The notes beneath the pieces are model-generated. The model saw nothing but the letters and a program-made list of their open reading frames with translations, did not search any database and was not told the DNA's origin. A program made the position numbers and the translations under genes. From a virus: a DNA stretch of 64,000 nucleotides. Shown one piece after another: positions 1-64,000 of the stretch. Positions within the stretch are counted from its first letter, which is position 1; every line of letters begins with the position of its first letter. The stretch covers positions 5,292 to 69,291 of the IMG/VR virus record IMGVR_UViG_3300020401_000001. One strand, written 5' to 3'.

Positions 1-89
1 GTACTCAGATACTTTCGTGAATTTATCATCAATCTTATGAAGAACAGCTTGCTCTCCATAGATTTTTAGTTTATTTGAAACAACGCTCA

Positions 90-731
90 TTATAACGATT
101 CTATGTGTCCTGTTAAAGTTTTTAAAAGCTTGTCTGCGTTGCTGAAATATTTACTGTTAGGATTGTCTTTAAACTTCTCCTGAGAATTAAAATCAGGTCT
201 CGCATTTTCATAGTAAATCTTCATCAGGAAGTTTTTCATATTATCATAATCTCCCTGATATAAAACTCTACCAAAAACAAACTTGCCATCAATGTCGTTG
301 TAGAAAGTTTCTATAACTAAAGTCTTGCCGTTTACTTTTTTGTCGTAAATGTACCTGACTAAAAATACGTGTTTCTCTACGCCGTACTGTTCGTCATACC
401 ATCTCTTCCACACGTCTTCGCTTTTAAGTTGATAGAAGCCTTCTATCTGAGCCATGTTATAGCCAAAGGCTACCTTGTCTCCTTCACGGTGCATGTCCAT
501 TAAACTGCTGAGGTTCCCGCAAAACAACAAGTCACATGATTCTTCGCTGTTCGATTCACTATCAACAGTTGTCTGCCCAGCCGTTGTTGAAACGACTGGA
601 GGTTGTGGTCCTGGACTTACTTCAAGTCCTTCTTCTGTGTTAATATACAGACTGTCTAAATCTGAAAGGTCCGTTGCAAAGCATCCGCTAGTAAGGACCG
701 CTAGGGTTATATACAATATCATTTTTTTCAT
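90..731 (-). CDS. putative lipoprotein (early region)
   Basis: ORF 90..776. The internal Met at 731 gives MKKMILYITLAVLTSG-C: basic N-terminus, hydrophobic core and lipobox-like cysteine. Confidence 0.6.
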   Translation of the reverse strand: MKKMILYITLAVLTSGCFATDLSDLDSLYINTEEGLEVSPGPQPPVVSTTAGQTTVDSESNSEESCDLLFCGNLSSLMDMHREGDKVAFGYNMAQIEGFYQLKSEDVWKRWYDEQYGVEKHVFLVRYIYDKKVNGKTLVIETFYNDIDGKFVFGRVLYQGDYDNMKNFLMKIYYENARPDFNSQEKFKDNPNSKYFSNADKLLKTLTGHIESL

Positions 732-984
732 TAGATTTAATTTTAATATTAGATTGATTTTTGTTTTGTAACTCATTGTTTACGAAGAGAATTATGGCTT
801 CGTCATAGTCCATTTTTTGTTTGTCCCACTTAATGTTATGCTTGGCATTTTTATGATACCATTTTTGTGCAAGTTCATAAGCTCGGTCAAATGTTTGAAA
901 TATGGTTCCACCCAACATATCCTCTTGAATTATTATTGAAGTTATCAAAGCTAACTCCTTGGCTTGTTCATTATCTATTTTCAT
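688..984 (-). CDS. hypothetical protein
   Basis: 98-aa ORF co-oriented within the tightly packed early gene run. Confidence 0.55.
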   Translation of the reverse strand: MKIDNEQAKELALITSIIIQEDMLGGTIFQTFDRAYELAQKWYHKNAKHNIKWDKQKMDYDEAIILFVNNELQNKNQSNIKIKSNEKNDIVYNPSGPY

Positions 985-1007
985 TTTATTATTATTTATA
1001 TTAATAC

Positions 1008-1607
1008 TTATTTTAATCCTGTTTGTAAGTCGTTTATTTCCCAGCCAAAAACTGCCTTGAGATACGTCTCAAGCTTAGGCTTGTCTTCTGTTCTGAACAG
1101 TATATCGCAAGCAGTAGAAAAAACGTTGCTGGTCCTGACTGTTATAACCCAAAGAGGGAAGTTAGGATGCGTACTTTCGTCTTCAGCTAAACTCTGAAGA
1201 AAGTCCATTATTCTTTGCTTATGTGAAATGCTGTCATCTAGCCATCCAGTTATCCAGCCGTCTATTGTTTCCCAGCCTTCTTTGAAGTCGTAGTCAAAAT
1301 ATCCACGCCAGCCGTCAGTTGATTTCCAGTACATTTTTTCTATTGGAAATTTCTTTGAGTCTGTGGTGTGGTTTATGTCTTCGTAATATTCGTTCATCAG
1401 TTTGTAATGTTGTGAATAATAATACTTTTCAGAGTCTGCCCACTCCACCCCGTAAGGGATGCAGTGAGCGGCATCTTCAAGTTCACTATTGTCACAAGAT
1501 TCACAAAAAGTAATTTCATTTCCTTCGTGGTTCTCCCCTATTCTGTAACCTTCGTCTTCAGGGTTTATGTCTTCTCCACAAATGTCGCATTTGATTAACT
1601 CGCTCAT
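1008..1607 (-). CDS. hypothetical protein with N-terminal CxxC..CxxC zinc-ribbon-like motif
   Basis: CDIC ... CESC near the N-terminus; 199 aa. Confidence 0.7.
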   Translation of the reverse strand: MSELIKCDICGEDINPEDEGYRIGENHEGNEITFCESCDNSELEDAAHCIPYGVEWADSEKYYYSQHYKLMNEYYEDINHTTDSKKFPIEKMYWKSTDGWRGYFDYDFKEGWETIDGWITGWLDDSISHKQRIMDFLQSLAEDESTHPNFPLWVITVRTSNVFSTACDILFRTEDKPKLETYLKAVFGWEINDLQTGLK

Positions 1608-1614
1608 AATGTTT

Positions 1615-1863
1615 TTATTTAATAAGTTCTTCTATAAATTCTGATTGTACTCCATTCCCTGAGGGAAGTTTTTCTACAAGGTGCCTGATTGCGTAAACCT
1701 TCAGTGAGGATTTTCTGCCTATTTCAGCTCTTGCCTGTTTCTCGGTGTTAAACATTTTAGCTTTGTGAAAAGCTTTAGTTACTCTCCCGTCTTCTCCTAG
1801 CGTCCTGTCCTTACTGTCCTTCAGGATATACGCATGAATTTGATTAAACATTAGCTCTTTCAT
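1615..1863 (-). CDS. hypothetical protein
   Basis: 82-aa ORF abutting both neighbours. Confidence 0.65.
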   Translation of the reverse strand: MKELMFNQIHAYILKDSKDRTLGEDGRVTKAFHKAKMFNTEKQARAEIGRKSSLKVYAIRHLVEKLPSGNGVQSEFIEELIK

Positions 1864-1865
1864 TA

Positions 1866-2354
1866 TTAAAATGCTGAATAAGGTTTAAGTTGATTGCTCT
1901 CGTAAGTCTCCCACTCCCATTCATCATCATGGACAGTCAGCTCATGGAAGTATTTTTTAAGCTTCTCAGAAATAGCGATTAAACGCTTGTCGTCTGTCCA
2001 GTTTTTTATGGTGCAGTCGCTACCAATTCTTGCCAGCATTCCGCCACCTAAATAGTTTTGATATGCTGACATTTTTTCCCCTTGAAAACCGAAGTTGTCA
2101 AGGGAAATTTCTATACCACCTCCTCTATGAGATATTTCCTGTCTCAATACTAAAAAGGAAGATGCGATGTAACCTCCAACAGAGTCGAAAGCTTCAGGGT
2201 TAGTGCCCATCTCGTAAAAGATTCTAAGTAGTCCTAATCCTACTATGGCTCCGCCTGTTGTTTTAATTGCCATGACTAAATAGTCAGGTGCAGTGTCTTG
2301 GTCAGCCCAATTCTTGAGCGCCGTCTTTAAAAAATTGATTAATTTAATTAACAT
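1866..2354 (-). CDS. hypothetical protein
   Basis: 162 aa; preceded by a promoter and the ATTTACACT-ATG leader. Confidence 0.7.
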   Translation of the reverse strand: MLIKLINFLKTALKNWADQDTAPDYLVMAIKTTGGAIVGLGLLRIFYEMGTNPEAFDSVGGYIASSFLVLRQEISHRGGGIEISLDNFGFQGEKMSAYQNYLGGGMLARIGSDCTIKNWTDDKRLIAISEKLKKYFHELTVHDDEWEWETYESNQLKPYSAF

Positions 2355-2382
2355 AGTGTAAATTTTAAATGATTAACTGATT

Positions 2383-2413
2383 CAAACTTACAACACTTTT
2401 TTTTACTGTGCAA
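2383..2413 (-). promoter_or_regulatory. Bacteroidota sigma-A type promoter (-33 TTG / -7 TAnnTTTG)
   Basis: Minus strand reads TTG-N20-TAAGTTTG, followed by aatcAGTTAATC...TTTACACTATG. Confidence 0.75.
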
Positions 2414-2431
2414 GTTTTTGTGAATAAAATT

Positions 2432-2623
2432 TTAAATTTTTCTTAATAACTTCTCTATAATATCATAAGTCTCCTGTCCTGAAGAACTCATCCTTTGATA
2501 GTCCCAGCCTAAAAGATTAATATTTCTTTTTAGCTCTCGGATATTATCTTCACGTTCCCGCTCGATAGCTCCGTTCTTTTGTGCGGTCTTAACCGCTTTG
2601 TCAAATCTTGTTTGTGCACTCAT
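2432..2623 (-). CDS. hypothetical protein
   Basis: ORF 2432..2647; ATG at 2623 (MSAQTRF) is the likelier start. Confidence 0.55.
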   Translation of the reverse strand: MSAQTRFDKAVKTAQKNGAIEREREDNIRELKRNINLLGWDYQRMSSSGQETYDIIEKLLRKI

Positions 2624-2789
2624 CGTTTTTAATTTTAGTTGTGTCAAAAAATTGATTAATAATTAAGTTGTCAAATGTCTTCTCAGGGACCTTTCCAAAT
2701 CCTGTTTTTGATATTCTATTACAGAAAGCTCTAGCTTCTAAAATTTGGTCCGCTATACTTTCCAGCTGTTCTTCAGTATATTTAGGCAT
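2601..2789 (-). CDS. hypothetical protein
   Basis: ORF 2601..2816; ATG at 2789 (MPKYTEE) overlaps the end of the upstream gene. Confidence 0.55.
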   Translation of the reverse strand: MPKYTEEQLESIADQILEARAFCNRISKTGFGKVPEKTFDNLIINQFFDTTKIKNDECTNKI

Positions 2790-3162
2790 GTCTCTTGAAA
2801 TTAAATTTGACGTCATGAAGTAGTTTTCCTACCCTGATATTTTCATCGTGAGCCTGAGCCAGTCGTTCACTATCATCAGTGTACTCCTCATAGACTTGTT
2901 TACTCTCTTTGAAAAAACCTTCCGAAGCTTCAGGACCTAGCCACATTTTAGATTTAAAATCTACTATGTATCCAGCCCACTCAATCCACATGTGAGGGAT
3001 TCGCTTCTCTCCTAATTCTACGTGCCCTGTAACAATTCTAAACTCCTCTTGTTCCTGTGCCAGTAGATAGGCAATAACTCGTGACGTACCGTCACACTCG
3101 TAATTTTTACACACCGCCGAAACTCTGTCGGCGATGTATAGTTTAAATAAATTATTTTTCAT
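2782..3162 (-). CDS. hypothetical protein, possibly transglutaminase/papain-like
   Basis: C (YECDG), H (PHMW) and D (IVD) spacing recalls a Cys-His-Asp triad; the fold call is inference. Confidence 0.55.
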   Translation of the reverse strand: MKNNLFKLYIADRVSAVCKNYECDGTSRVIAYLLAQEQEEFRIVTGHVELGEKRIPHMWIEWAGYIVDFKSKMWLGPEASEGFFKESKQVYEEYTDDSERLAQAHDENIRVGKLLHDVKFNFKRHA

Positions 3163-3165
3163 GAT

Positions 3166-3426
3166 TTAATATGTTAAATGTTTTTCTAGATTCATGTCGT
3201 ATAGAATTTGCCTGCCCGCTTCATAAACCTTTGCATCTGTGGTAGTATACGGACCGTAAAATTCATCATCATCATCAGCTGTGAACACTTCTATGTCGGT
3301 TATTCTGTCGCCGTTATAGTAAACGCCCTGCGCCCAATAAGTTATATTATTATATATAAACTTAGCTTTGAATTGTATTGTGGAAGCGAAAGCTTCCTGC
3401 TCGATTATTTCTATATTATTTTTCAT
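3166..3426 (-). CDS. hypothetical protein
   Basis: 86-aa ORF overlapping the end of the ArdC-like gene. Confidence 0.6.
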   Translation of the reverse strand: MKNNIEIIEQEAFASTIQFKAKFIYNNITYWAQGVYYNGDRITDIEVFTADDDDEFYGPYTTTDAKVYEAGRQILYDMNLEKHLTY

Positions 3427-5860
3427 TGTTCTCTTTTTTTGATTCTTCTGTTTTTTTGTCTGTTGCTTTCTTGCAAGAAATTATAAACTCTTTTAAAGCT
3501 TCTCTGTCACAATTAAAGTCTTCCTCCCAAAAGTTTCGTTTACCCTCTTGATAGGTGTAGCAGTCTTTAGTTGTTTCAAACTTTGTTGTAAGCTTTGCCT
3601 TTGCCTTCTTCTCGTTCCAGTTGTCAATCCTGAAAGTTATAATTCTTCCGTGTTGTTCTCTCACACGGGGCAAGGTGTCACTGCATCCTTTAACCTTGTT
3701 TTCAATCCAGTAGTGGTCAGTAGTAAAGTTGCTGTCGTCTATCGTTGCGCCGTTCTCTAAAAAGTTATTAAAGAAGTCTTCGCTTTTCTTCTCGCTAATC
3801 TCTCTAGCTAATCTCTCTATGTTTCTTCTAAGCTTCCAGCTTGCCTGCTGTGTTAAACACAAATCAACGTAAGAGTCCAGCATTTCCCAGTCTTCGTTGA
3901 CTACTGGAATAGATATATTAATAACTTTTTCAAACAGCTTGTAGGCTTTTGTTCCTAGCTCAGTTATTAGCTGTTGCTCTTCCTGTTCTTTTGTGTCTTG
4001 CTCAATCACGTTGCCAGCAAACACTTGAAACGTGGAGCCTGTCGTTGCGTAGTTGTCAATCTTAGTTGACAGCCCAAACTCATAGGTTTTGTTAGGCTCT
4101 AAATCCCAGCCTGTACTGTACCTGCCTTCAGGGGTATTGCTTGTATATATTTTAACAAGCTCAAGCTCAACGGCGATGTAGCTTTTGTATTCTTTACCTC
4201 CAACGGTGTAGTATATAATATAATTAGCTGTTCCTGTGCCTTGTTTTAGCTCTACCTTCTCGAAGTATACTTCTTTGGTTATTTCGCTCTGTAACTGTCT
4301 TAAAATGCGCTGGAAAATGTCATCTCTCATTTTTAAGTAGGCATGATTTTTTGTTTGCTCACTCCAGCTTTTTTTGATAGCTTCTAATCCCTGCTTCCCT
4401 GATATGTTTGCACTATCTGAAAGCTCTGCAATAGCTATCTTGTCGTTGTCGTAGTCATAGACTTTGCCGTTGATTGTAACCGTCCTACTGTGAAGCTGTT
4501 CTTCAATCTGAAACGGTAGGTTTCCCTCGGCGTATCTGTACTGGACCTCTTCGATAGCGTCATCCATGTTTTCTATCTCTTGTGAATTTAGCCCAGTATC
4601 TAGAAGCTTTCCAGTATCTAAGTCAAACAGCCTTACGCTATAACCCATGAGATTATCGTCCCAGTAGCTCGGAGCATGTATTATATATATATTACCTCCC
4701 ACGTGGTCCACGCTGAAGCTGTCCACTGTCTGATTAAAAAATCTAAGCGTTGACTCCTCGAAGTAGTTAGGCGCTGTTTCTTTGGTAGCTTCTACCACGT
4801 CCTGAATAGTTATACTCTGAGGCTTTACATTGACTTGCTTTGAAGATAAAACAGCTTGCTTTTTAGCCTTAGGCTTTGACGGGGTTTTGTCCCCGCCTTT
4901 GCCTATTATATATTCTACTGCTTTTTGAGCCTGTCCCATTGCGTAAACTGCTTCACGCTCTTTGTTTTCTAGATGCTTAATCCAGCCGTTGATGTATGCT
5001 TGGCTGTTAAGCTCGCTGTCCTTTGGCTCTAGTCCACAAATACCTGTCAGGTACCATGCGCCAATCTCTGCTACTAATTCCTCTTTGCTGTATAGCTCAT
5101 TTCCAAAGCTAGCCTTTGGCGATGTCACGCCCTCTCTCTTGAGTCTGTTCTTGTGACCTGTACTGTGGATTAGCTCATGAAATAAAGTTTTGTAATAGCT
5201 CGCACTGTCAACGAAATTCTCAGGATTTGGCATTTGCACCTTGTCGATAGATGGGCTGTAATACGCCTGATTTCCGCCGTGTCTCAGTTGAGGTGCCTTA
5301 GTATAATTATTATATATATCATCCGCTGACGGGATAGCTACATGCTCAGGGTTTTGTGGTGTAGCGTCAACCTTTGTCTCGATACCCTCCGCTTGCTCGA
5401 TGTTAAAAACTGTATGATAAATTAAGCTCCAGCACTCAGTTAAAGTCTTGTTTTGTACGTCCTGAGGAAGCTTGTAACCTGCCTTGATAACGGCTCTTTC
5501 ATTGGGGAAATATTTGCCTGTTTCTGTAACTCTGAATGAGCGGTTCCAAAATACAATTCCTGTACCCTTTTCGCCTTTCTTTACATGACCTCCAGCTTCG
5601 GCAATAGCTTTGTAAGTTGCCCATTCGCCCGAACTGTAATTCTCAGCTCTTGCAATAGCACTTAAAAGCATTCTGTTAACGCCTGTATAATTTCTACGGC
5701 TAGTGTAATTTAGCGGAGCATACAATGTGCCGTCAGCCATGCGCCACGGTTTGAACCATTGTAGACCCTCCTCTTTTAAGCCCTTTAAAACGGCTTGATT
5801 AACTTTGTTAAAAGCGTTGTTTTTACTGTTCTTTTTTGTAGTATTAACTTGTGTTTTCAT
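3416..5860 (-). CDS. ardC: ArdC-like antirestriction/polyvalent protein (ssDNA-binding N domain, zincin-like metallopeptidase, extra C-terminal domains)
   Basis: WFKPW, NYTSRRNYTGVNRMLL, W.TYK...GGHVKKGEKG, VFNIEQ, AYYSPSIDKVQMP, TLFHELIHSTGH (HExxH), YSKEELVAEIGA, SQAYINGW. Confidence 0.85.
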   Translation of the reverse strand: MKTQVNTTKKNSKNNAFNKVNQAVLKGLKEEGLQWFKPWRMADGTLYAPLNYTSRRNYTGVNRMLLSAIARAENYSSGEWATYKAIAEAGGHVKKGEKGTGIVFWNRSFRVTETGKYFPNERAVIKAGYKLPQDVQNKTLTECWSLIYHTVFNIEQAEGIETKVDATPQNPEHVAIPSADDIYNNYTKAPQLRHGGNQAYYSPSIDKVQMPNPENFVDSASYYKTLFHELIHSTGHKNRLKREGVTSPKASFGNELYSKEELVAEIGAWYLTGICGLEPKDSELNSQAYINGWIKHLENKEREAVYAMGQAQKAVEYIIGKGGDKTPSKPKAKKQAVLSSKQVNVKPQSITIQDVVEATKETAPNYFEESTLRFFNQTVDSFSVDHVGGNIYIIHAPSYWDDNLMGYSVRLFDLDTGKLLDTGLNSQEIENMDDAIEEVQYRYAEGNLPFQIEEQLHSRTVTINGKVYDYDNDKIAIAELSDSANISGKQGLEAIKKSWSEQTKNHAYLKMRDDIFQRILRQLQSEITKEVYFEKVELKQGTGTANYIIYYTVGGKEYKSYIAVELELVKIYTSNTPEGRYSTGWDLEPNKTYEFGLSTKIDNYATTGSTFQVFAGNVIEQDTKEQEEQQLITELGTKAYKLFEKVINISIPVVNEDWEMLDSYVDLCLTQQASWKLRRNIERLAREISEKKSEDFFNNFLENGATIDDSNFTTDHYWIENKVKGCSDTLPRVREQHGRIITFRIDNWNEKKAKAKLTTKFETTKDCYTYQEGKRNFWEEDFNCDREALKEFIISCKKATDKKTEESKKENNEK

Positions 5861-5898
5861 AGTGTAAATATTAAATTAAAATTTGTGATTAACTGGGG

Positions 5899-5929
5899 CT
5901 AAATTACAATTATTAACCAAACTACCAAA
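5899..5929 (-). promoter_or_regulatory. Bacteroidota-type promoter driving the early genes
   Basis: Minus strand TTTG-N19-TAATTTAG (one mismatch to TAnnTTTG), then ccccAGTTAATC...TATTTACACTATG; same leader design as at 2383. Confidence 0.65.
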
Positions 5930-6331
5930 CTTTATTAACAAATATTTTTATTTCACTGGACCCAAATACCTTGGCAACCCGCACCAGTGTTAACCTTTGG
6001 GAGCATAAATTTTTTTTCAAATTTGTATGATTTACTAATATAATTAGATGCGCTAAGAGAGGTTATTTCGTGTCCCTATGCGTCTAAACGTGAAATTTTA
6101 GAGATAGGGGACAGAAAAAGGTAAATTTTAGTTGTGGTCCCGCATAAACACTGGGAAAAAAAGGTAAAAAGTTGGGCTGGATTGACCAAAAAGTCGACCC
6201 CGTGGACCAATCCAAAACGTTTTCCAAAATCGGCGTCTGTCGTCAACTTGATACATAACCCGTTGGTTCTCGATAACTGATGTGTAACCAAAAATGGACA
6301 TTAACTATGTTGTATATATTGTACACCCTTA

Positions 6332-6372
6332 TTTGTCCAGCTTCGGTAACACATATATTTGTTGTATATTTG
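6332..6372 (+). promoter_or_regulatory. tandem Bacteroidota-type promoters
   Basis: TTTG at 6332; TATATTTG at 6354-6361 and again at 6365-6372, upstream of the ORF at 6397. Confidence 0.6.
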
Positions 6373-6396
6373 ATATAAATAATTAAATATTATATA

Positions 6397-6603
6397 ATGG
6401 ACGGTATAGAAAACACTATTAGAGAAAAACTATTAAAACAAATTGATGAGGAGTTGTCTGCTGACGCAGTAGTTAACGTTGAGGTCTTTAAAGTATTAAC
6501 TAAATTCTACATAGACTTCATGCATTTAAAGAACAATGAGAAGGTAATGAGAGACGCTCAGAAAGCAGCTATGCAACCCCCAGGTAATCCTTTGAAAAAA
6601 TAA
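6397..6603 (+). CDS. hypothetical protein
   Basis: 68 aa, first gene of the plus-strand block, AT-rich leader. Confidence 0.65.
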   Translation: MDGIENTIREKLLKQIDEELSADAVVNVEVFKVLTKFYIDFMHLKNNEKVMRDAQKAAMQPPGNPLKK

Positions 6604-6604
6604 C

Positions 6605-6748
6605 ATGGAAGCTACCATAACATTCATGCCTCCCTATCAACTTATGGCAGGGGTGTCTTTTTTTCCAGAAGAATTTAAAGATGGTAAACATTATTGGAAT
6701 GAATTTACAGTGTATATATTTATTTTTAGCATAAAGTTAGAATGGTAA
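6605..6748 (+). CDS. small hypothetical protein (47 aa)
   Basis: Hand-translated MEATITFMPPYQLMAGVSFFPEEFKDGKHYWNEFTVYIFIFSIKLEW; fills the gap exactly. Confidence 0.55.
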   Translation: MEATITFMPPYQLMAGVSFFPEEFKDGKHYWNEFTVYIFIFSIKLEW

Positions 6749-6760
6749 AACATTTTTTCT

Positions 6761-6768
6761 TATGTTTG
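6761..6768 (+). promoter_or_regulatory. -7 promoter element
   Basis: TATGTTTG upstream of the 24-aa ORF and groEL. Confidence 0.55.
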
Positions 6769-6796
6769 TATCATTAAAATTTAATTCAATTACACT

Positions 6797-6871
6797 ATGA
6801 AACTATTTAACTTCTTTTTAGGACTATCAATCGGACTATCTGTATCTCTTATACTAATAGTGAACTCATGA
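6797..6871 (+). CDS. 24-aa hydrophobic peptide translationally coupled to groEL
   Basis: MKLFNFFLGLSIGLSVSLILIVNS; TTACACT-ATG leader; its TGA overlaps the groEL ATG (ATGA). Confidence 0.5.
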   Translation: MKLFNFFLGLSIGLSVSLILIVNS

Positions 6872-8457
6872 TAGAAAAGGACATAACATTAGAACCTAAG
6901 GATTCTTTATTAGAAGGCGTTAGGGTTCTTAAGGATGCTGTGGGCTCAACTCTTGGACCAAACGGTTCTACCGTATTACTAGAGGACGAGCTCGGAAAAC
7001 CACACACCACAAAGGATGGTGTTACGGTAGCTAAATCAATTAACTTATCGGACCCAGTACAACACTTGGGTATGTCTGTAGTAAGACAAGCTTCTATGAA
7101 AACGGCTGATGATGCAGGTGACGGTACCACTACTTCTGTGGTTGTAGCGCATGAACTTATATCTGTAGCTAGTGAAGAGCTGAAAAAAGACAAAACTCTT
7201 AATATTTATGAGTTATGTGCACACCTTAGCTTAGAAATGAACGAAGCTGTAGAGTACATAAAACGTAAAGCTATAGACGCTGATAAGGAATTATTATCTA
7301 ATGTAGCTAGAATATCAGCTAACAACGATAAAGAAATAGGAGACCTCATCTCTAATGCTTATGAAACACTAGGTAAGAATACTATTTTTACTATAGAAGA
7401 AGCTATGAGTGACAAAACATGGGTAGAAGAAATAGAGGGTACTCGTATAAAGAAAGGATATGCCAGTAGTTATCTAATTAACGATAAGGAGAAGGGTAGG
7501 GTTATGTACGAACACGGGGTAATATTGGTTTCTGATAAAAAAATCGAAACTATAGAGAGTATTATGACTCTACTCAAGTTCTCCGTCACAAACGCAAAAC
7601 CTCTTGTTATTGTGTCAGAAGTTAGTGAACAAGTACAAAATGCATTAAACGTAAACAAAGCTAGTGGTAAACTAAATGTAAATGTAGTTGCTCCAGAAGG
7701 AGTCGGTACATCTAGGTTTGAGTTATTAGAGGATTTATGTATTATGACTGGTGCAACACTGGTAAGTGATGAGACTGGAGACAATCTAGCTCATATAACC
7801 CCAGATATGTTAGGTAAATTTAAGAAGATTATATCGACATCTTCAGAAACAACCATAGTTTTACCCAGCGAAACGGCTGACGCCGTTAGTAACAGACGAG
7901 AGGAAGTAGAAAACATACTTTCCAAAAACACGGACAAATATTTAACGTACCATATAAAAGACCGCCTCTCCAGGTTATACGGAGGTGTGGCTGCTTTGCA
8001 TGTTGGGGCTTTTACAGAAGTTGAAATGAAGGAGAAAAAAGACCGAGTTGATGACGCTGTACAAGCAGCAAGAGCAGCTTTGGAACAAGGAGTCGTTCCT
8101 GGTGGAGGTGTGTCTTATTTAAATGCAGCTAAAAGAGCTGAGAGGAAAATAAAATCATCGAAAAACAAATATGCTAAGGTGGCAAATAAGATTATACACC
8201 TAAGCTTACAAGAACCTATTTATAAAATATTAAGCAATAGTAACTGTAATCACGAAAAGGTAATGACTTCGGTATACAAGTCTCCTAGATTTAATTATGG
8301 ATATGATGCAAAAAACAATAAATATGGGGATTTAATATCTATGGGTATAGTTGACCCATTTAAAGTTGTAAAAAATGTGTTACAAAACTCAGTTTCTGTA
8401 GCAACTAACATTTTAACAACAGATGTCTGTGTAACGAACAGAAGGGCTGATGGCTAA
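6868..8457 (+). CDS. groEL: chaperonin GroEL (Cpn60), phage-encoded
   Basis: TLGPNG, TKDGVTVAK, AGDGTTTS, EMKEKKDRVDDA, GVVPGGG, GIVDP.KV; lacks the GGM tail. Confidence 0.95.
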   Translation: MIEKDITLEPKDSLLEGVRVLKDAVGSTLGPNGSTVLLEDELGKPHTTKDGVTVAKSINLSDPVQHLGMSVVRQASMKTADDAGDGTTTSVVVAHELISVASEELKKDKTLNIYELCAHLSLEMNEAVEYIKRKAIDADKELLSNVARISANNDKEIGDLISNAYETLGKNTIFTIEEAMSDKTWVEEIEGTRIKKGYASSYLINDKEKGRVMYEHGVILVSDKKIETIESIMTLLKFSVTNAKPLVIVSEVSEQVQNALNVNKASGKLNVNVVAPEGVGTSRFELLEDLCIMTGATLVSDETGDNLAHITPDMLGKFKKIISTSSETTIVLPSETADAVSNRREEVENILSKNTDKYLTYHIKDRLSRLYGGVAALHVGAFTEVEMKEKKDRVDDAVQAARAALEQGVVPGGGVSYLNAAKRAERKIKSSKNKYAKVANKIIHLSLQEPIYKILSNSNCNHEKVMTSVYKSPRFNYGYDAKNNKYGDLISMGIVDPFKVVKNVLQNSVSVATNILTTDVCVTNRRADG

Positions 8458-8689
8458 TGGAAATCAATTTATAAGCAGTAACTGGCAGATACTCGCATCT
8501 TTTGCTTTGGCTGTATTTACGGCAGGAGGAATATTTGCCGAGTTTACTGCGCTTAAGAACGAGTTAACTTTAGTCCACGATAGATTAGACGAGAAAGTTC
8601 TATTAATAGATAAACTAGAAAGTAGGATTTTGGATATTGAAAAAGAATTAGAATATGAAAAAGGTTTTATAGACGGAAGGAAAAAATAA
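8450..8689 (+). CDS. small membrane/coiled-coil protein
   Basis: N-terminal hydrophobic helix then heptad-like charged region. Confidence 0.6.
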   Translation: MANGNQFISSNWQILASFALAVFTAGGIFAEFTALKNELTLVHDRLDEKVLLIDKLESRILDIEKELEYEKGFIDGRKK

Positions 8690-8694
8690 ACATA

Positions 8695-8859
8695 GTGTCG
8701 AAAAAAATCATTATGTGCAGTCAGTGTTATGAAGAATTTGAAAACGGGTACGATTATAGGATGCACTGGGAAAAAGAACATTTCTATCCTTATGTAAAAA
8801 AGAACGGATTTAATTATAAGCAAGCACAAAAAGACAGAAAAAGAAAGTATGATTCATAA
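8695..8859 (+). CDS. C2H2 zinc-finger microprotein (54 aa from GTG; alternative ATG at 8713)
   Basis: CSQCYEEFENGYDYRMHWEKEH = C-x2-C-x3-F-x8-H-x4-H, followed by a basic tail. Confidence 0.55.
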   Translation: MSKKIIMCSQCYEEFENGYDYRMHWEKEHFYPYVKKNGFNYKQAQKDRKRKYDS

Positions 8860-9004
8860 AATTCAAAAAACTATATTCGGAACGTACAGGGTTTTATGGA
8901 AAGCTAATGATGGCATTAGAGCAGGTCATGAGGATTTTAACACAGAAATAGAAGCAAACAACTTTGCAAAAAAATTAACTGATGACTGGAACTATACTGT
9001 ATGA
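8849..9004 (+). CDS. small hypothetical protein (51 aa)
   Basis: Hand-translated MIHKIQKTIFGTYRVLWKANDG...WNYTV; tiles between its neighbours. Confidence 0.5.
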   Translation: MIHKIQKTIFGTYRVLWKANDGIRAGHEDFNTEIEANNFAKKLTDDWNYTV

Positions 9005-9005
9005 C

Positions 9006-9788
9006 ATGAAAAAAGGTACTCCTGCTTATCAAGAACAGGAGGACGGTTCTGCCAAGCCCACTATAATACCTTACGAAAAGCCTATGCCTGAAATAGATAT
9101 TAATACTATTTTGGTTCCTGCAAAAAAAATGTTACCAAATTGGTATAAAAAACTAGATAAAGGAGAGCATTTTGAATACGACCAAACTTTGACGGTAAAA
9201 ACCTGCACTTCTTTTATAACGCTTTTTCAAAACTCTTATTGCTTTGTAACTCCTATAGATTTTAAAATAAATGTAGAAAGATTAGGTTGGGATGTAGAAT
9301 ATGATAAAAAAGACTACCACGCACAATACATCAACTTTACATCACATACAAATTCAAAGATGAAAGAAACTATTGAGATGGGTGGTATGCAGGAAAATCA
9401 ATTAGGTCCATATTGGGACAAAAACTACATAAACATAAAAATGGAGACTGCAATCAACATAAAATCTAAGAAAGGTAGAGTAGATTTTGTTATGATGGAT
9501 GCTTTTTGGTGGATACCAGATTCACCTCTGCAAGCGATGCAAGGCGTGTTACCTGTACTGGACAATTACGATACGTCACTCAATATAAACTTGTGGATTA
9601 GAAAAGACAAAACCAAAACTGTTACTATAAAAAAGGGCACCCCACTAGGTGTTCTTTACTCTCCTACAGGTAAGGTAGAGTTTAAAAAAACAAAAATTGA
9701 TTCGGTACTAACAAAAATAGGTATGTATCCTGTTGAAGCTAGGAAATGTCCTTATGCATATACATTAAAAGATGAAAGTAATAGGTAA
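9006..9788 (+). CDS. hypothetical protein
   Basis: ORF 8982..9788; ATG at 9006 follows the upstream stop; PAKKMLPNWYK / TVKTC / IKKGTPL motifs. Confidence 0.7.
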   Translation: MKKGTPAYQEQEDGSAKPTIIPYEKPMPEIDINTILVPAKKMLPNWYKKLDKGEHFEYDQTLTVKTCTSFITLFQNSYCFVTPIDFKINVERLGWDVEYDKKDYHAQYINFTSHTNSKMKETIEMGGMQENQLGPYWDKNYINIKMETAINIKSKKGRVDFVMMDAFWWIPDSPLQAMQGVLPVLDNYDTSLNINLWIRKDKTKTVTIKKGTPLGVLYSPTGKVEFKKTKIDSVLTKIGMYPVEARKCPYAYTLKDESNR

Positions 9789-10029
9789 AAATATATTATT
9801 AAAAAAAATAGAAGAACAGATAACTAACGATGTTGGTATAATTTATACTAAGTCTTTGGATAAAAACATAAGATACGCCAAAGCTGAGGTAATTCAAGCA
9901 GGAGAAGGTGTTGAGGTTTGCAAAAACAAAGACGTTATTTATTTTGACGTAGCTCAATCTAGTGAGATTAGGATTGAAGAGAAAAAATACACAGTAATAG
10001 ACGAAAAAGCAATAGTAGCAATAATATGA
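9772..10029 (+). CDS. groES: co-chaperonin GroES (Cpn10)
   Basis: MKVIGKNILL, GIIY mobile-loop region, AEVIQAGEGV, DVIYF, YTVIDEKAIVAII; 85 aa. Confidence 0.85.
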   Translation: MKVIGKNILLKKIEEQITNDVGIIYTKSLDKNIRYAKAEVIQAGEGVEVCKNKDVIYFDVAQSSEIRIEEKKYTVIDEKAIVAII

Positions 10030-10640
10030 AAGTAGGAGAGATACCACAGCCTTATTTTGTTCTTCCTTATGAAAATCATGAGAAAAGGAAAAGAGACACG
10101 ATAAATCTTATTAAAACTGCTGAAGGTCGCTCTGTAGAGGACGCTTGGACCAAGGTTAGCATGACTGATTTAGGTGTAAACGCAAGAAGAACATATTATG
10201 ACACTGATTTAGAAAAGGATTTTAACCCAATGTTTGATAAATTTAACGAATGGATGAATGACAGAATAGGCGCACCTCATTGGCAAAGAACAATTATAGA
10301 CTTGTGGTACATGGAGTATGAGCAAGGAGATTGGGTTAAATGGCATACACATCCTTTATCAACTTATTCTGCTGTTTACTTTTTACACATGCCAGAGCCA
10401 AAAGATGCAATATCATTTCGAACTTTTGATAAGCAACATTACATTCCTAAAGTAGAAGAAGGAGATATTATATTTTTCAATTCAATGATACCTCATTCTA
10501 CAATCTGTACATCTGAGCTTGGTAAAATATCTATTAATTTTAACATAAAAGCAGGTTTTGACGATAAGTATGCTGAAGCAGTCAGAACTCAGCTAGAGAT
10601 AGTCGACAAAGGAGAGGATGCAACAGTGGAGGTTATTTGA
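10026..10640 (+). CDS. 2OG-Fe(II) oxygenase superfamily protein
   Basis: W..Y..GD...WHTHP, SAVYFL, EEGDIIFFNS.IPHS, KISINFN. Confidence 0.8.
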   Translation: MKVGEIPQPYFVLPYENHEKRKRDTINLIKTAEGRSVEDAWTKVSMTDLGVNARRTYYDTDLEKDFNPMFDKFNEWMNDRIGAPHWQRTIIDLWYMEYEQGDWVKWHTHPLSTYSAVYFLHMPEPKDAISFRTFDKQHYIPKVEEGDIIFFNSMIPHSTICTSELGKISINFNIKAGFDDKYAEAVRTQLEIVDKGEDATVEVI

Positions 10641-11370
10641 TGAAGACTTTAGTCCAACATACAACCTAAAACTGGATTTTGAGTATGGTGAGTATGATTT
10701 CTTATTTTTTGATGAACCAATCTGTAATTACGACTTAACAAGCGTAAGAAGTAAAATAAATTCTTTTGACCAACTAAGATACTTTGCTGAAGTCTTTTTT
10801 TACTTAAATCCTGATGTTGAGCTCAAAATGCTCCAGGGCATATTTCAAACACTTGGAAATAGAGAATTTGGTAAGACTATAAGAACTTACGGTAAGAAAA
10901 GAGTCATTAGTATGTGTGAAGACGTATACAGAGATAGAAAAGTGCCATATTGTAATCAGTGGAGAAAAATACTTTTTAATCCACGTAAAATAATCAGCTC
11001 AGAAGAAAAGATGGCTATTGCTGGTATTTTATTTAAAAAACACATAAGTATCACAAAAGATGACGTCTGGAAGACTGTTCAAGAAATTATTGCAAGGAAC
11101 GAAGTAATTACTGATGTAAAAATCGCTTCTAATTTAAGAATTAGCCAAAAGACCATACAAAGGACAATGACTAAAGATATGAGAAGGCAAATTAAAATAT
11201 CTAATGCTTTCATAAAACGAAACAACAAAGTTAATGAAATAATAGAGTATATAGATTTGTTGTCTGAAGGAGGCAATGACGTTAAGATTAGAGAGCTTAG
11301 AAAGTTTGTCGCTGTTAAAGATTATAGTTTAATTAAAGAAGCTTTTTCTAAGTATAAAGAGTCTCTTTAG
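10618..11370 (+). CDS. hypothetical protein with possible C-terminal HTH
   Basis: ITDVKIASNLRISQKTIQR resembles a helix-turn-helix. Confidence 0.65.
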   Translation: MQQWRLFDEDFSPTYNLKLDFEYGEYDFLFFDEPICNYDLTSVRSKINSFDQLRYFAEVFFYLNPDVELKMLQGIFQTLGNREFGKTIRTYGKKRVISMCEDVYRDRKVPYCNQWRKILFNPRKIISSEEKMAIAGILFKKHISITKDDVWKTVQEIIARNEVITDVKIASNLRISQKTIQRTMTKDMRRQIKISNAFIKRNNKVNEIIEYIDLLSEGGNDVKIRELRKFVAVKDYSLIKEAFSKYKESL

Positions 11371-11833
11371 TTTTTTTATTCATTTGTTTTATCAGTTGAC
11401 GATATATTTTATCCTGAAAGTTAGCTCCTTTAAATAATTCATTTTGATAAGGGTCCTCTGATATAACCTCCTCGCCTGTAAGTTTTTTATAAGTTTGATT
11501 GCAAATTAGCTTTGCTTTTTTAGTGAGTTCATATAGAGCCGCTTCATGACCTTGCTTTTCTCTCCACATTTTTATATATCCAGATTCAGTCATTTCTTTA
11601 AACTTTGACCTTTGCCAGTTTATTGTATGTGCTATTTTAACAAACTCTTTTTTTGTAAATAAATCGCTGTCGTATAGGTAAAGAAGAACTTCTAATTCTG
11701 TAGAAGATAGGTCGTATTTTCTCTTTATGTAATATCTAACTATTCTCCAGTTTTTAAGAAAATTATGCTTTTTTTCTCTAGAAAAATACTTTTTTTTGCC
11801 TCTCTTATATATTTTTGGCTTGTCTCTACTCAT
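11348..11833 (-). CDS. winged-helix (MarR-like) DNA-binding protein
   Basis: YDLSSTELEVLLYLY ... GYI ... LYELTKKAK; the only credible minus-strand gene in this block. Confidence 0.65.
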   Translation of the reverse strand: MSRDKPKIYKRGKKKYFSREKKHNFLKNWRIVRYYIKRKYDLSSTELEVLLYLYDSDLFTKKEFVKIAHTINWQRSKFKEMTESGYIKMWREKQGHEAALYELTKKAKLICNQTYKKLTGEEVISEDPYQNELFKGANFQDKIYRQLIKQMNKKTKETLYT

Positions 11834-11878
11834 GAATTAGATTGAAATACCACATAAAATTAACCTTTTTTTTATTAT

Positions 11879-11886
11879 TATCTTTG
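11879..11886 (+). promoter_or_regulatory. -7 promoter element
   Basis: TATCTTTG with a 6-nt gap to the ATG at 11893. Confidence 0.6.
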
Positions 11887-11892
11887 TCGAGT

Positions 11893-12177
11893 ATGGCAAG
11901 TAAAGTAGACAAAAGTAAAATGGCTTGTAATAAGCCTAGAAAAAGTACGAGACCAGGAAAGAAAAAAATGGTAAAAGCTTGTGCAAACGGACAAGAGAAA
12001 CTCATACATTTTGGAGCTACTGGATACGGACACAACTACTCAAAAGCTGCTAGAAAGTCATTCAAGGCTAGACACAAGTGTGGCGAAGCAAAAAATAAAT
12101 TAAGTGCTAGATACTGGGCGTGTAAAACATTATGGGCTGGTTCTGGCGGAAGTGTAAAATCAAACCCTAGAGACTGA
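11893..12177 (+). CDS. small basic hypothetical protein
   Basis: ORF 11842..12177, likelier start MASKVDK; KLIHFGATGY ... RKSFKARHKC ... SARYWACK. Confidence 0.7.
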   Translation: MASKVDKSKMACNKPRKSTRPGKKKMVKACANGQEKLIHFGATGYGHNYSKAARKSFKARHKCGEAKNKLSARYWACKTLWAGSGGSVKSNPRD

Positions 12178-12305
12178 TGCCTTTAAAATGTGGAAAATCT
12201 CAGACAGTAATTAATTCAAATATTCGTACTTTGAAGAAAGATGGATATAAGCATAAACGTGCTGTAGCCATTTCTATAGCAAAGTCGAACTCAAAAAATT
12301 GTTAA
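12177..12305 (+). CDS. small basic protein (MPLK.GKS-type peptide)
   Basis: Hand-translated MPLKCGKSQTVINSNIRTLKKDGYKHKRAVAISIAKSNSKNC; TGATG coupling to the upstream gene. Confidence 0.6.
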   Translation: MPLKCGKSQTVINSNIRTLKKDGYKHKRAVAISIAKSNSKNC

Positions 12306-12334
12306 CTTTATAAATAAACTCAAAAATTAATATC

Positions 12335-12721
12335 ATGCCAGGAAAGAAAGTAAATAAAAAGCCAACAGCACCTAAAAAAGATAAGTATGGCACAGTAATA
12401 CCTGAAGGTTTCTCGTCTAGCACAGGAAAAGATTATGTAATAACCGCAAGTTCAGGTACTCTTAACAGCAGAATATCTCCTTCAGGGAACGCATCAGGAA
12501 TGGGAAGTAATTATAACTTTTCACAAAACACTATGGGAACCAAAACAACAGATGCTAGCGGCTTAACATCTCAAACTCAGTATAAGCCTACAAAGACTAC
12601 AAAGAACTTTGATGGGTCTGTAAATAAAAGCACCGATTACACAACAACAAGCTATCAAGCTGTAGATTACAATTCGATAGGATTCAAAAACAAAACAATA
12701 GACAAACTTAACAAAGCATAA
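12335..12721 (+). CDS. Ser/Thr/Lys-rich hypothetical protein
   Basis: 128 aa, low complexity. Confidence 0.65.
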   Translation: MPGKKVNKKPTAPKKDKYGTVIPEGFSSSTGKDYVITASSGTLNSRISPSGNASGMGSNYNFSQNTMGTKTTDASGLTSQTQYKPTKTTKNFDGSVNKSTDYTTTSYQAVDYNSIGFKNKTIDKLNKA

Positions 12722-12723
12722 CT

Positions 12724-12804
12724 ATGAAAAATATTAAACCTTGTGAATGTGGAAACACACAACACCCTCAAGGGAATTGTGATGGTTCTCATTTAAATAA
12801 ATAA
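12724..12804 (+). CDS. CDGSH-motif micropeptide (26 aa)
   Basis: MKNIKPCECGNTQHPQGNCDGSHLNK. Confidence 0.55.
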   Translation: MKNIKPCECGNTQHPQGNCDGSHLNK

Positions 12805-12806
12805 AT

Positions 12807-12980
12807 ATGGCTATAGTAAAAAACCCAAAGGGTCTTGGAGACTCTATACACAATTTGACTGTAAGAACAGGCATAAAAAAAGCTGTAGATACAGTTAGTC
12901 AGGCGTTGAACACCGATTGCGGATGCAATCATCGCCGCAAGACTCTTAATGACCTATTCCCTTATAATAAAAAAACTTAA
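12807..12980 (+). CDS. small hypothetical protein (57 aa)
   Basis: MAIVKNPKGLGDSIHNLTVRTGIKK...DCGCNHRRKTLNDLFPY; tiles with its neighbours. Confidence 0.65.
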   Translation: MAIVKNPKGLGDSIHNLTVRTGIKKAVDTVSQALNTDCGCNHRRKTLNDLFPYNKKT

Positions 12981-12983
12981 ACT

Positions 12984-13841
12984 ATGGAAGACGAAGAATT
13001 AGACTACAATTCGATTGGAATGAAAAATTCAGCTATCGACAGATTACAAGGGAATACGCCAACTCCTATTCCACTAAAACCAGTTGGAGAAAGACAATAC
13101 GGACAATCTGTTGTTAGCTCTGAAATAGTTGATGGAAGAAAAAAAATAACCACTACAACTCCATGGTCACAAAAGTTAGCTGGAGAAGGACAAACTTACA
13201 GACAAGCAGGAGTAGACCCAGCAGCAGCAAAACAGTATTGGCAAGCAAATCCTGACAAATACAAAGAGTATTTGAAAAGTAAAACAGGAATGCAAACAGG
13301 AAAAGACGTAAGCGTTAGATTTGAAGATATTCCCGCACCTTCCCCTACTCCCACACCATCACCACCTAAAACCCCACCAAGAAGAGCTACGTCTTACAAA
13401 TATAGAGCTGGAGGCATGGGTAGTGAATCTGTTGGTGGAAGTAATACTTTAAAAGGAGCTAAAGTTGCAGCACAAAGATTTGGAAACTTAAATCAGACTG
13501 TTGTTGATAAAGTTTTTGACGAAAAAGCTTACGGACCAAATGCAATGGGAAGATTAATTCAGACTTCTGAAGCTGCGAGAGCTAATCAAATAAGAGAAGG
13601 TCAAAAAGAAAACCCTAATTGGAAAAAAGATTTGATGGCAAACAAACAGATGTATTCAAAAATGAGAAAAGATGTTGCAGCTTGGAGAAAATCAGGAAGT
13701 GACCCAAATAAAGTACCTAAGTCAGTGAAAGAGTTTCAGGAAAGAATTGACAATTCATACGAAAGAGTATTTGATGGAGGTGCTAATACTAGAAGTAACA
13801 GTTCAGCAGCAGCTTATAAGTTTCAAAAATTTAACAATTAA
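12984..13841 (+). CDS. hypothetical protein with a Pro-rich linker
   Basis: 285 aa; contains [16 protein letters not shown]. Confidence 0.7.
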   Translation: MEDEELDYNSIGMKNSAIDRLQGNTPTPIPLKPVGERQYGQSVVSSEIVDGRKKITTTTPWSQKLAGEGQTYRQAGVDPAAAKQYWQANPDKYKEYLKSKTGMQTGKDVSVRFEDIPAPSPTPTPSPPKTPPRRATSYKYRAGGMGSESVGGSNTLKGAKVAAQRFGNLNQTVVDKVFDEKAYGPNAMGRLIQTSEAARANQIREGQKENPNWKKDLMANKQMYSKMRKDVAAWRKSGSDPNKVPKSVKEFQERIDNSYERVFDGGANTRSNSSAAAYKFQKFNN

Positions 13842-13846
13842 TTATT

Positions 13847-13969
13847 ATGGCAAAGAAAACAAAAATGAGCAACAGAAAAAACCCTTGCTGGAAAGGCTAT
13901 GAAATGATTGGCATGAAACCAGGAAAAGGTGGAGGTAAAGTGCCTAACTGTGTGCCTAAAAAGAAATAA
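13847..13969 (+). CDS. small basic protein (CWKGY..VPNCVP motif)
   Basis: MAKKTKMSNRKNPCWKGYEMIGMKPGKGGGKVPNCVPKKK. Confidence 0.6.
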   Translation: MAKKTKMSNRKNPCWKGYEMIGMKPGKGGGKVPNCVPKKK

Positions 13970-13971
13970 TA

Positions 13972-14151
13972 GTGGGAGACTGGGATATAAATGACGAAAA
14001 GGGCAAGTTCATTTACGAACGATGCGATGATATTATTACAAGAAGACCTTTTATGTCTGACGACCCATGTGAAAAAATTGTAATTGAAAAAAATGGAGTA
14101 ACCGTACCAGAAGGAGAAAGAGAGCCTTTTTACAGATGGTGCAAAAAATAA
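13972..14151 (+). CDS. small hypothetical protein (59 aa, GTG start)
   Basis: Hand-translated open frame filling the gap. Confidence 0.45.
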   Translation: MGDWDINDEKGKFIYERCDDIITRRPFMSDDPCEKIVIEKNGVTVPEGEREPFYRWCKK

Positions 14152-14162
14152 ATTAAATTAAA

Positions 14163-14489
14163 ATGGAAAGTGCATTAATTATTATAGGTGGAGCTATAGC
14201 CTTTTTTATAGCTGTTTATTTTACAGCAATGTTTTTAAGCAAAAAAGGATTGCTAAAAGATGAAGACAATGACTGGATTCCAGATGTTGTTGAAGATAAA
14301 GTTTCTGCTGTAAAAGCGGACTTAGCAGAATTGAAAGCTGATTTGAAAGCTACACAAGAAAGACTATCAAAAGAACTGTCTGATGTGGGTTCTGCAATAA
14401 AAGAAGTTGGAAATCAATTAGGAGACGTCCCAAAGGCGTTTTCTGGTAAAAAAAGACCAGGGAGAAAAAAGAATAATGGCTCTAAGTAA
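14163..14489 (+). CDS. membrane-anchored coiled-coil protein
   Basis: N-terminal TM helix, then heptad repeats. Confidence 0.7.
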   Translation: MESALIIIGGAIAFFIAVYFTAMFLSKKGLLKDEDNDWIPDVVEDKVSAVKADLAELKADLKATQERLSKELSDVGSAIKEVGNQLGDVPKAFSGKKRPGRKKNNGSK

Positions 14490-14727
14490 AAGCGCAAAAT
14501 ATTATAGAGATAACCCTGAGGCTAGGGAAAAAAAGAATAATTATAATCTTATTTTCCAAAGAAGAAAAAAACAGGTTAAAAAACGTGTAGAATGTAATCA
14601 ATATAACAGAGACAAAGGAACTTATGGGAATGGAGACAATAAAGACTGTTCACATCAACCTGATGGCTCTTTAAAAACAGAAAATCAAAAAACAAACAGA
14701 GCAAGAGGTGGAGGTCAAAGACAATGA
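14476..14727 (+). CDS. small basic protein, degenerate HNH-like
   Basis: DNKDCSH..DG.L..EN...NRAR. Confidence 0.5.
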   Translation: MALSKSAKYYRDNPEAREKKNNYNLIFQRRKKQVKKRVECNQYNRDKGTYGNGDNKDCSHQPDGSLKTENQKTNRARGGGQRQ

Positions 14728-14731
14728 CATA

Positions 14732-14905
14732 ATGAAAAATTTCATGAACATACAAGACTTAAAAATTTGGGGGCTTAGTTCATTTGCTTTAACTATGAAT
14801 TTGATGGATGTCAAGTCTGGTTTAAGTATAGTGCTGACTCTCACGGCGATAGGATACACGCTACACAAATGGTATATAATGTACAATAAAAATAAAAGAA
14901 AATGA
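14732..14905 (+). CDS. small two-TM membrane protein (holin-like)
   Basis: Two hydrophobic segments and a basic C-terminus; close to the endolysin. Confidence 0.5.
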   Translation: MKNFMNIQDLKIWGLSSFALTMNLMDVKSGLSIVLTLTAIGYTLHKWYIMYNKNKRK

Positions 14906-15051
14906 AAGTAAAAGCACCTGAAGGTTATCACTGGATGAAGTCTGGCAAAGGAGCGCCGAAGCTTATGAAAAATCCAAAAGGCGGATATAAACCACACAAA
15001 GGCGGTAGTCAGTCTTTTAATTTTCAAATACAAAAAGTACACAAGTCTTAA
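14902..15051 (+). CDS. small basic protein (49 aa)
   Basis: MKVKAPEGYHWMKSGKG...PHKGGSQSFNFQIQKVHKS; ATGA and TAATG overlaps on either side. Confidence 0.6.
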   Translation: MKVKAPEGYHWMKSGKGAPKLMKNPKGGYKPHKGGSQSFNFQIQKVHKS

Positions 15052-15512
15052 TGGATATAATAAGTAAGCATATAACATATAAAGAAAGTATTCGTTCAAA
15101 TACAGCCTTAAGAAGGGGTATAGATAATACGCCTGGCGATTACGAGCTTTCTAATATGAATAATATTGCAGTTAATTTATTTGAGCCATTAAGAGAATGG
15201 GTTGGAGGACCTATTAAAATAACAAGTTTCTTCAGATGTGAAGAATTGAACAAAGCCATTGGAGGAAGTAGTCGGTCACAGCACTGTCAAGGCAGAGCGA
15301 TGGATTTAGATGACACTTTTGGACATAAAACCAATGCAGAAATGTTTGAATACATAAAATCAAATCTGAGCTATGACCAGTTAATCTGGGAGTTTGGAGA
15401 TGATGAGAACCCAGATTGGATACATGTAAGTTTTGTATCAGAGATGGAGAATAGAGGTCGCTCTATGCGAGCTCAAAAAGTGAACGGAAGAACTAACTAT
15501 AGTATAATATAA
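15051..15512 (+). CDS. endolysin, peptidase M15A family
   Basis: S.FRC..LN.AIGGS..SQHCQGRAMD and WIHVS zinc-peptidase motifs. Confidence 0.85.
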   Translation: MDIISKHITYKESIRSNTALRRGIDNTPGDYELSNMNNIAVNLFEPLREWVGGPIKITSFFRCEELNKAIGGSSRSQHCQGRAMDLDDTFGHKTNAEMFEYIKSNLSYDQLIWEFGDDENPDWIHVSFVSEMENRGRSMRAQKVNGRTNYSII

Positions 15513-15913
15513 TGAAAACCCTAGAAAAGAGACCAGAAAGTAAAAAAGTAACACCCCAAACAAGAATGACAAAAAAAGAATTAAGACACTATTTAGGAGC
15601 TGCTGGAGTTTTTATCCTTGTCATAGGACTATTACTCTTTTTAGCGTATAACGATATTCCACAATCAAATAAAGACATATTCGTATCTATAATTGGTATG
15701 ATAGTCGGGAGTTTGTCTGTGGTCATATATACCATCATTGGCAAGAACCCAGACGAAGTAAATTCTCTACAAAAAAAAGTAGAGTCACTTCAGGCTTTAG
15801 CTGATACAATGGAAAAAAGAAACGACCAACTTGAAGCGATGATTATTGAACTACAAAGAAGTATTATAGAAAAACTATCTGTTGTTGGAGCAAGGTTTGA
15901 GCTAAAAAAATAA
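15512..15913 (+). CDS. two-TM membrane protein with coiled-coil tail (lysis-associated?)
   Basis: Two hydrophobic helices; lies between the endolysin and the holin. Confidence 0.6.
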   Translation: MKTLEKRPESKKVTPQTRMTKKELRHYLGAAGVFILVIGLLLFLAYNDIPQSNKDIFVSIIGMIVGSLSVVIYTIIGKNPDEVNSLQKKVESLQALADTMEKRNDQLEAMIIELQRSIIEKLSVVGARFELKK

Positions 15914-15946
15914 GTTAGGCTCGTAGTATAATTAAATTTAAATAAA

Positions 15947-16324
15947 ATGCTTAAAATGTTATTATCTCTACTCGGAAGAGGAGAGGGTGGAAGAAGTAAA
16001 ATAGGAGGGTTAGCACTTGATTTAAGAGAAGCTATAAAAGGCAAAGAGCTAGACCCCAATCAAATATTAGAGCTGCAAACAAAAATAAATGAAGTTGAAG
16101 CTCAACACAGGAGTATGTTTGTTGCGGGTTGGCGCCCGTTTATAGGCTGGATTTGTGGATTAGCTTTTGCTTATCATTTTGTAGCTTTCCCTATAGTAAG
16201 AACAATATATCCAGAAGTAGAGTTTCCAGTTTTAAATACTGAACCTTTATTTACAGTTTTAATGGGTATGTTAGGTCTTGGTGGTCTTAGAACGTTTGAA
16301 AAGTTAAAAGGCAAAACTAAGTAG
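15947..16324 (+). CDS. holin, 3TM family
   Basis: EAQHRSMFVAGWRPFIGWICG ... LMGMLGLGGLRTFEK. Confidence 0.8.
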   Translation: MLKMLLSLLGRGEGGRSKIGGLALDLREAIKGKELDPNQILELQTKINEVEAQHRSMFVAGWRPFIGWICGLAFAYHFVAFPIVRTIYPEVEFPVLNTEPLFTVLMGMLGLGGLRTFEKLKGKTK

Positions 16325-16325
16325 A

Positions 16326-16460
16326 ATGGCTAAATTAATTTTAGGAAACTACACTGTTAAAACTAAAGTAAAACGCAAAGGTGTACACGCAAAAACGAAA
16401 ACCTCTAAGAACAAAAACTCAAAGTTATATATTAAGCCATACAGAGGTCAGGGCAAATAA
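16326..16460 (+). CDS. small Lys-rich protein (44 aa)
   Basis: MAKLILGNYTVKTKVKRKGVHAKTKTSKNKNSKLYIKPYRGQGK. Confidence 0.55.
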   Translation: MAKLILGNYTVKTKVKRKGVHAKTKTSKNKNSKLYIKPYRGQGK

Positions 16461-16477
16461 TGTGTTTTTATTTTGAG

Positions 16478-16485
16478 TAAATTTG
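16478..16485 (+). promoter_or_regulatory. -7 promoter element
   Basis: TAAATTTG upstream of the ORF at 16502. Confidence 0.6.
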
Positions 16486-16501
16486 CATAAAGTATATAAT
16501 T

Positions 16502-18946
16502 ATGGCAAGGTTATCTCAGTATCCAAAAGACACATCACCAGATAAACTGGACAGCTTTCTAACGCTAGATAGCACTTCAGGAAACACCACAAGATTAGAT
16601 ATTCAAGATATTGCTGGTGTTATTGCGGATAGTGACCTTATAGATACTGCGGATTCTGCCCTATTTCAATATCAAACACCAAACGACCTTAATTACACTG
16701 TAAAACAAGATGGTCTAATTGTTTTAAATCCTGTTGGCACAAACGCCACAAGACTTTTTAGCACAATAACACAGCTTTATGTTTCTAAATCAGGATTTAA
16801 CGGTAAAAATATTAGCACATATCTTTCTGACCTTAACGGGTATCAAATTAAAGTAAGTAAGCTAGGTGATTTAAATGTATTTGGGATATTTGAGGTTACA
16901 CAAGCTGTAGACTACACAGACCACTACATAAGACTGGCTGTAATTTATAGAGATAGAGGAAGTGGTTCTCTAGAATATGGAGCAAAATACTATATAAGTC
17001 ATCACCAAACGTCATTTGACAATGACTTTAGTGATAATTCTGTAACTGAATTTGGAGATGTATCTGATGCAGGCTCAGGTTATATTATAACTGATGGAGA
17101 AAGAGCTAGAGTAAATGAGGTTACTTCTAAAATATTTTATTCTGATATTGTAGATGATTTAACGTCCAATATTGCTAATAAACCTCTTTCTGCAAATCAA
17201 GGTCTTGTATTAAAGCAGTTTATTGATAACATAAACACATTATTGACATCAGATAATGTAGACTTAAACTCACTACAAGAGGTAGTTGATTTTATAGAAG
17301 CTAATAAAACAATATTAGACACCTTAACCATTAGTAATATTGCTGGATTGCAAACTGCTTTAGATAGTAAAGTGGATAAGGTTGCTGGAAAACAACTGTC
17401 AGAAAATGATTTTACAAGCGCACTGCTTGCAAAGTTGAACGGAATAGCGTTAGGAGCAGAAGTAAATGTTCAGTCTAATTATACTGAAACTGACCCAGCT
17501 AATGATAGTTTTATATTAAACAAGCCTTCAGATGTAACAGACCTTTCCATACATTCTGTTACAGAGCTAAATGATATATCATCAACAGGTTCTGGTGCTA
17601 TTATAACAGATGGAGAAAGAGGGTCTATAAACGGTTTAGTTAACACAACTAGCTCAAGCACGACTGTTCAAACTAATGACTTATTAAAAATAGGAACTAT
17701 TGCTGAGTTTGTAAGCTCACAACCAGTAGAGCCATCTAATAATAATGCTATATATTATACGACTGAAGATGGTCATGATGTTTTACAATTTAAAAATCAT
17801 GGTCACAGAATAAGCATGGATTCTATTGTGAGCAACCTTTCTTCAGGTCTTTTATCTGGAGGAGGTATATCTAGCTCAAGTGCTACAGAATTTACTGTTG
17901 CAGCAGGTCATGGTGTAATTCTTGACATGAATAAAGAACAAGCATCAGTAGACCCACATCCTGAACTTAAAAATATAGCATGGTCAGCGTATACGGCTAC
18001 CGTAAGTGGTTTAGATGTAAATGACACAAACGATAAACAAACTTGGATATATGTTGACGAGACTGGTACAGTACAACAACAAAACACACCATTCACTGAC
18101 GCACAATACAATAATACAATTCCTTTAGGTGCAGTAATTCATAGAGCTGGTAATGTTAGATTTGGGAAGTCTTTCCCAAGAACAGCTTATGGTCAACAAA
18201 ATCAATTTGCAGAATTTGCAAGAATATTCGGTCCTCTCAAAAAGAGTGGTCACGAATTGTCTGGAGTTGCAGGTACATTACAAATAGCGAGAAGCCAAGG
18301 TGTTTCTTTTGCATTTGGAAGAAACTACGCAACAGACCCAAACAATCCATCTTTTGTTACAGATAGCGGACAAACACCAGCGTTAATACATAGGTATTAT
18401 CAAGATGGTTCAGGTGGATTTATAAAAGACACTAACAGTGGTTCAGGCTATACTACTTTAGATATAGACAAATATGATGATGGTTCTGGAACACTTGCTA
18501 CATTAAGTAACAACAAATTCTCAACACAAAGAGTTTATTACTTCCCAAACAATCCTACAAGTATTATTGTTTACTACGGAAGGCAAGAATTTGATACATT
18601 AGATGCTGCTAACACAAGCATACAAGCAGAGCCGTTTACAGAAGCAAAAAATACAGCAAATCAAGCTATATTTTTAGGATATGTAATTGCGGAAAAAGGA
18701 GCTACAGATTTAACTAGCACAACAAACGTTAGAATACTTAATGCTGGCATTTTTAGAAGCGTAGCATTTAGCTCTACAGGAGCAGCAGCTTCTGCGGCAA
18801 ATTTAGCAGATTTGGCAGACACAACAATACAGTCACCTGCTAATGGACAATTATTAGAATACAGTTCAACAACACAAACTTGGAATAACATAACACCAAA
18901 CTTTAATCAGAATGCTATGGCAATGGCTGTGGCGTTAGGGGGATAA
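16502..18946 (+). CDS. tail fibre-like structural protein
   Basis: 814 aa; KVDKVAGKQLSENDFT..KL.GI..GAEVNVQ fibre-type segment; internal repeat SVTE..D....GSG.IITDGER; ends MAMAVALGG. Confidence 0.65.
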   Translation: MARLSQYPKDTSPDKLDSFLTLDSTSGNTTRLDIQDIAGVIADSDLIDTADSALFQYQTPNDLNYTVKQDGLIVLNPVGTNATRLFSTITQLYVSKSGFNGKNISTYLSDLNGYQIKVSKLGDLNVFGIFEVTQAVDYTDHYIRLAVIYRDRGSGSLEYGAKYYISHHQTSFDNDFSDNSVTEFGDVSDAGSGYIITDGERARVNEVTSKIFYSDIVDDLTSNIANKPLSANQGLVLKQFIDNINTLLTSDNVDLNSLQEVVDFIEANKTILDTLTISNIAGLQTALDSKVDKVAGKQLSENDFTSALLAKLNGIALGAEVNVQSNYTETDPANDSFILNKPSDVTDLSIHSVTELNDISSTGSGAIITDGERGSINGLVNTTSSSTTVQTNDLLKIGTIAEFVSSQPVEPSNNNAIYYTTEDGHDVLQFKNHGHRISMDSIVSNLSSGLLSGGGISSSSATEFTVAAGHGVILDMNKEQASVDPHPELKNIAWSAYTATVSGLDVNDTNDKQTWIYVDETGTVQQQNTPFTDAQYNNTIPLGAVIHRAGNVRFGKSFPRTAYGQQNQFAEFARIFGPLKKSGHELSGVAGTLQIARSQGVSFAFGRNYATDPNNPSFVTDSGQTPALIHRYYQDGSGGFIKDTNSGSGYTTLDIDKYDDGSGTLATLSNNKFSTQRVYYFPNNPTSIIVYYGRQEFDTLDAANTSIQAEPFTEAKNTANQAIFLGYVIAEKGATDLTSTTNVRILNAGIFRSVAFSSTGAAASAANLADLADTTIQSPANGQLLEYSSTTQTWNNITPNFNQNAMAMAVALGG

Positions 18947-18962
18947 ATAAAAACAATAAAAA

Positions 18963-21900
18963 ATGGCAAAGACGCTCTTACATTCATCGAAATATACTGT
19001 TGACAAAGCAACAAACTCTATACAGTATAAAGGTAACATTGGATTAGAAAGAATACTTCTTATAACAAACGTTACCGCAAATAAAGTTGTATATCAATTT
19101 AACGACCCTTTACTAGGAGGGGAAGTCTTCTATCTTAATCAAGATGACGAAAGTACATTACAATTAACTAAAGATTTAAGTACAGATGCTGACATCAACA
19201 CTACCGATGTTTACCAATTTTTCTACGATGCTAATGAAGTTCACTTCTCCCCCGATGAGAGCTTGTTAGACCCAGTAAGTAAGCTAAGAGTGTCAAACCC
19301 TGAAAACTTAGTTGATACAGATTTTGAATATGGATTGCAGTCAACTAAATGGGAAACTATACAAACAGTTAATAATATCCCAACTGTTTATTCTAGTTCT
19401 GGTGATTCACCGCTAGAAGGTGTTTTATCTGTACAAGCTATTGATGGCTCAAAACAAGTTAAAGTTGAATGTAACACCCCTCACAACCTTAATATCGGAG
19501 ACCCTGTTTCAGTACAAGGTGTTATTGATTATCAAGCAGAAGGTTATTTTGTAGTATCAGGAGTTGCTGATGCCTTAACATTTTTCTTTGAAATAGATGT
19601 TGTTGCGTCAACTACAGGTGATATATCTGGTTCATATACTTCTATTGTTCCAGCTAAATTTTTTGAAGGTGCTCCTTTAAACATAAACACATCTTCTGGG
19701 GCAAAAACAGATGAAAAGTCTCCTAGTAAAATAGAGGTCACAACAGATGCTACACATGGATTTACTGCGGGAACAAAGTTGTATTTAAGAAATACAATAG
19801 GACCAAAAAAATTAGTTATAACTGACCCAACCGCAACAGCTCCTGACGGGAGACCTTTTGTGGATACAGATGCGTTTTTCACAATAGATAATGTAATAGA
19901 CTCTACCGTTAGCTCAGGTAGACCTAGTTTTCAAGAAAAACCAGTTATTGCTTATGATTGGGAAAGTACACACACTTCATATTTAGAAACTGCTGCTGTA
20001 GACACTGCAAACAACAGAATTACGTGGACAGGGCATCAAATGCAAAGTAAATTTGCTGTTATATTTAACACGCCGAGATATGGAGATTCTAATTTAAATA
20101 CTGTAGATGGTACAGTTTTCTTTGTAAAAAGAATTGACGATGATACAATAGAGTTATACACTGATGAAGCTCTTACAACACAACACACTTTTTCAACTTA
20201 CACTACAGATTATGGAAAATGTAAGTTAGGATTAGTTTACTTAATGACTAGGGTTGATGGATATTATACTTTTGATGCTTACACAAGATATTATACAGAG
20301 TCAATCTTTACAGCTACTACGCCATATCTACAAACTCCTTTAAGATACTACGGAGCATACTATGATTATTTAAGAGTAGATGACCAGTTAGGTTTTGTGC
20401 CTGACGAGCTAAATGTATTTAATATACAGTTATATGGACAAGGTATTTATTATTACTATTATTATGTTTATCTAAGATTTGATAACGGAAATGCTTATAA
20501 TGCATTGTACTATAGATGGTCAAGCAACTACTCTTGGGTTAGTGCAGGTGTTCCAAATCAAACATTAAGAGCTGCTAATGGTGAAATTTATACTGATGGT
20601 ACAGGTCATTACATTAGACTGTATCACTATTTAGGAAGTGGTTACGGTTATCACTACGTAAGAATGCAAGCTACAGGAACATCACAAACAAATCCTGGTA
20701 ACGAATTTTCTGGTTCAGATTTAATAAGCCAAACTTATGGTCTTGGAACAACGGAGCCAGACTTAATATTTGTGGCAAACACTCAGACACCTATTTTAAC
20801 TGCGAACCCTAGCTACCCTTACCAAGGTGACGGTATTTCTGACTCTTACGACCAAATCTATTCAAGGTTTGCGACTGTACATAACAGGAACACAGCCTAC
20901 ATGCCATCATCTTCATATTATCAGCCATCGCAAAATGGTGCGTTTCAAGTTGAGTCTTACGGCTTCGGAATGGGTGGAGGATATAATAATGAGTCAACTC
21001 CACAAGTGTTTTACGGTTTTGGTAGAAATTTAACAAGCGACAAAAACACTTTCTACAAATCAAATCACGGGATTCCAAATCAACAAGAGGCGACAGTTAC
21101 TGTGCAAAACTATGACTCAGTTACACAAACATTTAAAGTTCAAGATTATACCGACCAAATTGTTATGCCGCAGCAATTTGATGTACAGATAAATGTAGTG
21201 AATGATAACGTCTTTAGAATGGAGCTGCTAAACTTTCAGCACCCTCAGTATGGATACAGTGTTATTACAGACGATTACATTACTTTCCCAGATGACTTTA
21301 CTGTTACGTATAGAAGAGATAATGAGCTATACAACACTGTATATATAAACAATCACAAAATTACATCCACTTCAGAAGCAACATATTTAACTGAAGGTAT
21401 GAATGAAGCCAATCCAGAAATTTATGCTGTTACAGAAGAAACATCAGCATGGGGATTGTCTGGTACAAGGTTAGGGCGTGACGAAACAAACCCTGATTTG
21501 ATTTTATATAGAGGAGAAACATATAACTTTAATATAGATGCAGCAGCTACTGATAACTTTTATCTAACAACAGCTGACCCATCAGTAACTTGGTCAAGCG
21601 GCGGTTATGATAGTGAATATACAACTGGAGTTACAGGAAGCCGTGCTACTGGAAGTGGCACCTTAGCTATAACTGTAGACGCCACTGCACCTAATACTCT
21701 TTACTATGCTTCTGGTAGTGTACAAACAAGAGCAGGAAGTATAACTGTAAGAGATGTAGGTACACCAATAGGGGGTACTACAAACGCTACTGATTATAAC
21801 TTAAATAGAGTAAATGACTCTAGACTTTCTTTGCAAGAGACATCTAACACGGTTGCTTCTGCAACGACATCAGATTTCGGAGCAACGAACTCTAATCCTG

Positions 21901-24794
21901 GAACCACATCAATAAACGCATGGACACCACTAGGTATAACTCCTACAAACGTTACTATAACAGGCGTTGAGTATAGAGGGGATTTTTCTTCAAGGAACGA
22001 ATATGTAGTTATTACGTTTGACGATGGAGACTCGTACTTTATTGGGCAGCAAAACGGACAGGACACTTCTAACTGGAGAGAAGAGCAGTTCTTCGGAACT
22101 AAAAACATAACAGCTCTTGTAGATGGTTCAGGTAATTTTAATGTTGCTTATGCGCCTACGTCTCAAATAAATTATGCTCCATCAGGAATGAGTAATTATT
22201 GGGAGATTAGATTTATTGTTACTGGAGGTACTGGAGTAGTTACTTTGTCTTCTGGAGGAACTGGAGAACAGGTTTTAAATGTTGCTAGTTTAAAGGGAGC
22301 TTATGATGGAGTTTTCGAAATGGTAGAAACTTCTGCACAAAACACTTTTAAAGTACAGACTGACTTTGAAATACCAGCTAGAGAGTACGCATTCACCAAT
22401 ACAGATTGTGATTTCTCTAATCACACAATAACCTTTACAGACCCTCACAATTTTGTTACAGGGGAGCAGTTAATATATGACAACGGTGGCAATGGAGATA
22501 TGATTTCTTATGACACATCTAACGACAACGTTACTGTATATGCTGTTGTAATAGACGCTACTGTTGTAAAAATATCAACAAGTGAATTAGGTGCGGTAGA
22601 CGGAGTTACCACTACGCTAATAACGCAGGCAGGAACTCATAAGTTAATATCTACAAGTGTCATGAAAGGTGTTCCAGGACCTGGAACTGTTACAGTGCAA
22701 CAAGGTAAAAAGGAAGTTGTTGGAAGTGGTACTAACTTTTTAACTCAATTTAAGAAGTTCGACAAAGTATTTATAACACAATCAGACTACACTAAACTTT
22801 ACACTGTAGATAAAGTTACAGAAAACGAAAAACTATTTGTCTTTGAAGACTTTACAGCGAGTGGTACTGCTACTTCTTATTTCTTTATAACAGAAATGGT
22901 TTTAAGACCTGATGGATATGGGTTACACTTACCTTTTGATGGTGGTGTAAATATTACAGCGGGAACATCTCCTGATAGTAAAATTGTAAGACAGTCTAGA
23001 AAGTATTTCCGTTATCAATCTGGTAAGGGTATACAAAACTCTTTTGCTATAAACTTTAATCCTCCTAAAATTGTAAGGGACTTGATAAAGTCAACAGGAA
23101 CCACTGCTGCAATTAACACACAAGAAGCTCACAACCTAAGAGTTGGAGACACAATAGTTATTGAGGGTGCTGAAGTTTCTATCGGAACTAACACTTTTAA
23201 TGGAGAGTTTGCAGTTACAGCAGTCAACAGTCCGTTCCAATTCACATACACTATGCTGGATACTCCAACTCAAGCTAAAGCAGCTGGGTTCCCAACCTAT
23301 CACAGAAAAAATTGGACAGACTCTTATATAAGAGCAGGAATGTTTGATGACCAAAATGGATTTTTCTATGAGTACGATGGTCAGGCATTATATGCTGTAA
23401 GGCGTTCTTCCACAAAACAAATTGCTGGAACTGTCAACGTTAAAAGACAATCACAAATTGTTACAGGAAACGATACTTCATTTGTAACACAACTAAATGT
23501 AGGCAACTACGTTGTTATTAGAGGACAGAGTTATAGAATTGTAGCGATAAATTCTGACGCAAACTTTACTATACAGCCAGCTTATAGAGGTGTAGATGCT
23601 ACTAGAGTAAAAACTACAGTAACCATAGACACAAGAGTTCCTCAAACTGAATGGAACATTGACAAATGTGACGGAACAGGACTGCATGGTTATTACCTAG
23701 ACATCAACAGAATACAAATGGCATACGCTGACTACTCTTGGTATGGTGCTGGTAAAATACGTTTCGGATTTAAAGACCAGAATGGACACGTAAAATATGT
23801 ACACGAGTTTAAACATAACAATATCCTTAACGAATCTTATTTCCGTTCAGGTAACTTACCAGGTAGGTATGAAATCTTAAATGGTTCAAACGCATCAACT
23901 GCACCTACTTTGTTCCACTTTGGTACATCAATCATCATGGACGGTACGTTCGATAATGACAAAGCGTATTTATTCACGGCTAACTCTAAACCGTTTGCAT
24001 TTACAAATGGACAGAGTTTTACATTTAATTCAACAGACCAATCTTCATTCCAGCAAATAACTTTAAATGGAAATAGAGTTTGGGTGTATGCGTTCGAGTG
24101 TAGTCAGTCTAATGCAGAAACTGTTTCTACTGGACTTTTAGTTACTGAAAGCACTAATCTGCCTTCTGACACTTATGTAACACAGGTGCAAATTGCTGGA
24201 GCAAATTCTAAAATATTCACATCATATCCAGCAACCTCAACGCTACCTCCAACAAGTATATATCCAACTATAGCGACTTCGACTACATTTACTTTTGGTG
24301 AAACAGACGGTGTTGATTTAACTAGACCAATTCCATTAATATCTGCTAGACTTGCTCCATCTGTAGATTCATCACTTACAGGCGTTGTTGGAGAAAGAGA
24401 AATTATTAATAGAATGCAGCTTCAATTAAAACAAGCTGGTGTAACTGCGAATCAAGATATAGAAGTATTCTTAATCTTGAATCCTCAACCTTCTAATATG
24501 GACTTTACTAAAGTAGCATCTCCATCGTTGTCAGAGCTTATTGAGCATGACTCAGGAGATACACTAGAGGGAGGAACCGTAGTATATGCGTTGAAGGTTT
24601 CTACAGGTTCAACCGAAATTGATTTAAGTGAGCTGCTAGAACTAGGAAATTCAATCCTTGGTGGAGACAGTATATTCCCAGCAGGTCCAGACTTGCTGAC
24701 TGTTGCTGTTCAACCACAGAACTCTTCGGGTATTGACCAAAATACACCGTTTAGAGTTTCAGGGAAGCTTTCCTGGTCTGAATCACAAGCTTAA
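18963..24794 (+). CDS. large virion structural protein (beta-rich, fibre/appendage-like)
   Basis: 1943 aa, Thr/Gly/Ser-rich; recurring H.l..Gd-type beta repeats (HNLNIGD, HGFTAGT, HNFVTGE, HNLRVGD); DPVSKLRVSNPENLVDTDFEYG; YSWYGAG.IRFG. Confidence 0.7.
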   Translation: MAKTLLHSSKYTVDKATNSIQYKGNIGLERILLITNVTANKVVYQFNDPLLGGEVFYLNQDDESTLQLTKDLSTDADINTTDVYQFFYDANEVHFSPDESLLDPVSKLRVSNPENLVDTDFEYGLQSTKWETIQTVNNIPTVYSSSGDSPLEGVLSVQAIDGSKQVKVECNTPHNLNIGDPVSVQGVIDYQAEGYFVVSGVADALTFFFEIDVVASTTGDISGSYTSIVPAKFFEGAPLNINTSSGAKTDEKSPSKIEVTTDATHGFTAGTKLYLRNTIGPKKLVITDPTATAPDGRPFVDTDAFFTIDNVIDSTVSSGRPSFQEKPVIAYDWESTHTSYLETAAVDTANNRITWTGHQMQSKFAVIFNTPRYGDSNLNTVDGTVFFVKRIDDDTIELYTDEALTTQHTFSTYTTDYGKCKLGLVYLMTRVDGYYTFDAYTRYYTESIFTATTPYLQTPLRYYGAYYDYLRVDDQLGFVPDELNVFNIQLYGQGIYYYYYYVYLRFDNGNAYNALYYRWSSNYSWVSAGVPNQTLRAANGEIYTDGTGHYIRLYHYLGSGYGYHYVRMQATGTSQTNPGNEFSGSDLISQTYGLGTTEPDLIFVANTQTPILTANPSYPYQGDGISDSYDQIYSRFATVHNRNTAYMPSSSYYQPSQNGAFQVESYGFGMGGGYNNESTPQVFYGFGRNLTSDKNTFYKSNHGIPNQQEATVTVQNYDSVTQTFKVQDYTDQIVMPQQFDVQINVVNDNVFRMELLNFQHPQYGYSVITDDYITFPDDFTVTYRRDNELYNTVYINNHKITSTSEATYLTEGMNEANPEIYAVTEETSAWGLSGTRLGRDETNPDLILYRGETYNFNIDAAATDNFYLTTADPSVTWSSGGYDSEYTTGVTGSRATGSGTLAITVDATAPNTLYYASGSVQTRAGSITVRDVGTPIGGTTNATDYNLNRVNDSRLSLQETSNTVASATTSDFGATNSNPGTTSINAWTPLGITPTNVTITGVEYRGDFSSRNEYVVITFDDGDSYFIGQQNGQDTSNWREEQFFGTKNITALVDGSGNFNVAYAPTSQINYAPSGMSNYWEIRFIVTGGTGVVTLSSGGTGEQVLNVASLKGAYDGVFEMVETSAQNTFKVQTDFEIPAREYAFTNTDCDFSNHTITFTDPHNFVTGEQLIYDNGGNGDMISYDTSNDNVTVYAVVIDATVVKISTSELGAVDGVTTTLITQAGTHKLISTSVMKGVPGPGTVTVQQGKKEVVGSGTNFLTQFKKFDKVFITQSDYTKLYTVDKVTENEKLFVFEDFTASGTATSYFFITEMVLRPDGYGLHLPFDGGVNITAGTSPDSKIVRQSRKYFRYQSGKGIQNSFAINFNPPKIVRDLIKSTGTTAAINTQEAHNLRVGDTIVIEGAEVSIGTNTFNGEFAVTAVNSPFQFTYTMLDTPTQAKAAGFPTYHRKNWTDSYIRAGMFDDQNGFFYEYDGQALYAVRRSSTKQIAGTVNVKRQSQIVTGNDTSFVTQLNVGNYVVIRGQSYRIVAINSDANFTIQPAYRGVDATRVKTTVTIDTRVPQTEWNIDKCDGTGLHGYYLDINRIQMAYADYSWYGAGKIRFGFKDQNGHVKYVHEFKHNNILNESYFRSGNLPGRYEILNGSNASTAPTLFHFGTSIIMDGTFDNDKAYLFTANSKPFAFTNGQSFTFNSTDQSSFQQITLNGNRVWVYAFECSQSNAETVSTGLLVTESTNLPSDTYVTQVQIAGANSKIFTSYPATSTLPPTSIYPTIATSTTFTFGETDGVDLTRPIPLISARLAPSVDSSLTGVVGEREIINRMQLQLKQAGVTANQDIEVFLILNPQPSNMDFTKVASPSLSELIEHDSGDTLEGGTVVYALKVSTGSTEIDLSELLELGNSILGGDSIFPAGPDLLTVAVQPQNSSGIDQNTPFRVSGKLSWSESQA

Positions 24795-24795
24795 T

Positions 24796-25017
24796 ATGAA
24801 TTTAATAAGAAAGATAGCTGTTGGTCCCGACTATAAGAATGCAATGCATTATGAGGTCGGGCAAAACGTTATAAAAGGAAAATACAGAATACACTCTATA
24901 GAAGAGCAAAGCGAAGGTTATATTGTGCGTATAGTGCAGGATAATGTTGTTGTTGACTGGAAAAAAGTTAACTTGCAGATGCCAGTACATATAGAGTACA
25001 ATATAATATATGATTAA
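24796..25017 (+). CDS. hypothetical protein
   Basis: ORF 24703..25017; likelier start MNLIRKIAVGPDYKNAMHYEVGQ directly after the upstream stop. Confidence 0.65.
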   Translation: MNLIRKIAVGPDYKNAMHYEVGQNVIKGKYRIHSIEEQSEGYIVRIVQDNVVVDWKKVNLQMPVHIEYNIIYD

Positions 25018-25555
25018 GTCTATAAAACATTATATAGTAGAGCCAATCGGCGGAGAATACGTTAATGAAAAAGATGGCATTATTGTTAATGCTGGTATTG
25101 AAAATCATAAATATGTAAATAGACTAGGTAAAGTTATTAGTAAACCAGAATTTGATAAAAGTGATTTGATGGTGGGCGATACATGTGTTGTCCACCATAA
25201 TTGTTTTAGAACTTATTATGGAATGAAAGGTGAAGAAAAAAAATCTTCTGAATATTTTAGAGAAAACACTTACTTAATACCTTTAGAAAAAATATATCTT
25301 TATAAGAGAAATGAATATTGGAAACCGATACATGATTATTGTTTTGTCAAACCTGTTGATTTTGTACAGGACACTGACATCTATGTTCCAAAAAAAGAAG
25401 AGGAACATGTGGGAATTGTAATGTATAGCAATTCTAATGAATTTAAAAAAGGTGATAAAGTTGCATTTAAAAAAAATAGAGAATACGAATTTGAAATAAA
25501 TGACGAAAAACTTTATAGGATGAAAAATAAAGATATTGTAATAAAATTTAATTGA
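25010..25555 (+). CDS. tandem GroES-like domain protein
   Basis: Two repeats of the pattern (IV.P ... G.V ... GD.V): GKVISKP..VGDTCVV and FVKPV...GIVMY..KGDKVAF...LYRMKNKDI. Confidence 0.6.
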   Translation: MIKSIKHYIVEPIGGEYVNEKDGIIVNAGIENHKYVNRLGKVISKPEFDKSDLMVGDTCVVHHNCFRTYYGMKGEEKKSSEYFRENTYLIPLEKIYLYKRNEYWKPIHDYCFVKPVDFVQDTDIYVPKKEEEHVGIVMYSNSNEFKKGDKVAFKKNREYEFEINDEKLYRMKNKDIVIKFN

Positions 25556-25556
25556 G

Positions 25557-25790
25557 ATGGCAAAAGAAGCTGTAAGCATTAAGTCGAATGGACTTAGAAA
25601 TGAATTGAAGGAGATACGTAAAAGTATCGACAAACTTACTAACGCTATTATAGCACAAACACACAAACCCGATGAAAGGAATTTATATTTTAGCTGCGAC
25701 CCTAATGATGATGGGGGGATGTGGCGTACAAACACAACATGCGAATGCGAGTGCTGCTCAGATGAAAATGATGAACACAGAGAAGTTTAA
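25557..25790 (+). CDS. hypothetical protein
   Basis: 77 aa, N-terminal coiled coil. Confidence 0.5.
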   Translation: MAKEAVSIKSNGLRNELKEIRKSIDKLTNAIIAQTHKPDERNLYFSCDPNDDGGMWRTNTTCECECCSDENDEHREV

Positions 25791-25899
25791 AGAGCTTACA
25801 AAAGATGTAGACAGGAATAATCCGCACGAAGTTAAGTTAGCACAAGCATTATGGACAGAAATGAGAAAGAAGCAATCGAAGATAAAATTAGAAGAGTAA
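25672..25899 (+). CDS. possible small lipoprotein overlapping both neighbours
   Basis: MKGIYILAATLMMMGG-C signal-like N-terminus. Confidence 0.4.
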   Translation: MKGIYILAATLMMMGGCGVQTQHANASAAQMKMMNTEKFKELTKDVDRNNPHEVKLAQALWTEMRKKQSKIKLEE

Positions 25900-26156
25900 T
25901 ATCAGCTGGTGAAAAAGCTGTAGACGAACTAATTAAGGTTGCTGAAGAAAAAATAATAACAGGAGATAAAGATGATGATTTAGCGGCAGACAGATTAAAA
26001 AATGCAGCTGCCACTAAAAGATTAGCTATAGAGGATGCTTTTGTTATATTGAATCGTATAGAAAACGAAAGAGAAAAGCTAGATGGCGAAGAAAAAGACG
26101 ACAAAAAAGATAAAGGATTCCAAAGTTTTGCAGAGTCAAGAGGAAGGAAATCTTAA
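25851..26156 (+). CDS. probable terminase small subunit
   Basis: Helical ~100-aa protein directly upstream of and overlapping the large terminase; function inferred from position. Confidence 0.5.
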   Translation: MDRNEKEAIEDKIRRVISAGEKAVDELIKVAEEKIITGDKDDDLAADRLKNAAATKRLAIEDAFVILNRIENEREKLDGEEKDDKKDKGFQSFAESRGRKS

Positions 26157-28374
26157 TCTAGCAGAAGTTGTTTCATTTAGCGAAAAGATAAAAGATAAGT
26201 TTAATAAAACTAAATCTTGGAAATACGGATATAACGATAAGTATGACTTTATTGTAATATCTAAAACAGGACAGATTGGAGAAATACTTGATATTCAAGG
26301 ATTGAAAATTGCATTACCTTTGCAGCCAAAAAAGGTTTACAAAAGAAGTGCAAGCAAAAAAGAACAATACTGGGAAGCAAAAGAATACCCAAAAGAGCTT
26401 CAAAGAATTAAGACCGTATTCCAGTGGAACGAATATTCGTCTACATTCAAAGAGACATGGGTTGACTACATTGAAAATGAGTTTGAAAGAAGAGAAAATG
26501 GTTTTTGGTTTAAGAATAACGGTATTCCTACTTATATTACTGGTACTCACTATATGTACTTGCAGTGGACCAAGATTGATGTTGGGCTCCCAGAGTTCAG
26601 AGAATCTAATAGAATATTCTTTATCTTCTGGGAAGCGTGTAAAGCCGACAACAGGTCTTATGGAATGTGCTATCTTAAAAACAGAAGGTCTGGCTTCAGC
26701 TTTATGTCTTCATCTGAAACCGTCAATCAAGCAACAATTAGTTTCGACTCACGGTTCGGGATATTGTCCAAATCTGGTGCTGATGCTAAAAAAATGTTCA
26801 CAGATAAAGTTGTCCCCATATCTACAAACTACCCCTTCTTCTTCAAGCCAATCCAAGACGGGATGGATAAACCGAAGACGGAGCTCGCTTATAGAGTCCC
26901 CGCCTCCAAGCTTACCAGACGGAGTATCGAGGAAACAGAACAAGTTGAAGAACTCGCAGGTCTCGACACAACTATTGACTGGAAAAACACTGGAGATAAT
27001 TCCTATGACGGTGAGAAACTTAGACTCCTTGTGCATGATGAATCTGGAAAATGGGAGCGTCCCGATAATATCCTCAACAACTGGCGTGTCACTAAAACTA
27101 CCCTCAGGCTTGGACGTAGAATAGTTGGCAAATGTATGATGGGGTCAACATCCAATGCGCTTGACAAAGGAGGTGATAATTTTAAAAAACTTTACGAAGA
27201 CTCTGATGTTAATGACCGAAACTCAAACGGTCAAACAAAAAGTGGTTTATATAGTTTGTTTATTCCTATGGAATGGAACTTTGAAGGTTTTATAGACCAA
27301 TACGGACAGCCAGTATTTAGAACTCCAGAAGACACAACTTTAGATATGTATGGGGACGTTATAAATCAGGGCGTTATAGATTATTGGGAGAATGAAGTAG
27401 ATGCATTAAAAGGCGACCCAGATAGTTTAAATGAATTTTACAGACAGTTTCCTAGGACAGAAAATCACGCTTTTAGAGATGAAGCGCAGAATAGCATATT
27501 TAATCTTACAAAAATATATCAGCAGATAGATTATAATGACAATACGAAAAACAAACAATCTGTTAGAACTGGAAACTTTGTTTGGAAAGATGGAATGAGA
27601 GACACAGAAGTTGTATGGGTTCCTAGTGTTAAGGGAGCTTTTCATGCAACATGGCTCCCAGAGCAAGGTTTAAGAAACAATGTAGAAAAAAGAAATGGAA
27701 AGTTTTATCCTGGCAATTCTCATATAGGCGCATTTGGATGTGACTCTTATGACATATCAGGAACTGTTGGGGGTCAAGGGTCAAAGGGAAGTTTACATGG
27801 TCTTACATGTTTAAATTTTGACAACGCTCCATCAAATCAATTCTTTTTAGAATACATTGCCAGACCGCAAACTGCTGAAATGTTTTATGAAAATGTTTTA
27901 ATGGCTATGCATTTTTATGGCATGCCTGTTTTAGTTGAAAACAACAAACCTCGTCTTTTATATTATTTAAAAAATAGAGGATACAGAGGGTTTTCTGTGA
28001 ATAGACCCGATAAACATAAAAATGAATTATCTAAAGCAGAAAAAGAAATAGGAGGAATACCTTCTTCAACTTCAGTTATTGCAATACATGCTGAAGCAAT
28101 AGAATCCTATATTGAAAGATATGTAGGTTATGATTATGTAGGTGAGTTTAGAGATGCTGATGTGCCAGGGAAAATGTTCTTTAACAGGACATTACTGGAC
28201 TGGGCGAACTATGATATTACCAAAAGAACTAAGTTTGATGCAACGGTTAGTTCAGGTTTTGCTATCATGGCTACAAATAAGTATGTCGTGAAACCCCAAA
28301 ATAATCGTAAGGAAATAAGTGTTAAATTTGCAAGGTATAGTAATAAAGGCGTACTAAGCTCAATCTTAAAGTAA
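26083..28374 (+). CDS. terL: terminase large subunit
   Basis: Walker A-like KNRRSGFS, Walker B LLVHDESGK, coupling motif GST, nuclease GCDSYD and KFDATVSSG. Start uncertain (TTG at 26128 possible). Confidence 0.88.
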   Translation: MAKKKTTKKIKDSKVLQSQEEGNLNLAEVVSFSEKIKDKFNKTKSWKYGYNDKYDFIVISKTGQIGEILDIQGLKIALPLQPKKVYKRSASKKEQYWEAKEYPKELQRIKTVFQWNEYSSTFKETWVDYIENEFERRENGFWFKNNGIPTYITGTHYMYLQWTKIDVGLPEFRESNRIFFIFWEACKADNRSYGMCYLKNRRSGFSFMSSSETVNQATISFDSRFGILSKSGADAKKMFTDKVVPISTNYPFFFKPIQDGMDKPKTELAYRVPASKLTRRSIEETEQVEELAGLDTTIDWKNTGDNSYDGEKLRLLVHDESGKWERPDNILNNWRVTKTTLRLGRRIVGKCMMGSTSNALDKGGDNFKKLYEDSDVNDRNSNGQTKSGLYSLFIPMEWNFEGFIDQYGQPVFRTPEDTTLDMYGDVINQGVIDYWENEVDALKGDPDSLNEFYRQFPRTENHAFRDEAQNSIFNLTKIYQQIDYNDNTKNKQSVRTGNFVWKDGMRDTEVVWVPSVKGAFHATWLPEQGLRNNVEKRNGKFYPGNSHIGAFGCDSYDISGTVGGQGSKGSLHGLTCLNFDNAPSNQFFLEYIARPQTAEMFYENVLMAMHFYGMPVLVENNKPRLLYYLKNRGYRGFSVNRPDKHKNELSKAEKEIGGIPSSTSVIAIHAEAIESYIERYVGYDYVGEFRDADVPGKMFFNRTLLDWANYDITKRTKFDATVSSGFAIMATNKYVVKPQNNRKEISVKFARYSNKGVLSSILK
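28323..28330 (+). promoter_or_regulatory. -7 promoter element for portal/head genes
   Basis: TAAATTTG inside the 3' end of terL, 47 nt before the portal ATG. Confidence 0.5.
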
Positions 28375-28377
28375 TAT

Positions 28378-30780
28378 ATGAACGGTCAACCATATTCACA
28401 CGTTACAGGATTTCCTGACCAAATGGCTCTTGATGAGGTAAAAATAACAACAGAGTATGGTCTTAACGTAGGAAAAGCAATAGAAGCCGAATGGTTTCGT
28501 AAAGAAGGAGGTACATCAAGGTACTATAACAACAGAGACACATACCACAAACTACGCACCTACGCCTTAGGTGAACAATCAGTTCAAAAATACAAAGACG
28601 AACTAGCAATCAATGGAGACATTTCTTATCTAAATTTAGATTGGACTCCTGTTCCTATCATTCCTAAAATGGTAGATATTGTAGTTAATGGAATGTCAAA
28701 CAGACTATTTAATGTGAAAGCCGAAGCAGTAGATGCTGTTTCATCAAGCAAAAAAGCTCTCTATAGGAACACTGTAGAGACCCAGATGCGCAATAAAGCT
28801 GCATACGAAGAAATTGAAACTATGTTTGGTAAACCCATGTTTAGCATGGATAAGGATGATTTACCAGAAAACGATGATGAATTAAACCTACACATGTCTA
28901 TTAGTTATAAAGACGAAATAGAAATAGCTACAGAAAAAGCTATTACTAATGTTTTTAAAATTAATGATTATGAGCTCATTAAGAAACAAGCTGATGAAGA
29001 TGCAACTGTTTTAGGTATTTCAGCTATCAAACATACTTTTAATAATCACGATGGCATAAAAGTAGAATATGTTGACCCAGCCAATCTAATACACAGTCCT
29101 ACTGAGGACCCTCAGTTTAAGGATTGTTATTATTATGGTGAGGTTAAAAATGTAAATATTACAGAACTAAAAAAAATTAACCCAAGTCTAACTCAAGAGG
29201 ATATAACAGATATATCAAAGCTCTCTAGTAAATGGGATGCGTACCAAGGAATCCGTGGAGGTTACAGGACTGATAATTTTGACAAGAATACTGCTACACT
29301 TTTATATTTCTGTTACAAGACAGATATGGAAATTGTGTACAAAAAGAAAAAAAATGCTTTTGGAGGAGATAAGGTTCTTAAAAAAGACGGAACATTTAAT
29401 CCACCAAAAACAGAATCAGCAAGATTTGAAAAACTCTCCAAAAGAATTGATGTATGGTACGAAGGTGTACTTGTTCTAGGAACAAATCACATGTTAAAGT
29501 GGAACCTAATGAAGAATATGGTTCGACCCAAATCAGCAATACAGAAAGTATTCGCCCCGTTTATTGTCAGTGCTCCAAAAATGTACAGAGGACAGATAGA
29601 CTCTCTAGTAAAAAGAATGGTTCCGTTTGCGGACCAAATACAACTAATACATCTTAAGCTACAGCAGATTACATCTAGAATGATACCTGACGGTGTTTAT
29701 TTAGATATGGATGGATTGTCTGCTATTAATTTAGGAAATGGAAATAGTTATGACCCTCAAGAAGCATTGAATTTATATTTTCAAACAGGGTCCGTTATAG
29801 GTAGAAGTTTTACAGAAGACGGAGAATTTAATCACGGCAAAACACCAGTACAAGAATTAACTTCATCTGGTGCTAACGCTAAAATATCTTCTCTTATAAA
29901 TATGTACAACTACAACCTAAACATGTTAAGAGCCGCAACTGGTCTTAATGAATCAAGAGATGGTACTACGCCAGACGAGCGTGCTTTGGTTGGAGTGCAA
30001 AAATTAGCAGCATTAAATTCTAATACTGCAACAAGACACGTTTTAAACTCAGGTCTTTATTTAACTAAAACGATTGCTGAATCAATTTATTATAGACTGT
30101 CAGATGTTTTAGAATATTCAGATATGGCAGAAGATTTAGCTAAAGGTATTGGTAGATTCTCTGTAGATATTTTAAATGAGATAAAAAATATACATCTACA
30201 TGATTTTGCAATATTTATTGAGCTTCATCCAGACGAAGAACAAAAGGGAGTTTTAGAAAACAACATACAAGCATCTTTGGCTTCTGGAAAAATAGATATT
30301 GATGATGCTATTGATGTAAGAAGTGTTGACAATATCAAGATTGCTTCACAACTTTTAAAAGTTAGAAAAAAGAGAAAAGAAAAGCTTGACATGAAGAAGC
30401 AGCAAATGATTGCTCAACAACAAGCGCAAGCTAATGCGCAAGCAGCTCAAGCGGCAGAACAAGCAAAACAACAAACTATCTCTACTGAAGCTCAAGCAGA
30501 TTCTCAACTTGAACAACTTAAAGCACAACTAGAGTTGCAAAGAATGGAAAAAGAGTTTGAGTTAAAACAACAACTAATACAAATGCAATCTTCTATGGAG
30601 ATGCAAAACAAACAAGAGCAACGTGCTTTTGAAATGGTTAAAGAAACAAACAGAGAAGATAGAAAAGATAAGAGAACTGAGAAACAAGCATCTCAGCAAT
30701 CTGTTTTAATAAAACAAAGACAACAGGATTTAGACCCTGTTGATTTTGATGGGCAAGATTCTTTAGGGTCTGGTCTTTAA
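28378..30780 (+). CDS. portal protein
   Basis: 800 aa directly after terL; PIIPK.VDIVVNG; Gln-rich coiled-coil C-terminal barrel as in P22-type portals. Confidence 0.8.
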   Translation: MNGQPYSHVTGFPDQMALDEVKITTEYGLNVGKAIEAEWFRKEGGTSRYYNNRDTYHKLRTYALGEQSVQKYKDELAINGDISYLNLDWTPVPIIPKMVDIVVNGMSNRLFNVKAEAVDAVSSSKKALYRNTVETQMRNKAAYEEIETMFGKPMFSMDKDDLPENDDELNLHMSISYKDEIEIATEKAITNVFKINDYELIKKQADEDATVLGISAIKHTFNNHDGIKVEYVDPANLIHSPTEDPQFKDCYYYGEVKNVNITELKKINPSLTQEDITDISKLSSKWDAYQGIRGGYRTDNFDKNTATLLYFCYKTDMEIVYKKKKNAFGGDKVLKKDGTFNPPKTESARFEKLSKRIDVWYEGVLVLGTNHMLKWNLMKNMVRPKSAIQKVFAPFIVSAPKMYRGQIDSLVKRMVPFADQIQLIHLKLQQITSRMIPDGVYLDMDGLSAINLGNGNSYDPQEALNLYFQTGSVIGRSFTEDGEFNHGKTPVQELTSSGANAKISSLINMYNYNLNMLRAATGLNESRDGTTPDERALVGVQKLAALNSNTATRHVLNSGLYLTKTIAESIYYRLSDVLEYSDMAEDLAKGIGRFSVDILNEIKNIHLHDFAIFIELHPDEEQKGVLENNIQASLASGKIDIDDAIDVRSVDNIKIASQLLKVRKKRKEKLDMKKQQMIAQQQAQANAQAAQAAEQAKQQTISTEAQADSQLEQLKAQLELQRMEKEFELKQQLIQMQSSMEMQNKQEQRAFEMVKETNREDRKDKRTEKQASQQSVLIKQRQQDLDPVDFDGQDSLGSGL

Positions 30781-30809
30781 TGTAAATAATGTAAATTAAA
30801 TTTAATAAA

Positions 30810-32021
30810 ATGGCAGAATTAAAATTTAGGGTCATGAATGACGAAGGAAACTTTGTCGACCCGCAAAAAAAAGAAAATGTTGCTGACGGCAAGGAAGAAG
30901 CTGCAAAAACTGAAGCTAAAGATAAAGCAGAAGTACAAGCAGAAGTACAAACAGAAGTACAAGAACAAGTACAAGAAGAAGTACAGGAAGAAGTTAAAAA
31001 TAAAATAGAAGAAAATGGCAAACAAGAAGACCAAGGCGAAGCCGAAAACAAACAAGCCGAAGCCGAAACCAAAATACTAGAAAAACCTGCTCCTGAGGAG
31101 CTAGATGAATCTAGAATATTACAACATCTAAAAGAAAGATACAACGCACAGTTTGAATCTATGGATGAAGTAATAAATAAAAATAAAACAGAAGAAGTTC
31201 AACTTCCAGAAGCTGTAGAAAAATATATGGCTTACAACAAAGAGACTGGAAGAGGGTTAGAGGACTTTATGAGAGCTCAGAGGAGTTTTGATGATGTGGA
31301 TGAAAGCACATTACTATCTGAGTATTACAAGGAAACTAAACCCTACTTAGAAGCAAAAGACGTATCTAAGTACATTGACCAAAATTTTGGTGTTGATGAA
31401 GATACAGAAGATGCTGAAAAAAGTAAAAGAGAGCTTCTCTATAAAGAAGAATTATATAATGCAAGAAAGCATTTTAATGCAATGAAGGAAAAATATAGTG
31501 CGCCGCTTGAGTCAAGTAACGCTACTATTCCCGATGAGTATAAGAAAGCCTACGATGCATATAATAATTATATTGAGGAGTCTGAAAAGACTAATAAGCT
31601 GACTGCTGAAAGGCAGAACGTTTTTAGCGATAAAACGGAACGTCTGTTCTCTGATAATTTCGAAGGTTTCGAATATAACGTTGGAGAAAAGAAAGTTGTT
31701 TTTAAACCAAAAGACGTACAAAGCGTTAAAAAAACTCAGTCTAGTCTAAATAATTATATAGATAAATTTTTAGATAAAGACGGATATTTAGATGACGCTG
31801 CGGGCTTCCACCGTTCTTTGAACATGGCATTGAATCCAGATTCAGTCGCTAAGTTTTTTTATGAGCAAGGTGTTGCAGATGCAACAGAAGGTCTTGTAAA
31901 ACAAACAAAGAATATCGACATGAGTGTTAGAGACAATAAAACTGTAGAAGATAAAGGTGGTTTCAAGTATAGAATATTAGACAATTCGGATTCTGTGGAT
32001 TTTAAAATAAGAAAACGATAA
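30810..32021 (+). CDS. capsid scaffolding protein
   Basis: Very acidic, helical, EVQ repeats; located between portal and capsid. Confidence 0.7.
   Translation: MAELKFRVMNDEGNFVDPQKKENVADGKEEAAKTEAKDKAEVQAEVQTEVQEQVQEEVQEEVKNKIEENGKQEDQGEAENKQAEAETKILEKPAPEELDESRILQHLKERYNAQFESMDEVINKNKTEEVQLPEAVEKYMAYNKETGRGLEDFMRAQRSFDDVDESTLLSEYYKETKPYLEAKDVSKYIDQNFGVDEDTEDAEKSKRELLYKEELYNARKHFNAMKEKYSAPLESSNATIPDEYKKAYDAYNNYIEESEKTNKLTAERQNVFSDKTERLFSDNFEGFEYNVGEKKVVFKPKDVQSVKKTQSSLNNYIDKFLDKDGYLDDAAGFHRSLNMALNPDSVAKFFYEQGVADATEGLVKQTKNIDMSVRDNKTVEDKGGFKYRILDNSDSVDFKIRKR
30928..30996 (+). repeat. degenerate 12-nt tandem repeat (GAAGTACAAnnn) encoding EVQx
   Basis: AEVQAEVQTEVQEQVQEEVQEEV. Confidence 0.7.
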
Positions 32022-32038
32022 TTTAAAAATTAAAAGAA

Positions 32039-33376
32039 ATGGCTGTAACTATGTCTGGAGTACAAGGTGCATTAACACCCGCTCCATCGAAACAAACGTT
32101 GTCGACCAATTATCTTGGTTCGGACATCGAATTTACTTCACAATACCTTCCTGAGGTATATGAAGCTGAATTTGAAAAGTACGGTAACAGAACTGTTTCA
32201 TCTTTTTTGCGAATGGTAGGCGCTGAAATTCCTTTTGCCTCTGATTTAATTCAGTGGTCGGAACAAGGTAGACTACACATCGCAGTAACTGGTGCAACTC
32301 GTTCTGGTGATACTGTAACTTCAAATGGACACGGATTCCGTGTAAATCAAACTGTTATCATCTCTGATGGTACTAATCAAGACAAAGCAATCGTATCTGC
32401 TGTAACTGCAAATACTTTTGACCTAGGTTCTTATTCTGGAGCAAACTTAAATGCTTCTCTTGGAACAACTGGTCTTAAAGTGTTTGTTTACGGTTCTGAA
32501 TTTGCTAAAGGAACTGCTGGAATGGCAGGAAGCTTAGAAGCTCCTAAAGACATTCAATCATGTAGCCCAATCATTATCAAAGACAAATATGAAGTCAATG
32601 GTTCTGATATGGCTCAAATTGGTTGGATTGAAGTAACAACTGAAAACGGAGCAACTGGTTACCTTTGGTATTTAAAATCAGAGCATGAAACTAGATTGAG
32701 ATTCGAAGACTACTTAGAATTATCTTTAATTGAAGGTAAGCCTGCTGCTTCAGGTTCTGGAGCTGAGACTGCTGGAGCTAAAGGTACTGACGGTATGTTC
32801 CACGCAATCGAAACTAGAGGAAACATTGCTACTGGTTCTATTGCTACTAGAGATGACATTGAAGAGCTTATCCTTACATTAGATAAAGAAGGAGCTATTC
32901 AAGAAAACGTTATGTTTGTAAATCGTGCTAAGTCATTTGAAATTGACACTGTATTAGCTAGCCAAAGTACATACGGTACTGCTGGTGCTGCTTCTTACGG
33001 TCTTTTTGATAATGATACTGACATGGCATTAAATCTTGGATTCACAGGATTTAACCTTGGGTATGATTTCTACAAAACTGACTGGAAATACTTAAATGAT
33101 GCGTCAACAGGAGGGTTAACTTCTGATGTTGATGGTGTAATAGTACCTGCTGGTACAATGACTGTCTATGACCAAGTGCTAGGTAAAAACGCAAAGCGTC
33201 CTTTCCTACACGTGAGATTCAGAAAGTCTGAAGCTGAAGACCGAAGATATAAGTCTTGGGTTATCGGTTCTGCTGGCGGAGCTGCTAATAGCGACCTTGA
33301 TGCAATGCAAGTTCACTTCTTAAGTGAAAGAGCTCTATGTGTTATGGGAGCAAACAACTTCATCATTATGAAGTAA
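32039..33376 (+). CDS. major capsid protein
   Basis: 445 aa after the scaffold; QYLPEVYE.EFE.YGNRT, WSEQGRLH, HFLSER.LC; followed by a strong terminator. Confidence 0.85.
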   Translation: MAVTMSGVQGALTPAPSKQTLSTNYLGSDIEFTSQYLPEVYEAEFEKYGNRTVSSFLRMVGAEIPFASDLIQWSEQGRLHIAVTGATRSGDTVTSNGHGFRVNQTVIISDGTNQDKAIVSAVTANTFDLGSYSGANLNASLGTTGLKVFVYGSEFAKGTAGMAGSLEAPKDIQSCSPIIIKDKYEVNGSDMAQIGWIEVTTENGATGYLWYLKSEHETRLRFEDYLELSLIEGKPAASGSGAETAGAKGTDGMFHAIETRGNIATGSIATRDDIEELILTLDKEGAIQENVMFVNRAKSFEIDTVLASQSTYGTAGAASYGLFDNDTDMALNLGFTGFNLGYDFYKTDWKYLNDASTGGLTSDVDGVIVPAGTMTVYDQVLGKNAKRPFLHVRFRKSEAEDRRYKSWVIGSAGGAANSDLDAMQVHFLSERALCVMGANNFIIMK

Positions 33377-33384
33377 TATTTATT

Positions 33385-33417
33385 AAGGGGATGGGTTATC
33401 CTGTCCCCTTTTTTTTT
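33385..33417 (+). terminator. intrinsic terminator
   Basis: AAGGGGATGGG-tta-TCCTGTCCCCTT hairpin plus a T run. Confidence 0.85.
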
Positions 33418-33438
33418 AATTAAATAAAATTATATAAA

Positions 33439-34239
33439 ATGTCAACAAAAATTTCAACCCAAACAAAAAAGCCTAGCCCTAAGGCTAAAGCAAAAGTAGT
33501 AGAAGATAAACCTGCTTTTGAATTTAAAGACAGGGTATATGTGTGGAAAGCGGGAAGTCCTGTAAACGTCTTATTGAGGACTCAACACACACCAAGAAAA
33601 CCCATGCAATACTTTGATGGGACTAAAACAAGAGCTATAAGATATTGTCAAAACCACGAAAGCCCATTTATAGATGAGCAAAAAGGTGAAGTACACTTAG
33701 GTAGAATAAGAATGATTAATGGAACACTTGTGGTTCCTAAAGAAGATGTAACGCTACAAAAATTCTTATCAATATATCATCCAGATAAAGATAAACTTTA
33801 CTATGAATTAGACGTAGAAAAAGATGCTATGGATGATTTGGATTTTATAAGAATGGAATCAGAAGCTACAACTTTAGCTTTACAGATGGATATAAATGAT
33901 TTAGAGGCTATTGCTAGAGCTGTGTTTAGAAGCGCTGTAAACAATATGCGCTCGTCAGAAATAAGACGAGACATGGTTATATATGCTAAAGATAACCCAG
34001 GAGAGTTTATAAAGTTAGCGAACGATGAAAACGTAAAGAATAGAAATATTGCAATTCGTTCTGTAGAAATGGGAATTTTGACTATATTGTCTGATAATCA
34101 AACAGTATGTTGGAACGATAAAGATAAAACAAAAATAATGTCAGCGCCTTTCGGAGAAAATGTATACTCTGCGTTGGCTAAGTTTTTTAAAACCGATGAA
34201 GGAGTGGAAGTCCTTCAAGGAATATCCAATAAATTGTAA
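33439..34239 (+). CDS. hypothetical virion-associated protein
   Basis: 266 aa directly after the capsid gene. Confidence 0.7.
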   Translation: MSTKISTQTKKPSPKAKAKVVEDKPAFEFKDRVYVWKAGSPVNVLLRTQHTPRKPMQYFDGTKTRAIRYCQNHESPFIDEQKGEVHLGRIRMINGTLVVPKEDVTLQKFLSIYHPDKDKLYYELDVEKDAMDDLDFIRMESEATTLALQMDINDLEAIARAVFRSAVNNMRSSEIRRDMVIYAKDNPGEFIKLANDENVKNRNIAIRSVEMGILTILSDNQTVCWNDKDKTKIMSAPFGENVYSALAKFFKTDEGVEVLQGISNKL

Positions 34240-34274
34240 GTTTTTTTTTCATATTTTTTTTGTTTTGTTAGATG

Positions 34275-34306
34275 AAGCCCCCGTAAAAAAGGGGCTTTTC
34301 TTTTTT
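34275..34306 (+). terminator. intrinsic terminator
   Basis: AAGCCCC-cgtaaaaaa-GGGGCTT followed by TTCTTTTTT. Confidence 0.8.
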
Positions 34307-34307
34307 G

Positions 34308-34315
34308 TATTTTTG
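34308..34315 (+). promoter_or_regulatory. -7 promoter element for tail genes
   Basis: TATTTTTG directly after the terminator, upstream of the ATG at 34331. Confidence 0.5.
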
Positions 34316-34330
34316 TGTAAAAGATACGCA

Positions 34331-35023
34331 ATGATAAATTTCATTAGAAATGTTGTGATGTTTATTCTAAACAAAGAGAATAGAGGGTACTTAACTCCTA
34401 TTCAATTCAACTCTTACGTAAAGCTCGCACAGCAAACAGTATTCGATGGAATGTTCAAGCAATACAGAAAATTTTCTGTAAACAAGAACAACAGAATGGC
34501 TGCCATGGACTTTGGCGATGACAAGAAAAAACTTAGAGAAGACATTGACAGGTTTGTTAAAGAGGAACAGCTACAGGAGTTAGATGGTTATTTTATGATG
34601 CCAGTGGACTGCTATTATACTTTACAACTTATTTACGACAACAACATAGAAATAGAAGAAGCGGAAAAACATAAAATACTTACATACTTAACTAAGTCTA
34701 CCCTTGCATCTCCAAGCAGATGTTATCCTATGTATGCAAAGTATTATGACAAATATTTAATAAAGCCTGAAACTATTATAGATTGTGTAACTGCTGTATA
34801 CGTTAGGAAATTAAAAGACCCAAAATGGACGTATCAAACTATAGCAAGAAATCCTGTTTTCAATCCTTCTGATGTTTCATATCAAGACATTGAATTACAA
34901 GAAGACTATGCAAACGATATAATTGCTGAGATTTTAAAGTTAGCTGGATTACAACTACAAGATAACCAAATACTGCAAGCTTCACTTGCTTACGAACAAA
35001 ACACAATGGCAAAAGAAAATTAA
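34331..35023 (+). CDS. tail tubular/ring (head-tail adaptor)-like protein
   Basis: ORF 34160..35023 restarted at MINFIRN after the terminator; LNKENRGYLTP.QFN, PKWTY, DIEL; podovirus gene position. Confidence 0.6.
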   Translation: MINFIRNVVMFILNKENRGYLTPIQFNSYVKLAQQTVFDGMFKQYRKFSVNKNNRMAAMDFGDDKKKLREDIDRFVKEEQLQELDGYFMMPVDCYYTLQLIYDNNIEIEEAEKHKILTYLTKSTLASPSRCYPMYAKYYDKYLIKPETIIDCVTAVYVRKLKDPKWTYQTIARNPVFNPSDVSYQDIELQEDYANDIIAEILKLAGLQLQDNQILQASLAYEQNTMAKEN

Positions 35024-35029
35024 TGTATA

Positions 35030-35890
35030 ATGGCAATCACACAACAACAATATTACGCAAATGACGCTTTATGGGGCGGAACACAATACACTAAGCTAGA
35101 AGATATAATAAATAACTTCTATGCATTCTATGTTGGTGATGGTAAAGTTATAGATACTGCTAAAAGGTATGATGTTGTATTTCATGCAAAGCGAGCTCTC
35201 CAAGAGCTACATTACGATGCACTAAAAGAAATAAGAGCTGTAGAAATAGAGGTGCCCCCTCAACTACAAATGATTTTGCCAAAAGATTTCGTAAGTCTAG
35301 TAAGGCTTTCTTGGATTGACACTAAGGGGAGATTTCATCCTATTACAGAAAACAGAGACACAGCTATTGGTGTAGCTTACCTACAAAATGATGATGCTAC
35401 ATATTCATATCAGTTTGACGCTGAAGGCAACATAGAGGTAGGTAGCACTATAAGCCGTGAACGTGCAAAAACTGTACAACCAGAAGACCAAGACTCTACA
35501 TCTTTATTAGACGAAATGTATGGTGGTCGTTTTGGTATGATAACAAATAAGGCAAACATAAATGGAACTTACAACATCAGTAAACACCTTGGCACAATAG
35601 AATTTAGTACAGAGCTTACAGACAAGCTCGTAATGATTGAATATGTTACTGACGGGCTCACAGACCTTGATGATAGTGAAATACAGGTCCATAAGTTTGC
35701 AGAAAACTATGTTTTCAAACAAATTGCTTACTCTATATTATCCACTAAGTTCGGGGTTCAAGAATACATTGTCAGAAGATTTCAAAAAGAAGCGTTTGCT
35801 GCATTAAAAAACGCAAGAATAAGATTGAACGATGTCAACCCTGTTGACCTTGTAAAAGCGATGAAAGGTCGAAACAAGTGGATTAAATAA
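35030..35890 (+). CDS. second ring/adaptor-like structural protein
   Basis: 286 aa; [22 protein letters not shown]; precedes the stabilisation protein. Confidence 0.6.
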
Positions 35891-38800
35891 TGAGATTAAG
35901 AAATACTTTTATTGGCGGCAAAATGAACAAAGACGTAGACGAGCGTCTTGTTCCAGATGGTCAGTATAGAGATGCTGAGAACATCAAAGTTGCTATGTCT
36001 AATAGTTCTGACGTTGGCGCCTTAGAAAATGTGCTGTCAAATCAACAAAAATCTTTTTTAAATACAGGAGATAATGCTGAAACAATAGGTAGTGCAGCTG
36101 TCGAATACACTAATTGCGTTTATTGGTTTGTAAAGTCTGACACATCTAGCGCTGTTTATGAATACAATATTACTACTGATTTGCAAAGAATAATATTGCT
36201 AGACACCAGAACAGGTTCAGACAATGTATTAAATTTTACTAAAGAAAATAGAATAAACAATGTAGACACTGTAGTTGACACTGATAACGGTAAGATATTT
36301 ATATTCTGGACAGATGGACTTAATCCTCCTAGAAAAATAGAAATAGATAGAGCAGCTGGATATGGAGAAAATAATTTTACAGATGAAGACATTAGTGTTA
36401 TTGTAAAACCTCCACTGCATAGACCTACGTTTACTTTGTCTGCAACAAACACAGCTGACGAAAATTACATCAAAGACAAATTTTTGCAGTTTTCATATAG
36501 ATATAAATACGTAGACAATCAATATTCAGCTATATCTCCATTTAGCAATCCTGCATTCGAACCCTATCCTTTTAAATATAACTACGGACTAAATAGCAAT
36601 GAGTCATTTGTTAATAGGTATAATGTTGTAAACCTAACAGTAAACTCAGGAAGCCACCTAGTTAAAGAAGTTGAAGTCTTATATAAAGAAGCTGGTAAAA
36701 CAAATTTATATGTTGTAGAATCATACAACAAAGAAAAGAAAACTTGGGATGACAATACTGATTATGTAGTTACATTCCAAAACAAAAAGATAAGCAAGAT
36801 ACTTCCAGAGAGTCAAATTAAAAGAATATTTGATGCTGTGCCAAGAAAAGCTTTTTCACAAACATTTATTGGTAATAGATTGATTTATGGAAATTACACA
36901 GAAAACTGGAATCTTATTGATGAGGTAGGCGGTGAAATAAAACCTGACTTTACTGCTTCTGTTTTAACAAATGAATTTGCTACTGCACCATACACAACCA
37001 TGAAGTCTGGTAGAGACTACGAAGTTGGTATAGTGTATTTAGATGATTATGGCAGAACTACAACAGTTCTTACCTCTGATGGAAATAGTGTTTTTGTACC
37101 AAACGAAAATTCATTATATCAATCTAAACTGCAAGTTGAGATAAGAAGCAAAGCTCCTGTATGGGCAAAGTATTTTAGATTTTTTGTCAAAGAAAGCAAA
37201 CTGCCATACGACATAGTTATTCCTACAAGATTTTATGTTGATGGAGCTTATGTGTGGATAGAATTAACTGGTAGTGACGTTAACAAAGTAGAAAAAGGAA
37301 CACGTTTAGTAGTAAAAGCAGACACTTCTGGACCTGTAAAAGGATATGTAGAAACAGAAGTCTTAGACCTACAAACACAAACAGTAAACTTTTTAGAGCC
37401 TGACCCAACAGTAGCAGAGCTAGAACAAAAAGCAGGATTGTATTATAAGATAAGACCAAAAGGGTTTACTTTCAATAATAATGCAGTAGAAATATATGAG
37501 TTTGAATCGAATCACAGCACAAGAGATAGAAGGGAAGATATGATAGACAGGGGCGATAAGCTTCAATATTTTAGCGACCCAATACCTTATCTATCTGAAT
37601 CAACTACACTTGCTGGGAACTCATTATCTAGGTCAGGAACTAATATAGCTCCGAGAGATATTAGATATAAAATAATAATAGATGCCGTAGGAGATGGCAT
37701 TACAACTTACGATGAGTTTAGAGTTGAATATGAAGACAACGGAGTTGCTTACGCTCAACCAGCTGTAACAATTACAGGAAGTAGTCAAACTATAACTAAC
37801 GGGCTTAGTGTAAACTTTAGCTCTCGTTCTGGTCACACTGTTGGTGATTATTGGATGATTAGTGGTTATGGTAAAGAGCCTTTGAACTTTGGGAATCGTG
37901 ACAGGTCTCATGCTTTGTTTAGAGGAGAACCTGGCAATGAAGTTATTGAGGCAGGGTCAATAGTAGAAATAGAATATATCGAATCACAAAAAGCTGGTGA
38001 CGGATATAGCAATAGTTTTACAGAATCATACACTTCAAGCAGTAAATATGCAAACTTAGAAGAGTGGTATTACGGAGAAAACCTTTCTGGATTTGGTCCA
38101 GGAGTAACAGATGCCCAAGTATTTTTTAGGCATGTTAACTTGACTCCAAATCACGGAGGTGAAGGGGATACTGCTTACAAAGTGCAGGTACAGCAAAACG
38201 GAACTATGTGTATGATAATCCAAAGTAAACAAAGACAATGGAATGAGAGAAATGCAAGGTCGAGAGTTTACACAACGGGATTATTAGAAATTAAGACATC
38301 AGATAGTTTACCTATTTTTGAAACTAAAGGAATAGAAAAAGATTCAGATATATTTTTTGAAGTTGGAGACACTTATGAGTTATCAGAGAATGACACTTTT
38401 CATGTTGGTAAAGCAGGTGATGTTCCTCAATCTTTTACTTCTCCTGCTGTAATTACAATAGACGCACATAACGCATGGGCTTGGGGTAATGGATATGAGT
38501 CAATAAAAATTAAAGACTTATTCAATAATCCAACATTTACTTTTGACACAAGACCAAGCACGTTTATAGAAAGCTATAGAGAAAATAACAGAGTAGCTTC
38601 TTTAACTTACTCTGGTGTTTACGAGCAAAGCACAAATTTTAATGCCTTAAATGAATTTAATTTATCTACGGCAAACTTTAAAGATATAGATGACGCTTTA
38701 GGTAGTATACAAAAAATAGTATCACGAGATAATGATATTGTTGTGTTTCAAGAAAACAAAATATCTAAACTCCTCTTTAATAAAAATATTATATTCAACA

Positions 38801-39798
38801 CTGACGGTTCAGGTAATATATCACAAACTAAAAATGTATTAGGAACTATAACTCCTTATACAGGAGAATTTGGTGTTGGACTAAATCCTGAAAGTGTTTG
38901 TAAATATGGAAACGTAATATATTTTGCAGATACAAGTAGAGGTTTTGTGTTTAGACTATCTAACGATGGACTAACTCAAATATCACAGTATGGCATGGCA
39001 AACTATTTTAGAAGCGAATTGCCTGTGCGTGATTTAAACAAGACTTTAGGTGGATACAATCCAAGAGACGGAGAGTATATTTTGTCTTTACAAGGAGGAA
39101 CAGAGTCTACAGACACTTTATTGTGGGTTGGAGATGAATATACATGTGAACAAACATTCGTTGATGATGTAGTAGAATGGAGAGGTAGCGATGCTGTATG
39201 TCTTGTTTCTTGTTATGGAGAGTGGAAGCCATCTGACATAGTAAGTGACGGTCAAGATTGGAGAATAGACGAATATTATTGTGAGCAAGAAGAGCAAAGA
39301 CCAACACCTGCTCCAATTCCTACGCCAGCTCCAGCACCTACACCAGTACCTGTTGTTGTGCCTTCGCCATCGCCAGTACCAGTGCCTACACCAGTGCCAG
39401 TTGTAGCTCCTAACCCAACACCTTCACCAGCACCGACACCAGCGCCTGTAGCGGACTTACCACCATCGCCAACACCTAGTCCTACTCCGTCACCTACGCC
39501 AGCACCCGTGGTAATTCCAACGCCTAGTCCTACGCCTAGTCCTACGCCTGCGCCAGCGCCTACACCTACACCAACACCAGCGCCAGCAAGCCCAACAGCA
39601 TTTAGGTTAAACCCATGTAACCCGTTTGGTAGTTATGGTAAGAAAATAGCATTTGACTCTGGTCTGTATGTCGGAGCTGTGGTTACAATAGAAGATGGAA
39701 ACTGTTATGCGGTTAGTGCTGCTATCACTGATACTGCTAATTCTACGGTATCTCAGATTTTCTTAAATTGTTATAATTGTACTAATGGAATATTTTAA
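35890..39798 (+). CDS. tail stabilisation (nozzle/muzzle, P22 gp10-like) protein, N-terminal part, fused to a Pro-rich stalk and Cys-rich tip
   Basis: F.GGKMNKD.DERL.P.GQYRDA.N start; FSYRYKY.D.QYS.ISPFS; GNRLIYGNY; NEFN; GEFG...NPES; [14 protein letters not shown], then an abrupt change to Trp/Cys motifs and (PT/PA/PS)n. Confidence 0.75.
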
Positions 39799-41583
39799 AT
39801 GAGTAATACAGGAACAAAAATAGTGACAAGATTAAGACTGTTTAAAGACGGTTTAGCAACTAGCAAGACAAAAGCAAATGTTGAGGGAGATAAATATTAT
39901 GTTGCTCCATTTGAAGACTTGGTAGATTGCAACCCTCTTGGACCACCTGCACCTGTACCTACTCCTACTCCTGCGCCAGTTGCTGTACCAGCTACACCAC
40001 CTGCACCTACACCTATTCCAATAGCAGTGCCTACGCCTTCGCCTACGCCTACGCCTAGTCCATCGCCTATTCCTGCGCCTGTACCTAATCCATCACCGAG
40101 TCCAACACCTGCACCTGCACCAATTCCTGTAGCTACTACACCGACACCAACTCCAGCACCAGTGCCAAGCCCTGTGCCTACACCTGCGCCAGCTGTAGCA
40201 CCAACTCCTGCACCAGTTATGCCTACTCCTACACCTGTGCCTGCTGCACCGACCCCTACACCAACACCAGCTCCAGCTCCAACAACTAATACTGAAAGTG
40301 TTTGGTCGGCAAATGCATTAAGCATTAATCAAGGAGTCTATAATGGAGATGTTTCCATAAGTGATGCGGAACAAACAATATTTGGTCCTGTGAACAGTGG
40401 ATATGATACAGTAACAGCTTTATATTTAAGTGACGATTCTGGAAGTTTAAATACCGCTCAGTCTGTTATAGAATCAAGTAATGCTGGCGGAACTATAACC
40501 GCTTACTTAAATCAAAATCAACAGGTTCCAATACAAGTAAATCAGGCAGCTCCTTACTTTGCTATAAACGATGTAGGTGGAGGCTCACAAGCGCCAATAA
40601 GAAGCGCACAACTTGTAGTTAAAATAGGAGCAGATAGCACCTTACAGGTTATAAGTGGTTCTGATTTATTCCATGAAATAAGTCCTCTTAACCCTGTACC
40701 TTCTCCAGTTGCAGCGCCAGTAGCAGCAGATGTATGTTTAACTAATCCTGCTGCTGTAACAATACAAAGTATTGGAGGCGGTAATAAATATGTATTTGGA
40801 GGTACACACGGAAACTATAAAACATCGGTTGGAACCTATGTATTAACAAACGTCCCTAGCGGTCACCCTATTGCAATTCTAAATAGTGGCAAAGAAACCC
40901 TTATAAGTTATACTGGTACTTATAATGCTGGTTCAAAAGGTATAAATAATGTTTATCATGATTATTATTATGGAGACGTTACTATTACTGTAAACGGAGA
41001 TTACGGAACAGTTAGCTATGATTGTTTAAATCATGGATATATGGGAGGTGAAAACAACTTAACATACGATAATGTCACTTGTTCAGCGCCTTCTCCAGTG
41101 CCAGTAGCACCTACACCAACACCTGTAGGAGCTCCTATAGCAGCTCCACAAGCTGTAACTCCTGTTCCACAGCCTACACCTGCACCTACACCAGCTCCTG
41201 TGCCTACACCTGCTCCAGTTAATCCAACTTATGCCTTATCGCAAAGCTCAACGATTAACGTACAGGGCATGTATATGAACGGAACACTTTGGTATTATTT
41301 CGGCACTTACGGTAGCGATAGTTATAGGTTTAGCGCAACTACAGGAACATATACATTCAACATTCCTCAAGCACACCCTATTGCTTTCTATACAGCAGGA
41401 ACAACAAACAGTTACAGTGGAGGTACTGTACAAGGAACTAAAAACGGATTAGATGGAAACAGCTATGATTATAGATATGGAACAGTAACATTAACAATAA
41501 ATGATACAAGCGCAACGCCAGTGAGTTATGAGTGTTTCTTCCATGGTTACATGGGAGGCTTGAATAATCTCATATTGGTATAA
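39799..41583 (+). CDS. Pro-rich modular protein with two cupredoxin-like (H...CxxHxxM) domains
   Basis: Shared N-module; long (P-T/A/S/V)n tracts; [16 protein letters not shown] and [16 protein letters not shown]. Confidence 0.8.
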
Positions 41584-41587
41584 CAAT

Positions 41588-41595
41588 TATCTTTG
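41588..41595 (+). promoter_or_regulatory. -7 promoter element inside the cassette
   Basis: TATCTTTG upstream of the ATG at 41607. Confidence 0.55.
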
Positions 41596-41606
41596 TATGA
41601 TATAAT

Positions 41607-42596
41607 ATGGCAAATACAGGAAGAAAAATATTCACAACGATACGTCAATATGTAAATGGCGTTTGGAATGGTAACGAGAAGTTCAATAGCACTGACGACC
41701 CCGATTACCAATACCCTGTATATGATGAAGCTGAGTGCCCACTACCAGCTCCTCCTGTCCCTAGTCCTATACCAACACCTAGCCCAATACCAACACCTAG
41801 TCCAGTGCCTGTTCCTGTGCCAGCAGTAGCGGAAGTAGTTCCTAATCCAGTACCAAATCCAGCTCCAACACCGACTCCTGCGCCTGTACCTGTTGTTATT
41901 CCTACACCTGCACCAGTTCCAAATCCAACACCCGCACCACAACCAGCGCCGACACCCGCTCCTACCCCAGTGCCAGCGCCTGTTCCTGCTCCTACTTCAA
42001 ACCAGTATGTAGTTCTAGGACATGGAAACACTCCAGAGTCTGCATGTAATGATTTAGGTGCTGACTTATTCTACATTGATGGAGGACAATTAGCTACATC
42101 AACAAATGTATATTACGATGAATGGGGTAATACAAAATCGCAACCACAATATTTTGCTCAATCTGGAGTTGTAAGATATTGGAATGGACAACAGTTTACA
42201 TCTTACGCAAGTTGTAATCAACCAACACCAACTCCTAACGCTCCAACACCTATACCTGTAGCGGCACCAACGGCTAACTGTGGAACCAATATATACTACA
42301 TAAGTGAAGGTAAATTCTATGGTTCTTATTTCTGCCAATCACCTTTCGGAGGAATGGTTGGAGGAGGAGCGGCAACGACTTACCCAATAACTATGGCGGT
42401 TACATCGAACTATCCTGGAAGCGTAAATGCTCAACTAGGAGCTCAACTATGCTACAATGGACAACCTTTCTCTGGAAACGGCTTTGAATATTTAATGAGT
42501 ACCTTCCCTAGTAGTTTTAATGGAAACGGAAGTCATTCGCTAGTAACAATTAATGATGACGGTATAGTTACCGCAGTTAAATATATGACTTGTTAA
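41607..42596 (+). CDS. Pro-rich modular protein
   Basis: Shared N-module, Pro stalk, two Cys-flanked domains. Confidence 0.8.
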   Translation: MANTGRKIFTTIRQYVNGVWNGNEKFNSTDDPDYQYPVYDEAECPLPAPPVPSPIPTPSPIPTPSPVPVPVPAVAEVVPNPVPNPAPTPTPAPVPVVIPTPAPVPNPTPAPQPAPTPAPTPVPAPVPAPTSNQYVVLGHGNTPESACNDLGADLFYIDGGQLATSTNVYYDEWGNTKSQPQYFAQSGVVRYWNGQQFTSYASCNQPTPTPNAPTPIPVAAPTANCGTNIYYISEGKFYGSYFCQSPFGGMVGGGAATTYPITMAVTSNYPGSVNAQLGAQLCYNGQPFSGNGFEYLMSTFPSSFNGNGSHSLVTINDDGIVTAVKYMTC

Positions 42597-42597
42597 T

Positions 42598-43350
42598 ATG
42601 GCAAATACAGGAAGTAAAATATACACAACACTGAGGCTCATAAAAAATGGAGTAAGGACTGTACACGTTAAACCAAACGTGCCAGAAGACCCTAATTTTA
42701 TACCTCCTTTTACAGATTTAGCAGACTGCTTTACTAATGCTCCTGCACCTGCGCCAGTTCCTGTACCTACACCTGCTCCTGTACCTAACCCCGTTCCAGC
42801 TCCAGGACCAGCGCCTACGCCAGTACCTGCTCCAAGCACAATAGTACCAACACCAAGCCCAACCCCAGCGCCAGTTTCAGGTGTTGTGCCGACACCCGCT
42901 CCTTCGCCAGTTCCTGCCCCAACAGTTCCTTCGCCAGTTGGAGGTGGTTCGACTTACTACTTAAGTGCGCCTAGACAAACTGCTGGAGAGTTATGTACAG
43001 CTGCATTCTCAATAGTTATGAGAGTACAAGTTACAGCTTCATCAGTTTCAACATCGTTAGGTGCGCAAGTAACTAAAGATGGAACTAGATTTGCTGGTAA
43101 TAATAAATATTATGCAATGGATAGATACAATGTTGACACAACACATTCAGGAACAACATGGTTGGCTGTGCAAATTGACAATGATGGTATTATACAAGAC
43201 ATAATTAAAATAGACTGTGGGGACTTTGCTTTCTATGACGGTTCAGGAGGATGGGATTCTCCAGACCCATACAATACACAACCACAAGATGATGGAGACC
43301 TTGTATATTATTATAAAAACGTAATGCAAGGAGGTGGACAAAATTTATAA
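42598..43350 (+). CDS. Pro-rich modular protein
   Basis: Shared N-module, Pro stalk, Cys-flanked domain. Confidence 0.8.
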   Translation: MANTGSKIYTTLRLIKNGVRTVHVKPNVPEDPNFIPPFTDLADCFTNAPAPAPVPVPTPAPVPNPVPAPGPAPTPVPAPSTIVPTPSPTPAPVSGVVPTPAPSPVPAPTVPSPVGGGSTYYLSAPRQTAGELCTAAFSIVMRVQVTASSVSTSLGAQVTKDGTRFAGNNKYYAMDRYNVDTTHSGTTWLAVQIDNDGIIQDIIKIDCGDFAFYDGSGGWDSPDPYNTQPQDDGDLVYYYKNVMQGGGQNL

Positions 43351-43352
43351 AT

Positions 43353-43535
43353 ATGAGCTTTACAGGAAAAAAATATTATACAAAATTAAGAAAGTTCGTA
43401 AACGGAAAACCAACACAACAAGTGAAGGAAAATAAGATTACGGACCCAGATTATATAAAACCTTATGATGATATAAATGGATGCCCAAAAGGCACGTCTT
43501 CGCCTGCACCAGTTGCAGCGCCAACGACATATTAA
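43353..43535 (+). CDS. minimal protein consisting of the shared N-module and a short Pro tail
   Basis: MSFTGKKYYTKLRKFVNG...DPDYIKPYDD..GCP..SPAPVAAPTTY. Confidence 0.75.
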   Translation: MSFTGKKYYTKLRKFVNGKPTQQVKENKITDPDYIKPYDDINGCPKGTSSPAPVAAPTTY

Positions 43536-43541
43536 TTAATT

Positions 43542-45299
43542 ATGGGAGAGAAGTACAGTAAAATAAGAAAATACGTAAATGGCTTTCCAAAGCAAGACCA
43601 AGCCATCAATAGCCCTAACGAGCCAGGGTACATACCGCCTGTTTATGATGCAGGTCCATGTACTACATGTGAGCCAGAGGACGATGGTGATGTTATTGAA
43701 TGGAGAGGTCATGCTTTTTACTGTGAGCAAGAAGACGCTCCTACGCCTACTCCTAGTCCTACACCTAGTCCTACGCCTAGTCCAACTCCTAGCCCTACAC
43801 CTACGCCGACACCCACTCCAACACCCACTCCGACACCTAGTCCGAGTCCAGTTCCTGCGCCAAATCCTAGTCCAATACCAACTCCAGCACCTACGCCAGC
43901 TCCTTCTGTAGGATATGTGTATTATACTGTTAATGATTGTGCAAACACTTTTAATGATGTTGTAAGAAGCACTTTTTCTTTAGATACAGGAAGTGTTGTG
44001 AAGGCTACAGGAGTGACTGGTTGTTTAGAAATAGGAAGTTTAACACAGCCATCAGGCACAAACACTGTATATGAAACTTACACTGATTGTACTGATTGTG
44101 GCGCAACAACTCCTACTCCAACGCCAAGTCCAACACCTAGCCCAGTTCCAAATCCAACACCAAGTCCAACGCCTGCGCCTATTCCAAATCCAACACCAAG
44201 TCCAACGCCTGCGCCTTCTGTAACACCTGTAGTGCCTACACCTGTCCCACAACCTACGCCTACACCTATTCCAGGACCAGCGCCTTCGCCTACGCCTACC
44301 CCAACGCCAGCGCCTATTCCAATTCCTAATCCATCTCCAACACCAGCACCAGCATCAATACCGTGCTATGAGTTTGACATTGCAAATAATTCAAACCCAT
44401 TATTAGATGACTCATACACATACACGCAATGTGGTGGAGGAACAACTTCAGGAGCAGTATTCTATGGAGATGCAATAACTGTTTGTGGTACATCCTTCAC
44501 TCATGTAGGTGCAGGATTAACTGTAACAAACACACTTGTTCCTTGTACTGGAAGCCCTACTCCTAGCCCTACACCAGCACCTACTCCTAGCCCAACGCCA
44601 GCACCAACACCTGCGCCAGTCGCAAATCTTAACTATGTTGGATTAGGTAATGCAAACAGCGCTTCGGCTGCTTGTAGCGACAACTTAAATGACATGTTCT
44701 ATATAGATGGTGGACAGTTAGCTACTTCAACAGGAATTTATTATGATGCTGCGGGACAAAATCCTGCACAAGATACGCACTACACAGATGGAAATGGATT
44801 CTATGTTGTTTGGAACGGCACATCTATTACAAACCTATCGTCTTGTCCTTCAGGACCTGCGCCAACATCTCCTAGTCCAATATATATACCACCTACACCG
44901 AACCCTACACCTGTAGCACCTACTCCTAATCCTACGCCAGCACCAACACCAGTAGCGCCTACACCAAATCCAACGCCCGCTCCTGCACCGCAGCCGACAC
45001 CTAGTCCTACGCCAGCGCCTGTAGCACCGACACCTAGTCCTACGCCTGCACCTCAGCCAGTAGCGCCGCAGCCTTCGCCAACTCCAGCTCCAGCTGCTGT
45101 AGCTTCTTATAGAGTTGAGGTTCAAAAACAATCAGGAGTTAGCTACATGATATTTACATACACCAATTCTTATGGACAGGCTCAATACAAAAATAGTTCA
45201 GCCGCCTATGAGTATGTGTGTGCGCAAGGAGGTACAGTTCAGGCAATGTCAGGAGTACAGTCCCAGCAGAACCTATACACAAGTTGCGTTGGTAATTAA
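43542..45299 (+). CDS. Pro-rich modular protein with four stalks and four Cys-containing domains
   Basis: Shared N-module; (PTPS)n, (PT)n and (PA)n tracts alternate with ~60-70-aa domains. Confidence 0.8.
44146..44216 (+). repeat. exact 35-nt direct repeat with 36-nt period in a Pro stalk
   Basis: TTCCAAATCCAACACCAAGTCCAACGCCTGCGCCT at 44146 and 44182. Confidence 0.8.
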
Positions 45300-45342
45300 A
45301 AAATGATTAACTTAGTATGATATTTAAATATAATACAATCAA

Positions 45343-46608
45343 ATGTTCACAGAAATACCAAATTTTCTCACTCATGATGAGTGCGATTTATTTATACAAT
45401 TAATAGAAAAACAAAACACTCGTTCACAAGTTGCTGGAAGTGGAAGTGATAATTCTAAAATAGAAGATAGTAGAACTTCTTACACTTCTAATTTTGGCGA
45501 TAATATGTTACTTCCAAAAGCTCTAAAAGACAGGATTGCAGCTCATTTAGACATAGATGTTGCAAGGGGCGAAACATTACAAGGTCAAAAATACGAAGTA
45601 GGTCAATATTTTAGACCACATTTAGATTGGTTTCAAGGTGATGCATATAACAATCATTGTTTGCATTCTGGAAACAGAACTCACACTTTTATGTTGTATC
45701 TAAATGATGGTTTTGAAGGTGGAGGAACTGATTTTCCAAACCTAGGCAAAACTGTAAAACCAGAAAAAGGAAAAGCTGTAGTTTGGCGCAACATGGATGA
45801 TAATGGTAATGGTATTTCTGACGTTATGCATGAGGGTATGGATGTAACTAAAGGAACTAAATACATAGTTACAAGTTGGTGGAGAGAAAAAGAATTTAAT
45901 GGGGCTGAAAACGAAAGACTTGCAAGAGAATTTCATGAAGCACAAAAAAAAGAACAAGAATCTAAGATTGTAAATATAAATCCAAATTTAAAAACATTTA
46001 AAACTGTAGATGAAATACCTAGGTTTACAGAAAATGGATTTATGAAGGCTAAAGTGCCTCAAGATGTGTGGGGTATAATACAAGACTCATATCACATGTT
46101 AAAAGATAAAGAGGTTGCAGAACATTTTACAGGAAAAGAAGGTATTATAGATACAATAGTTACTGATGCGGAAAGCAGCACACTTTTAAGTTTTGAACAT
46201 ATACCAAATATTAGAACTCAAATACATAAAATGCTCATGCCGTTACATGAAGAGTGGGCAAAAACAAGACTAGAACCATCTTTCGTATATGGTATAAGGT
46301 CTTATCAAAGGGGAGCTACGTTAGCAAAACACGTTGATAGAATAGCTACTCATCATATATCTACTATTATTATTGTAGACAAAGACTTAAAGTGCGGTTG
46401 TCAAACTAAAGAGTTTGGTGATGATTGGGCTTTAGATATACAGGGTCATGACGGACAGTGGTATGAAGTTTTTGCTGAGCCAGGAGAGATGATATTGTAC
46501 GAATCTGCTGTTTGTGAACACGGTAGAGACAAACCTTTTCAGGGAACAAGCTTTAAAAACTTTTACACACACTACAAGTTAGTGGATTACCAGTATGCGG
46601 GACAATAA
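45343..46608 (+). CDS. prolyl 4-hydroxylase fused to a second 2OG-Fe(II) oxygenase domain
   Basis: Domain 1: SRTS, E.LQ..KYEVGQYFRPHLD, NRTHTFMLYLND..GGGTDFP, KPEKGKAV.W.N, HEG.DV.KG.KY...W. Domain 2: YGIRSY.RG..L..HVDR, PGEMILYES..CEHGR. Confidence 0.88.
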   Translation: MFTEIPNFLTHDECDLFIQLIEKQNTRSQVAGSGSDNSKIEDSRTSYTSNFGDNMLLPKALKDRIAAHLDIDVARGETLQGQKYEVGQYFRPHLDWFQGDAYNNHCLHSGNRTHTFMLYLNDGFEGGGTDFPNLGKTVKPEKGKAVVWRNMDDNGNGISDVMHEGMDVTKGTKYIVTSWWREKEFNGAENERLAREFHEAQKKEQESKIVNINPNLKTFKTVDEIPRFTENGFMKAKVPQDVWGIIQDSYHMLKDKEVAEHFTGKEGIIDTIVTDAESSTLLSFEHIPNIRTQIHKMLMPLHEEWAKTRLEPSFVYGIRSYQRGATLAKHVDRIATHHISTIIIVDKDLKCGCQTKEFGDDWALDIQGHDGQWYEVFAEPGEMILYESAVCEHGRDKPFQGTSFKNFYTHYKLVDYQYAGQ

Positions 46609-49165
46609 ATACATTTCTTTTGACCCGTGGTGGGGTGGTTTTTCTAACATAAGAATGACGTATGAATTAGTAGGAGCTTTATCTGTTATAACTGGTAGGA
46701 CAATAATTTTACCTCACAAAATATATTGTTTATTCTTATCAGAATGGCAAGATAAAAAAACATGGTTTGACATGTTTGATGCTTTAGATAAAAAAAAATT
46801 TAGAAAGCATTTTGATTGTATAGAATATTATGACATTCCAGAATATGAAAATCTTGAAAACGATACGCAATATTTCGAAAATATTTCGTCTGTTGCGAAA
46901 GTTATTACTTTTGGCGACAAAGACGGACAACTAGGTCCTATGAAAGGTCCTGGTAACGATTATGTCTTAACATGTGGCATAGAGGACCATAGCGAGTTTA
47001 ACATTTTTAAAGACGACAGACAAGTCATAGATTTAGAGTGTGATGATAAGTTCATGCACTTTCCAAGAAACTTGTTCGGTCATTTTTATTATCATGTATA
47101 TGGCAAAACACCTGTTATTAGAAACAGGATAAAAGAGAAAGTAAACTTAGGGATACAGTATAGACCTGATATTTTTGAGAAAGCTAAAAAGATTACAGAC
47201 AAACTAGGTGAATTTAATGCTATTCATGTTAGAAGAAATGACTTTTTGCAGGTAAGAAAAGATATTGCAGAGCGTCAAACAGTAAACCTTCTAGATGATA
47301 TTTCTAACAGAATACCTAACGACAAGCCTTTATTTATAGCTACAGACGAAAAAGACAAGTCTGTATTTTTGCCATTAAAAAAGAAATACAACGTATTATA
47401 TCTAACTGATTTTCCACAATCAGGAGTAAACGACACTGACGATTTGCTTTTAGACCAAGTTGTATGCTCTCAAGCAGATATTTTTTTAGGTAGTCACCTA
47501 TCGACTTTTTCTGACTACGTAAACATTATTAGAGGTCAGCAAAATAAAAAAGATTTTCACAGAGAAGGAACTAACTTTAACAGACCTAAAATATCATATA
47601 ATAGATTTCCATGGGAAGTAGAAGAGTATGGATGGGATAAAACGTGGAGTTTTCATTGGGAATATGAACAATCATACTTTAACATAGCTGTATATGGGTC
47701 TCACAACGCTTCTGTTGCATTATCCCACAAAGCTGATGTTCTTGAGGTAGTAGAGTTAGAAAGGTTTGTAAACAAGAAAAACGCAGCTTTTTATTTTCAT
47801 TTTCCAGAAGAAAACCCAGACGATTTGACTTTGCAAATACATAATTATTTTGTTAAAAAATATGGTAGTTATGTGTATGATAATTGCTTATACAATAGCT
47901 GTTTAACTAATATAAACGTTTTGCCTGCTAAAAACTATGAGTGGGTAGGACATCATCTTGCTCATGTAAACAATGTTATATTCCAATCGCCAGCGAAAAA
48001 AAGTTTAAATATATCTTTTGATGGGGGCTCTGATGAAGGGCATTTTAATATATATAGAACTGAAGAAGATAAGGTGCCAGAAAAAATATTTTCTACAAAA
48101 CAAGATATATGCGTCCCCTATGCTGCTGTAGCCCACTATCTGTCTCCAATAAAACAAGAAGAAAATTGGTGGTGGGGTAACTTGGTATATGCAGGTAAGC
48201 TTATGGGACTGTCTGCATACGGGACAGTAAATCAAGATGACTATGATAAAATGTATCGCTACTTTAAGATGCAACAAACAGATAATGTAAATACAGCGCA
48301 TGAAAACTTCCAAAGAATATTTAATGTAAGTCCTGAAAAAAGATTTGATGAAGAAAAATCTTACGACTTAGCCGCTGCTACACAAAAAGTTTTTGAGGAT
48401 ATATTTAAAGAAACTATAGACCCTTTTGTTGAGACGCATAAAGATTATGAGTTACAGTTTAGTGGAGGTGGCGCCTTAAATGTTATAAACAACGCTAAAT
48501 GGGACGCTTTTGTTAGTCCTAATCCTGACGATAGAGGATTATCTGTAGGGATGTTGTTTCATAAAATAAAACCTGGTCATGTTGTTGACACAAAATATTT
48601 AGGCTCAGAAATGTTTGGTATGTATACACAACACAAACCATACAGCATTGACGAGATGTGTGAGGATTTATTAGAAGGCAAAATAATTGGTTTATGTCAA
48701 GGACGTGGAGAGCACGGAGCAAGAGCTTTGTGTAATAGAAGCATACTATGTCTGCCTAAAAAAGGTTTCAAAGAAAAACTTAATGACCAAGTAAAACATA
48801 GAGAGGCTTTCCGACCTTTCGCACCTGTATGTAGAAAGGAGGATGCTAACACGTGGTTTGATTTTGGAAAACACACTGAATATATGAGCCACAACGCAAC
48901 AGTTAAAAATGTAAATAAAAGTATACAATCTATAATACACAAAGACTATACCGCTAGGTTACAAACAGTCACCTCGTCATCAAATCCCTTTGTTTATTTA
49001 CTTTTAACTAGAATGAAGGAATTAGGTCATGAGCCAATATTAATAAACACATCGTTTAATGTAATGGGAAAACCTATAATAAATCAGTGGCAGGAAGCTA
49101 TAAGTATGCTGAATGATACTGGATTAGACATATTAACTGACGGCAAAAGTAAAATTTATGGATAG
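46595..49165 (+). CDS. fusion: O-fucosyltransferase-like GT-B domain plus NodU/CmcH/TobZ-type O-carbamoyltransferase
   Basis: N part: GGFSNIRM, FNAIHVRRNDF, LFIATDE, DQVVCSQA..FLGS..STFS. C part: SHNAS, ELERF, HHLAH, DGG, GKLMGLSAYG, SGG.ALN, E.GARAL.NRSIL, KHRE.FRPFAP, TARLQTV, NTSFN..GKPI. Confidence 0.85.
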   Translation: MRDNKYISFDPWWGGFSNIRMTYELVGALSVITGRTIILPHKIYCLFLSEWQDKKTWFDMFDALDKKKFRKHFDCIEYYDIPEYENLENDTQYFENISSVAKVITFGDKDGQLGPMKGPGNDYVLTCGIEDHSEFNIFKDDRQVIDLECDDKFMHFPRNLFGHFYYHVYGKTPVIRNRIKEKVNLGIQYRPDIFEKAKKITDKLGEFNAIHVRRNDFLQVRKDIAERQTVNLLDDISNRIPNDKPLFIATDEKDKSVFLPLKKKYNVLYLTDFPQSGVNDTDDLLLDQVVCSQADIFLGSHLSTFSDYVNIIRGQQNKKDFHREGTNFNRPKISYNRFPWEVEEYGWDKTWSFHWEYEQSYFNIAVYGSHNASVALSHKADVLEVVELERFVNKKNAAFYFHFPEENPDDLTLQIHNYFVKKYGSYVYDNCLYNSCLTNINVLPAKNYEWVGHHLAHVNNVIFQSPAKKSLNISFDGGSDEGHFNIYRTEEDKVPEKIFSTKQDICVPYAAVAHYLSPIKQEENWWWGNLVYAGKLMGLSAYGTVNQDDYDKMYRYFKMQQTDNVNTAHENFQRIFNVSPEKRFDEEKSYDLAAATQKVFEDIFKETIDPFVETHKDYELQFSGGGALNVINNAKWDAFVSPNPDDRGLSVGMLFHKIKPGHVVDTKYLGSEMFGMYTQHKPYSIDEMCEDLLEGKIIGLCQGRGEHGARALCNRSILCLPKKGFKEKLNDQVKHREAFRPFAPVCRKEDANTWFDFGKHTEYMSHNATVKNVNKSIQSIIHKDYTARLQTVTSSSNPFVYLLLTRMKELGHEPILINTSFNVMGKPIINQWQEAISMLNDTGLDILTDGKSKIYG

Positions 49166-50012
49166 AATATTTTTAAGTATAGCATCATATAGAGACCCAG
49201 ACTTAATAAACACAATAAAAGACGCACACAAAAGGGCTGACAGACCTGATAGAATAACATTTGGAGTATTGTTTCAGGGCACTAAAGAAGAGATGAACAC
49301 TTTTCTTTCTGAAGCCGTAGGAAAAATGAATGTTAAATATGTGCACCATAACGATACAAAAGGAACAGGATGGGCAAGAAATATCCTTACAAGAGACATG
49401 CTTGAGGATGAAGAGTATTGGTTGCAAATAGATTCACACACAAGATTTATTGAAGGATGGGACACAAAGCTTATTAATTTATATAATAAAATAGGAGAAG
49501 ATTGTCTTATATCAGCATACCCTCCACACTTCGGAATGAACGAGTCCTATGATGTATATACAACTAAAACCCTAAACAACAAAGCTTTAGTAGAGGGCTT
49601 TACCGATGTGTTCAGTTTTGAAAACACTGTAGGAAAAATTCCTGAGCAAGAATATGAAGAGTCAATAACGGCTGCGGGGGCTTTTCAGTTTACAAAAAGA
49701 CATGTAGCAAAATCTATGACGTTCGATGCATATTTTAATCCATGGATGGACCAAGAAATTTCTTCTTGTTTGGCATGGATGAATGGATTTAACATTTATG
49801 CGCCTAGAGATGCTGTATTGTGGCACTGTTATGAAGATAATCATATAGGGTCTAATGAAAAATGGAGAGGTCTGGTAGCTGACGAAGTAAAAGTTACTGG
49901 TTACGAAGACAAGCCCTTTGATATTATAAAACACTGGCATACAAAGAGAAACTGGAATCAGTGGAAAGATAGGGTTCTTGTAGATATTAATGATTTAAAA
50001 AAAGAAAAATGA
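49158..50012 (+). CDS. Skp1-type hydroxyproline/polypeptide alpha-GlcNAc transferase (GT60-like)
   Basis: IFLSIASYRDP.L..TI, P.RI.FGV..Q, G.GWAR, EEYWLQIDSHTRF..GWD..LI, ISAYPP. Confidence 0.8.
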   Translation: MDRIFLSIASYRDPDLINTIKDAHKRADRPDRITFGVLFQGTKEEMNTFLSEAVGKMNVKYVHHNDTKGTGWARNILTRDMLEDEEYWLQIDSHTRFIEGWDTKLINLYNKIGEDCLISAYPPHFGMNESYDVYTTKTLNNKALVEGFTDVFSFENTVGKIPEQEYEESITAAGAFQFTKRHVAKSMTFDAYFNPWMDQEISSCLAWMNGFNIYAPRDAVLWHCYEDNHIGSNEKWRGLVADEVKVTGYEDKPFDIIKHWHTKRNWNQWKDRVLVDINDLKKEK

Positions 50013-50992
50013 AAACAGCTTTAGTTTTAGGTGGTGGAGGTTTTATAGGCTCACACCTTATAAAAAGATTAAAAGAAGAAGGCTACTATGTTAGAGCAGT
50101 AGACTTAAAAAAACCTGAATTTTGGAAAACAGTAGCAGACGACTTTATTGTTGGAGATTTAAGATGGAGTCATATATGCTCTGCCGCATTCAGACCTTTA
50201 GAAGGAAAAAGAAAATTCGATGAGGTTTATCAGCTTGCTGCCGATATGGGTGGCGCTGGTTATCTGTTTACTGGTGATAGTGATGCAGATATTATGCACA
50301 ACTCTGCCTTAATCAATATGAATGTATTAAGGGAATGCGTTGTTGATGAGCATGCTCCTGGTAGAATATTTTACGCAAGTAGCGCCTGTGTGTATCCAGA
50401 GTACAATCAGCTGGACCCAGAAAGCCCAAAATGTACAGAAGATAGCGTATATCCTGCTGAACCTGACTCTGAATATGGATGGGAAAAATTGTTTAGTGAA
50501 AGAATGTACATGGCTTTTGCAAGAAATAAAAACTTAGATGTAAGGATAGGAAGGTTTCATGGAATCTTTGGACCATACGGAACATGGACTGACGGCAAAG
50601 AAAAAGCTCCTGCTGCAATTTGTAGAAAAGTTGCAGAATCAAACGATAGTATAGAAATATGGGGAGATGGAGAACAAACTAGGTCGTTTATGTATATAGA
50701 TGATGCTATTGATACAGTCCGTAAATTTATGATGAACAAAGGATTTCAGGGACCAATGAATATAGGTTCTGAAGAAATGGTATCTATAAATAACTATGCA
50801 CGCATAGTAATGGAAGTTGCAAAAAAAGATTTGGATATTGTGCACATAGAAGGTCCACAAGGTGTGAGAGGAAGAAACTCAGACAACACATTAATGGAGC
50901 AAGAATTGAACTGGACTCCAGGCGGTAGTCTTAGAGATGGTGTGGAAAAAACGTACAAGTGGATTGAAGAGCAGGTGCAAAAACTGTCTTAG
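50009..50992 (+). CDS. GDP-mannose 3,5-epimerase-like NAD-dependent epimerase
   Basis: GGGGFIG, LAADMGGAG, YASSACVYPE, YGWEK (YxxxK), GKEKAPAAICRK, WGDGEQTRSF, NIGSEEMVS, GVRGRNSDN. Confidence 0.88.
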   Translation: MKTALVLGGGGFIGSHLIKRLKEEGYYVRAVDLKKPEFWKTVADDFIVGDLRWSHICSAAFRPLEGKRKFDEVYQLAADMGGAGYLFTGDSDADIMHNSALINMNVLRECVVDEHAPGRIFYASSACVYPEYNQLDPESPKCTEDSVYPAEPDSEYGWEKLFSERMYMAFARNKNLDVRIGRFHGIFGPYGTWTDGKEKAPAAICRKVAESNDSIEIWGDGEQTRSFMYIDDAIDTVRKFMMNKGFQGPMNIGSEEMVSINNYARIVMEVAKKDLDIVHIEGPQGVRGRNSDNTLMEQELNWTPGGSLRDGVEKTYKWIEEQVQKLS

Positions 50993-51001
50993 ATAAATTA
51001 G

Positions 51002-51009
51002 TAAATTTG
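51002..51009 (+). promoter_or_regulatory. -7 promoter element giving an apparently leaderless transcript
   Basis: TAAATTTG with the ATG at +5. Confidence 0.6.
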
Positions 51010-51013
51010 TGCT

Positions 51014-51754
51014 ATGGCAAACTACGAGAACAAAACAGTTGGGTTTAGTGAAATAAATAACGGCTGGACGTCATTTTATTCTTACATTCCTGAAGATATG
51101 GTCTACATGAAGTCAGACTTTTACACTTTTAAGGGCGGTAATATATACAAACATAACATTGATGACGCTTCTCGTAACAAATTTTACGATAAATATTATC
51201 CTAGCAAGGTTGAAACTATCATAAATGATGACCCAGAAGCTGTGAAAAACTTTAGAACTCTTAATATGGAAGGCTCTTCTGCTTTCTGGAGAGTAGAAAT
51301 AAACACAGACTTAGATAAAGGCGGAGCAACTTATGATGATTTTGAAGAGAGAGAGCGATTGTTTAAAGCTCACATCAGAACTGACAGAGACGACAATCTT
51401 AATTTAGAAAGACTTACCGTGCAAGGGCTAGGTACACTAATATCTACAAATGGCACATCTATGTATTTTAGATTTATAGATAACGCCATTGAGTATGGTG
51501 ACTTCGTTTATAAAATATATGGTAAATCGTATACGTATTTAGGTAAAATTATTGCTGTATTTGAAGATTATATTATGTTAGACTCTATAGCTGACCCAGT
51601 AGACCCTGGTCAATTTTGTTTTGCTACAAAAGACCCAGTGATAGAAAGCTATGGATTGAAAGGATATTTTGGCAGCTTTACGTGTACAAGTTATGAATCA
51701 ACTCCAATAGAATTGTTTGCAGTTGGTACAGAAGTAACGCAAAGCAGTAAATAA
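51014..51754 (+). CDS. probable C-terminal part of the tail stabilisation protein, as a separate gene
   Basis: TVGFSE..NGWTSFYSYIPE, FYTFKGG.IYKHN, N.FY, VKNFRTL..EG, GLKGY, ELFAV. Confidence 0.65.
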   Translation: MANYENKTVGFSEINNGWTSFYSYIPEDMVYMKSDFYTFKGGNIYKHNIDDASRNKFYDKYYPSKVETIINDDPEAVKNFRTLNMEGSSAFWRVEINTDLDKGGATYDDFEERERLFKAHIRTDRDDNLNLERLTVQGLGTLISTNGTSMYFRFIDNAIEYGDFVYKIYGKSYTYLGKIIAVFEDYIMLDSIADPVDPGQFCFATKDPVIESYGLKGYFGSFTCTSYESTPIELFAVGTEVTQSSK

Positions 51755-51758
51755 TTTA

Positions 51759-52184
51759 ATGAAATTAAAATTAAGAAGGCTAGTAGAATCAGATTACGAT
51801 ACTCTAGTAAAATGGTGGAAAGATTGGAAGTGGGAACCAATACCTCAAGACTTTCTGCCTGAAAACGGAACAGGTGGCTTTATGGTCACTAAGGATAAAA
51901 AAGAGATATGTGCAGGTTTCATATACCTGACTAACTCTAAAGTTGCTTGGATTGAGTTTGTAATATCAAACAAGCAGTATAAGGGAAAGGATAGAAAAGA
52001 TGCTATCCAATTTTTAATAAACAGCTTATCTGCTGTAGCTCAAGAAACAGGAGCTAAATATGGATACGCTGTATTAAAACATAAGGGACTGAAGTTTTAT
52101 TATGAAAACTCAGGTTTTTTTGAAAGTGATAGGAATATAACAGAAATGATAACAATATGGCAATCGCAACAGGAACAGCAATAG
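51759..52184 (+). CDS. GNAT-like protein preceding the ejection proteins
   Basis: LR.L.ESDY..L.KWW, ICAGFIY, VAWIEFVISN, YENSGF. Confidence 0.6.
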   Translation: MKLKLRRLVESDYDTLVKWWKDWKWEPIPQDFLPENGTGGFMVTKDKKEICAGFIYLTNSKVAWIEFVISNKQYKGKDRKDAIQFLINSLSAVAQETGAKYGYAVLKHKGLKFYYENSGFFESDRNITEMITIWQSQQEQQ

Positions 52185-52690
52185 CAATAGGAGCGGCAAC
52201 AGCAGCAGCAGCTGGAGGAGCACAAGCAATAAGCGGTGCGGTCCGTGCAAAGCGTGCTAAAAGAGATTTAGAAAACTACGAAAGACAAGAGGTTACAGAC
52301 TTAGCTAGTGATATGAGAGTATCAGACCTCGGTGAGCAAAGGAACGTGGAGAACATAATGCAAAGCGAAGCTAACCAAACAGAAGCGGTACAAATGGGTG
52401 GTGCTAGAGCAGTAATAGGAGCTACATCAGGTATTCAAGCAAACACTTCAAATGCTTTAGCGGCTTCTGCTGTTCGAACTGACGAGAAGCTTGCTAATTT
52501 ACAAAACGTAAAATATCAAGAAAAAGTTCGTGGCTTTAATACTGTAGAAGCTAGACAAAACCAAGATATAGCTGGAATGGCTGCTGAGATGCAAGCAGGG
52601 CGTGCAGCGGTTCAACAAGGATTACAAACTGTAGCTGGTGTACCTATGAAAGCTCTTGACGTAGCAGCACAAGCAGGAGCTTTAACATAA
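52157..52690 (+). CDS. internal virion/ejection protein (small)
   Basis: Ala/Gly-rich hydrophobic N-terminus and Gln/Ala helical body, typical of podovirus pilot proteins. Confidence 0.6.
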   Translation: MAIATGTAIAIGAATAAAAGGAQAISGAVRAKRAKRDLENYERQEVTDLASDMRVSDLGEQRNVENIMQSEANQTEAVQMGGARAVIGATSGIQANTSNALAASAVRTDEKLANLQNVKYQEKVRGFNTVEARQNQDIAGMAAEMQAGRAAVQQGLQTVAGVPMKALDVAAQAGALT

Positions 52691-52700
52691 AAAATATATT

Positions 52701-54137
52701 ATGAGTAAAGGAGCATATTACGCAGGAATGGCAACGGCACCGCAGGTGAAGCCAGCAGATTTTTATACGCCATTTGCAAACATGGCAGACAGGATTAGTC
52801 AGCGTGAAATAGAAAAAAGAAAACAAGAGCAAGCTGAACAAGCGGCTAACGAAAAGTTTGCTTTAAGTAGACAAGATAAGCTACAAGACACCATAAACTC
52901 TTCAGGTTACAAAGGGATTGGTATAAACAATCTTGACATGGCTGTCAACGAATATATGTCATACCTACAATCTGACTTTGAAAAAGCTAACGAAGAATTT
53001 AATATTACAAAAGATAAAAAAGCCTTAAGCGCAAAAACATCTGCCTTGCAGTATAGCGCCAAACAAGTGCAAAACTTAGGAAATAGAATATCTACCTTTG
53101 TAAAGAATGATAGCACTCTAGAAGCAAACGGAAAAGCTTCCATGTATAATGACGTTGTTATGGCTATGATACAGGATTTAGGTGAAAACATAGGTTTTGA
53201 AACAGAGTCTAGCGGGGTGCAAAGAATATATACAGAAGGAGAAGATGGTAACAGGAAAACAATAAACGCAAAAACTTGGGACACTTTGTTTACTGCAAGA
53301 CAATCTACTGATTTAAATGGTGTGCTGGAAGATATTGTAGAGATGACACAGCCAAGGCAAATACAGGGTAAAAACAATACTTTTACACGCTATTTAGATT
53401 ACACCAAAGACCCCAACGGAACGCTAACACAATCTCAAGCAGACATATTAACTAGAAGATTACAAAACTTTGAACCGCATGAAGTTTATGATGCTGCTGT
53501 TAGAGCTGGTATTGTGGGTGATGGAGAAAATCAAGTTCCTCTGAGAACAGATTTTAGTGACGAAGGAATTATTGCTAACATAGACCAGATGAGAGAAGCT
53601 CTGGCTATGAAATCTATTGGCGACCTGCAAAACATGTACAGAAATAAGGAAGGAAGTAAGCCTAACACTGGAGGCTCAAGGACTTCATCAAGTAGCTTTA
53701 TAAATTATGACCCTGAAACATTATTATATTCTTATAAAAAAGGCTCTGCTACTTCAGTATTAATGAGAGCTACTTTTACAGGCAAAGATATGATAGGAGA
53801 TGCTCCTGCTGGTAAATCAGAAACTGTTCCTTCGGGCGCTTATATTTCTGACGTAAGATTAACTCCTTATGGTCTAGAAGTTTTTGGTACTATGGCTGTT
53901 AATGAAAAGACTGGAGATATTATGGACATAATGAATTTTAATTCTATGTCCGATGTAGAGGTTAAAAACAAAGGTTTAAAAAGAGTCAATTTTAGAAAAG
54001 TAGTTGACCCAGGAACAAATCAAATGGCTCTTCGACAATTACAATCTGTGTTTGGATTTGATATAGATGAATATAATAACATATTAAAATTAAACAACTC
54101 AACAGAAAATCAAGGACCAGATTATAGCAATAAATAA
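52701..54137 (+). CDS. internal virion/ejection protein (medium)
   Basis: 478 aa, helical; middle gene of a small-medium-large trio. Confidence 0.55.
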   Translation: MSKGAYYAGMATAPQVKPADFYTPFANMADRISQREIEKRKQEQAEQAANEKFALSRQDKLQDTINSSGYKGIGINNLDMAVNEYMSYLQSDFEKANEEFNITKDKKALSAKTSALQYSAKQVQNLGNRISTFVKNDSTLEANGKASMYNDVVMAMIQDLGENIGFETESSGVQRIYTEGEDGNRKTINAKTWDTLFTARQSTDLNGVLEDIVEMTQPRQIQGKNNTFTRYLDYTKDPNGTLTQSQADILTRRLQNFEPHEVYDAAVRAGIVGDGENQVPLRTDFSDEGIIANIDQMREALAMKSIGDLQNMYRNKEGSKPNTGGSRTSSSSFINYDPETLLYSYKKGSATSVLMRATFTGKDMIGDAPAGKSETVPSGAYISDVRLTPYGLEVFGTMAVNEKTGDIMDIMNFNSMSDVEVKNKGLKRVNFRKVVDPGTNQMALRQLQSVFGFDIDEYNNILKLNNSTENQGPDYSNK

Positions 54138-54138
54138 T

Positions 54139-57100
54139 ATGGACAAGGAAGTATTAGAAGATTTATATAAGAGAGCTGTATCTAAAGGGTACACTAAGAC
54201 GTTAGAAGATTTTACGTTGCTGATAAATTCTGATGAAGAAGTTTTATTGGACAATTATAATTACGTCAAAGAAAAAGGATATGCAAAACCGATAGAAGAT
54301 TTTCAAGCTCTTCTCACTGAAAAAAAAAATCCAGAAGTCTCTTCAATCAAGCCGACAGAAAACATTCCAATCGCTTTTTCGGAATCAAATTTTTCATTGG
54401 AAAATACCAAGTTGTCTTCGGATTTATTCGAACCAGAAAAAGCCGATGAATACAGACAGTTTTTTAAATACAATGGATTCGGCGTACCTACCATAGGTGT
54501 AGAAAAAGACACAGACGGTCAGTATTTAAAAGGAGGGTTTGGTGATTTCATTAATCAGTTGCCGTTTGGAGAGTTTATAGATGACCAAGCTAGAGCATGG
54601 GCTAGCGGAAAAGAAGATGCAGATGCAGCTGAAGCTGCTGCCGAATTAATGAATGAGATAGGCACATTTTCAAAAGGCAACCCTACGGTAGAGCAAGCAA
54701 ACATAATGCTTAAAGAAATGTTTGAATCACAGACAACTCCTATGTCTGATGAGATGAAACAGTTCCAAAAAGATTTACAAGAAAACGGTAACGATGCTTA
54801 CGCAGCTGTAAAAGCCGCAGCTAACAACCCTAGTGCTGCTACAGAATACGTTATGAGAAGCATGCGTTCTATGTTTAATGATGACGCTATAGCTACAGGA
54901 CTCGCCACGCTAGGAACAAATACCGCATTAGGGTTTGCTGCTGGAGGACCTTATGGCGCTTTAGGTGGTTTTATGAGAGGTATTCCTGCTGCAATGACAG
55001 CAATGGGAGCTCAAACTGACATGGCATTATCTTTTGGAGAGTTTTTTCTAGAGGAGCTAGGTGATGGTTTTACAAGACAAGATGTAGCAAACCTTTTACA
55101 GGACCCTGAAAAATTACAAAAAGTACAGAATAGAGCTTTAGCTAGGGGTGTTTCTATTGCTGCTGTTAATGCGTTTACTGCTGGACTAGGAATAAGAATA
55201 GCATCAAATGTATTTAGGGCAGGAAGAAAAGGTTTGAGAGCAGGTTTAGAGTCGTTTGCTAAAGTTACGCCTTTAGATATGGCTGGTGGGTCTCTTGGTG
55301 AATTTGCAGCGCAAGCAACATCAGGACAAGAATTTAACACAGCTGAAATGGCTTTAGAAGGTCTCCTTGACCCAATGTCTAGTATTGCAACAACAGTAGG
55401 AGGTACTGTTATTGATGCAGGAAGCGCTCCTTCATATAAAATTAACGGAGGTAAAACTACTAAAGCAGACTTTATAAGACGTTTAGGCGCAATGTCTGAC
55501 GAACAATTAGAGCAAGCAAATTTCACTGTAAACAATGACGATGAAACTTGGCGTCAAGTTGATGATAGGCTAAAAGATATTCAGTTTGGAAGAGAAATAA
55601 AAGAAATTTATGGAGACATAGATGATGAGCAAACAAGAAGATTAACTGATTTAGAAAAAGAAAAAAGAACTTTAGAAAAGAAGAAATCTACCACTGCACA
55701 AAAAAGATTAGCTGATGTAAACCAAGAAATAGATGAGGTTTTAGAAATATATAAAACTAAACGTGAAGCTATTGGTATTTTGTCTGCACCATATTACGAC
55801 AGAAACGTAACAAGCGTAGAGGACGCACAAAAGAAAAGAAAGACTAAAGAATACAAACAGTATAAAACAAAAGCCAAAAAGCTTGCCGAAACTATGGGCT
55901 TGACAGTCAGCGCCATGAACGATGGCATTGGTGGTTATTTTTTAGATGACGGCACTTACTTACAAGAGCTATCTTCTGAGGTTTACTTAGAAGGAGCTAC
56001 ATACGAACAGGCGATAGAATATGCTTCTGTGTTGGGCGCTATCACTCCTGAAACACAAGAAAGTACAATCGCTGGTATGATTGTAGGTGAAGGTGAGGGT
56101 GATGCCTCAAAATTTAACTTCATAATCGAAGATAATAATAACCTAGAAAGTGTAAGAACTGCTTTAGATGAGCTAGGAATTGAGTATTCTATGAATACAG
56201 ATACTGGCGAGATAGGAATTATTGACTTCGCAGATGGAAATAATGTAGAACTTAACGAAAAAATTGGTATATTTGTACAGGTACTAAATGAAAACAATAT
56301 AAATCATGAGCAAAGACTTGAGAGAATCCGTTCGAAATATATCGGCGCAGAAGACAGGGCTGGAAACCTACAAAACATTAAAGAAAATTCCTCTAAGTTT
56401 GGAAAGAGTGGGGAAAGCGTTCGTTACATCGCAGAACAAGCCGAAAAAAGGAACAAAAAATACTTAGACGAAAAAAAGAAAGCACCTAAAACGGTGCAGG
56501 AAGAGTCGAAAGAACCTGTGGTTGTAAAACCTCTTCCTGAAAACTCTGAAAGACTACAACCTGTAGACAGAGTTAAAAAAATTGCAAAAACAATACGCAG
56601 AGCTTTTAGGAGAACTTTTCTCCGAGACGCAGGTTTACCTAAAAACATAGGAGACGCTATAAGAGCTTACAGAAGAAAAGGAACTGCAATCCAAAATTAT
56701 TTATCAGACCAGCAAGTTGTGTTTCTTGACATGTACGATGCTGCTACAAAGTCAATGACTAAAAAACAAGAGCGACAGTTTGGAGCTTACGTAAATGAAG
56801 CGTTAGCTGGAAATGTTGTTGATGGCATATTTACTCCTGAACAACAAAACGTTATTGAGTCAATGCGACTTGAAATAGATAAGAAAACTGATGAGCTTGT
56901 AGCAATGCTTGAAAAGTATGGCAAAAACGATGAAAGAACACAAGACTTAATTAAAACGTTACAAGATAATAAAGGAACATACATTCACAGAACTTATGCT
57001 GCATTTAAAGATTTAAATTACCTACAAGAAATGATTGGTGACCCTGCATTAGCACGCTCTGCAATCAATGAATCTTATGATTTGCTAGTAGCAGAAACTG

Positions 57101-59643
57101 CAATGGACCAAGGTATAAGTATTGTAGAAGCAAAAAAGCTTGTTGATGATTATATAGCTCAAGCGTTTGATGCACCTGATAGAGGTACATACATTGCTTC
57201 TTTGGCTGACGGTAAAATATCATCACCCTTTTTAAAGAAAAGAAATAAAAATTTATCTGAAGCATTTAAAAATTACTTAGGAGAGATAAAAGACCCTTTA
57301 TATAATTATGTAAACACGTTAGAAAAAGTTTCTTCTTACATAGCTGCTGTAGAATATCAACAGAATCTTTCAAATAGTCTTTTACGTATGGGTCTAGCTA
57401 CTAAAGAGGGAGGTCCAGGTAAAAAACGACTAGAGTCTGGACAACAGTCTTTTAATATATTAAGTAAACTATACGTTCCTGACGATGTATATGAAGCATA
57501 TCAAGACATACAAAGATTAGCACCAATACAAAATGACTTTTTAAAATACATTGTAACGGCACAAGGAAGTGTTAAATATGGTAAAACTATATTGTCTCCT
57601 ATGACTACTGCCAGAAACTTTATATCTGGAGCTTTAATTACAATGTTAAATGGAGAAAATATTTTAAACCCAGGGAATTGGCAAAACGCATCTAAATCTA
57701 TGAGATTAGCGTGGGATACAAAAAAATCTCCGAAAGAAATAAAAGCTGAGGTTCAACAACTTATTGAACTAGGCGTTATGAAGGATGGTGGTCGTGCTCA
57801 AGAGATTATGGAAATAATCAATGACATATATGCGCTAGAAGGTTTAAGAAGAAAGTCAGGAACCTTAGGAAAAAATGTAGACAAATTCAACAACCTTGTC
57901 ACAAAAGTTTATCAATTTGGTGATGACTATTACAAAACATTTGCTTTTTATCAAAAAAGAGATGCTTTTGTTGAGACTGGAATGTCTGTAGAGGAAGCAA
58001 CTCAAAAAGCCGCAGACAGAGTTAGAAACGGACAACCAACATATTCGCAACTACCTAGAACAATTAGACAGCTAAGAAGGTTTCCTCTTACAGGTACTTT
58101 TGTTTCTTTCCCATATCTTATAACTCAAGCACATTATAATAATTTAAAATTTATTGCAGAAGATTTTAAGGAAGGTAGAAACAAAATGGCTCTCAAGCAC
58201 GCTTTGAATTATAGCATGGCAATAGCAATTCCCTACGGTATTTCTATGGGCTCAAGAGCGATGTTTGACATTACTGACGATGAGGACAACGCATTGAAAG
58301 ATATGATGCCTGAGTATTATAGGGATGCTTCTTTTGTTTATACAGGGAAAGACCCTGAGTCAGGAGAGTTACAATACTTTGACATAAACACTATAGCACC
58401 AAGCGCTCAGATAAAAAAAGGACTAGATATATTAATGAAAGATAGGAATGGCAGAAACCTTCCTGATAAAATAAAACTAGCGGCTTGGGAACAGCTAGAA
58501 CCATATCTTTCTTTAGACTTAACAGCTAACACTGGTATAGCAATAGTGACAGGTGTTGACCCCACAACAGGAAATGTTTTAAGTGATGATATATTCGAAA
58601 GAGTAAAGTGGGGTGTAAACAACATTTCTCCTGGAGCTATTAGAAATGCTGCAAACATAGCTCGTTCACAGGGTTGGTTTGGGTTAGATGAAATAAACCC
58701 TTATACTGGTAGAAGGTATACTGTAGAAGATGAGCTTTTAGCGCTTCTTGGATTTAGAGTTCAAACTACTAGCTGGGATTTACAATTAAAAAATTACGCA
58801 AGGAAAAACAGTATACAATCTTCTGATGCTGTAAAACAGAAAATAAAAAATGTAAAAGGTCAACAATCTAAATCACTTGTAGAAGTAGAGGGTATTGTTA
58901 CAGACTACAGAGAGGACATGTTAGAGTTTTCGGAAAACCTATTATATCAAATAGACGCAGCAAGAAAACAAGGCATGGAAGAGGGAGAGATAGTAAATGC
59001 ACTCTCAGGTGGAGGTTTTAATAGTAGAAACGTAAACGCATTGATGAAAGGAGAAATGCTAGAACTACAAGGTATATCTAAAACACAATACGATAGAGAA
59101 ATAGAAATGCTAAAAGATAGACCTGATTTAGCTGCTAACATGGCTAAAAACCTAGACATGTATAACTTCTTTGTTAATGAAAAGAATTATGATTCTAGGG
59201 TAAGAAAAGACTTGTATAGAATGATGAGAGAAAATGCTTCAGATGAAGATGTTTTAGAGTTAATTAAAAAGTCTAGCATAGATATTTACAAAAGAACACT
59301 TCAAAGTCCAGTTAGCAAAGACTTAAAATATAATCAGGAAGATGTAAGAAAAGCAGAGGTTAAATCTTTTATGAGATACAAAGACATATATCAAGGCTAC
59401 AAAGCTTTACATGACAACCCTAATTATCAAGGGACTGCTCTAGATAGTAAATCTGTTGTTGACATGCTATATGAGACTGACCCTGAAATGAAGTCATTGC
59501 TTCTTTATAAGTATTTAGATGGCAACCACGACAACAACTCTATAAACAGACTTAATAATCTACACTCTTCTATAACTGGCAAGAACATACCAAAGTCTGT
59601 TTTAGAAATGTTACAGTACAGAATACTTTATTATGGTAAATAA
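54139..59643 (+). CDS. large internal virion/ejection protein
   Basis: 1834 aa with Ala/Gly-rich hydrophobic segments and coiled coils; last plus-strand gene. Confidence 0.6.
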   Translation: MDKEVLEDLYKRAVSKGYTKTLEDFTLLINSDEEVLLDNYNYVKEKGYAKPIEDFQALLTEKKNPEVSSIKPTENIPIAFSESNFSLENTKLSSDLFEPEKADEYRQFFKYNGFGVPTIGVEKDTDGQYLKGGFGDFINQLPFGEFIDDQARAWASGKEDADAAEAAAELMNEIGTFSKGNPTVEQANIMLKEMFESQTTPMSDEMKQFQKDLQENGNDAYAAVKAAANNPSAATEYVMRSMRSMFNDDAIATGLATLGTNTALGFAAGGPYGALGGFMRGIPAAMTAMGAQTDMALSFGEFFLEELGDGFTRQDVANLLQDPEKLQKVQNRALARGVSIAAVNAFTAGLGIRIASNVFRAGRKGLRAGLESFAKVTPLDMAGGSLGEFAAQATSGQEFNTAEMALEGLLDPMSSIATTVGGTVIDAGSAPSYKINGGKTTKADFIRRLGAMSDEQLEQANFTVNNDDETWRQVDDRLKDIQFGREIKEIYGDIDDEQTRRLTDLEKEKRTLEKKKSTTAQKRLADVNQEIDEVLEIYKTKREAIGILSAPYYDRNVTSVEDAQKKRKTKEYKQYKTKAKKLAETMGLTVSAMNDGIGGYFLDDGTYLQELSSEVYLEGATYEQAIEYASVLGAITPETQESTIAGMIVGEGEGDASKFNFIIEDNNNLESVRTALDELGIEYSMNTDTGEIGIIDFADGNNVELNEKIGIFVQVLNENNINHEQRLERIRSKYIGAEDRAGNLQNIKENSSKFGKSGESVRYIAEQAEKRNKKYLDEKKKAPKTVQEESKEPVVVKPLPENSERLQPVDRVKKIAKTIRRAFRRTFLRDAGLPKNIGDAIRAYRRKGTAIQNYLSDQQVVFLDMYDAATKSMTKKQERQFGAYVNEALAGNVVDGIFTPEQQNVIESMRLEIDKKTDELVAMLEKYGKNDERTQDLIKTLQDNKGTYIHRTYAAFKDLNYLQEMIGDPALARSAINESYDLLVAETAMDQGISIVEAKKLVDDYIAQAFDAPDRGTYIASLADGKISSPFLKKRNKNLSEAFKNYLGEIKDPLYNYVNTLEKVSSYIAAVEYQQNLSNSLLRMGLATKEGGPGKKRLESGQQSFNILSKLYVPDDVYEAYQDIQRLAPIQNDFLKYIVTAQGSVKYGKTILSPMTTARNFISGALITMLNGENILNPGNWQNASKSMRLAWDTKKSPKEIKAEVQQLIELGVMKDGGRAQEIMEIINDIYALEGLRRKSGTLGKNVDKFNNLVTKVYQFGDDYYKTFAFYQKRDAFVETGMSVEEATQKAADRVRNGQPTYSQLPRTIRQLRRFPLTGTFVSFPYLITQAHYNNLKFIAEDFKEGRNKMALKHALNYSMAIAIPYGISMGSRAMFDITDDEDNALKDMMPEYYRDASFVYTGKDPESGELQYFDINTIAPSAQIKKGLDILMKDRNGRNLPDKIKLAAWEQLEPYLSLDLTANTGIAIVTGVDPTTGNVLSDDIFERVKWGVNNISPGAIRNAANIARSQGWFGLDEINPYTGRRYTVEDELLALLGFRVQTTSWDLQLKNYARKNSIQSSDAVKQKIKNVKGQQSKSLVEVEGIVTDYREDMLEFSENLLYQIDAARKQGMEEGEIVNALSGGGFNSRNVNALMKGEMLELQGISKTQYDREIEMLKDRPDLAANMAKNLDMYNFFVNEKNYDSRVRKDLYRMMRENASDEDVLELIKKSSIDIYKRTLQSPVSKDLKYNQEDVRKAEVKSFMRYKDIYQGYKALHDNPNYQGTALDSKSVVDMLYETDPEMKSLLLYKYLDGNHDNNSINRLNNLHSSITGKNIPKSVLEMLQYRILYYGK

Positions 59644-59673
59644 AAAAAGCGCCTGGGTGTTACGACAGACGCT
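59642..59673 (-). terminator. intrinsic terminator (minus strand)
   Basis: Minus strand AGCGTCTG-N10-CAGGCGCT-TTTTTT; the stem has a U.G pair on minus but a C.A mismatch on plus. Confidence 0.8.
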
Positions 59674-59718
59674 TATTTACACTATAAGTAAAGGTTGAGA
59701 ACCTTTAACAAGTTAATC
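59642..59718 (-). ncRNA. candidate trans-acting small RNA (~77 nt)
   Basis: Own TAGCTTTG element at 59730-59723, an 8-bp hairpin, an unpaired UAUAGUGUAAAUA segment, then the terminator; no ORF. Confidence 0.5.
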
Positions 59719-59727
59719 GGTACAAAG

Positions 59728-60180
59728 CTACAAAATTTCTTTCAATAATTCACCCACCTTTTCACAATCTTTTTGGTTCCGTGGCATAAATAGTTTGGCG
59801 GTAATATCACTATCATTCAAAAACTTTTTGAACAGCTTCCATCTTATTGGAAAAGACTCGTTTGGATTACCCTTACATTCTATAATAAATCGTGGAGGAT
59901 ACTCTTTATCTACAAAATCAGGAGTATATTTTATTGGTAGTATTTTTTTATTACCCCTGTTGTGTAATTGTTTCTTTGCTTTCGTTTTTTCGAACGAATC
60001 GTTGTCAGAATGAAATCCGTCTACAATAACATAAGTCTGACCCTCGTAAGTAAATGGCACTTTTATCTTCTTTAGAATCCTGTACATGTGTAATTCTAAC
60101 TTACTTGCAAACTCTATGTTATCTTCTTTTACTTTTTTTGAGCGGGTAATTTGTCTTTTTGCTCTTCTTCTTCTAGTCAT
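59728..60180 (-). CDS. T7 endonuclease I-like PD-(D/E)xK nuclease/resolvase
   Basis: FASKLE, YE, YTPDF, IIECKG. Confidence 0.75.
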   Translation of the reverse strand: MTRRRRAKRQITRSKKVKEDNIEFASKLELHMYRILKKIKVPFTYEGQTYVIVDGFHSDNDSFEKTKAKKQLHNRGNKKILPIKYTPDFVDKEYPPRFIIECKGNPNESFPIRWKLFKKFLNDSDITAKLFMPRNQKDCEKVGELLKEIL

Positions 60181-60616
60181 CTACATTAATTATCTCAGTC
60201 ACAACAAAGCCCTGAGACACTAATTCTTCTTCTGCTTCCTCTATAGACTTTGAATAAACAACAGTTTCATTTAGAATCTGTTCTTCTTGTTTATTAAAAT
60301 GCATTGTTGTGACATTGTATTTATTTATTCCATTTAAATCGTTCCAGTACATCATTTCTTTTAAGTCTTTCAAAAACCCTGGGTGATTTGCAAAACAATA
60401 TAAGGCTTCTAAATGAGAACACTCTAACTCATCGCTTAAAAATTCTACGGAAGCTGTTGGAAATGTTGTAATTTCAATACCTTGGTTTGAATCTAAGTCT
60501 ATAAAAAAGTAAAGCTTATCCATAGGAACTCTTTTTTTGCGCATCTCTTCCACGTATTCTGATAATACTTGTGCTTCGTAAATGTCAGGGTTCCTATTGA
60601 AAAGTATTCTTCGCAT
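60173..60616 (-). CDS. hypothetical protein
   Basis: ORF 60173..60622; ATG at 60616 lies just after TATATTTG (60627-60620). Confidence 0.65.
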   Translation of the reverse strand: MRRILFNRNPDIYEAQVLSEYVEEMRKKRVPMDKLYFFIDLDSNQGIEITTFPTASVEFLSDELECSHLEALYCFANHPGFLKDLKEMMYWNDLNGINKYNVTTMHFNKQEEQILNETVVYSKSIEEAEEELVSQGFVVTEIINVDD

Positions 60617-60633
60617 ATACAAATATACGAAGA

Positions 60634-61026
60634 CTATAGGCTCTCTTTTAGCTTGGTAATTTCGTATTTGTCGGCAAGTGTCATTAAAAAATCACGAACA
60701 GGAGCTTCATGCTTGTGTATTACAGCATCTCTATAAACATACTTTACGTAACAGTTTTCCATGTCTATAATATCTGTTGTTTCTGTAGTGTGGAAACAGT
60801 AAACAACCCATGCTGGTCCATTTGTTTTTTCCCAACAATCTGCTAATCTTTCGAATAAAAGCTTTTGCCCTATCGGAACTTTCATCCCCTGCTTCTTTAC
60901 TTCGAATATTATAAGATGTTTTTCATTAAATTCTAGTATGGCATCTATATCTGTAGGATGTATCTTACTGTTGCCGATACCTTTGAAGTTTAAAACTTGC
61001 TTGATTCTCTCAGGAAACTTAATCAT
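60634..61026 (-). CDS. PD-(D/E)xK nuclease-like protein
   Basis: PTDID ... IIFEVK ... GQ; start MIKFPER with the TTTACACT-ATG leader. Confidence 0.6.
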   Translation of the reverse strand: MIKFPERIKQVLNFKGIGNSKIHPTDIDAILEFNEKHLIIFEVKKQGMKVPIGQKLLFERLADCWEKTNGPAWVVYCFHTTETTDIIDMENCYVKYVYRDAVIHKHEAPVRDFLMTLADKYEITKLKESL

Positions 61027-61066
61027 AGTGTAAAAATATTGACTAAGATAACAATAAAAATGTTTT

Positions 61067-62230
61067 CTAAGCAAAAATATGTGTTAATCTTGCTATTTGT
61101 CCGTGCTGAGTGTGATGTAAGAAACCTTCTATAGCTCTGACGGCATGTTGATACCCATTTCTGTGATGCCAAGAGTCTGAACCACTGGGTGACCTTAAAC
61201 TTTCTACAGTAACTCCAGGAAAATCTTTTGATGTTTTGTGGTGGACATGATGCGTATAATAATATCTGTGTATTGTTTCAGACCATAGTTTTTTAGCTTC
61301 TTGAGCCATTAGCAATGGTAGGTCCTGTGACTTTGCTCCATCTCCATGCGTTGTACCTATTAAATTGTTGTGATATTTAAAATATTTTCTGTGAGCTATG
61401 CTAACATCAAATGTTATGTTTTTGCATTTAGAAAAACAAGCAAGGATAACTTGAGCTAAAAAGAAACCATTAGTGTAGTCGTGATTGCTAGGATTAAACA
61501 TAAAATGAACGTCAGCTGTCTGCAACAACCTGTCAATCACAGTTATGTACATGTCTCTAGCTTTTAAAAAATTTTCATACCACATACCATCAGTATCTTG
61601 TGGTGTTCCAGATGTAGTTAATCTTTTTGGTGTGTCAATATGAAGAACATCATTCCCAGCTATAAATAATATCTTTTCTATTTTAAAACCTTCTGCTTTT
61701 TTTAATATACCAGCTACTCCTTCATGGACTCTTTTGATAGCAATATCGCTATTGTATTCCTCGCCAGTCTCATAAGCACGTGCAAGTTTTCCGATGTGAA
61801 TATCAGCAGGGTCGACAACAAGAAGATATTTATCGTCTTTAACACGTATGGGCTTACGATTGATTTTATATTTAATAGGATATTTTTTTATTGCATCTAC
61901 GTGGTCTCTAAGCATTTGTTCAAAAGATGGTCCTTCGGCACTTGGTCTGAATTGTATTGACCAGTGTTTGCCTTTATACCACGCTTGTCTTACTGTCGAT
62001 GGGTCTATACCTACCTTTTCTGTTTCTTGGACTAAAGCAGGGTTTTCTTGTTTGATGGCATGCCTGTGTAGATACTGAGAAAACATTCTCCTACCTTTCT
62101 CTATAGTCATATCCATCTCTAAAGCTTCTATGGCTACTTCGGCAATTCTTGTCTTATTGTTTGTAACACCTTTATCCCAAAGGTCCATACATTTATCAAG
62201 AAATATTTGATTTTCAGATTTCCGTTTCAT
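61067..62230 (-). CDS. calcineurin-like metallophosphoesterase
   Basis: DIHIGK, GNDVLH, SNHD, THGD, HHVHH. Confidence 0.85.
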   Translation of the reverse strand: MKRKSENQIFLDKCMDLWDKGVTNNKTRIAEVAIEALEMDMTIEKGRRMFSQYLHRHAIKQENPALVQETEKVGIDPSTVRQAWYKGKHWSIQFRPSAEGPSFEQMLRDHVDAIKKYPIKYKINRKPIRVKDDKYLLVVDPADIHIGKLARAYETGEEYNSDIAIKRVHEGVAGILKKAEGFKIEKILFIAGNDVLHIDTPKRLTTSGTPQDTDGMWYENFLKARDMYITVIDRLLQTADVHFMFNPSNHDYTNGFFLAQVILACFSKCKNITFDVSIAHRKYFKYHNNLIGTTHGDGAKSQDLPLLMAQEAKKLWSETIHRYYYTHHVHHKTSKDFPGVTVESLRSPSGSDSWHHRNGYQHAVRAIEGFLHHTQHGQIARLTHIFA

Positions 62231-62399
62231 CGTCTTCCTTTATTAAGTTTTGGAGGATGTCAACGGCGCCAACTAATCTTCTTACTGAAGATTTTGCCTG
62301 CTGTTTGTCTATGTCAAGTAGAGAGTCGCATGTATCTGCCACATCATCGTGTAGCTCCTCACATACTTTTATTATAAATTTCTCTCTAGGTGTAAACAT
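62214..62399 (-). CDS. hypothetical protein
   Basis: 61 aa, tiles with its neighbours. Confidence 0.55.
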   Translation of the reverse strand: MFTPREKFIIKVCEELHDDVADTCDSLLDIDKQQAKSSVRRLVGAVDILQNLIKEDDETEI

Positions 62400-62401
62400 T
62401 C

Positions 62402-62692
62402 TTAAACATCATCTTGATGTCGAAGAAATACGTTTCCTAAATTAGTGTCAATTTTCTTGATTCCTCTGTAGATAATTCTAGACTTGCTGATTACAGCCTT
62501 TTTGTCTTTTTTTAAATTCGTGCAATCAAGATGCCCGTGTAATGTATGGTCGTAAAATAATAGTTTATCAATTTTGGCTCTATCACTCCACGAAACTCTC
62601 GACAAAACTTTAGAAACTAATTCCTCCAACTGAACCTTTTCAGATTCTAATTCTAAGGCATTCCTCTCTCTTTTGTTTAATTCGTATTTCAT
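62402..62692 (-). CDS. hypothetical protein
   Basis: 96 aa, preceded by TAGATTTG (62721-62714). Confidence 0.65.
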   Translation of the reverse strand: MKYELNKRERNALELESEKVQLEELVSKVLSRVSWSDRAKIDKLLFYDHTLHGHLDCTNLKKDKKAVISKSRIIYRGIKKIDTNLGNVFLRHQDDV

Positions 62693-62728
62693 GGATTTGA
62701 TTAAATTTTTTTACAAATCTAAACTAAG

Positions 62729-62989
62729 TTAAACACTTTTTTTGTATTTATCGTATAGTTTTATGTACAAATCCCACATTTCTTGTTGCATTTCGCATTG
62801 TGTATAGTCTTTTGGAGACACTGTTATGCGGTTTTTTGCTAGTGGATTTTCTATTTCTACATGGAGTTTTTTCTTTTTCCAAACTGGATATGTCTTAATA
62901 CCAAGCCTGTGACACCAAAGCATTTTTTCATAATGTTCAGGTGTTACCCTAACATCACAAGGTTTTATTTTTTTAGGTTTTTTGAACAT
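62729..62989 (-). CDS. hypothetical protein
   Basis: 86 aa; TAATG coupling to the helicase gene. Confidence 0.6.
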   Translation of the reverse strand: MFKKPKKIKPCDVRVTPEHYEKMLWCHRLGIKTYPVWKKKKLHVEIENPLAKNRITVSPKDYTQCEMQQEMWDLYIKLYDKYKKSV

Positions 62990-64000
62990 TAAAACAGGTC
63001 GTCATCATTTTGATGTATTTTTTCTCTGTCTATTCCTGCCCATGGATTATCAGGCTTCATTCTAGGTTCTATGTAATACTTATCACTTATCATACTATTA
63101 GTGTTTGGTTCTACATTAACAGCGTTATATCTACCGCTAGGCAAATCATACCTAAATACTTGTTCCTCCAGGGTCTCCCCTTGGAACTTCATCTTTTGTT
63201 TTAGTGACTTAACAACAACGTCATCTTTTCTATAATCATTATAGTCTCTAAAATATCTATAAACAAGCATTCCATCATGACATATATTTTTAAAGTCAGC
63301 ACTTCCGCTTACACTGTAAAGGTCAGGTTGTTTGTAATATCCTAAATCATCCTTTTGCATTTTAGTTGGATGAGCCACAAGAAATATCATGACATCATAC
63401 TGTTGTGCAAAATTTGTAAGTTTAGTTAGTGTTGTTCTAATTTGAGACAGCTCATTGTTTTTACCACTCATTTCTACTTTATTAAAGGCATCAATCACAA
63501 AAATATCTACACCATAAGAATAAACTTGTTCCTTAAATCTTTCTAACAACCAAGTCCATGTCGGTCTTTCGTTTTCAGGATATGTTATATAAACCTTTTC
63601 TTTGGACCACTTTATGTATGATTCTATGTCTTGTTCTGATACTTTTTCTCTATCAGGATTTGTCATGAAAAAGTTTTTGGCAAACACCTTTTCTATAAAA
63701 GTTGATTGATGTAAAGCCATTGGATGATGTTCAGGAGAATAAAATGAAGCTTTCATATTATAATCCTTAACTAAATTAAGAACGTACCACTCTACAAAAT
63801 TAGATTTACCGTGTGAGGGTATTCCTGTAACTACAGTCAAGTGACCTCGCATAGTTGTAAATGCGTCTTTTAGCCCACCGAAGCTATAACATTTAGGGTA
63901 TATGGTCTTTGGTTTTCCGTGCTTGTGTAAAGTGTAGATGTCATCAGAAATATCATCAGCGGTGAATGTTCCGCTTGCTGGATATTTTTGACTTGATGAT
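62989..64000 (-). CDS. T7 gp4/Twinkle-like primase-helicase, SF4 helicase domain (5' part outside the window)
   Basis: TGIPSHGKS, SPE, FVIDAFN, LVAHPTK, SGSADF; the frame stays open from 63852 to the window edge. Confidence 0.88.
   Translation of the reverse strand, partial: SSSQKYPASGTFTADDISDDIYTLHKHGKPKTIYPKCYSFGGLKDAFTTMRGHLTVVTGIPSHGKSNFVEWYVLNLVKDYNMKASFYSPEHHPMALHQSTFIEKVFAKNFFMTNPDREKVSEQDIESYIKWSKEKVYITYPENERPTWTWLLERFKEQVYSYGVDIFVIDAFNKVEMSGKNNELSQIRTTLTKLTNFAQQYDVMIFLVAHPTKMQKDDLGYYKQPDLYSVSGSADFKNICHDGMLVYRYFRDYNDYRKDDVVVKSLKQKMKFQGETLEEQVFRYDLPSGRYNAVNVEPNTNSMISDKYYIEPRMKPDNPWAGIDREKIHQNDDDLF

Follow-up and report, generated by a model that had tools for sequence, protein, structure and literature searches.

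Hydroxyproline-rich glycoproteins of plants and algae are made in the ER/Golgi by prolyl 4-hydroxylases (P4Hs) together with hydroxyproline (Hyp) O-glycosyltransferases such as HPAT/GT95, as outlined in PMC8012813 and PMC5371791. A cytoplasmic route operates on Skp1 in Dictyostelium and Toxoplasma, where prolyl hydroxylation and glycosylation involve PhyA and Gnt1, a GT60 enzyme—this pathway is covered in PMC3515798 and PMC11570480. Here we analyze a marine phage locus that resembles both in part; a literature search found no description of such a phage system.

Viruses provide further points of comparison. The chlorovirus PBCV-1, a eukaryotic giant virus, encodes a collagen-type P4H that reportedly (work by Eriksson and co-workers from 1999) hydroxylates the virus's own alternating Pro repeats; we know of no linked transferase cassette in PBCV-1. 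Mimivirus, which infects amoebae, has collagen-like proteins and a bifunctional lysyl hydroxylase/glycosyltransferase, L230, that modifies lysine in collagen triplets. Mycobacteriophage-encoded glycosyltransferases are said by Freeman and co-workers (in 2023) to modify the phages' own structural proteins, namely capsid and tail tube, in the host cytoplasm, using transferase families different from those discussed here; to our knowledge, that system has no hydroxylase and no Pro-X tracts. In PBCV-1 particles, Hyp was not detected despite the viral P4H, according to an unpublished analysis cited in PMC7019647, a finding that counts against the reading favored below.

The phage locus shares with the plant and algal pathway a hydroxylase whose N-terminal domain is closest to Chlamydomonas P4H-1, candidate substrates made of X-Pro repeat tracts, a plant-type GDP-mannose 3,5-epimerase (GME), and, in sister cassettes, an HPAT-like transferase after the hydroxylase. 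In contrast to that pathway, the phage system would be cytoplasmic and prokaryotic; its cassette has O-fucosyltransferase (O-FucT)-like and GT60 enzymes instead of HPAT, its hydroxylase carries a fused second dioxygenase domain, and it adds a carbamoyltransferase. Putative cytoplasmic Hyp glycosylation and a GT60 (PF11397) gene beside a prolyl hydroxylase recall the Skp1 system; however, the phage has no Skp1, and its candidate substrates are long repeats rather than a single Pro. Like Mimivirus, the phage encodes repetitive structural substrates, a 2OG hydroxylase, and a glycosyltransferase, with the proposed decoration falling on Pro in Pro-X dipeptides; like the mycobacteriophages, it would direct its own transferases at its own structural proteins.

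Genome Context and Candidate Substrates

The window—64,000 nucleotides of IMG/VR record IMGVR_UViG_3300020401_000001—belongs to the complete 69-kb genome of an uncultured marine podophage, and all features described here lie on its + strand. A cassette of ~11 kb interrupts a split crAss-type muzzle gene, a setting that adds to the initial annotation of these genes. The N-terminal muzzle part (35890..39798, 1302 aa) matches Pfam crAss_MUZ with 66.8 bits (cut-off 27) and phrog_14478 at 2.3e-259. Homology to the undivided muzzle of cultured relatives extends over aa 1-1069, with 40% identity to phi38:1/Calle structural proteins (tblastn); besides Cys motifs and a small tip domain, the tail holds a Pro-X tract of 108 aa (aa 1135-1242, nt about 39292-39615). 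The C-terminal part forms a separate ORF (51014..51754, 246 aa) that matches crAss_MUZ_C with 48.4 bits (cut-off 27) and phrog_18548 at 8.4e-44; in phi38:1 the two parts are joined in a single 1324-aa protein, gp097. Cargo at the muzzle break varies widely among relatives, and includes a DegT aminotransferase, a GMD-like enzyme, a radical SAM/SPASM protein, and methyltransferase-like ORFs. The phi19:3 muzzle is also split (gp120 plus gp121), with neither enzymes nor tracts.

The cassette genes are co-oriented and either overlap or are separated by 0 to 43 nt: six consecutive ORFs, the Pro-rich set, precede four enzyme genes that overlap successively by 14, 8, and 4 nt. Six such ORFs with Pro tracts, short in the one at 43353, had been reported initially, and both coordinates and tracts (793 aa in total) match. 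Five of the six, starting with the muzzle N-part, have Pro-X tracts of 108, 189, 126, 78, and 292 aa, containing 312 Pro in a pattern of strict alternation—Pro-Pro spacing is 2 in 260 of 302 cases across the five tract ORFs. Within the tracts, T, A, S, or V precedes Pro in 258 of the 312 cases; plant P4Hs act on Pro following Ala, Ser, Thr, or Val. A DNA pattern for six alternating Pro has 141 matches in the 69-kb genome, and among the 100 matches listed all but one fall in the cassette. The same pattern has 0 matches in each of five cultured related phage genomes (60-79 kb), which have the muzzle and lack the hydroxylase; a tract concentration such as this is therefore far beyond chance.

Most of the remaining Pro-rich ORFs are built from a shared N-terminal module, tracts, and globular domains. 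ORF B (39799..41583, 594 aa) has the ~45-aa module, tracts at aa 44-170 and 423-484, and a globular domain in two copies; Pfam and PHROG searches with ORF B gave no match; in a relative, L018, the muzzle C-part carries a fused domain that shares 52% identity (E 1.4e-22) with the ORF B domain at aa 311-409. The module recurs in ORF C (41607..42596, 329 aa; tracts at aa 42-137 and 198-227) and in ORF D (42598..43350, 250 aa; tract at aa 42-119), which ends in a globular domain. ORF E (43353..43535, 60 aa) consists of the module and a short SSPAPVAAPTT tail, with no tract meeting our criterion and no cargo domain; it is kept at 95-97% identity in close relatives, and its N-terminus matches an ORF of L106 (E 1.1e-9). 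ORF F (43542..45299, 585 aa) combines a variant module with small Cys-bearing domains set apart by four Pro-X tracts totaling 292 aa, and it diverges faster than the enzymes (75% vs 94% identity in L010/L011). Here the muzzle N-part itself carries a tract, and in relatives both muzzle halves have tracts and the same tip domains fused to them; virion display of the Pro-rich ORFs is therefore plausible, in keeping with the initial proposal that they are virion substrates.

Predicted Enzymes of the Cassette

All four enzyme identities given by the initial annotation hold in Pfam and PDB searches, with one amendment: the P4H has a second dioxygenase domain besides. This two-domain Fe(II)/2OG dioxygenase, P4H2 (45343..46608, 421 aa), matches PF13640 at 1.2e-16 and PDB prolyl 4-hydroxylases at 2.9e-24, and its structure model has a pLDDT of 86.8. 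By homology and modeling, the N-domain (aa 1-~195) is a predicted collagen/algal-type P4H: its best structural match is Chlamydomonas Cr-P4H-1 (Z 23.5, rmsd 1.6 over 169 aa), and in model comparisons aa 1-189 align with PBCV-1 vCPH (Z 22.1; structure 5c5t) and human C-P4H-II (Z 20.9). The Mimivirus L230 structure, 6ax6, gives Z 14.1. The PHD-type Dictyostelium enzyme (PhyA type) reaches only Z 16.0, compared with 20-23.5 for collagen/algal types, which weakens the analogy to Skp1 drawn initially. The C-domain (aa ~226-421) is a second predicted dioxygenase, with HalB (Z 14.5) and AviO1 (Z 13.0) as matches. The predicted Fe/2OG site is intact in the N-domain, and the catalytic triads of both domains are invariant—H93/D95/H163/K173 and H330/D332/H393/R395 are conserved in 14 P4H2 sequences of 43-78% identity.

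The next gene (46595..49165, 856 aa) encodes a fusion of an O-FucT-like domain (aa 6-310) and a NodU/TobZ-type O-carbamoyltransferase (aa ~366-849), matching phrog_1601 at 2.1e-95. Its O-FucT domain matches PF10250 (5.9e-20, 72.5 bits; cut-off 31.5) and bears a conserved HVRRNDF motif; the carbamoyltransferase matches Carbam_trans_N (6.5e-17, 62.4 bits) and Carbam_trans_C (3.4e-51, 173.6 bits). Against the PDB, the fusion finds carbamoyltransferases at 7e-33 and POFUT2 at 1e-5. The GT60-family GT-A glycosyltransferase (49158..50012, 284 aa) matches PF11397 at 1.7e-33 (117 bits; cut-off 21), with YRDPD and LQIDSH motifs invariant in the alignment; the best 29 structural entries for its model (pLDDT 84) are all polypeptide GalNAc-transferases (Z 18.2-20.5, about 250 aa). 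The final enzyme (50009..50992, 327 aa) is a GME, plant-type by its best PDB matches (8sg0 at 3.8e-88 and 2c59 at 5.4e-88, aa 6-325), with the next-best family far behind at 5.6e-22. A crude check found neither a long hydrophobic N-terminal stretch nor a membrane or secretion signal in any of the four enzymes.

Association across Genomes and Alternative Explanations

Of 420 candidate viral stretches, 378 encode the two-domain hydroxylase, a minimum for viral contigs as a whole, and for neighbor counts 102 loci were collapsed to 58 clusters at 95% hydroxylase identity. Co-occurrence, a point raised by the initial annotation, is seen in many phage lineages and some Bacteroidota contigs, where the hydroxylase adjoins Pro/Thr-rich ORFs. 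A Pro/Thr tract occurs in the -1 ORF of 31 out of 57 clusters, and somewhere within -2 to +5 ORFs in 45 of 58, versus 5 of 195 distant positions (3/106 at offsets <=-4; 2/89 at >=+6). As a control, 1 of 39 bacterial single-domain P4H homologs has a directly adjacent tract ORF. A scan centered on GT60 found a tract nearby in 5/5 full-module clusters vs 2/10 GT60-only clusters (Fisher p 0.007). Comparative genomics thus supports a putative functional link between hydroxylase and tracts. No tract was found within -2 to +5 ORFs in 13 of the 58 clusters, some of which are short contigs; L023-L026 and L028 (12-31% complete) have long flanks in which the Pro-X pattern was not found, and among ten bacterial-type two-domain loci an upstream tract was flagged in two, and visual inspection showed a short one in a third.

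In none of the 58 clusters is the +1 gene Pro-rich. Its commonest identity is an O-FucT-like domain protein (32/58) and not GT60, a further difference from the Skp1 pathway; this lends no support to the initially proposed order, in which Pro is converted to Hyp and then receives GlcNAc, L-Gal/L-Fuc, and carbamoyl. The remaining +1 genes are mostly size classes of HPAT-like and DXD-type transferases. The ~270-aa class (9) corresponds to a family of 276-aa proteins, with matches to Pfam HPAT in 9 of 15 members (best E 4.3e-8), the Hyp O-arabinosyltransferase family, placing such a transferase directly after the hydroxylase in sister cassettes; the ~200-aa class (8) corresponds to a 206-aa protein with a DXD sugar-binding glycosyltransferase domain (E 1.7e-9). 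FucT and GT60 genes are fused in 12 of 58 clusters, and FucT and carbamoyltransferase genes in the present genome—fusions that tie steps of the putative pathway together.

One alternative, which we regard as unlikely, is that the enzymes remodel host surface glycans, glycoproteins, or nucleotide-sugar pools, for example in superinfection exclusion, and that the tracts are plain linkers; Pro-X linkers are frequent in unmodified bacterial proteins. Cyanophages do have carbamoyltransferase, O-FucT-like, epimerase, and glycosyltransferase genes in clusters remote from their structural genes (the S-SCSM1 cluster adjoins nrdA/nrdB), and the modules of L036, L021, and L024 sit among replication genes. 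GT60-like genes are also abundant among viral contigs (at least 579), and in a first GT60-centered screen 48 of the 55 loci lacking the full module had no tract, so the usual role of GT60 in phages may be something else. However, the peptidyl-prolyl hydroxylase type of the first gene suggests that a protein is the substrate, the enzymes show no export signal in the crude check, and tract ORFs are strongly enriched at -1. Even in non-structural settings a (TAPT)n ORF occurs close by, a few genes from the module at most: in L036, after ribonucleotide reductase and helicase genes, it is directly downstream, and it is also found in L021, where the module precedes DNA polymerase, and in L072, where the module follows a long tail fiber.

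Co-insertion of the enzymes and Pro-rich fiber genes at a permissive hot spot, with no enzyme-substrate relation, would fit the highly variable cargo at the muzzle break. Gene order is conserved among most muzzle-phage loci, which derive from a single lineage; they are not independent events, and their counts inflate the association. We nevertheless judge co-insertion quite unlikely: adjacency recurs outside the muzzle phages (L120-122 are a further setting) and in Bacteroidota/Saprospiraceae MAG contigs, where L107 and L110 have an (SPTA)n or (APTV)n protein directly upstream of the hydroxylase; low-complexity tracts persist where hydroxylase identity drops to 50%; and the split-muzzle relative phi19:3 lacks enzymes and tracts alike. 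DNA hypermodification, with base hydroxylation and subsequent decoration as in phage TET/JBP-like systems, is very improbable: phage dioxygenase-plus-glycosyltransferase clusters for DNA modification are reportedly known (from Pyle and co-workers in 2024) and L024 has a GTP cyclohydrolase gene nearby, but the N-domain resembles P4Hs far more than AlkB-family enzymes (Z 12.3-15.8; E. coli AlkB 13.4) or NgTET1 (11.9), the cassette sits in a structural operon, and the Pro-rich ORFs are left without explanation.

Proposed Modification of Phage Fibers

We favor, with moderate confidence, a phage-encoded system that post-translationally modifies the phage's own muzzle-attached fiber proteins. Since relatives keep the hydroxylase beside Pro-rich genes, the phage probably decorates its own fibers, much as plants and algae treat their cell-wall proteins. 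Late in infection, the P4H domain would hydroxylate prolines in linkers of alternating (Pro-Thr/Ala/Ser/Val)n sequence, which are present in the muzzle N-part and, of the five docking-module fiber proteins, in all but the 60-aa ORF with its short Pro stretch. The O-FucT-like domain would transfer a GDP-L-sugar, with L-galactose, which the phage epimerase would form from host GDP-mannose, as the likeliest candidate, and the GT60 enzyme may add HexNAc to Hyp and/or Thr/Ser. The fused carbamoyltransferase would cap a sugar hydroxyl, and the second dioxygenase domain may oxidize the peptide or glycan further. The result would be glycosylated stalks, stiff and resistant to proteases, that keep the variable tip domains at a distance from the tail. 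The initial interpretation is thus partly supported as a whole, and its suggestion that the stalks mimic algal glycoproteins is pure speculation. If read correctly, the system would represent viral self-modification of structural proteins.

Genomic Setting of the Cassette

The source record, of which the window takes up bases 5292–69291, is a complete virus of 69,291 bp with direct terminal repeats, and its large structural protein is 35–41% identical over aa 1–1069 to structural proteins of cultured marine Flavobacteriia podophages, among them Cellulophaga phi38:1, phi40:1 and Calle, Maribacter Panino, Tenacibaculum Gundel_1, Cellulophaga phi19:3, and the Flavobacterium elemo phages. Both terminal domains of the crAss-type muzzle protein are present in the window, in two ORFs 11.2 kb apart—a 1302-aa N-part at 35890–39798 (Pfam PF25731, 66.8 bits) and a 246-aa C-part at 51014–51754 (Pfam PF25729, 48.4 bits). 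In phi38:1 a single 1324-aa protein, gp097, comprises both parts, and the genes after it are homologous to those that come next in the window; hence, the muzzle gene of the window's phage has taken up about 11.2 kb (39799–51013), and its N-part additionally gained a 230-aa tail. In phi19:3 and Panino a large ORF is followed by an adjacent small ORF, with no cassette between them.

The initial annotation described this region as six consecutive ORFs with Pro-X tracts followed by four overlapping enzyme genes, and every one of these ORFs stands, with overlaps between the enzyme genes of 14, 8, and 4 nt. Sigma-70 promoter-like sites (65 vs 60.1 ± 7.8 in shuffled controls) and terminator-like sites (16 vs 12.0 ± 3.2) show no excess, so the operon structure is read from gene spacing alone. 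Megablast found no match to the region among 50,697 phage records, and the two-domain hydroxylase is covered to at least 80% in none of 50,697 records, a collection that may omit this genome or very near ones. DNA near-identical to 43542–51754 occurs in marine metagenome runs (20 rows from nine studies, two of which rows may be the source sample), and in 8 of the 20 rows 50% or more of the sampled words are present. No RNA run is among those listed.

Pro-X Tracts and Tip Domains

The tracts total 793 aa with 312 prolines; the spacing between prolines is exactly two in 260 of 302 cases, and T, A, S, or V precedes proline in 258 of 312. At the DNA level, a pattern of six alternating Pro codons has 141 matches in this genome, and among the matches listed (41 are unlisted) all but one fall in the cassette; the pattern is absent from the genomes, complete or nearly so, of five cultured relatives. 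The sole exception among those listed lies at ~13332 in a 285-aa ORF of the early region (12984–13841), where it encodes a short stretch of 11 residues.

The Pro-rich proteins are plausibly displayed on the virion. The muzzle N-protein itself contains one tract, and in relatives at 50–57% hydroxylase identity both muzzle halves carry fused tracts and tip domains, the N-part at its C-end and the C-part at its N-end. Among the Pro-rich ORFs B to F (39799–45299), aa 311–409 of ORF B are 52% identical to a muzzle-fused domain in the homologous locus L018 (E 1.4e-22); a protein-atlas search with the globular part of ORF B gave unnamed viral clusters (0.89–0.90) and a T4 gp9/10-like cluster (0.86), as leads only. 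An N-terminal module of ~45 aa is common to five consecutive ORFs (39799–43670) and also heads a 465-aa ORF on a distant, phage-like contig whose muzzle is intact (L106:5885–7282, E 2e-10 to 5e-5); it is a candidate muzzle docking tag. The 60-aa ORF at 43353–43535 consists of this module and a short Pro tail only, is 95–97% identical in close relatives, and may be a remnant or a cap. Across 39595–45299, a C-x-x-C motif closes most of the small tip domains that lie between Pro tracts, directly before the next linker; the earlier Cys of each domain could form metal sites or disulfides. Among close relatives the Pro-rich ORFs outpace the enzymes in divergence, as expected for adsorption proteins—ORF F is 75% identical in loci L010 and L011, where the hydroxylase is 94% identical.

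The Two-Domain Hydroxylase

The first enzyme of the cassette (45343–46608) is a 421-aa protein with two dioxygenase domains, for which the AlphaFold model has a pLDDT of 86.8. The closest fold to aa 1–189 is Chlamydomonas P4H-1 (2jij; Z 23.5, rmsd 1.6 over 169 aa), followed by PBCV-1 vCPH (5c5t, Z 22.1), human C-P4H-II (7zsc, Z 20.9), B. anthracis P4H (5iax, Z 20.4), and P4H-TM (6tp5, Z 20.2). Hydroxylases of the EF-Tu/PHD type score clearly below these peptidyl P4Hs (Z 16–18), as do the AlkB family (Z 12.3–15.8; E. coli AlkB 13.4) and NgTET1 (Z 11.9). All 14 sequences compared share H93, D95, H163, and K173, which align with the corresponding motifs of B. anthracis P4H; the first three make up the H-x-D...H iron triad, and K173 is the Lys that binds 2-oxoglutarate. 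The H-x-D...H triads of both domains are unchanged across 14 homologs of 43–78% identity. Modelled fold and active-site residues together place the N-domain with the collagen/plant-type P4Hs (P4Hc, PF13640), and NCBIfam gave no family for either this protein or the GT60 of the cassette.

The second domain (aa 226–421, 46018–46608) is closest in fold to HalB (Z 14.5), 2rg4 (13.1), AviO1 (13.0), and EvdMO1 (12.7), a neighbourhood that includes the sugar-modifying oxygenases AviO1 and EvdMO1. A stand-alone homolog of this domain adjoins an O-FucT gene in cyanophage S-SCSM1; taken together, these two observations suggest that the second domain may act on the glycan rather than the peptide. A crude check found no long hydrophobic stretch in any of the four enzymes.

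Glycan Enzymes of the Cassette

The second gene (46595–49165) encodes a fusion of an O-FucT domain (PF10250, 72.5 bits vs a cut-off of 31.5) and a carbamoyltransferase. Five full-length homologs keep its HVRRNDF motif, presumably the GDP-sugar-binding H-x-R-R-x-D motif, in the form H[VI]R[RS]xDF. Against solved structures the O-FucT domain matches POFUT2 only (1e-5 over ~105 aa), and the predicted donor, GDP-L-galactose, is suggested by the adjacent GDP-mannose 3,5-epimerase (GME). The carbamoyltransferase is complete: Carbam_trans_N (62.4 bits) and Carbam_trans_C (173.6 bits) both exceed their cut-offs, the match to phrog_1601 spans 7–521 of 528, and TobZ, GdmN, and NovN score 1e-23 to 7e-33. 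Assignment as a NodU equivalog fails (NCBIfam NF041651, 117.5 bits vs a cut-off of 1000); the protein is a member of the TobZ/NodU family and not a NodU ortholog.

The GT60 (49158–50012) matches PF11397, the family of the Skp1-Hyp and polypeptide alpha-GlcNAc transferases, at 117 bits against a cut-off of 21 and carries an invariant D92-S93-H94, in agreement with a DxH/DxD metal motif. Its sequence has no match among solved structures at E 0.01; for its model (pLDDT 84) the top 29 fold entries are mucin-type polypeptide GalNAc-transferases (Z 18.2–20.5), which points to a GT-A fold related to GT27 peptide O-glycosyltransferases. GT60/Gnt1 entries are not in the fold lists, a fact that carries no weight either way. 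The last enzyme (50009–50992) matches plant GDP-mannose 3,5-epimerases at 3.8e-88 over aa 6–325, with the next SDR family at 5.6e-22—a lead of 66 orders of magnitude over any other SDR family. The SSAC.YPE and EKAPAA motifs, which we take to be the catalytic motifs of GME, are identical in the GME alignment.

Co-Occurrence of Tracts and Enzymes in Viral Contigs

A scan centred on the GT60 found at least 579 viral stretches with a relative, from which 80 loci were kept; of the 86 loci analysed, 30 carry the full module—both dioxygenase domains, the O-FucT, and the GT60. Against an enzyme–substrate link, tracts are lacking beside many GT60-like genes. Outside the phage's own clade, a Pro-rich tract ORF lies in the flanks of 9/21 module loci vs 7/55 loci with the GT60 only; counted as GT60 clusters, the tract accompanies the full module in five of five vs two of ten for the GT60 alone (p 0.007).

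The hydroxylase-centred scan found at least 378 viral stretches with a two-domain relative, of which 80 loci were again kept. Pooling gave 102 loci and, at 95% identity, 58 clusters, each represented by the member with the most ORFs. The six-alternating-Pro DNA pattern misses (TAPT)n and understates the tracts of loci L021 and L072, so a protein-window criterion was used for the counts. With ORFs numbered relative to the hydroxylase, a tract lies in the -1 ORF in 31/57 clusters and in the +1 ORF in 0/58, against 5/195 for ORFs at least four upstream or at least six downstream, in a sample dominated by one syntenic phage radiation. Within -2 to +5 a tract is found in 45/58 clusters and is missing in 13/58, which likewise speaks against the link, as do five incomplete lineages (L023–L026 and L028, 12–31% complete) that show no tract. 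The recurring layout is a muzzle N-part with a tract, optional tract ORFs, the two-domain hydroxylase, variable enzymes, and a muzzle C-part with a tract. The co-occurrence across related phage genomes that the initial annotation had asked for is thus seen both in the -1 position and in the GT60 clusters.

A Variable Glycan Toolkit

The gene that follows the hydroxylase has an O-FucT-like domain in 32/58 clusters, alone in 14, fused to a GT60 in 12, and fused to a carbamoyltransferase in 6; the remaining +1 genes belong to a ~270-aa class (nine clusters), a ~200-aa class (eight), a GT60 (one), or are other genes. This pattern implies a constant core of tract, hydroxylase, and glycosyltransferase with an interchangeable glycan toolkit. 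Of the indirect arguments that glycosylation depends on hydroxylation, this pattern is the strongest; it also raises the possibility that the hydroxylase is coupled to the O-FucT-like enzyme and not to the GT60.

HPATs are the plant family of Hyp O-arabinosyltransferases. Within a ~276-aa family of the relatives, Pfam HPAT (PF23452) is matched by 9/15 members (E ≤ 0.1; lowest value 4.3e-8). Two of them, when scanned singly, score 25.2 bits vs a cut-off of 23.9, and the family profile has no match among solved structures. These genes lie downstream of the hydroxylase in L120:4930–5760, L171:13128–13961, and 13 other loci, and directly after it in several, such as L120–122 and L127–128; in the window no HPAT-like gene was identified. 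A 206-aa protein in relatives has a DXD sugar-binding GT domain (1.7e-9), and relatives also encode GME, GMD-like proteins, a DegT aminotransferase, a UDP-galactopyranose mutase, a PLOD-type GT, methyltransferases, and a radical SAM/SPASM protein, the last placed between hydroxylase and GT60 in one lineage (L137:11146–12054). Giant O-FucT/GT60 fusions of 915–1516 aa (L021:2546–5665, L036:8099–10852, L109:8029–12579) carry an extra N-terminal domain of ~320 aa with LF(L/I)DPDM(V/I)F, which may be a third GT domain.

Other Genomic Settings

Tracts and enzymes also meet away from the muzzle layout: an (APTPAPT)n ORF directly follows GME downstream of helicase and RNR genes (L036), a (TAPT)n-LamG-like ORF precedes a DNA polymerase (L021), a (TAPT)n ORF sits between a tail fibre and the hydroxylase (L072), and a tract ORF of 1120–1170 aa is followed by the hydroxylase and an HPAT-like GT (L120–122). 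On Bacteroidota/Saprospiraceae MAG contigs, an (SPTA)n or (APTV)n protein lies directly upstream of a two-domain hydroxylase (L107:328–1512, L110:1370–2401); by eye, these proteins have a Tat-like signal, the tract, and a C-terminal domain resembling a T9SS sorting domain. A protein with a shorter (PT)n tract and, by eye, the same make-up lies directly upstream of a two-domain hydroxylase at L108:1–792. These three loci may represent a cellular version of the system; seven other bacterial-type loci (L109, L182, L183, L186, L208, L251, L255) have no such upstream protein. In a control set of bacterial single-domain P4H homologs, a tract ORF adjoins the gene at 1/39 loci; 33/80 metagenome loci were dropped from this screen because ORF calling and phmmer failed to retrieve their P4H ORF.

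Cyanophage S-SCSM1 (NC_070962.1) encodes an O-FucT, a C-type dioxygenase, and a carbamoyltransferase, and was ruled out as a carrier of the full module: only dioxygenases of the C-domain type match, with no N-type P4H hit. Its VrlC-like virion protein and baseplate hub contain long (PR/PQ/PN)n and (PT/PS)n tracts (28463–28788, 172919–172992), which, given the lack of an N-type P4H hit, are not evidence for the model.

Proposed Pathway and Significance

Enzyme classes, intact active-site residues, placement in the structural operon, and conserved adjacency are the observed elements of the mechanism. The initial annotation interpreted the cassette as an ordered pathway acting on its own Pro-rich proteins, and this is partly supported: comparative genomics supports the enzyme–substrate link well, and the chemistry and order of steps are kept as a proposal. 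Prolines of the Pro-X linkers would be converted to hydroxyproline (Hyp), the GT60 would add HexNAc to Hyp or Thr/Ser, and GME would supply GDP-L-Gal to the GDP-sugar-type transferase. L-Gal retains the 6-OH that L-Fuc lacks, which would suit carbamoylation of the TobZ/NodU type. The second dioxygenase domain would contribute a further oxidation.

A broader reading, which we offer tentatively and consider rather unlikely, is that a widespread group of marine phages builds tail stalks like the hydroxyproline-rich glycoproteins (HRGPs) of plants and algae in the bacterial cytoplasm, using a two-domain prolyl hydroxylase and an interchangeable glycan toolkit. The toolkit would comprise the O-FucT-like enzyme with L-galactose, GT60, HPAT-like and DXD-type GTs, and a carbamoyl cap. 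One possible function of such stalks is to imitate algal glycoproteins that Flavobacteriia recognise through their glycan-uptake machinery. If the broader reading is true, the glycan, and not the protein tip alone, would be a variable determinant of adsorption.

Our literature search, with subscription journals mostly outside its coverage, found no paper that connects a prolyl hydroxylase of phages with Pro-rich proteins of the virion, and none on phage Hyp glycosylation. A 2OG 'prolyl 3,4-dihydroxylase' is reported from a cyanophage virion proteome (PMC12801897); counting against the model, a reference-list note gives PBCV-1 virions as having no Hyp (PMC7019647). The proposed system would be a further form of viral self-modification; its closest analogues are plant and algal HRGP biosynthesis and the hydroxylases of chloroviruses and mimivirus.

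With the two-domain hydroxylase on at least 378 viral contigs and the cassette in marine metagenome runs of nine studies, of which one may have yielded this DNA, this is not a one-genome curiosity. If confirmed, it would be the first hydroxyproline-based protein modification and glycosylation system described in a bacteriophage, and would bring HRGP-like chemistry into the bacterial cytoplasm. Such a system would provide compact cytoplasmic enzymes for producing Hyp-glycopeptides and would account for the 2OG oxygenase, carbamoyltransferase, and glycosyltransferase genes that marine phages carry as one class of 'auxiliary' genes; host recognition by phages and the stability of their virions would both gain a post-translational layer.

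Follow-up and report, generated by a model that had tools for sequence, protein, structure and literature searches.

We found that five consecutive genes in a 64,000-nucleotide stretch of viral DNA (here the window) begin with a common module of ~45 aa, called M, and that the tail of the muzzle protein encoded just upstream carries a short partner motif, W-x6-C, called W. It is likely that M docks fiber proteins in trans onto W by strand complementation, and the joint is probably locked by a disulfide. We favor docking because of comparative evidence: W and M alternate within single protein chains, co-occur among relatives, lie at points of protein fusion and fission, and recur together on a different hub protein. 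The candidate docking site, as supported by sequence, comprises the W-x6-C motifs toward the C-terminus of the ORF 35890 product and one more on ORF 43542. A first-pass annotation had proposed M as a docking tag for equivalent sites on the virion, with the 35890 and 51014 products as partners to examine; the tag gains comparative support, and the W motifs take the place of the generic sites and of the 51014 product. The features, in window coordinates, are:

35890..39798, + strand: muzN, muzzle protein N-fragment, 1302 aa (Pfam crAss_MUZ PF25731, E 1.6e-18; phrog_14478, E 2e-259)
39124..39147, + strand: W1 motif WVGDEYTC, one Cys, in the muzN tail
39178..39213, + strand: W2 motif, 12 protein letters, two Cys, in the muzN tail
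39223..39246, + strand: W3, degenerate W motif WKPSDIVS, no Cys; position conserved in relatives L023 and L024
39259..39282, + strand: W4 motif WRIDEYYC, one Cys; Pro-rich linker directly after
39799..39933, + strand: M1, N-terminus of the 594-aa ORF 39799-41583 (HMM E 8.5e-21)
41607..41741, + strand: M2, N-terminus of the 329-aa ORF 41607-42596 (HMM E 9.5e-25)
42598..42732, + strand: M3, N-terminus of the 250-aa ORF 42598-43350 (HMM E 2.0e-23)
43353..43535, + strand: M4, module-only mini-protein, 60 aa (HMM E 1.3e-25)
43542..43664, + strand: M5, shortened module ending C-x2-C, N-terminus of the 585-aa ORF 43542-45299 (HMM 7-45, E 4.6e-17)
43701..43724, + strand: W5 motif WRGHAFYC, inside ORF 43542, 13 residues past M5; a possible extra docking site
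51014..51754, + strand: muzC, muzzle protein C-fragment, 246 aa (Pfam crAss_MUZ_C PF25729, E 1.3e-12)

Module M and its family

The N-termini of ORFs 39799, 41607, 42598, 43353 and 43542 align as had been described, with G5, K7, R13, G18, N27, P37, D40 and C44 invariant. Lack of a significant alignment had been named as grounds for refutation; in pairwise BLASTP, 8 of 10 N-terminal pairs score E<=1e-3, the exceptions being 39799-41607 and 39799-43542. When ORF 43353 (60 aa) was searched in six frames against the entire virus record (69,291 bp), the five M loci alone were matched, the four paralogs at E = 7e-11 to 2e-6. The copy of ORF 43542 is truncated, without the first ~6 positions. ORF 43353 was correctly seen to be almost pure M; its orthologs in relatives are 48-49-aa genes directly upstream of the 43542 ortholog. 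In ORF 39799-41583, M is followed by a Pro-rich linker and then globular domains. We considered stop-codon read-through from 43353 into 43542 and rejected it: the frame is shared, but a TAA and two codons lie between the two ORFs, and in L011 the orthologous genes are in different frames with a one-base overlap.

Sequence comparison indicates purifying selection on the modules: of 13 comparisons with orthologs in L017, L023 and L024, 9 have a computable dS and give dN/dS of 0.09-0.32, and in 4 the synonymous sites are saturated. The paralogs share 36-52% identity as protein and 49-61% as DNA, and every one is nearer to its own ortholog than to the neighboring copies. The M copies are thus old and individually conserved, not a recent repeat.

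The HMM search that had been suggested found M to be a real family, with 406 protein clusters at E<=1e-3, and its phage neighbors were compared. The top profile-search match, P0003, was rejected as an unrelated Cys-rich repeat protein that matches profile positions 6-32 only, fifteen times; the match pattern of P0006 resembles that of P0003. Among the matches listed, M starts at residue 1-7 in 134 of 150 family members, the extreme N-terminal position of an anchor, and the proteins that bear it range from 48 to >1000 aa. Their distal parts are diverse: Pro- or Thr-rich linkers with varied beads, DUF5977, MBG and propeller-like repeats.

Public resources yielded little for M. Pfam gave 0 families at E<=0.01 for the five M proteins, PHROGs gave no profile match across the module, and searching the ESM Atlas with the module produced nothing usable. 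Against a phage collection, neither megablast of window 35000-47000 nor tblastn of ORF 41607 found a match, and a 46-aa module query found phage MA9V-3 alone (E 1e-2), which the HMM confirmed. M was not found in the whole phi38:1 and Panino genomes. Docking would be the first function proposed for this unannotated family of at least 400 protein clusters.

The split muzzle protein and the W motif

The window muzzle consists of two polypeptides, with crAss_MUZ on muzN and crAss_MUZ_C on muzC. The two fragments align end to end with gp097 of phi38:1, which is a single chain: muzN 1-1069 with its residues 2-1076, and muzC 8-244 with its residues 1079-1321. The order within muzN is muzzle core (1-1069), W-motif tail, Pro-rich linker and a small Cys-containing end domain; its Pro/Thr-rich linker and bead domains are of the same type as in the fibers, without any module. 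Neither W nor M occurs in this phi38:1 muzzle. The muzzle is split in all 71 relatives with a visible muzN tail. We rejected insertion of a fiber cassette as the cause of the split, since 61 of the 71 are split without W or M, mostly with a gap of a few bases.

W-x6-C has 5 matches in the 18,916 residues of window ORFs of at least 150 aa, and 4 of these are the listed W motifs; by this count the motif is rare by chance. Natural proteins contain W-M-W-M arrays with constant spacing (L058:2878-4266, P0005, P0007, P0010 and P0073). One W-M-W unit, from L058, was modeled by AlphaFold2 with a 48-row alignment at mean pLDDT 93.4; the modeled unit comes from a distant metagenomic single chain rather than from the window proteins. 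In the model, residues 3-15 form the W strand, and 18-32 and 38-44 are the strands of M. The W strand is paired to the first M strand, and the trailing W lies outside the sheet. The muzzle tail alone (window residues 1050-1149) was not confidently folded, at mean pLDDT 42.8, though with an alignment of only 15 rows. Complex prediction of the muzN tail with the module scored 0.09 (mark 0.32, controls not run) and speaks neither for nor against binding.

Foldseek of the W-M model against the PDB gave nothing at E<=1e-3. The best wide VIA-align match was a thrombospondin type-1 domain (8oxr_A, Z 2.9, rmsd 4.4 over 53 residues), followed by 8deo_B (Z 2.6) and 5dbl_A (Z 2.5), with SasG/Aap G5-E at Z 2.5-2.6; these values of 2.5-2.9 are all far under a meaningful level. 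Phage fiber proteins were absent among the matches listed by either search.

We propose that M and the short strand motif W make up a two-piece connector, and that W and a following M in one chain would form one small three-stranded sheet domain. In the window phage the halves lie on different proteins. muzN carries four W motifs, right past the last propeller segment and before its own Pro-rich fiber; ORF 43542, one of the five fiber genes that begin with M, carries a fifth. Through beta-strand complementation in trans, each M would complete one W strand at the point where a hairpin connects W to M in single-chain versions, and a disulfide from Cys44 of M to the conserved Cys of W would probably lock this junction. 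Each of six muzzle subunits could then hold its own covalent fiber and up to five plugged-in proteins, any pairing of a particular M with a particular W being conjectural. The cargo-less 60-aa 43353 protein would fill one W site without adding a fiber. An N-terminal M might fold without W.

We think it quite unlikely that M is instead a self-sufficient shaft or bead, or a ligand-binding domain, with W as a repeat spacer, no complementation in trans and fibers attached otherwise. The long tandem W-M arrays inside single proteins would suit such a domain, as would the weak look-alikes above, which are rod-forming three-stranded domains (the Z 2.9 match and SasG/Aap G5-E). P0109 and P0005 also end in M with no W before or after it, so M can occupy a chain end in other settings. 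Left unexplained, however, would be the start of M at residue 1-7 in those 134 of 150 members among the matches listed, hub proteins that end in W without M, the conservation of a cargo-less M protein, and the P0067-like fission, described below, exactly between W and M.

W and M among relatives and on a second hub

We chose 80 viral loci through the muzzle C-fragment alone, and in 71 the muzN tail is visible. Both W and M are present in 8 of these, neither in 61, W only in 2 and M only in 0 (Fisher p 4e-9). Collapse at >=70% identity leaves 4/32/1/0 in the same order (p 8e-5); the loci with both in this set represent about four lineages, and the statistics rest on few independent events.

The muzC of the window has no module. 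In five relatives (L068, L069, L071, L072 and L138) muzC starts with a fused M, and in the four of these with a visible muzN tail (all but L138) muzN ends in one W. W and M thus flank the split point of one protein.

Among loci selected by M and having both muzzle fragments, 11 have one W and one M gene, and 5 have two W and two M genes. The window has three Cys-bearing W motifs, one degenerate W and one W on ORF 43542 against five M, a five-to-five balance that requires counting the Cys-less W3. One W for every M gene was rejected as a strict rule, being broken by L073 (4-5 near-identical W motifs, one M gene), L060 (one W, two M genes), and L120 and L122 (a W-like motif in the right place, M absent). 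The number of Cys covaries between the partners. The lineage with W = EWREDTYVC (one Cys) has an M ending in DCPIS (one Cys), and the lineage with W = EWREDAFEC..SSCDLEAIIY (two Cys and an extra stretch) has an M ending in ECPxGCDAIVSGSV (two Cys and an extra stretch). In the window the sole two-Cys W (W2) parallels the sole two-Cys M (43542).

W and M also occur together on a different hub. MA9V-3 is a cultured myovirus with a contractile tail (PMC13120357); its 555-aa protein adjoining the Baseplate_J gene ends in three W motifs, and three M-bearing genes come after it. L064 likewise has three W motifs and then three M genes. P0067, a homolog of the 555-aa protein (E 3e-77), has W-M-W-M, linker and tip in one chain, and P0109 is a muzN homolog with W-M in cis past the same split anchor. 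These cases bear on a reading that we consider unlikely, in which M is a docking tag whose receptor is muzC, the ring protein 35030 or the capsid, and W only travels with the fiber cassette. MA9V-3 and L064 have no muzzle, and W is the sole element in common; moreover, single-chain proteins set W beside M, the fold model pairs both, and the Cys number covaries as above. A receptor other than W would fit the M gene immediately upstream of muzC in one- and two-module lineages, yet the window M genes do not adjoin muzC; it would also fit the head fibers of PhiCrAss001, described as anchored in capsid pockets by residues 1-38 and 1-58 (PMC10172136).

The neighborhood of the module genes includes modifying enzymes, and the first-pass annotation had offered, besides docking, a role for M as a recognition leader bringing the Pro/Thr-rich stalks to such enzymes. 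RiPP leader peptides are conserved N-terminal segments that precede a variable region, are encoded beside modifying enzymes and are cleaved off once modification is done. The window module genes have as neighbors a 2OG-Fe(II) oxygenase, a NodU-like carbamoyltransferase fusion, ORF 49158 (no family match) and an epimerase. The oxygenase, NodU-like protein and epimerase recur in L012; L032 has a radical-SAM/SPASM enzyme, adjoining a module gene in that lineage, and a phrog_4417 protein; L040 has the phrog_4417 protein only. Enzyme sets thus vary by lineage while M and W stay, and enzyme type tracks the linker rather than M: the phrog_4417 protein accompanies Thr-rich linkers, and the oxygenase cassette accompanies Pro-rich ones. 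The same linker is present in muzN without M, and in the five muzC fusions no stalk follows M. A leader would be short and unstructured and would sit on a small precursor. M is predicted with confidence to fold as a domain with W, is also internal and in tandem, occurs on large structural proteins as well as a 48-aa one, and does not track one enzyme family. We regard a leader function as very improbable.

Docking onto W, our preferred reading, has a broader extension that we offer tentatively and hold to be possible, though doubtful: W/M may be a portable connector in Bacteroidota phages of different tail types, from a podovirus muzzle, as in the window, to the baseplate-cluster protein of the myovirus MA9V-3, with W number and sequence as a fiber address code. 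Diverged W motifs would each receive a diverged M of their own, repeats of an identical W would all receive the same M in many copies, and an M lacking cargo would be a filler. A phage could then change its host-binding fiber set by gene swaps, with the hub untouched.

Comparison with known systems

How fibers are attached decides which receptor-binding proteins a phage bears, and how many. In the abundant marine flavobacterial podophages that have crAss-type muzzles, the W/M pairing would to our knowledge be the first account of this attachment. If the pairing is true, it would allow fiber genes and fiber stoichiometry to be deduced from metagenomic contigs, would account for the hot spot of accessory fiber genes at the gap in the split muzzle gene, and would provide a small natural protein-protein connector with which to engineer the host range of phages in laboratory strains.

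The T7 gp17 N-terminal domain and the head-binding domain of P22-type tailspikes combine a conserved N-terminal attachment part with exchangeable receptor-binding parts, as M proteins do. Those adaptor domains are larger than M, trimeric, and bind a folded surface, whereas M is proposed to complete a strand supplied by the hub, and M is also found as an internal tandem repeat.

Short N-terminal fiber anchors are described for PhiCrAss001, whose muzzle protein is homologous (Pfam crAss_MUZ): residues 1-26 of tail fiber gp22 are anchored in the tail hub, the capsid-pocket anchors above belong to head fibers gp21 (1-38) and gp29 (1-58), and the tail assembly is disulfide-stabilised (PMC10172136). 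In that description the anchors dock on hub and capsid, not on the muzzle, which is one chain. We found no sequence similarity between these anchors and M, for which Pfam and PHROGs had no match.

A further close parallel in the published descriptions is Pseudomonas podophage A1002. Its nozzle-type tail-tip protein consists of two polypeptides, which together form a single beta-propeller; one of them extends with repeated sites, where separate fiber proteins bind by beta-sheet augmentation, the sites binding whole small fiber dimers of two proteins (PMC13730344). By that description the window muzzle is similar in being two polypeptides; one of these carries repeated W motifs, which co-occur with M genes and may be occupied by M. 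It differs in that the proposed sites are W-x6-C strands of 8-12 residues for a dedicated 45-aa N-terminal module, which is probably disulfide-forming and is common to fibers with unrelated distal parts, and in that the W/M pair is also present on a myovirus baseplate-cluster protein.

A two-piece muzzle and the module genes in its gap

The window is part of an IMG/VR virus record of 69,291 bp that carries direct terminal repeats, and its structural genes are similar to those of podophages of Cellulophaga, Flavobacterium, Tenacibaculum and Maribacter (phi38:1/Calle group, Pervagoviridae). The product of ORF 35890-39798 is 41% identical to the "virion structural protein" of these podophages and belongs to the Pfam crassvirus muzzle family crAss_MUZ (E 1.6e-18); the ORF 51014 product hits crAss_MUZ_C, the C-terminal domain of the muzzle (E 1.3e-12). 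On the single-chain phi38:1 gp097 (1324 aa) the former covers residues 2-1076 and the latter residues 1079-1321, so the muzzle is encoded in two pieces, muzN and muzC, separated by 11 kb in the window.

Genes from muzN to muzC in the window (single numbers are ORF names)
35890-39798, muzN, muzzle N-fragment
39799, module gene
41607-42596, module gene
42598-43350, module gene
43353, module gene, 60 aa
43542-45299, module gene
45343-50992, 2OG-Fe(II) oxygenase, NodU-like carbamoyltransferase fusion, ORF 49158, and sugar-nucleotide epimerase/dehydratase-type protein, in this order
51014-51754, muzC, muzzle C-fragment

The break falls at a point that is contiguous in gp097. The muzzle is split in all 71 relatives with a visible muzN tail, the gap being mostly only a few bases; being split is thus the usual condition, and the gap is a hot spot for additional genes. 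The muzzle homologue of Maribacter phage Panino (L007 9001-12914) is also annotated as two CDS, broken elsewhere (about residue 947), with no genes between them and no module. The window also holds two giant ORFs (18963-24794 and 54139-59643; 1943 and 1834 aa), the second at the place of a large "structural protein" in relatives (phi38:1 gp101).

As the first-pass annotation had noticed, the five genes share an alignable N-terminal module (M, about 45 aa), with invariant G5, K7, R13, G18, N27, P37, D40 and C44. That annotation made the module depend on significant alignment of the five N-termini, and pairwise BLASTP finds 8 of the 10 pairs significant. The copy in ORF 43542 is without the first six positions; ORF 43353 is indeed almost only module, with 15 further residues. 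Used as query in a six-frame search of the whole genome, this 60-aa ORF found these five places only (paralogues at E 7e-11 to 2e-6). In all relatives belonging to the window's lineage, the 43542 orthologue is directly preceded by a conserved module-only gene of 48-60 aa. Each paralogue is more like its own orthologue than its neighbouring paralogues, and dN/dS against orthologues in diverged relatives is 0.09-0.32 (9 of 13 comparisons, those with computable dS). The five modules are old, separately maintained copies.

ORFs 43353 and 43542 are in the same frame, with TAA and two codons between them (window 43533-43544); read-through is unlikely, because in the related locus L011 their orthologues occupy two different frames, with a one-base overlap. 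By eye, no Shine-Dalgarno-like sequence precedes the starts of 39799, 41607, 42598 and 43542, which presumably fits a Bacteroidota host; a GGAGG stands about 20 nt upstream of the 43353 start.

The module family and its partner motif

A profile search of 1.84 billion representatives found 406 proteins at E<=1e-3, of which 85 reach E<=1e-10. The family is thus large, and it is unannotated: neither Pfam nor PHROGs gave a match over the module. M begins at residue 1-7 in 134 of the 150 matches listed. Among the 16 listed non-N-terminal cases is the top score, P0003 (2027 aa), owed to 15 partial alignments with profile positions 6-32; this was treated as a false positive, an unrelated eukaryote-like Cys-rich repeat protein. 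Downstream of M the proteins are highly variable, with Pro-rich or Thr-rich linkers and different small Cys-containing domains, DUF5977, MBG or propeller-like repeats. The bead domains of the window fibre proteins are shared as a mosaic: residues 134-203 of 41607 match 365-435 of 43542 (46% identity, E 5e-15), and residues 226-329 of 41607 match 116-207 of 42598 (27.5% identity, E 1e-5). G+C is 0.42-0.44 in window 40001-46000 vs 0.33-0.39 elsewhere, consistent with linkers rich in Pro, Thr and Ala codons; GC skew becomes negative here, and long antisense ORFs (e.g. 39897-40325) look like repeat by-products.

A minority of the family carries M internally in tandem (L058:2878-4266, P0005, P0007, P0010, P0073), and in these proteins a short motif, W-x6-C (W), stands on both sides of every M. 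In the resulting array W-M-W-M-W, the Cys of W lies about 7 residues ahead of the NTG of M, and 6-13 residues separate the M Cys from the following W. AlphaFold2 folded one W-M-W unit (48-row alignment) with mean pLDDT 93.4, predicting strands at residues 3-15 (W), 18-32 (first half of M) and 38-44 and leaving the trailing W outside the sheet. Since the predicted sheet takes the leading W and omits the trailing one, W belongs structurally to the M after it, and on this model an M that opens a protein at residue 1 would be a unit lacking its first strand.

W is also found on muzN. Directly behind its final propeller segment ([16 protein letters not shown]) muzN has [28 protein letters not shown] (degenerate) and WRIDEYYC, followed by its own Pro-rich linker and an end domain; ORF 43542 has WRGHAFYC 13 residues C-terminal of its module. 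W-x6-C is rare in window proteins, with five matches in 18,916 residues (ORFs of at least 150 aa), four of which are these motifs. Three Cys-bearing W and one degenerate W on muzN and one W on ORF 43542 stand against five M, a 5:5 balance that holds only if the Cys-less muzN copy is counted. Modelled alone, the muzN tail reached only pLDDT 42.8, from an alignment of 15 rows; this fits a segment that may depend on a partner for its fold. The single-chain muzzle of phi38:1 has neither W nor M, and M was not found in the whole genomes of phi38:1 and Panino.

Co-occurrence of W and M

Selection by M gave 17 loci in which muzN and muzC are both present: in 11 of them a single W directly follows the anchor and there is a single M gene, five combine two W with two M genes, and the window is the remaining case. 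Cys number covaries between W and M in these loci: one lineage has a single Cys in each, another has in W and M alike a second Cys plus an additional hydrophobic stretch, and in the window the sole two-Cys W is the counterpart of the sole two-Cys M. Against ascertainment bias, 80 loci were fetched by muzC alone, without reference to M. The 71 that show the muzN tail comprise 61 with neither W nor M, 8 with both, 2 with a W-like motif only (L120, L122) and none with M only (Fisher p 4e-9); clustering at >=70% identity leaves 32, 4, 1 and 0 (p 8e-5), the loci with both representing about four lineages only.

In five loci (L068, L069, L071, L072, L138) M is fused to the muzC N-terminus, and where the locus includes the muzN tail (four of the five), a single W closes muzN, so W and M stand at the two sides of one protein's break. 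L073 (1500-6806) has 4-5 nearly identical W (EWxEDTYxC) on muzN and a single M gene, a pattern compatible with each muzzle subunit carrying multiple copies of a single fibre; L060 combines one W with two M genes.

The pair extends to other hub proteins. Chryseobacterium phage MA9V-3 (locus L065), which infects Chryseobacterium indologenes, is described as a cultured myovirus with a contractile tail (PMC13120357). A 555-aa protein adjoining its Baseplate_J gene ends in three W and is followed by three M-bearing genes (12001, 12749 and 13104 in L065 coordinates); P0067, homologous over the whole 555 aa (E 3e-77), has W-M-W-M, linker and tip in one chain. L064 likewise has three W and then three M genes, and in L059, L061 and L062/L063 the gene immediately preceding a single M gene carries one W. 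P0109, a muzN homologue, carries an Ig domain, then W-M in cis after the same anchor as muzN.

Linkers, enzymes and fibre docking

The first-pass annotation had offered, as an alternative to docking, that M is a RiPP-like recognition leader for the modifying enzymes. These do adjoin the M genes, but they vary by lineage and track the linker type, not M. Pro-rich linkers occur with a 2OG-Fe(II) oxygenase, which we take to be prolyl-hydroxylase-like, a NodU-like carbamoyltransferase fusion and an epimerase (window 45343-50992; L012 8837-12102). Thr-rich linkers occur with a phrog_4417 protein of 301 aa, in some cases joined by a radical-SAM/SPASM enzyme (L032 6004-7955); the pairing of Thr-rich linker and phrog_4417 protein recurs in MA9V-3 (L065 14396-15301), whose phrog_4417 protein is 39% identical to that of a marine podophage. 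Moreover, muzN has the same linker without M, and M is predicted to be a folded domain. We therefore consider a leader role very improbable. That enzyme type follows linker type suggests modified, perhaps glycosylated, fibre stalks.

The proposed docking tag survives in a more specific form than was claimed: cis arrays, predicted fold and co-occurrence point to M as one half of a two-piece fibre connector with W. M would attach its fibre protein in trans to one of the hub's W strands, completing the three-stranded unit found elsewhere as one chain, and the junction would probably be fixed by a putative disulfide. In the window phage each of the six muzzle subunits would serve as hub through its tail; one more docking site would come from ORF 43542, and the 60-aa ORF 43353 protein would fill a site and add no fibre. 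We regard docking of M onto W as the likely mechanism of fibre attachment.

Literature searches of main papers found no description of the module or the W motif; connectors in two pieces are known in principle, and this form is, as far as could be found, not previously described. The nearest counterpart described is the split nozzle of phage A1002, where 11 fibre dimers attach to a rope fragment by beta-augmentation (PMC13730344), and PhiCrAss001 has fibres anchored by N-terminal segments of 26-58 residues and a tail stabilised by disulfides (PMC10172136).

What the first reader, a model, noticed from the sequence alone, without database searches (positions are those of the whole stretch)
59642..59730. 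Candidate small RNA antisense to the start codons of four phage ORFs
Seen on the minus strand: TAGCTTTG (overlapping the endonuclease stop), then from +5 GATTAACTTGT-[TAAAGGTT ctc AACCTTTA]-CTTATAGTGTAAATA-[terminator]-U tail. The unpaired UAUAGUGUAAAUA pairs, with a U.G at the G of AUG, with TATTTACACTATG at the ardC start (5858-5870). It also pairs with ATTTACACTATG (2352-2363), TTTACACTATG (61024-61034) and TTACACTATG (6790-6799, the peptide coupled to groEL). Its first 8 nt, GATTAACT, are the reverse complement of AGTTAATC, which lies at the same +5 position after both early promoters. Inference: a phage-encoded trans-acting sRNA that shuts off early translation.
Basis: partly seen in the sequence, partly recalled or inferred. 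Interest (0 to 1): 0.8.

Follow-up and report, generated by a model that had tools for sequence, protein, structure and literature searches.

The report
Candidate antisense RNA against phage ArdC
A short gene-free gap at the end of a marine phage's early genes looks like a small RNA gene whose two free arms match, in antisense, the start of the phage's own anti-restriction gene, so it could switch that gene off, but no RNA data yet show that it is made.

Summary
The 84-nt convergent gap 59644-59727 reads, on the minus strand, as a -7-type box over the endonuclease stop, an 11-nt free 5' arm, an 8-bp hairpin, a free stretch, then a terminator. That free stretch is complementary to TTACACTATG, which occurs four times in the 69-kb genome, each time at a gene start.

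New here:
- The RNA matches the ArdC mRNA in two co-linear blocks around the hairpin, at -10..+4 and +9..+18. ArdC is by far the best of 75 start regions (ddG -21.8; 0 of 65 arm-shuffled controls reach it).
- The box at the stop codon is kept in 23 of 26 distinct relatives that have a gap, and in 1 of 58 without one.
- Intermediate relatives keep box, 5' block, seed core and a terminator with compensatory changes and U.G pairs on this strand.
- Protein N-terminal extensions suggest that leader and seed changed together in one lineage.

Against:
- No RNA run holds the phage.
- The nearest relative shows uncompensated edge changes.
- Half the seed doubles as the opposite-strand terminator's U-tract.
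- Energy statistics for the other three targets are weak.
- The leader DNA of the informative relatives could not be fetched.

Verdict: a plausible small antisense RNA centred on ArdC, about 50%, and unproven.

The parts
59723..59730 (-). TAGCTTTG: a Bacteroidota-type -7 box (TAnnTTTG) overlapping the TAG stop of the DUF1064 endonuclease gene. It is the putative promoter of the small RNA.
   Evidence: Sequence. The box is kept within stop..+35 in 23 of 26 distinct relatives with a convergent gap of at least 50 nt (19 exactly on the stop), and in 1 of 58 with a shorter gap. There is no TTG at 17-21 nt upstream (read). A single box is near chance in this genome.
59708..59718 (-). 5' arm GAUUAACUUGU (putative RNA start near 59718). 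It is unpaired in the fold.
   Evidence: Fold. Its nt 2-11 are complementary to ArdC +9..+18. The block TAyyGATTrAC is kept in L099 and L106-L109, and partly in L100.
59689..59707 (-). Hairpin 1: an 8-bp stem with a 3-nt loop.
   Evidence: Relatives have a hairpin at this place with a different sequence (L107, L102, L103).
59674..59688 (-). Seed stretch CUUAUAGUGUAAAUA. It is antisense to ..TATTTACACTATGA at ArdC and to TTACACTATG at three other starts.
   Evidence: The core GUGUAAA is kept in L106-L109, and AUAGUuUAAAUAA in L102-L105. Its 3' part AAAUAA is also the A-tract of the terminator, which is the U-tract for the + strand.
59641..59673 (-). Intrinsic terminator: stem, 10-nt loop UCGUAACACC, U7. 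It is shared with the endonuclease mRNA and probably also serves the convergent 1834-aa gene, whose stop is at 59641-59643.
   Evidence: In an alignment of 5 sequences there are 12 pairs, 3 with compensatory double changes, and U.G pairs on this strand only.
59728..60180 (-). DUF1064 / Holliday-junction-resolvase-like endonuclease, the last gene of the leftward early/replication module.
   Evidence: Pfam PF06356, E 6e-7; phrog_190, E 3e-11.
5857..5870 (-). ArdC start region, -10..+4. It pairs with the seed over 14 bp, including one G.U at the G of AUG.
   Evidence: ArdC is identified by PF08401 + PF18818 and phrog_7245.
5843..5852 (-). ArdC +9..+18 (ACAAGTTAAT). It pairs with the 5' arm, nested with the seed helix.
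2352..2363 (-). Start region of the 162-aa early gene: 11 nt of perfect complementarity to the seed, with TTAATC at +13..+18.
   Evidence: Cofold ddG -9.0, rank 10 of 75.
6790..6799 (+). Start region of the 24-aa hydrophobic peptide, which is coupled to GroEL by an ATGA overlap.
   Evidence: Cofold ddG -10.7, rank 6.
61024..61034 (-). Start region of the 130-aa gene.
   Evidence: Cofold ddG -9.4, rank 7. This gene has its own promoter and leader only in the window/L099 lineage.
1590..1622 (-). Start region of the 199-aa early gene: an imperfect seed site plus AGTTAATC at +8..+15.
   Evidence: Cofold ddG -16.0, rank 2 of 75. Context.
5887..5894 (-). AGTTAATC 4 nt after the -7-like box of ArdC. 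A second copy lies at 2371-2378, in the same position for the 162-aa gene.

Best explanation
The gap encodes a minus-strand RNA of about 78 nt. It could be made from the box over the endonuclease stop codon, or released as the 3' end of the endonuclease mRNA. It ends at the shared terminator.

The RNA has two single-stranded arms on either side of hairpin 1. Both arms base-pair with the ArdC mRNA from -10 to +18, with 14 bp across the start codon and 10 bp over codons 3-6. The hairpin stays folded as a three-way junction. This would occlude the ribosome-binding region of the first early gene.

Four other early start regions that share parts of the two motifs would be hit more weakly: the 199-aa, 162-aa and 130-aa genes and the peptide before GroEL.

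The RNA gene sits at the far end of the early/replication module, so the RNA would build up after ArdC has done its work at entry.

Shown: the sequence anatomy, the complementarity, the conservation of box, seed core and terminator, and the strand bias of the terminator.

Inferred: that the RNA is made, that it pairs in vivo, the direction of the effect (repression), and the timing.
For: (1) Anatomy: box, free arm, hairpin, free stretch, terminator.

(2) Complementarity:
- All 4 TTACACTATG in the genome are at ORF starts, and the only other TTACACTAT is the gap copy in the opposite sense.
- The longest antisense matches of the gap RNA to 77 start regions are 12, 11 and 10 nt at ArdC, the 162-aa gene and the 130-aa gene. 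The best same-sense control match is 9 nt.

(3) Second block: the 5' arm is complementary to ArdC +9..+18, nested with the seed helix.
- Cofold ddG for ArdC is -21.8. The next values are -16.0 and -14.1, and the median is -5.1.
- 0 of 65 controls with both arms shuffled reach -21.8; their best is -16.6.
- Genome-wide, two-block similarity to any of 75 start regions with a sum of at least 22 occurs in 5 pairs. Three of these are true leader or paralogue pairs and one is this one.

(4) The box at the stop codon is kept in 23 of 26 relatives with a gap and 1 of 58 without, while the rest of the gap is unalignable between lineages.

(5) Family:
- L099/L001 and L106-L109 keep box, 5' block, seed core and a homologous terminator.
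- L102-L105 keep box and seed (12 of 13 nt), but between a different hairpin and a different terminator. There the seed is not next to the terminator.

(6) Terminator: 3 of 12 pairs have compensatory changes, and its U.G pairs would be C.A mismatches on the + strand.

(7) Co-occurrence: the leader motif at true starts is found only in the window and G001. G002-G005 have neither the motif nor the seed.

(8) Indirect covariation:
- Where the window's leader reads ACACT-ATG, this is compatible with ..TTACACG.. That fits L106's seed (..ACGUGUAA..) better than the window's seed.
- It is also compatible with C-A-R-T-C where the window's leader has TAATC, which would match the A-to-G change in L106's 5' block.
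Against: - No RNA evidence exists. 20 DNA runs hold the stretch and no RNA run is listed as holding it.
- The nearest relative (G001/L099, about 95%) has changes at the edges of both helices with no compensation. The seed has A to U opposite the U of AUG, and ArdC +18 has T to C. Its matches are 11 + 9 nt.
- The 3' half of the seed (AAAUAA) is also the U-tract of the + strand terminator, so part of its conservation has another cause.
- Duplex-energy statistics for 'four targets' are weak. The fourth-best energy is reached by 18 of 400 random genomic 23-mers and by 4 of 400 shuffled seeds.
- A single TANNTTTG is near chance (99 against 88), and no -33 TTG lies at the usual spacing.
- My prediction that the 5' arms of L106/L107 pair with codons 4-6 of their ArdC was not met. 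Their N-termini are MKTNSN and MKNNST.
- Other lineages with a gap RNA (G002-G005) show no anti-start signature beyond A/T runs.
- The covariation argument rests on back-translated residues, not on DNA.
Confidence: 0.5

Rival explanations
1. The gap is only the 3' untranslated end of the endonuclease mRNA plus a bidirectional terminator. On this view the inverted similarity to the ArdC start is chance or a decaying relic of an old inverted duplication, and has no regulatory role.
For: - Part of the seed is the terminator's A/U-tract.
- One AT-rich two-block match of equal score exists elsewhere in the genome.
- The edge changes in G001 are uncompensated.
- The gap region showed no listed differences in a variant 2.3% divergent overall, but 2 differences were expected at most, so this says nothing either way.
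Against: - A chance two-block match would have to fall in this 84-nt gap out of 138 kb of both strands, roughly 1 in 1000 (reasoned).
- The box at the stop codon is conserved only where a gap exists.
- The seed is kept in L102-L105 away from the terminator.
- 0 of 65 arm-shuffled controls reach the ArdC energy.
- The lineage-specific leader residues fit the lineage's own seed.
Confidence: 0.3
2. The shared motifs are binding sites for a phage protein rather than RNA-RNA partners. AGTTAATC/GATTAACT, at the same distance from three -7 boxes, would be an operator or start-site element of one early promoter class. TTTACACTATG would be the operator of a RegA-like translational repressor, or of a DNA-binding repressor.
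For: - The 8-mer lies 4 nt after the box in the ArdC promoter, the 162-aa-gene promoter and the gap promoter, in either orientation.
- It is enriched (12 against 4.25).
- Three AGTTAAT copies lie 45 nt apart at the ArdC start, beginning at 5894, 5849 and 5804.
- Pairing of the RNA's 5' end with the leader copy would cross the seed helix.
- Concerted change of motif copies is also expected for a protein's sites.
Against: - TTACACT abuts the ATG with zero spacing in 4 of 4 cases, which points to the RNA level.
- In the gap the two blocks keep the order and orientation of ArdC -10..+18, but 22 nt apart instead of 6. A hairpin explains this for RNA; one protein footprint does not.
- The + strand copy lies after the + strand terminator hairpin, so it would hardly be in + strand RNA.
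- No candidate regulator was identified; the early proteins have no family match.
Confidence: 0.13
3. The two inverted copies (ArdC start and gap) flank the 15-kb early module and serve DNA recombination or inversion.
For: They sit at the two ends of the leftward module.
Against: - The identical blocks are only 12 and 10 nt long and are interrupted by a hairpin.
- No recombinase was seen among the proteins scanned (the whole genome was not scanned).
- No joints were seen in four DNA runs over 59300-61300.
Confidence: 0.03

Closest known systems
c4 antisense RNA of phages P1 and P7
   Same: It is a phage-coded small RNA that acts in trans. Complementary stretches are presented by its fold, and it binds around the ribosome-binding site of a phage mRNA and blocks translation (passages read in the review PMC12197685). 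Its similar size of about 77 nt is recalled, not taken from a call.
   Different: - No match to any Rfam family, c4 included.
- c4 governs immunity through the antirepressor in temperate enterobacterial phages. Per the review it targets ant mRNA, and here the target is an anti-restriction gene 15 kb away in a marine flavobacterial-type phage.
- Expression is unproven here.
Cis-encoded phage antisense RNAs (P22 sar, lambda OOP)
   Same: They are short phage RNAs that repress a phage gene by pairing (passages in PMC12197685).
   Different: They are transcribed opposite their target and are fully complementary to it. The gap RNA is encoded elsewhere and has two short matches of 14 and 10 nt.
3'UTR-derived small RNAs with a promoter inside or at the end of the upstream gene
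   Same: The promoter overlaps the end of a coding sequence, and the terminator is shared with the mRNA. One case acting on a phage mRNA is CisR, of which I saw the abstract only, in the listing (PMC13250501).
   Different: The known cases are bacterial and mostly depend on Hfq. That Bacteroidota lack Hfq is recalled, not tested. Here the RNA and its target both belong to the phage.
T4 RegA translational repressor (recalled, from no call)
   Same: It gives the same outcome: several early mRNAs are shut off at their start regions through a shared short motif that includes the AUG.
   Different: RegA is a protein. No such protein was found here.
Bidirectional intrinsic terminator between convergent genes
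   Same: A hairpin flanked by an A-tract and a U-tract, directly after the stop of the + strand gene.
   Different: A terminator alone needs no box at the upstream stop codon, no first hairpin, and no match to a distant start region.

Membership tests
Trans-acting base-pairing small RNA (phage c4-like in function) | A discrete transcript with its own start and end | tested here: inconclusive
   The terminator is clear. The promoter-like box is conserved in 23 of 26 relatives with a gap, but a single box is near chance and there is no -33 element. No RNA run holds the stretch.
Trans-acting base-pairing small RNA (phage c4-like in function) | Complementarity to the start region of a target encoded elsewhere | tested here: met
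   14 + 10 bp with ArdC -10..+18, rank 1 of 75, and 0 of 65 shuffled controls as good.
Trans-acting base-pairing small RNA (phage c4-like in function) | The pairing stretches are single-stranded in the RNA's own fold | tested here: met
   The centroid leaves nt 1-11 and 31-44 unpaired. The MFE pairs only a few of these bases.
Trans-acting base-pairing small RNA (phage c4-like in function) | Seed and target change together in relatives | tested here: inconclusive
   There is no compensation in G001. The indirect fit in the L106 lineage comes from in-frame N-terminal extensions only.
Rfam C4 family or any other curated RNA family | A match to the covariance model at the gathering score | tested here: not met
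   There were 0 matches at gathering thresholds over the whole window. At E up to 10 over 59560-59800 all six matches are far below their gathering scores.
Intrinsic terminator | A G+C-rich stem followed by a U-run, with the stem kept by compensatory change | tested here: met
   Stem plus U7. 3 of 12 pairs are compensatory in 5 sequences. The consensus scan missed it because its loop is 10 nt.
Bacteroidota-type promoter | A -7 box TAnnTTTG | tested here: met
   TAGCTTTG at 59730-59723. Such boxes precede many genes here.
Bacteroidota-type promoter | A -33 TTG about 17-21 nt upstream (the consensus is recalled) | tested here: not met
   The nearest TTG lies 12 nt upstream of the box (read).
Protein-coding gene on the + strand of the gap | A conserved open frame | tested here: not met
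   There is no ATG in the window. Relatives have ATG followed by 4 to 33 codons, with unlike peptides between lineages (L106 vs L107).

The most novel reading that the evidence does not exclude
Marine flavobacterial-type podophages of this clade keep a fixed slot for a fast-evolving small RNA gene. Its promoter lies over the stop codon of the last early gene, and its end is the terminator shared with the convergent late genes. In each lineage the RNA would be an inverted mimic of the start region of that lineage's own first early gene, ArdC. It would work as an RNA timer that turns off anti-restriction and other early proteins by occluding their start codons, without Hfq-type help. The seed and several leaders would evolve in concert.
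Probability: 0.3. Interest if true: 0.75.

Novelty: new member of a known kind. Interest (0 to 1): 0.55.

Why it matters
Post-transcriptional control by phage-coded RNAs is documented almost only in enterobacterial, Vibrio and Pseudomonas systems. The review read here does not contain the word stem 'Bacteroid' at all. My two paper searches listed no case in phages of Bacteroidota, though neither search used that term.

If this RNA is real, it would be a first example of a phage of that phylum turning off its own anti-restriction gene with an antisense RNA. It would also give a sequence rule for finding such genes in metagenomes: a box over the stop codon of the last early gene, two hairpins, and a free stretch that mirrors the first early gene's start. 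The conserved slot with unrelated sequences in other lineages suggests there are more such RNAs with unknown targets.

Tried and rejected
- Rfam at gathering scores and at E up to 10: nothing credible.
- A protein gene on the + strand of the gap: rejected.
- A 15-nt match of G001's terminator half to a late gene is not kept in the window's genome, so it is chance.
- L194, found with the L106 seed pattern, is a chance match inside a coding region.
- The leader pattern AGTTAATC-N-TTTACACTATG in IMG/VR gave 8 stretches. One is the near relative. Four are unrelated contigs, three with sigma-70-like hexamers and a purine-rich stretch before the ATG. Three look like chance.
- The gap RNAs of G002-G005 show no anti-start signature beyond A/T runs. 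Sites with AAACAATG in G003 are not clear gene starts.
- Prediction of I/L-V-N at ArdC codons 4-6 in L106/L107: not met.
- The 162-aa gene's homologues are 161-162 aa long, with no N-terminal extensions, so they give no leader information.
- The Cellulophaga phage phi38:1 (42% endonuclease identity) has another gene order, so its published transcriptomes would not bear on this gap.
- Sequencing runs: no RNA holder is listed.
- Four DNA runs laid as contigs on 59300-61300 showed no listed difference between 59550 and 59775 and no joints. However, 39 difference rows were not shown, so this is uninformative.
- The DNA of the ArdC leaders of the L106/L107 genomes could not be reached.
- Supplementary files of papers were not opened.

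Full report
Setting. The window is bases 5292-69291 of a single 69,291-nt virus record whose last 60 nt repeat its first 60. Genes run leftwards from ArdC (3416-5860; PF08401 + PF18818, phrog_7245). They continue round the record's end to a primase/helicase, an exonuclease, two unknown genes and a DUF1064 endonuclease (59728-60180). Genes run rightwards from 6397 through GroEL to a 1834-aa virion protein that stops at 59643. Many genes are preceded by TAnnTTTG boxes, some only 3-16 nt from the ATG. The nearest cultured relatives by the endonuclease are Cellulophaga, Maribacter and Flavobacterium phages at 37-42% identity. The host is therefore most likely a marine member of the Flavobacteriia. 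This is inferred.

The finding lies in the 84-nt gap between the two convergent last genes.

The observation.
- TTACACTAT occurs five times against 1.24 expected, and 0 of 100 shuffles reach five.
- All four TTACACTATG copies sit at ORF starts.
- The fifth copy is on the + strand of the gap. It would therefore be present, as its complement, in any minus-strand RNA that runs from the endonuclease stop to the terminator.
- The minus strand folds into two hairpins with free stretches before and between them (-19 kcal/mol, z -2.9). The + strand of the same region is less remarkable (z -1.2).

What is new about the pairing. It also returned ACAAGTTAAT at ArdC +9..+18, which is complementary to nt 2-11 of the RNA.

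The two ArdC blocks (-10..+4 and +9..+18) and the two RNA arms are in nested, antiparallel order. The RNA can therefore bind both with hairpin 1 left standing. Put another way, the + strand of the gap is an inverted copy of the ArdC start with a 19-nt hairpin inserted.

Cofolding of the 78-nt RNA with 75 start regions (-40..+30) gave these values:
- ArdC: ddG -21.8 kcal/mol, with exactly this structure.
- The 199-aa early gene at 1008-1607: -16.0. It has an imperfect seed site plus AGTTAATC at +8.
- The gene at 52701: -14.1.
- The peptide: -10.7, rank 6.
- The 130-aa gene: -9.4, rank 7.
- The 162-aa gene: -9.0, rank 10.
- Median of all 75: -5.1.

With both arms shuffled and the hairpins kept, the best ddG over all 75 regions had a median of -11.2 and a minimum of -16.6. 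None of 65 controls reached -21.8.

I also made a genome-wide search for two exact blocks shared between any start region and any other place. A sum of at least 22 nt occurred in five pairs: two reciprocal hits between paralogous late genes, the ArdC and 162-aa-gene leaders, one AT-rich pair, and ArdC with the gap. So one chance hit of this strength per genome is plausible. That it should fall in this particular 84-nt gap is not; I reason this as roughly 1 in 1000.

A simpler statistic is weak. The fourth-best duplex energy of the 23-nt seed stretch is reached by 18 of 400 random genomic 23-mers and by 4 of 400 shuffled seeds. I therefore read the element as centred on ArdC, with the other start regions as weaker candidate targets.

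Is it a transcription unit? A single TANNTTTG means little here (99 against 88 expected), and there is no TTG at the usual distance upstream. Conservation is what gives the box weight.

I collected 160 loci through the endonuclease: 80 from IMG/VR and 80 from metagenomes. After collapsing loci identical in the first 60 nt after the stop, and dropping loci cut within 60 nt of the stop or without a stop, 90 distinct loci remained. A convergent ORF could be placed in 84 of them.
- Of 26 with a gap of at least 50 nt, 23 have the box within 35 nt of the stop, and 19 have it exactly over the stop.
- Of 58 with a shorter gap, 1 has it.
- Downstream of the box the gaps of different lineages cannot be aligned. 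All eight that I folded show a free 5' stretch, a first hairpin and a terminator (z -2.5 to -6.2).

The terminator of the window's group was aligned over 5 sequences. It has 12 pairs, 3 of them with compensatory double changes. Its U.G pairs would be C.A mismatches on the + strand. The hairpin is therefore selected as RNA on the endonuclease strand.

These points favour a small RNA gene, or at least a functional 3' end, in this slot. They do not prove a separate start.

Relatives of this particular RNA.
- L001/L099 (about 95% endonuclease identity) keeps everything but differs at four bases and one 3-nt insertion. One change weakens the seed's edge. ArdC +18 has also changed in that genome. 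Its matches are 11 + 9 nt with no compensation.
- L106-L109 (77-78% identity in the re-run tblastn) keep the box, the block TAyyGATTrAC, the seed core and a homologous terminator with the same loop. Their seed reads ..CAUUACGUGUAAAA.., so its complement ends in ..TTTACACGTAATG.
- L102-L105 (about 78%) keep the box and AUAGUUUAAAUAA, which is 12 of 13 identical to the window. There it lies between a different hairpin and a different terminator, about 20 nt from the terminator. Its conservation there is not explained by a U-tract role.
- The + strand ATGs in these gaps open frames of only 4 to 33 codons, with unlike peptides between lineages (L106 vs L107).

Covariation. The decisive test needs the ArdC leaders of L106-L109. 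That DNA could not be fetched. Protein data give an indirect view.
- L106's endonuclease and an ArdC of 581 aa (P0149) both have 69,292 nt as their longest contig, which is the length of L106's contig.
- P0149 begins MKTNSN. Members of the same 90% cluster were called from an upstream start, and so spell the leader in frame as ..V Q S K Q S N L I T R I M.
- The window's leader in the same frame reads V N H K F stop F N I Y T M.
- T-R before I-M is compatible with ..ACACG.., where the window has ..ACACT-ATG. L106's seed has C where the window's seed has A.
- Q-S is compatible with C-A-R-T-C where the window's leader has TAATC. L106's 5' block has G where the window has A.
- Both readings depend on codon choices that I cannot see. 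I put them at roughly even odds each.
- A further ArdC (P0009, lineage not linked) has H-V-M before its start. This is compatible with CACGTAATG.
- L107's ArdC (P0020; longest contig 68,771 nt, as for L107) begins MKNN. That is compatible with the A-run after ATG in the complement of its seed, but it is weak evidence.
- My own prediction, that the 5' arms of L106/L107 would match ArdC codons 4-6, failed.
- GroEL's nearest other relative (L213, 69%) keeps the peptide. Its leader reads ..ATACACATTTATG, so the leader motif does drift between lineages. The seed that goes with it is unknown.

Rivals.
1. Plain 3' end and terminator with a chance or relic match. This is favoured by the dual role of AAAUAA, the weak statistics for three targets, the uncompensated changes in G001 and the lack of RNA data.
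2. Protein sites.
   - For: the 8-mer AGTTAATC/GATTAACT lies 4 nt after the box in three promoters, in either orientation.
   - For: three AGTTAAT copies lie 45 nt apart at the ArdC start. This suggests a promoter-proximal DNA element of one early promoter class.
   - Against: it does not explain the zero spacing of TTACACT to the ATG in four genes, or the changed spacing of the two blocks in the gap.
   - A mixed picture is possible, with the 8-mer as a promoter element and the seed as antisense.
3. A recombination site. This is unlikely.

Comparison with what is known. The closest functional analogue is the c4 RNA of P1/P7, a small phage RNA whose exposed complementary stretches bind around the ribosome-binding site of a phage mRNA (passages of PMC12197685). 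P22 sar and lambda OOP are cis-encoded. The gene layout resembles 3'UTR-derived small RNAs. There is no sequence or structure match to any curated family. I therefore file this as a new member of a known kind by mechanism, not as a member of any known family.

I found no report of such an RNA in phages of Bacteroidota in two full-text searches (listings and abstracts only, neither search used that term), or in the review, which does not contain the word stem 'Bacteroid'.

Verdict. I give it about 50%. The decisive data are the leader DNA of two already assembled relatives and any strand-specific RNA data.

Noticed in passing
window 6796-6870 (+); L213 238-310: A 24-aa hydrophobic peptide gene whose stop overlaps the GroEL start (ATGA). 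The peptide is almost unchanged in a relative whose GroEL is only 69% identical, so it is a real, conserved gene.
   Followed up: partly
window 5804, 5849, 5894 (minus-strand starts): Three AGTTAAT copies exactly 45 nt apart, spanning the ArdC leader and first 20 codons. About 0.02 would be expected in 100 nt of one strand.
   Followed up: partly
L054, L060, L062, L070, L121, L004 and others, just after the endonuclease stop: Other lineages keep a -7 box over the endonuclease stop, followed by two strong hairpins of unrelated sequence (z down to -6.2). These are possible further small RNAs with unknown targets. No anti-start signature was found in G002-G005.
   Followed up: partly
window 59656-59665 (-); L106 3018-3027: The 10-nt terminator loop UCGUAACACC is kept in L106-L109 and in L099 (UUGUAACACC) while the stem changes by compensation. 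A conserved loop on a terminator is unexplained.
   Followed up: no
L092, L094, L096, L095: Unrelated viral contigs carry AGTTAATCAAT..AAAGGA..TTTACACTATG before small genes; L094 and L096 also show sigma-70-like hexamers upstream (L092 is cut there, L095 has none). The same two motifs therefore occur in a quite different leader type.
   Followed up: no
window 51002-51016, 60620-60630, 41588-41609: Several genes have the -7 box only 3-11 nt before the ATG, which implies leaderless or near-leaderless mRNAs.
   Followed up: no
protein P0156: An ArdC of the L107 lineage is filed in NCBI under a Methylophagaceae MAG on a 56,614-nt contig. This is probably a phage contig binned with a bacterial genome.
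   Followed up: no
window 61027-61079 (-) versus L106 1620-1640: The 130-aa gene has its own box and 45-nt leader only in the window/L099 lineage. In L106-L109 it follows or overlaps the exonuclease gene directly, so the leader cassette was gained or lost as a unit.
   Followed up: partly
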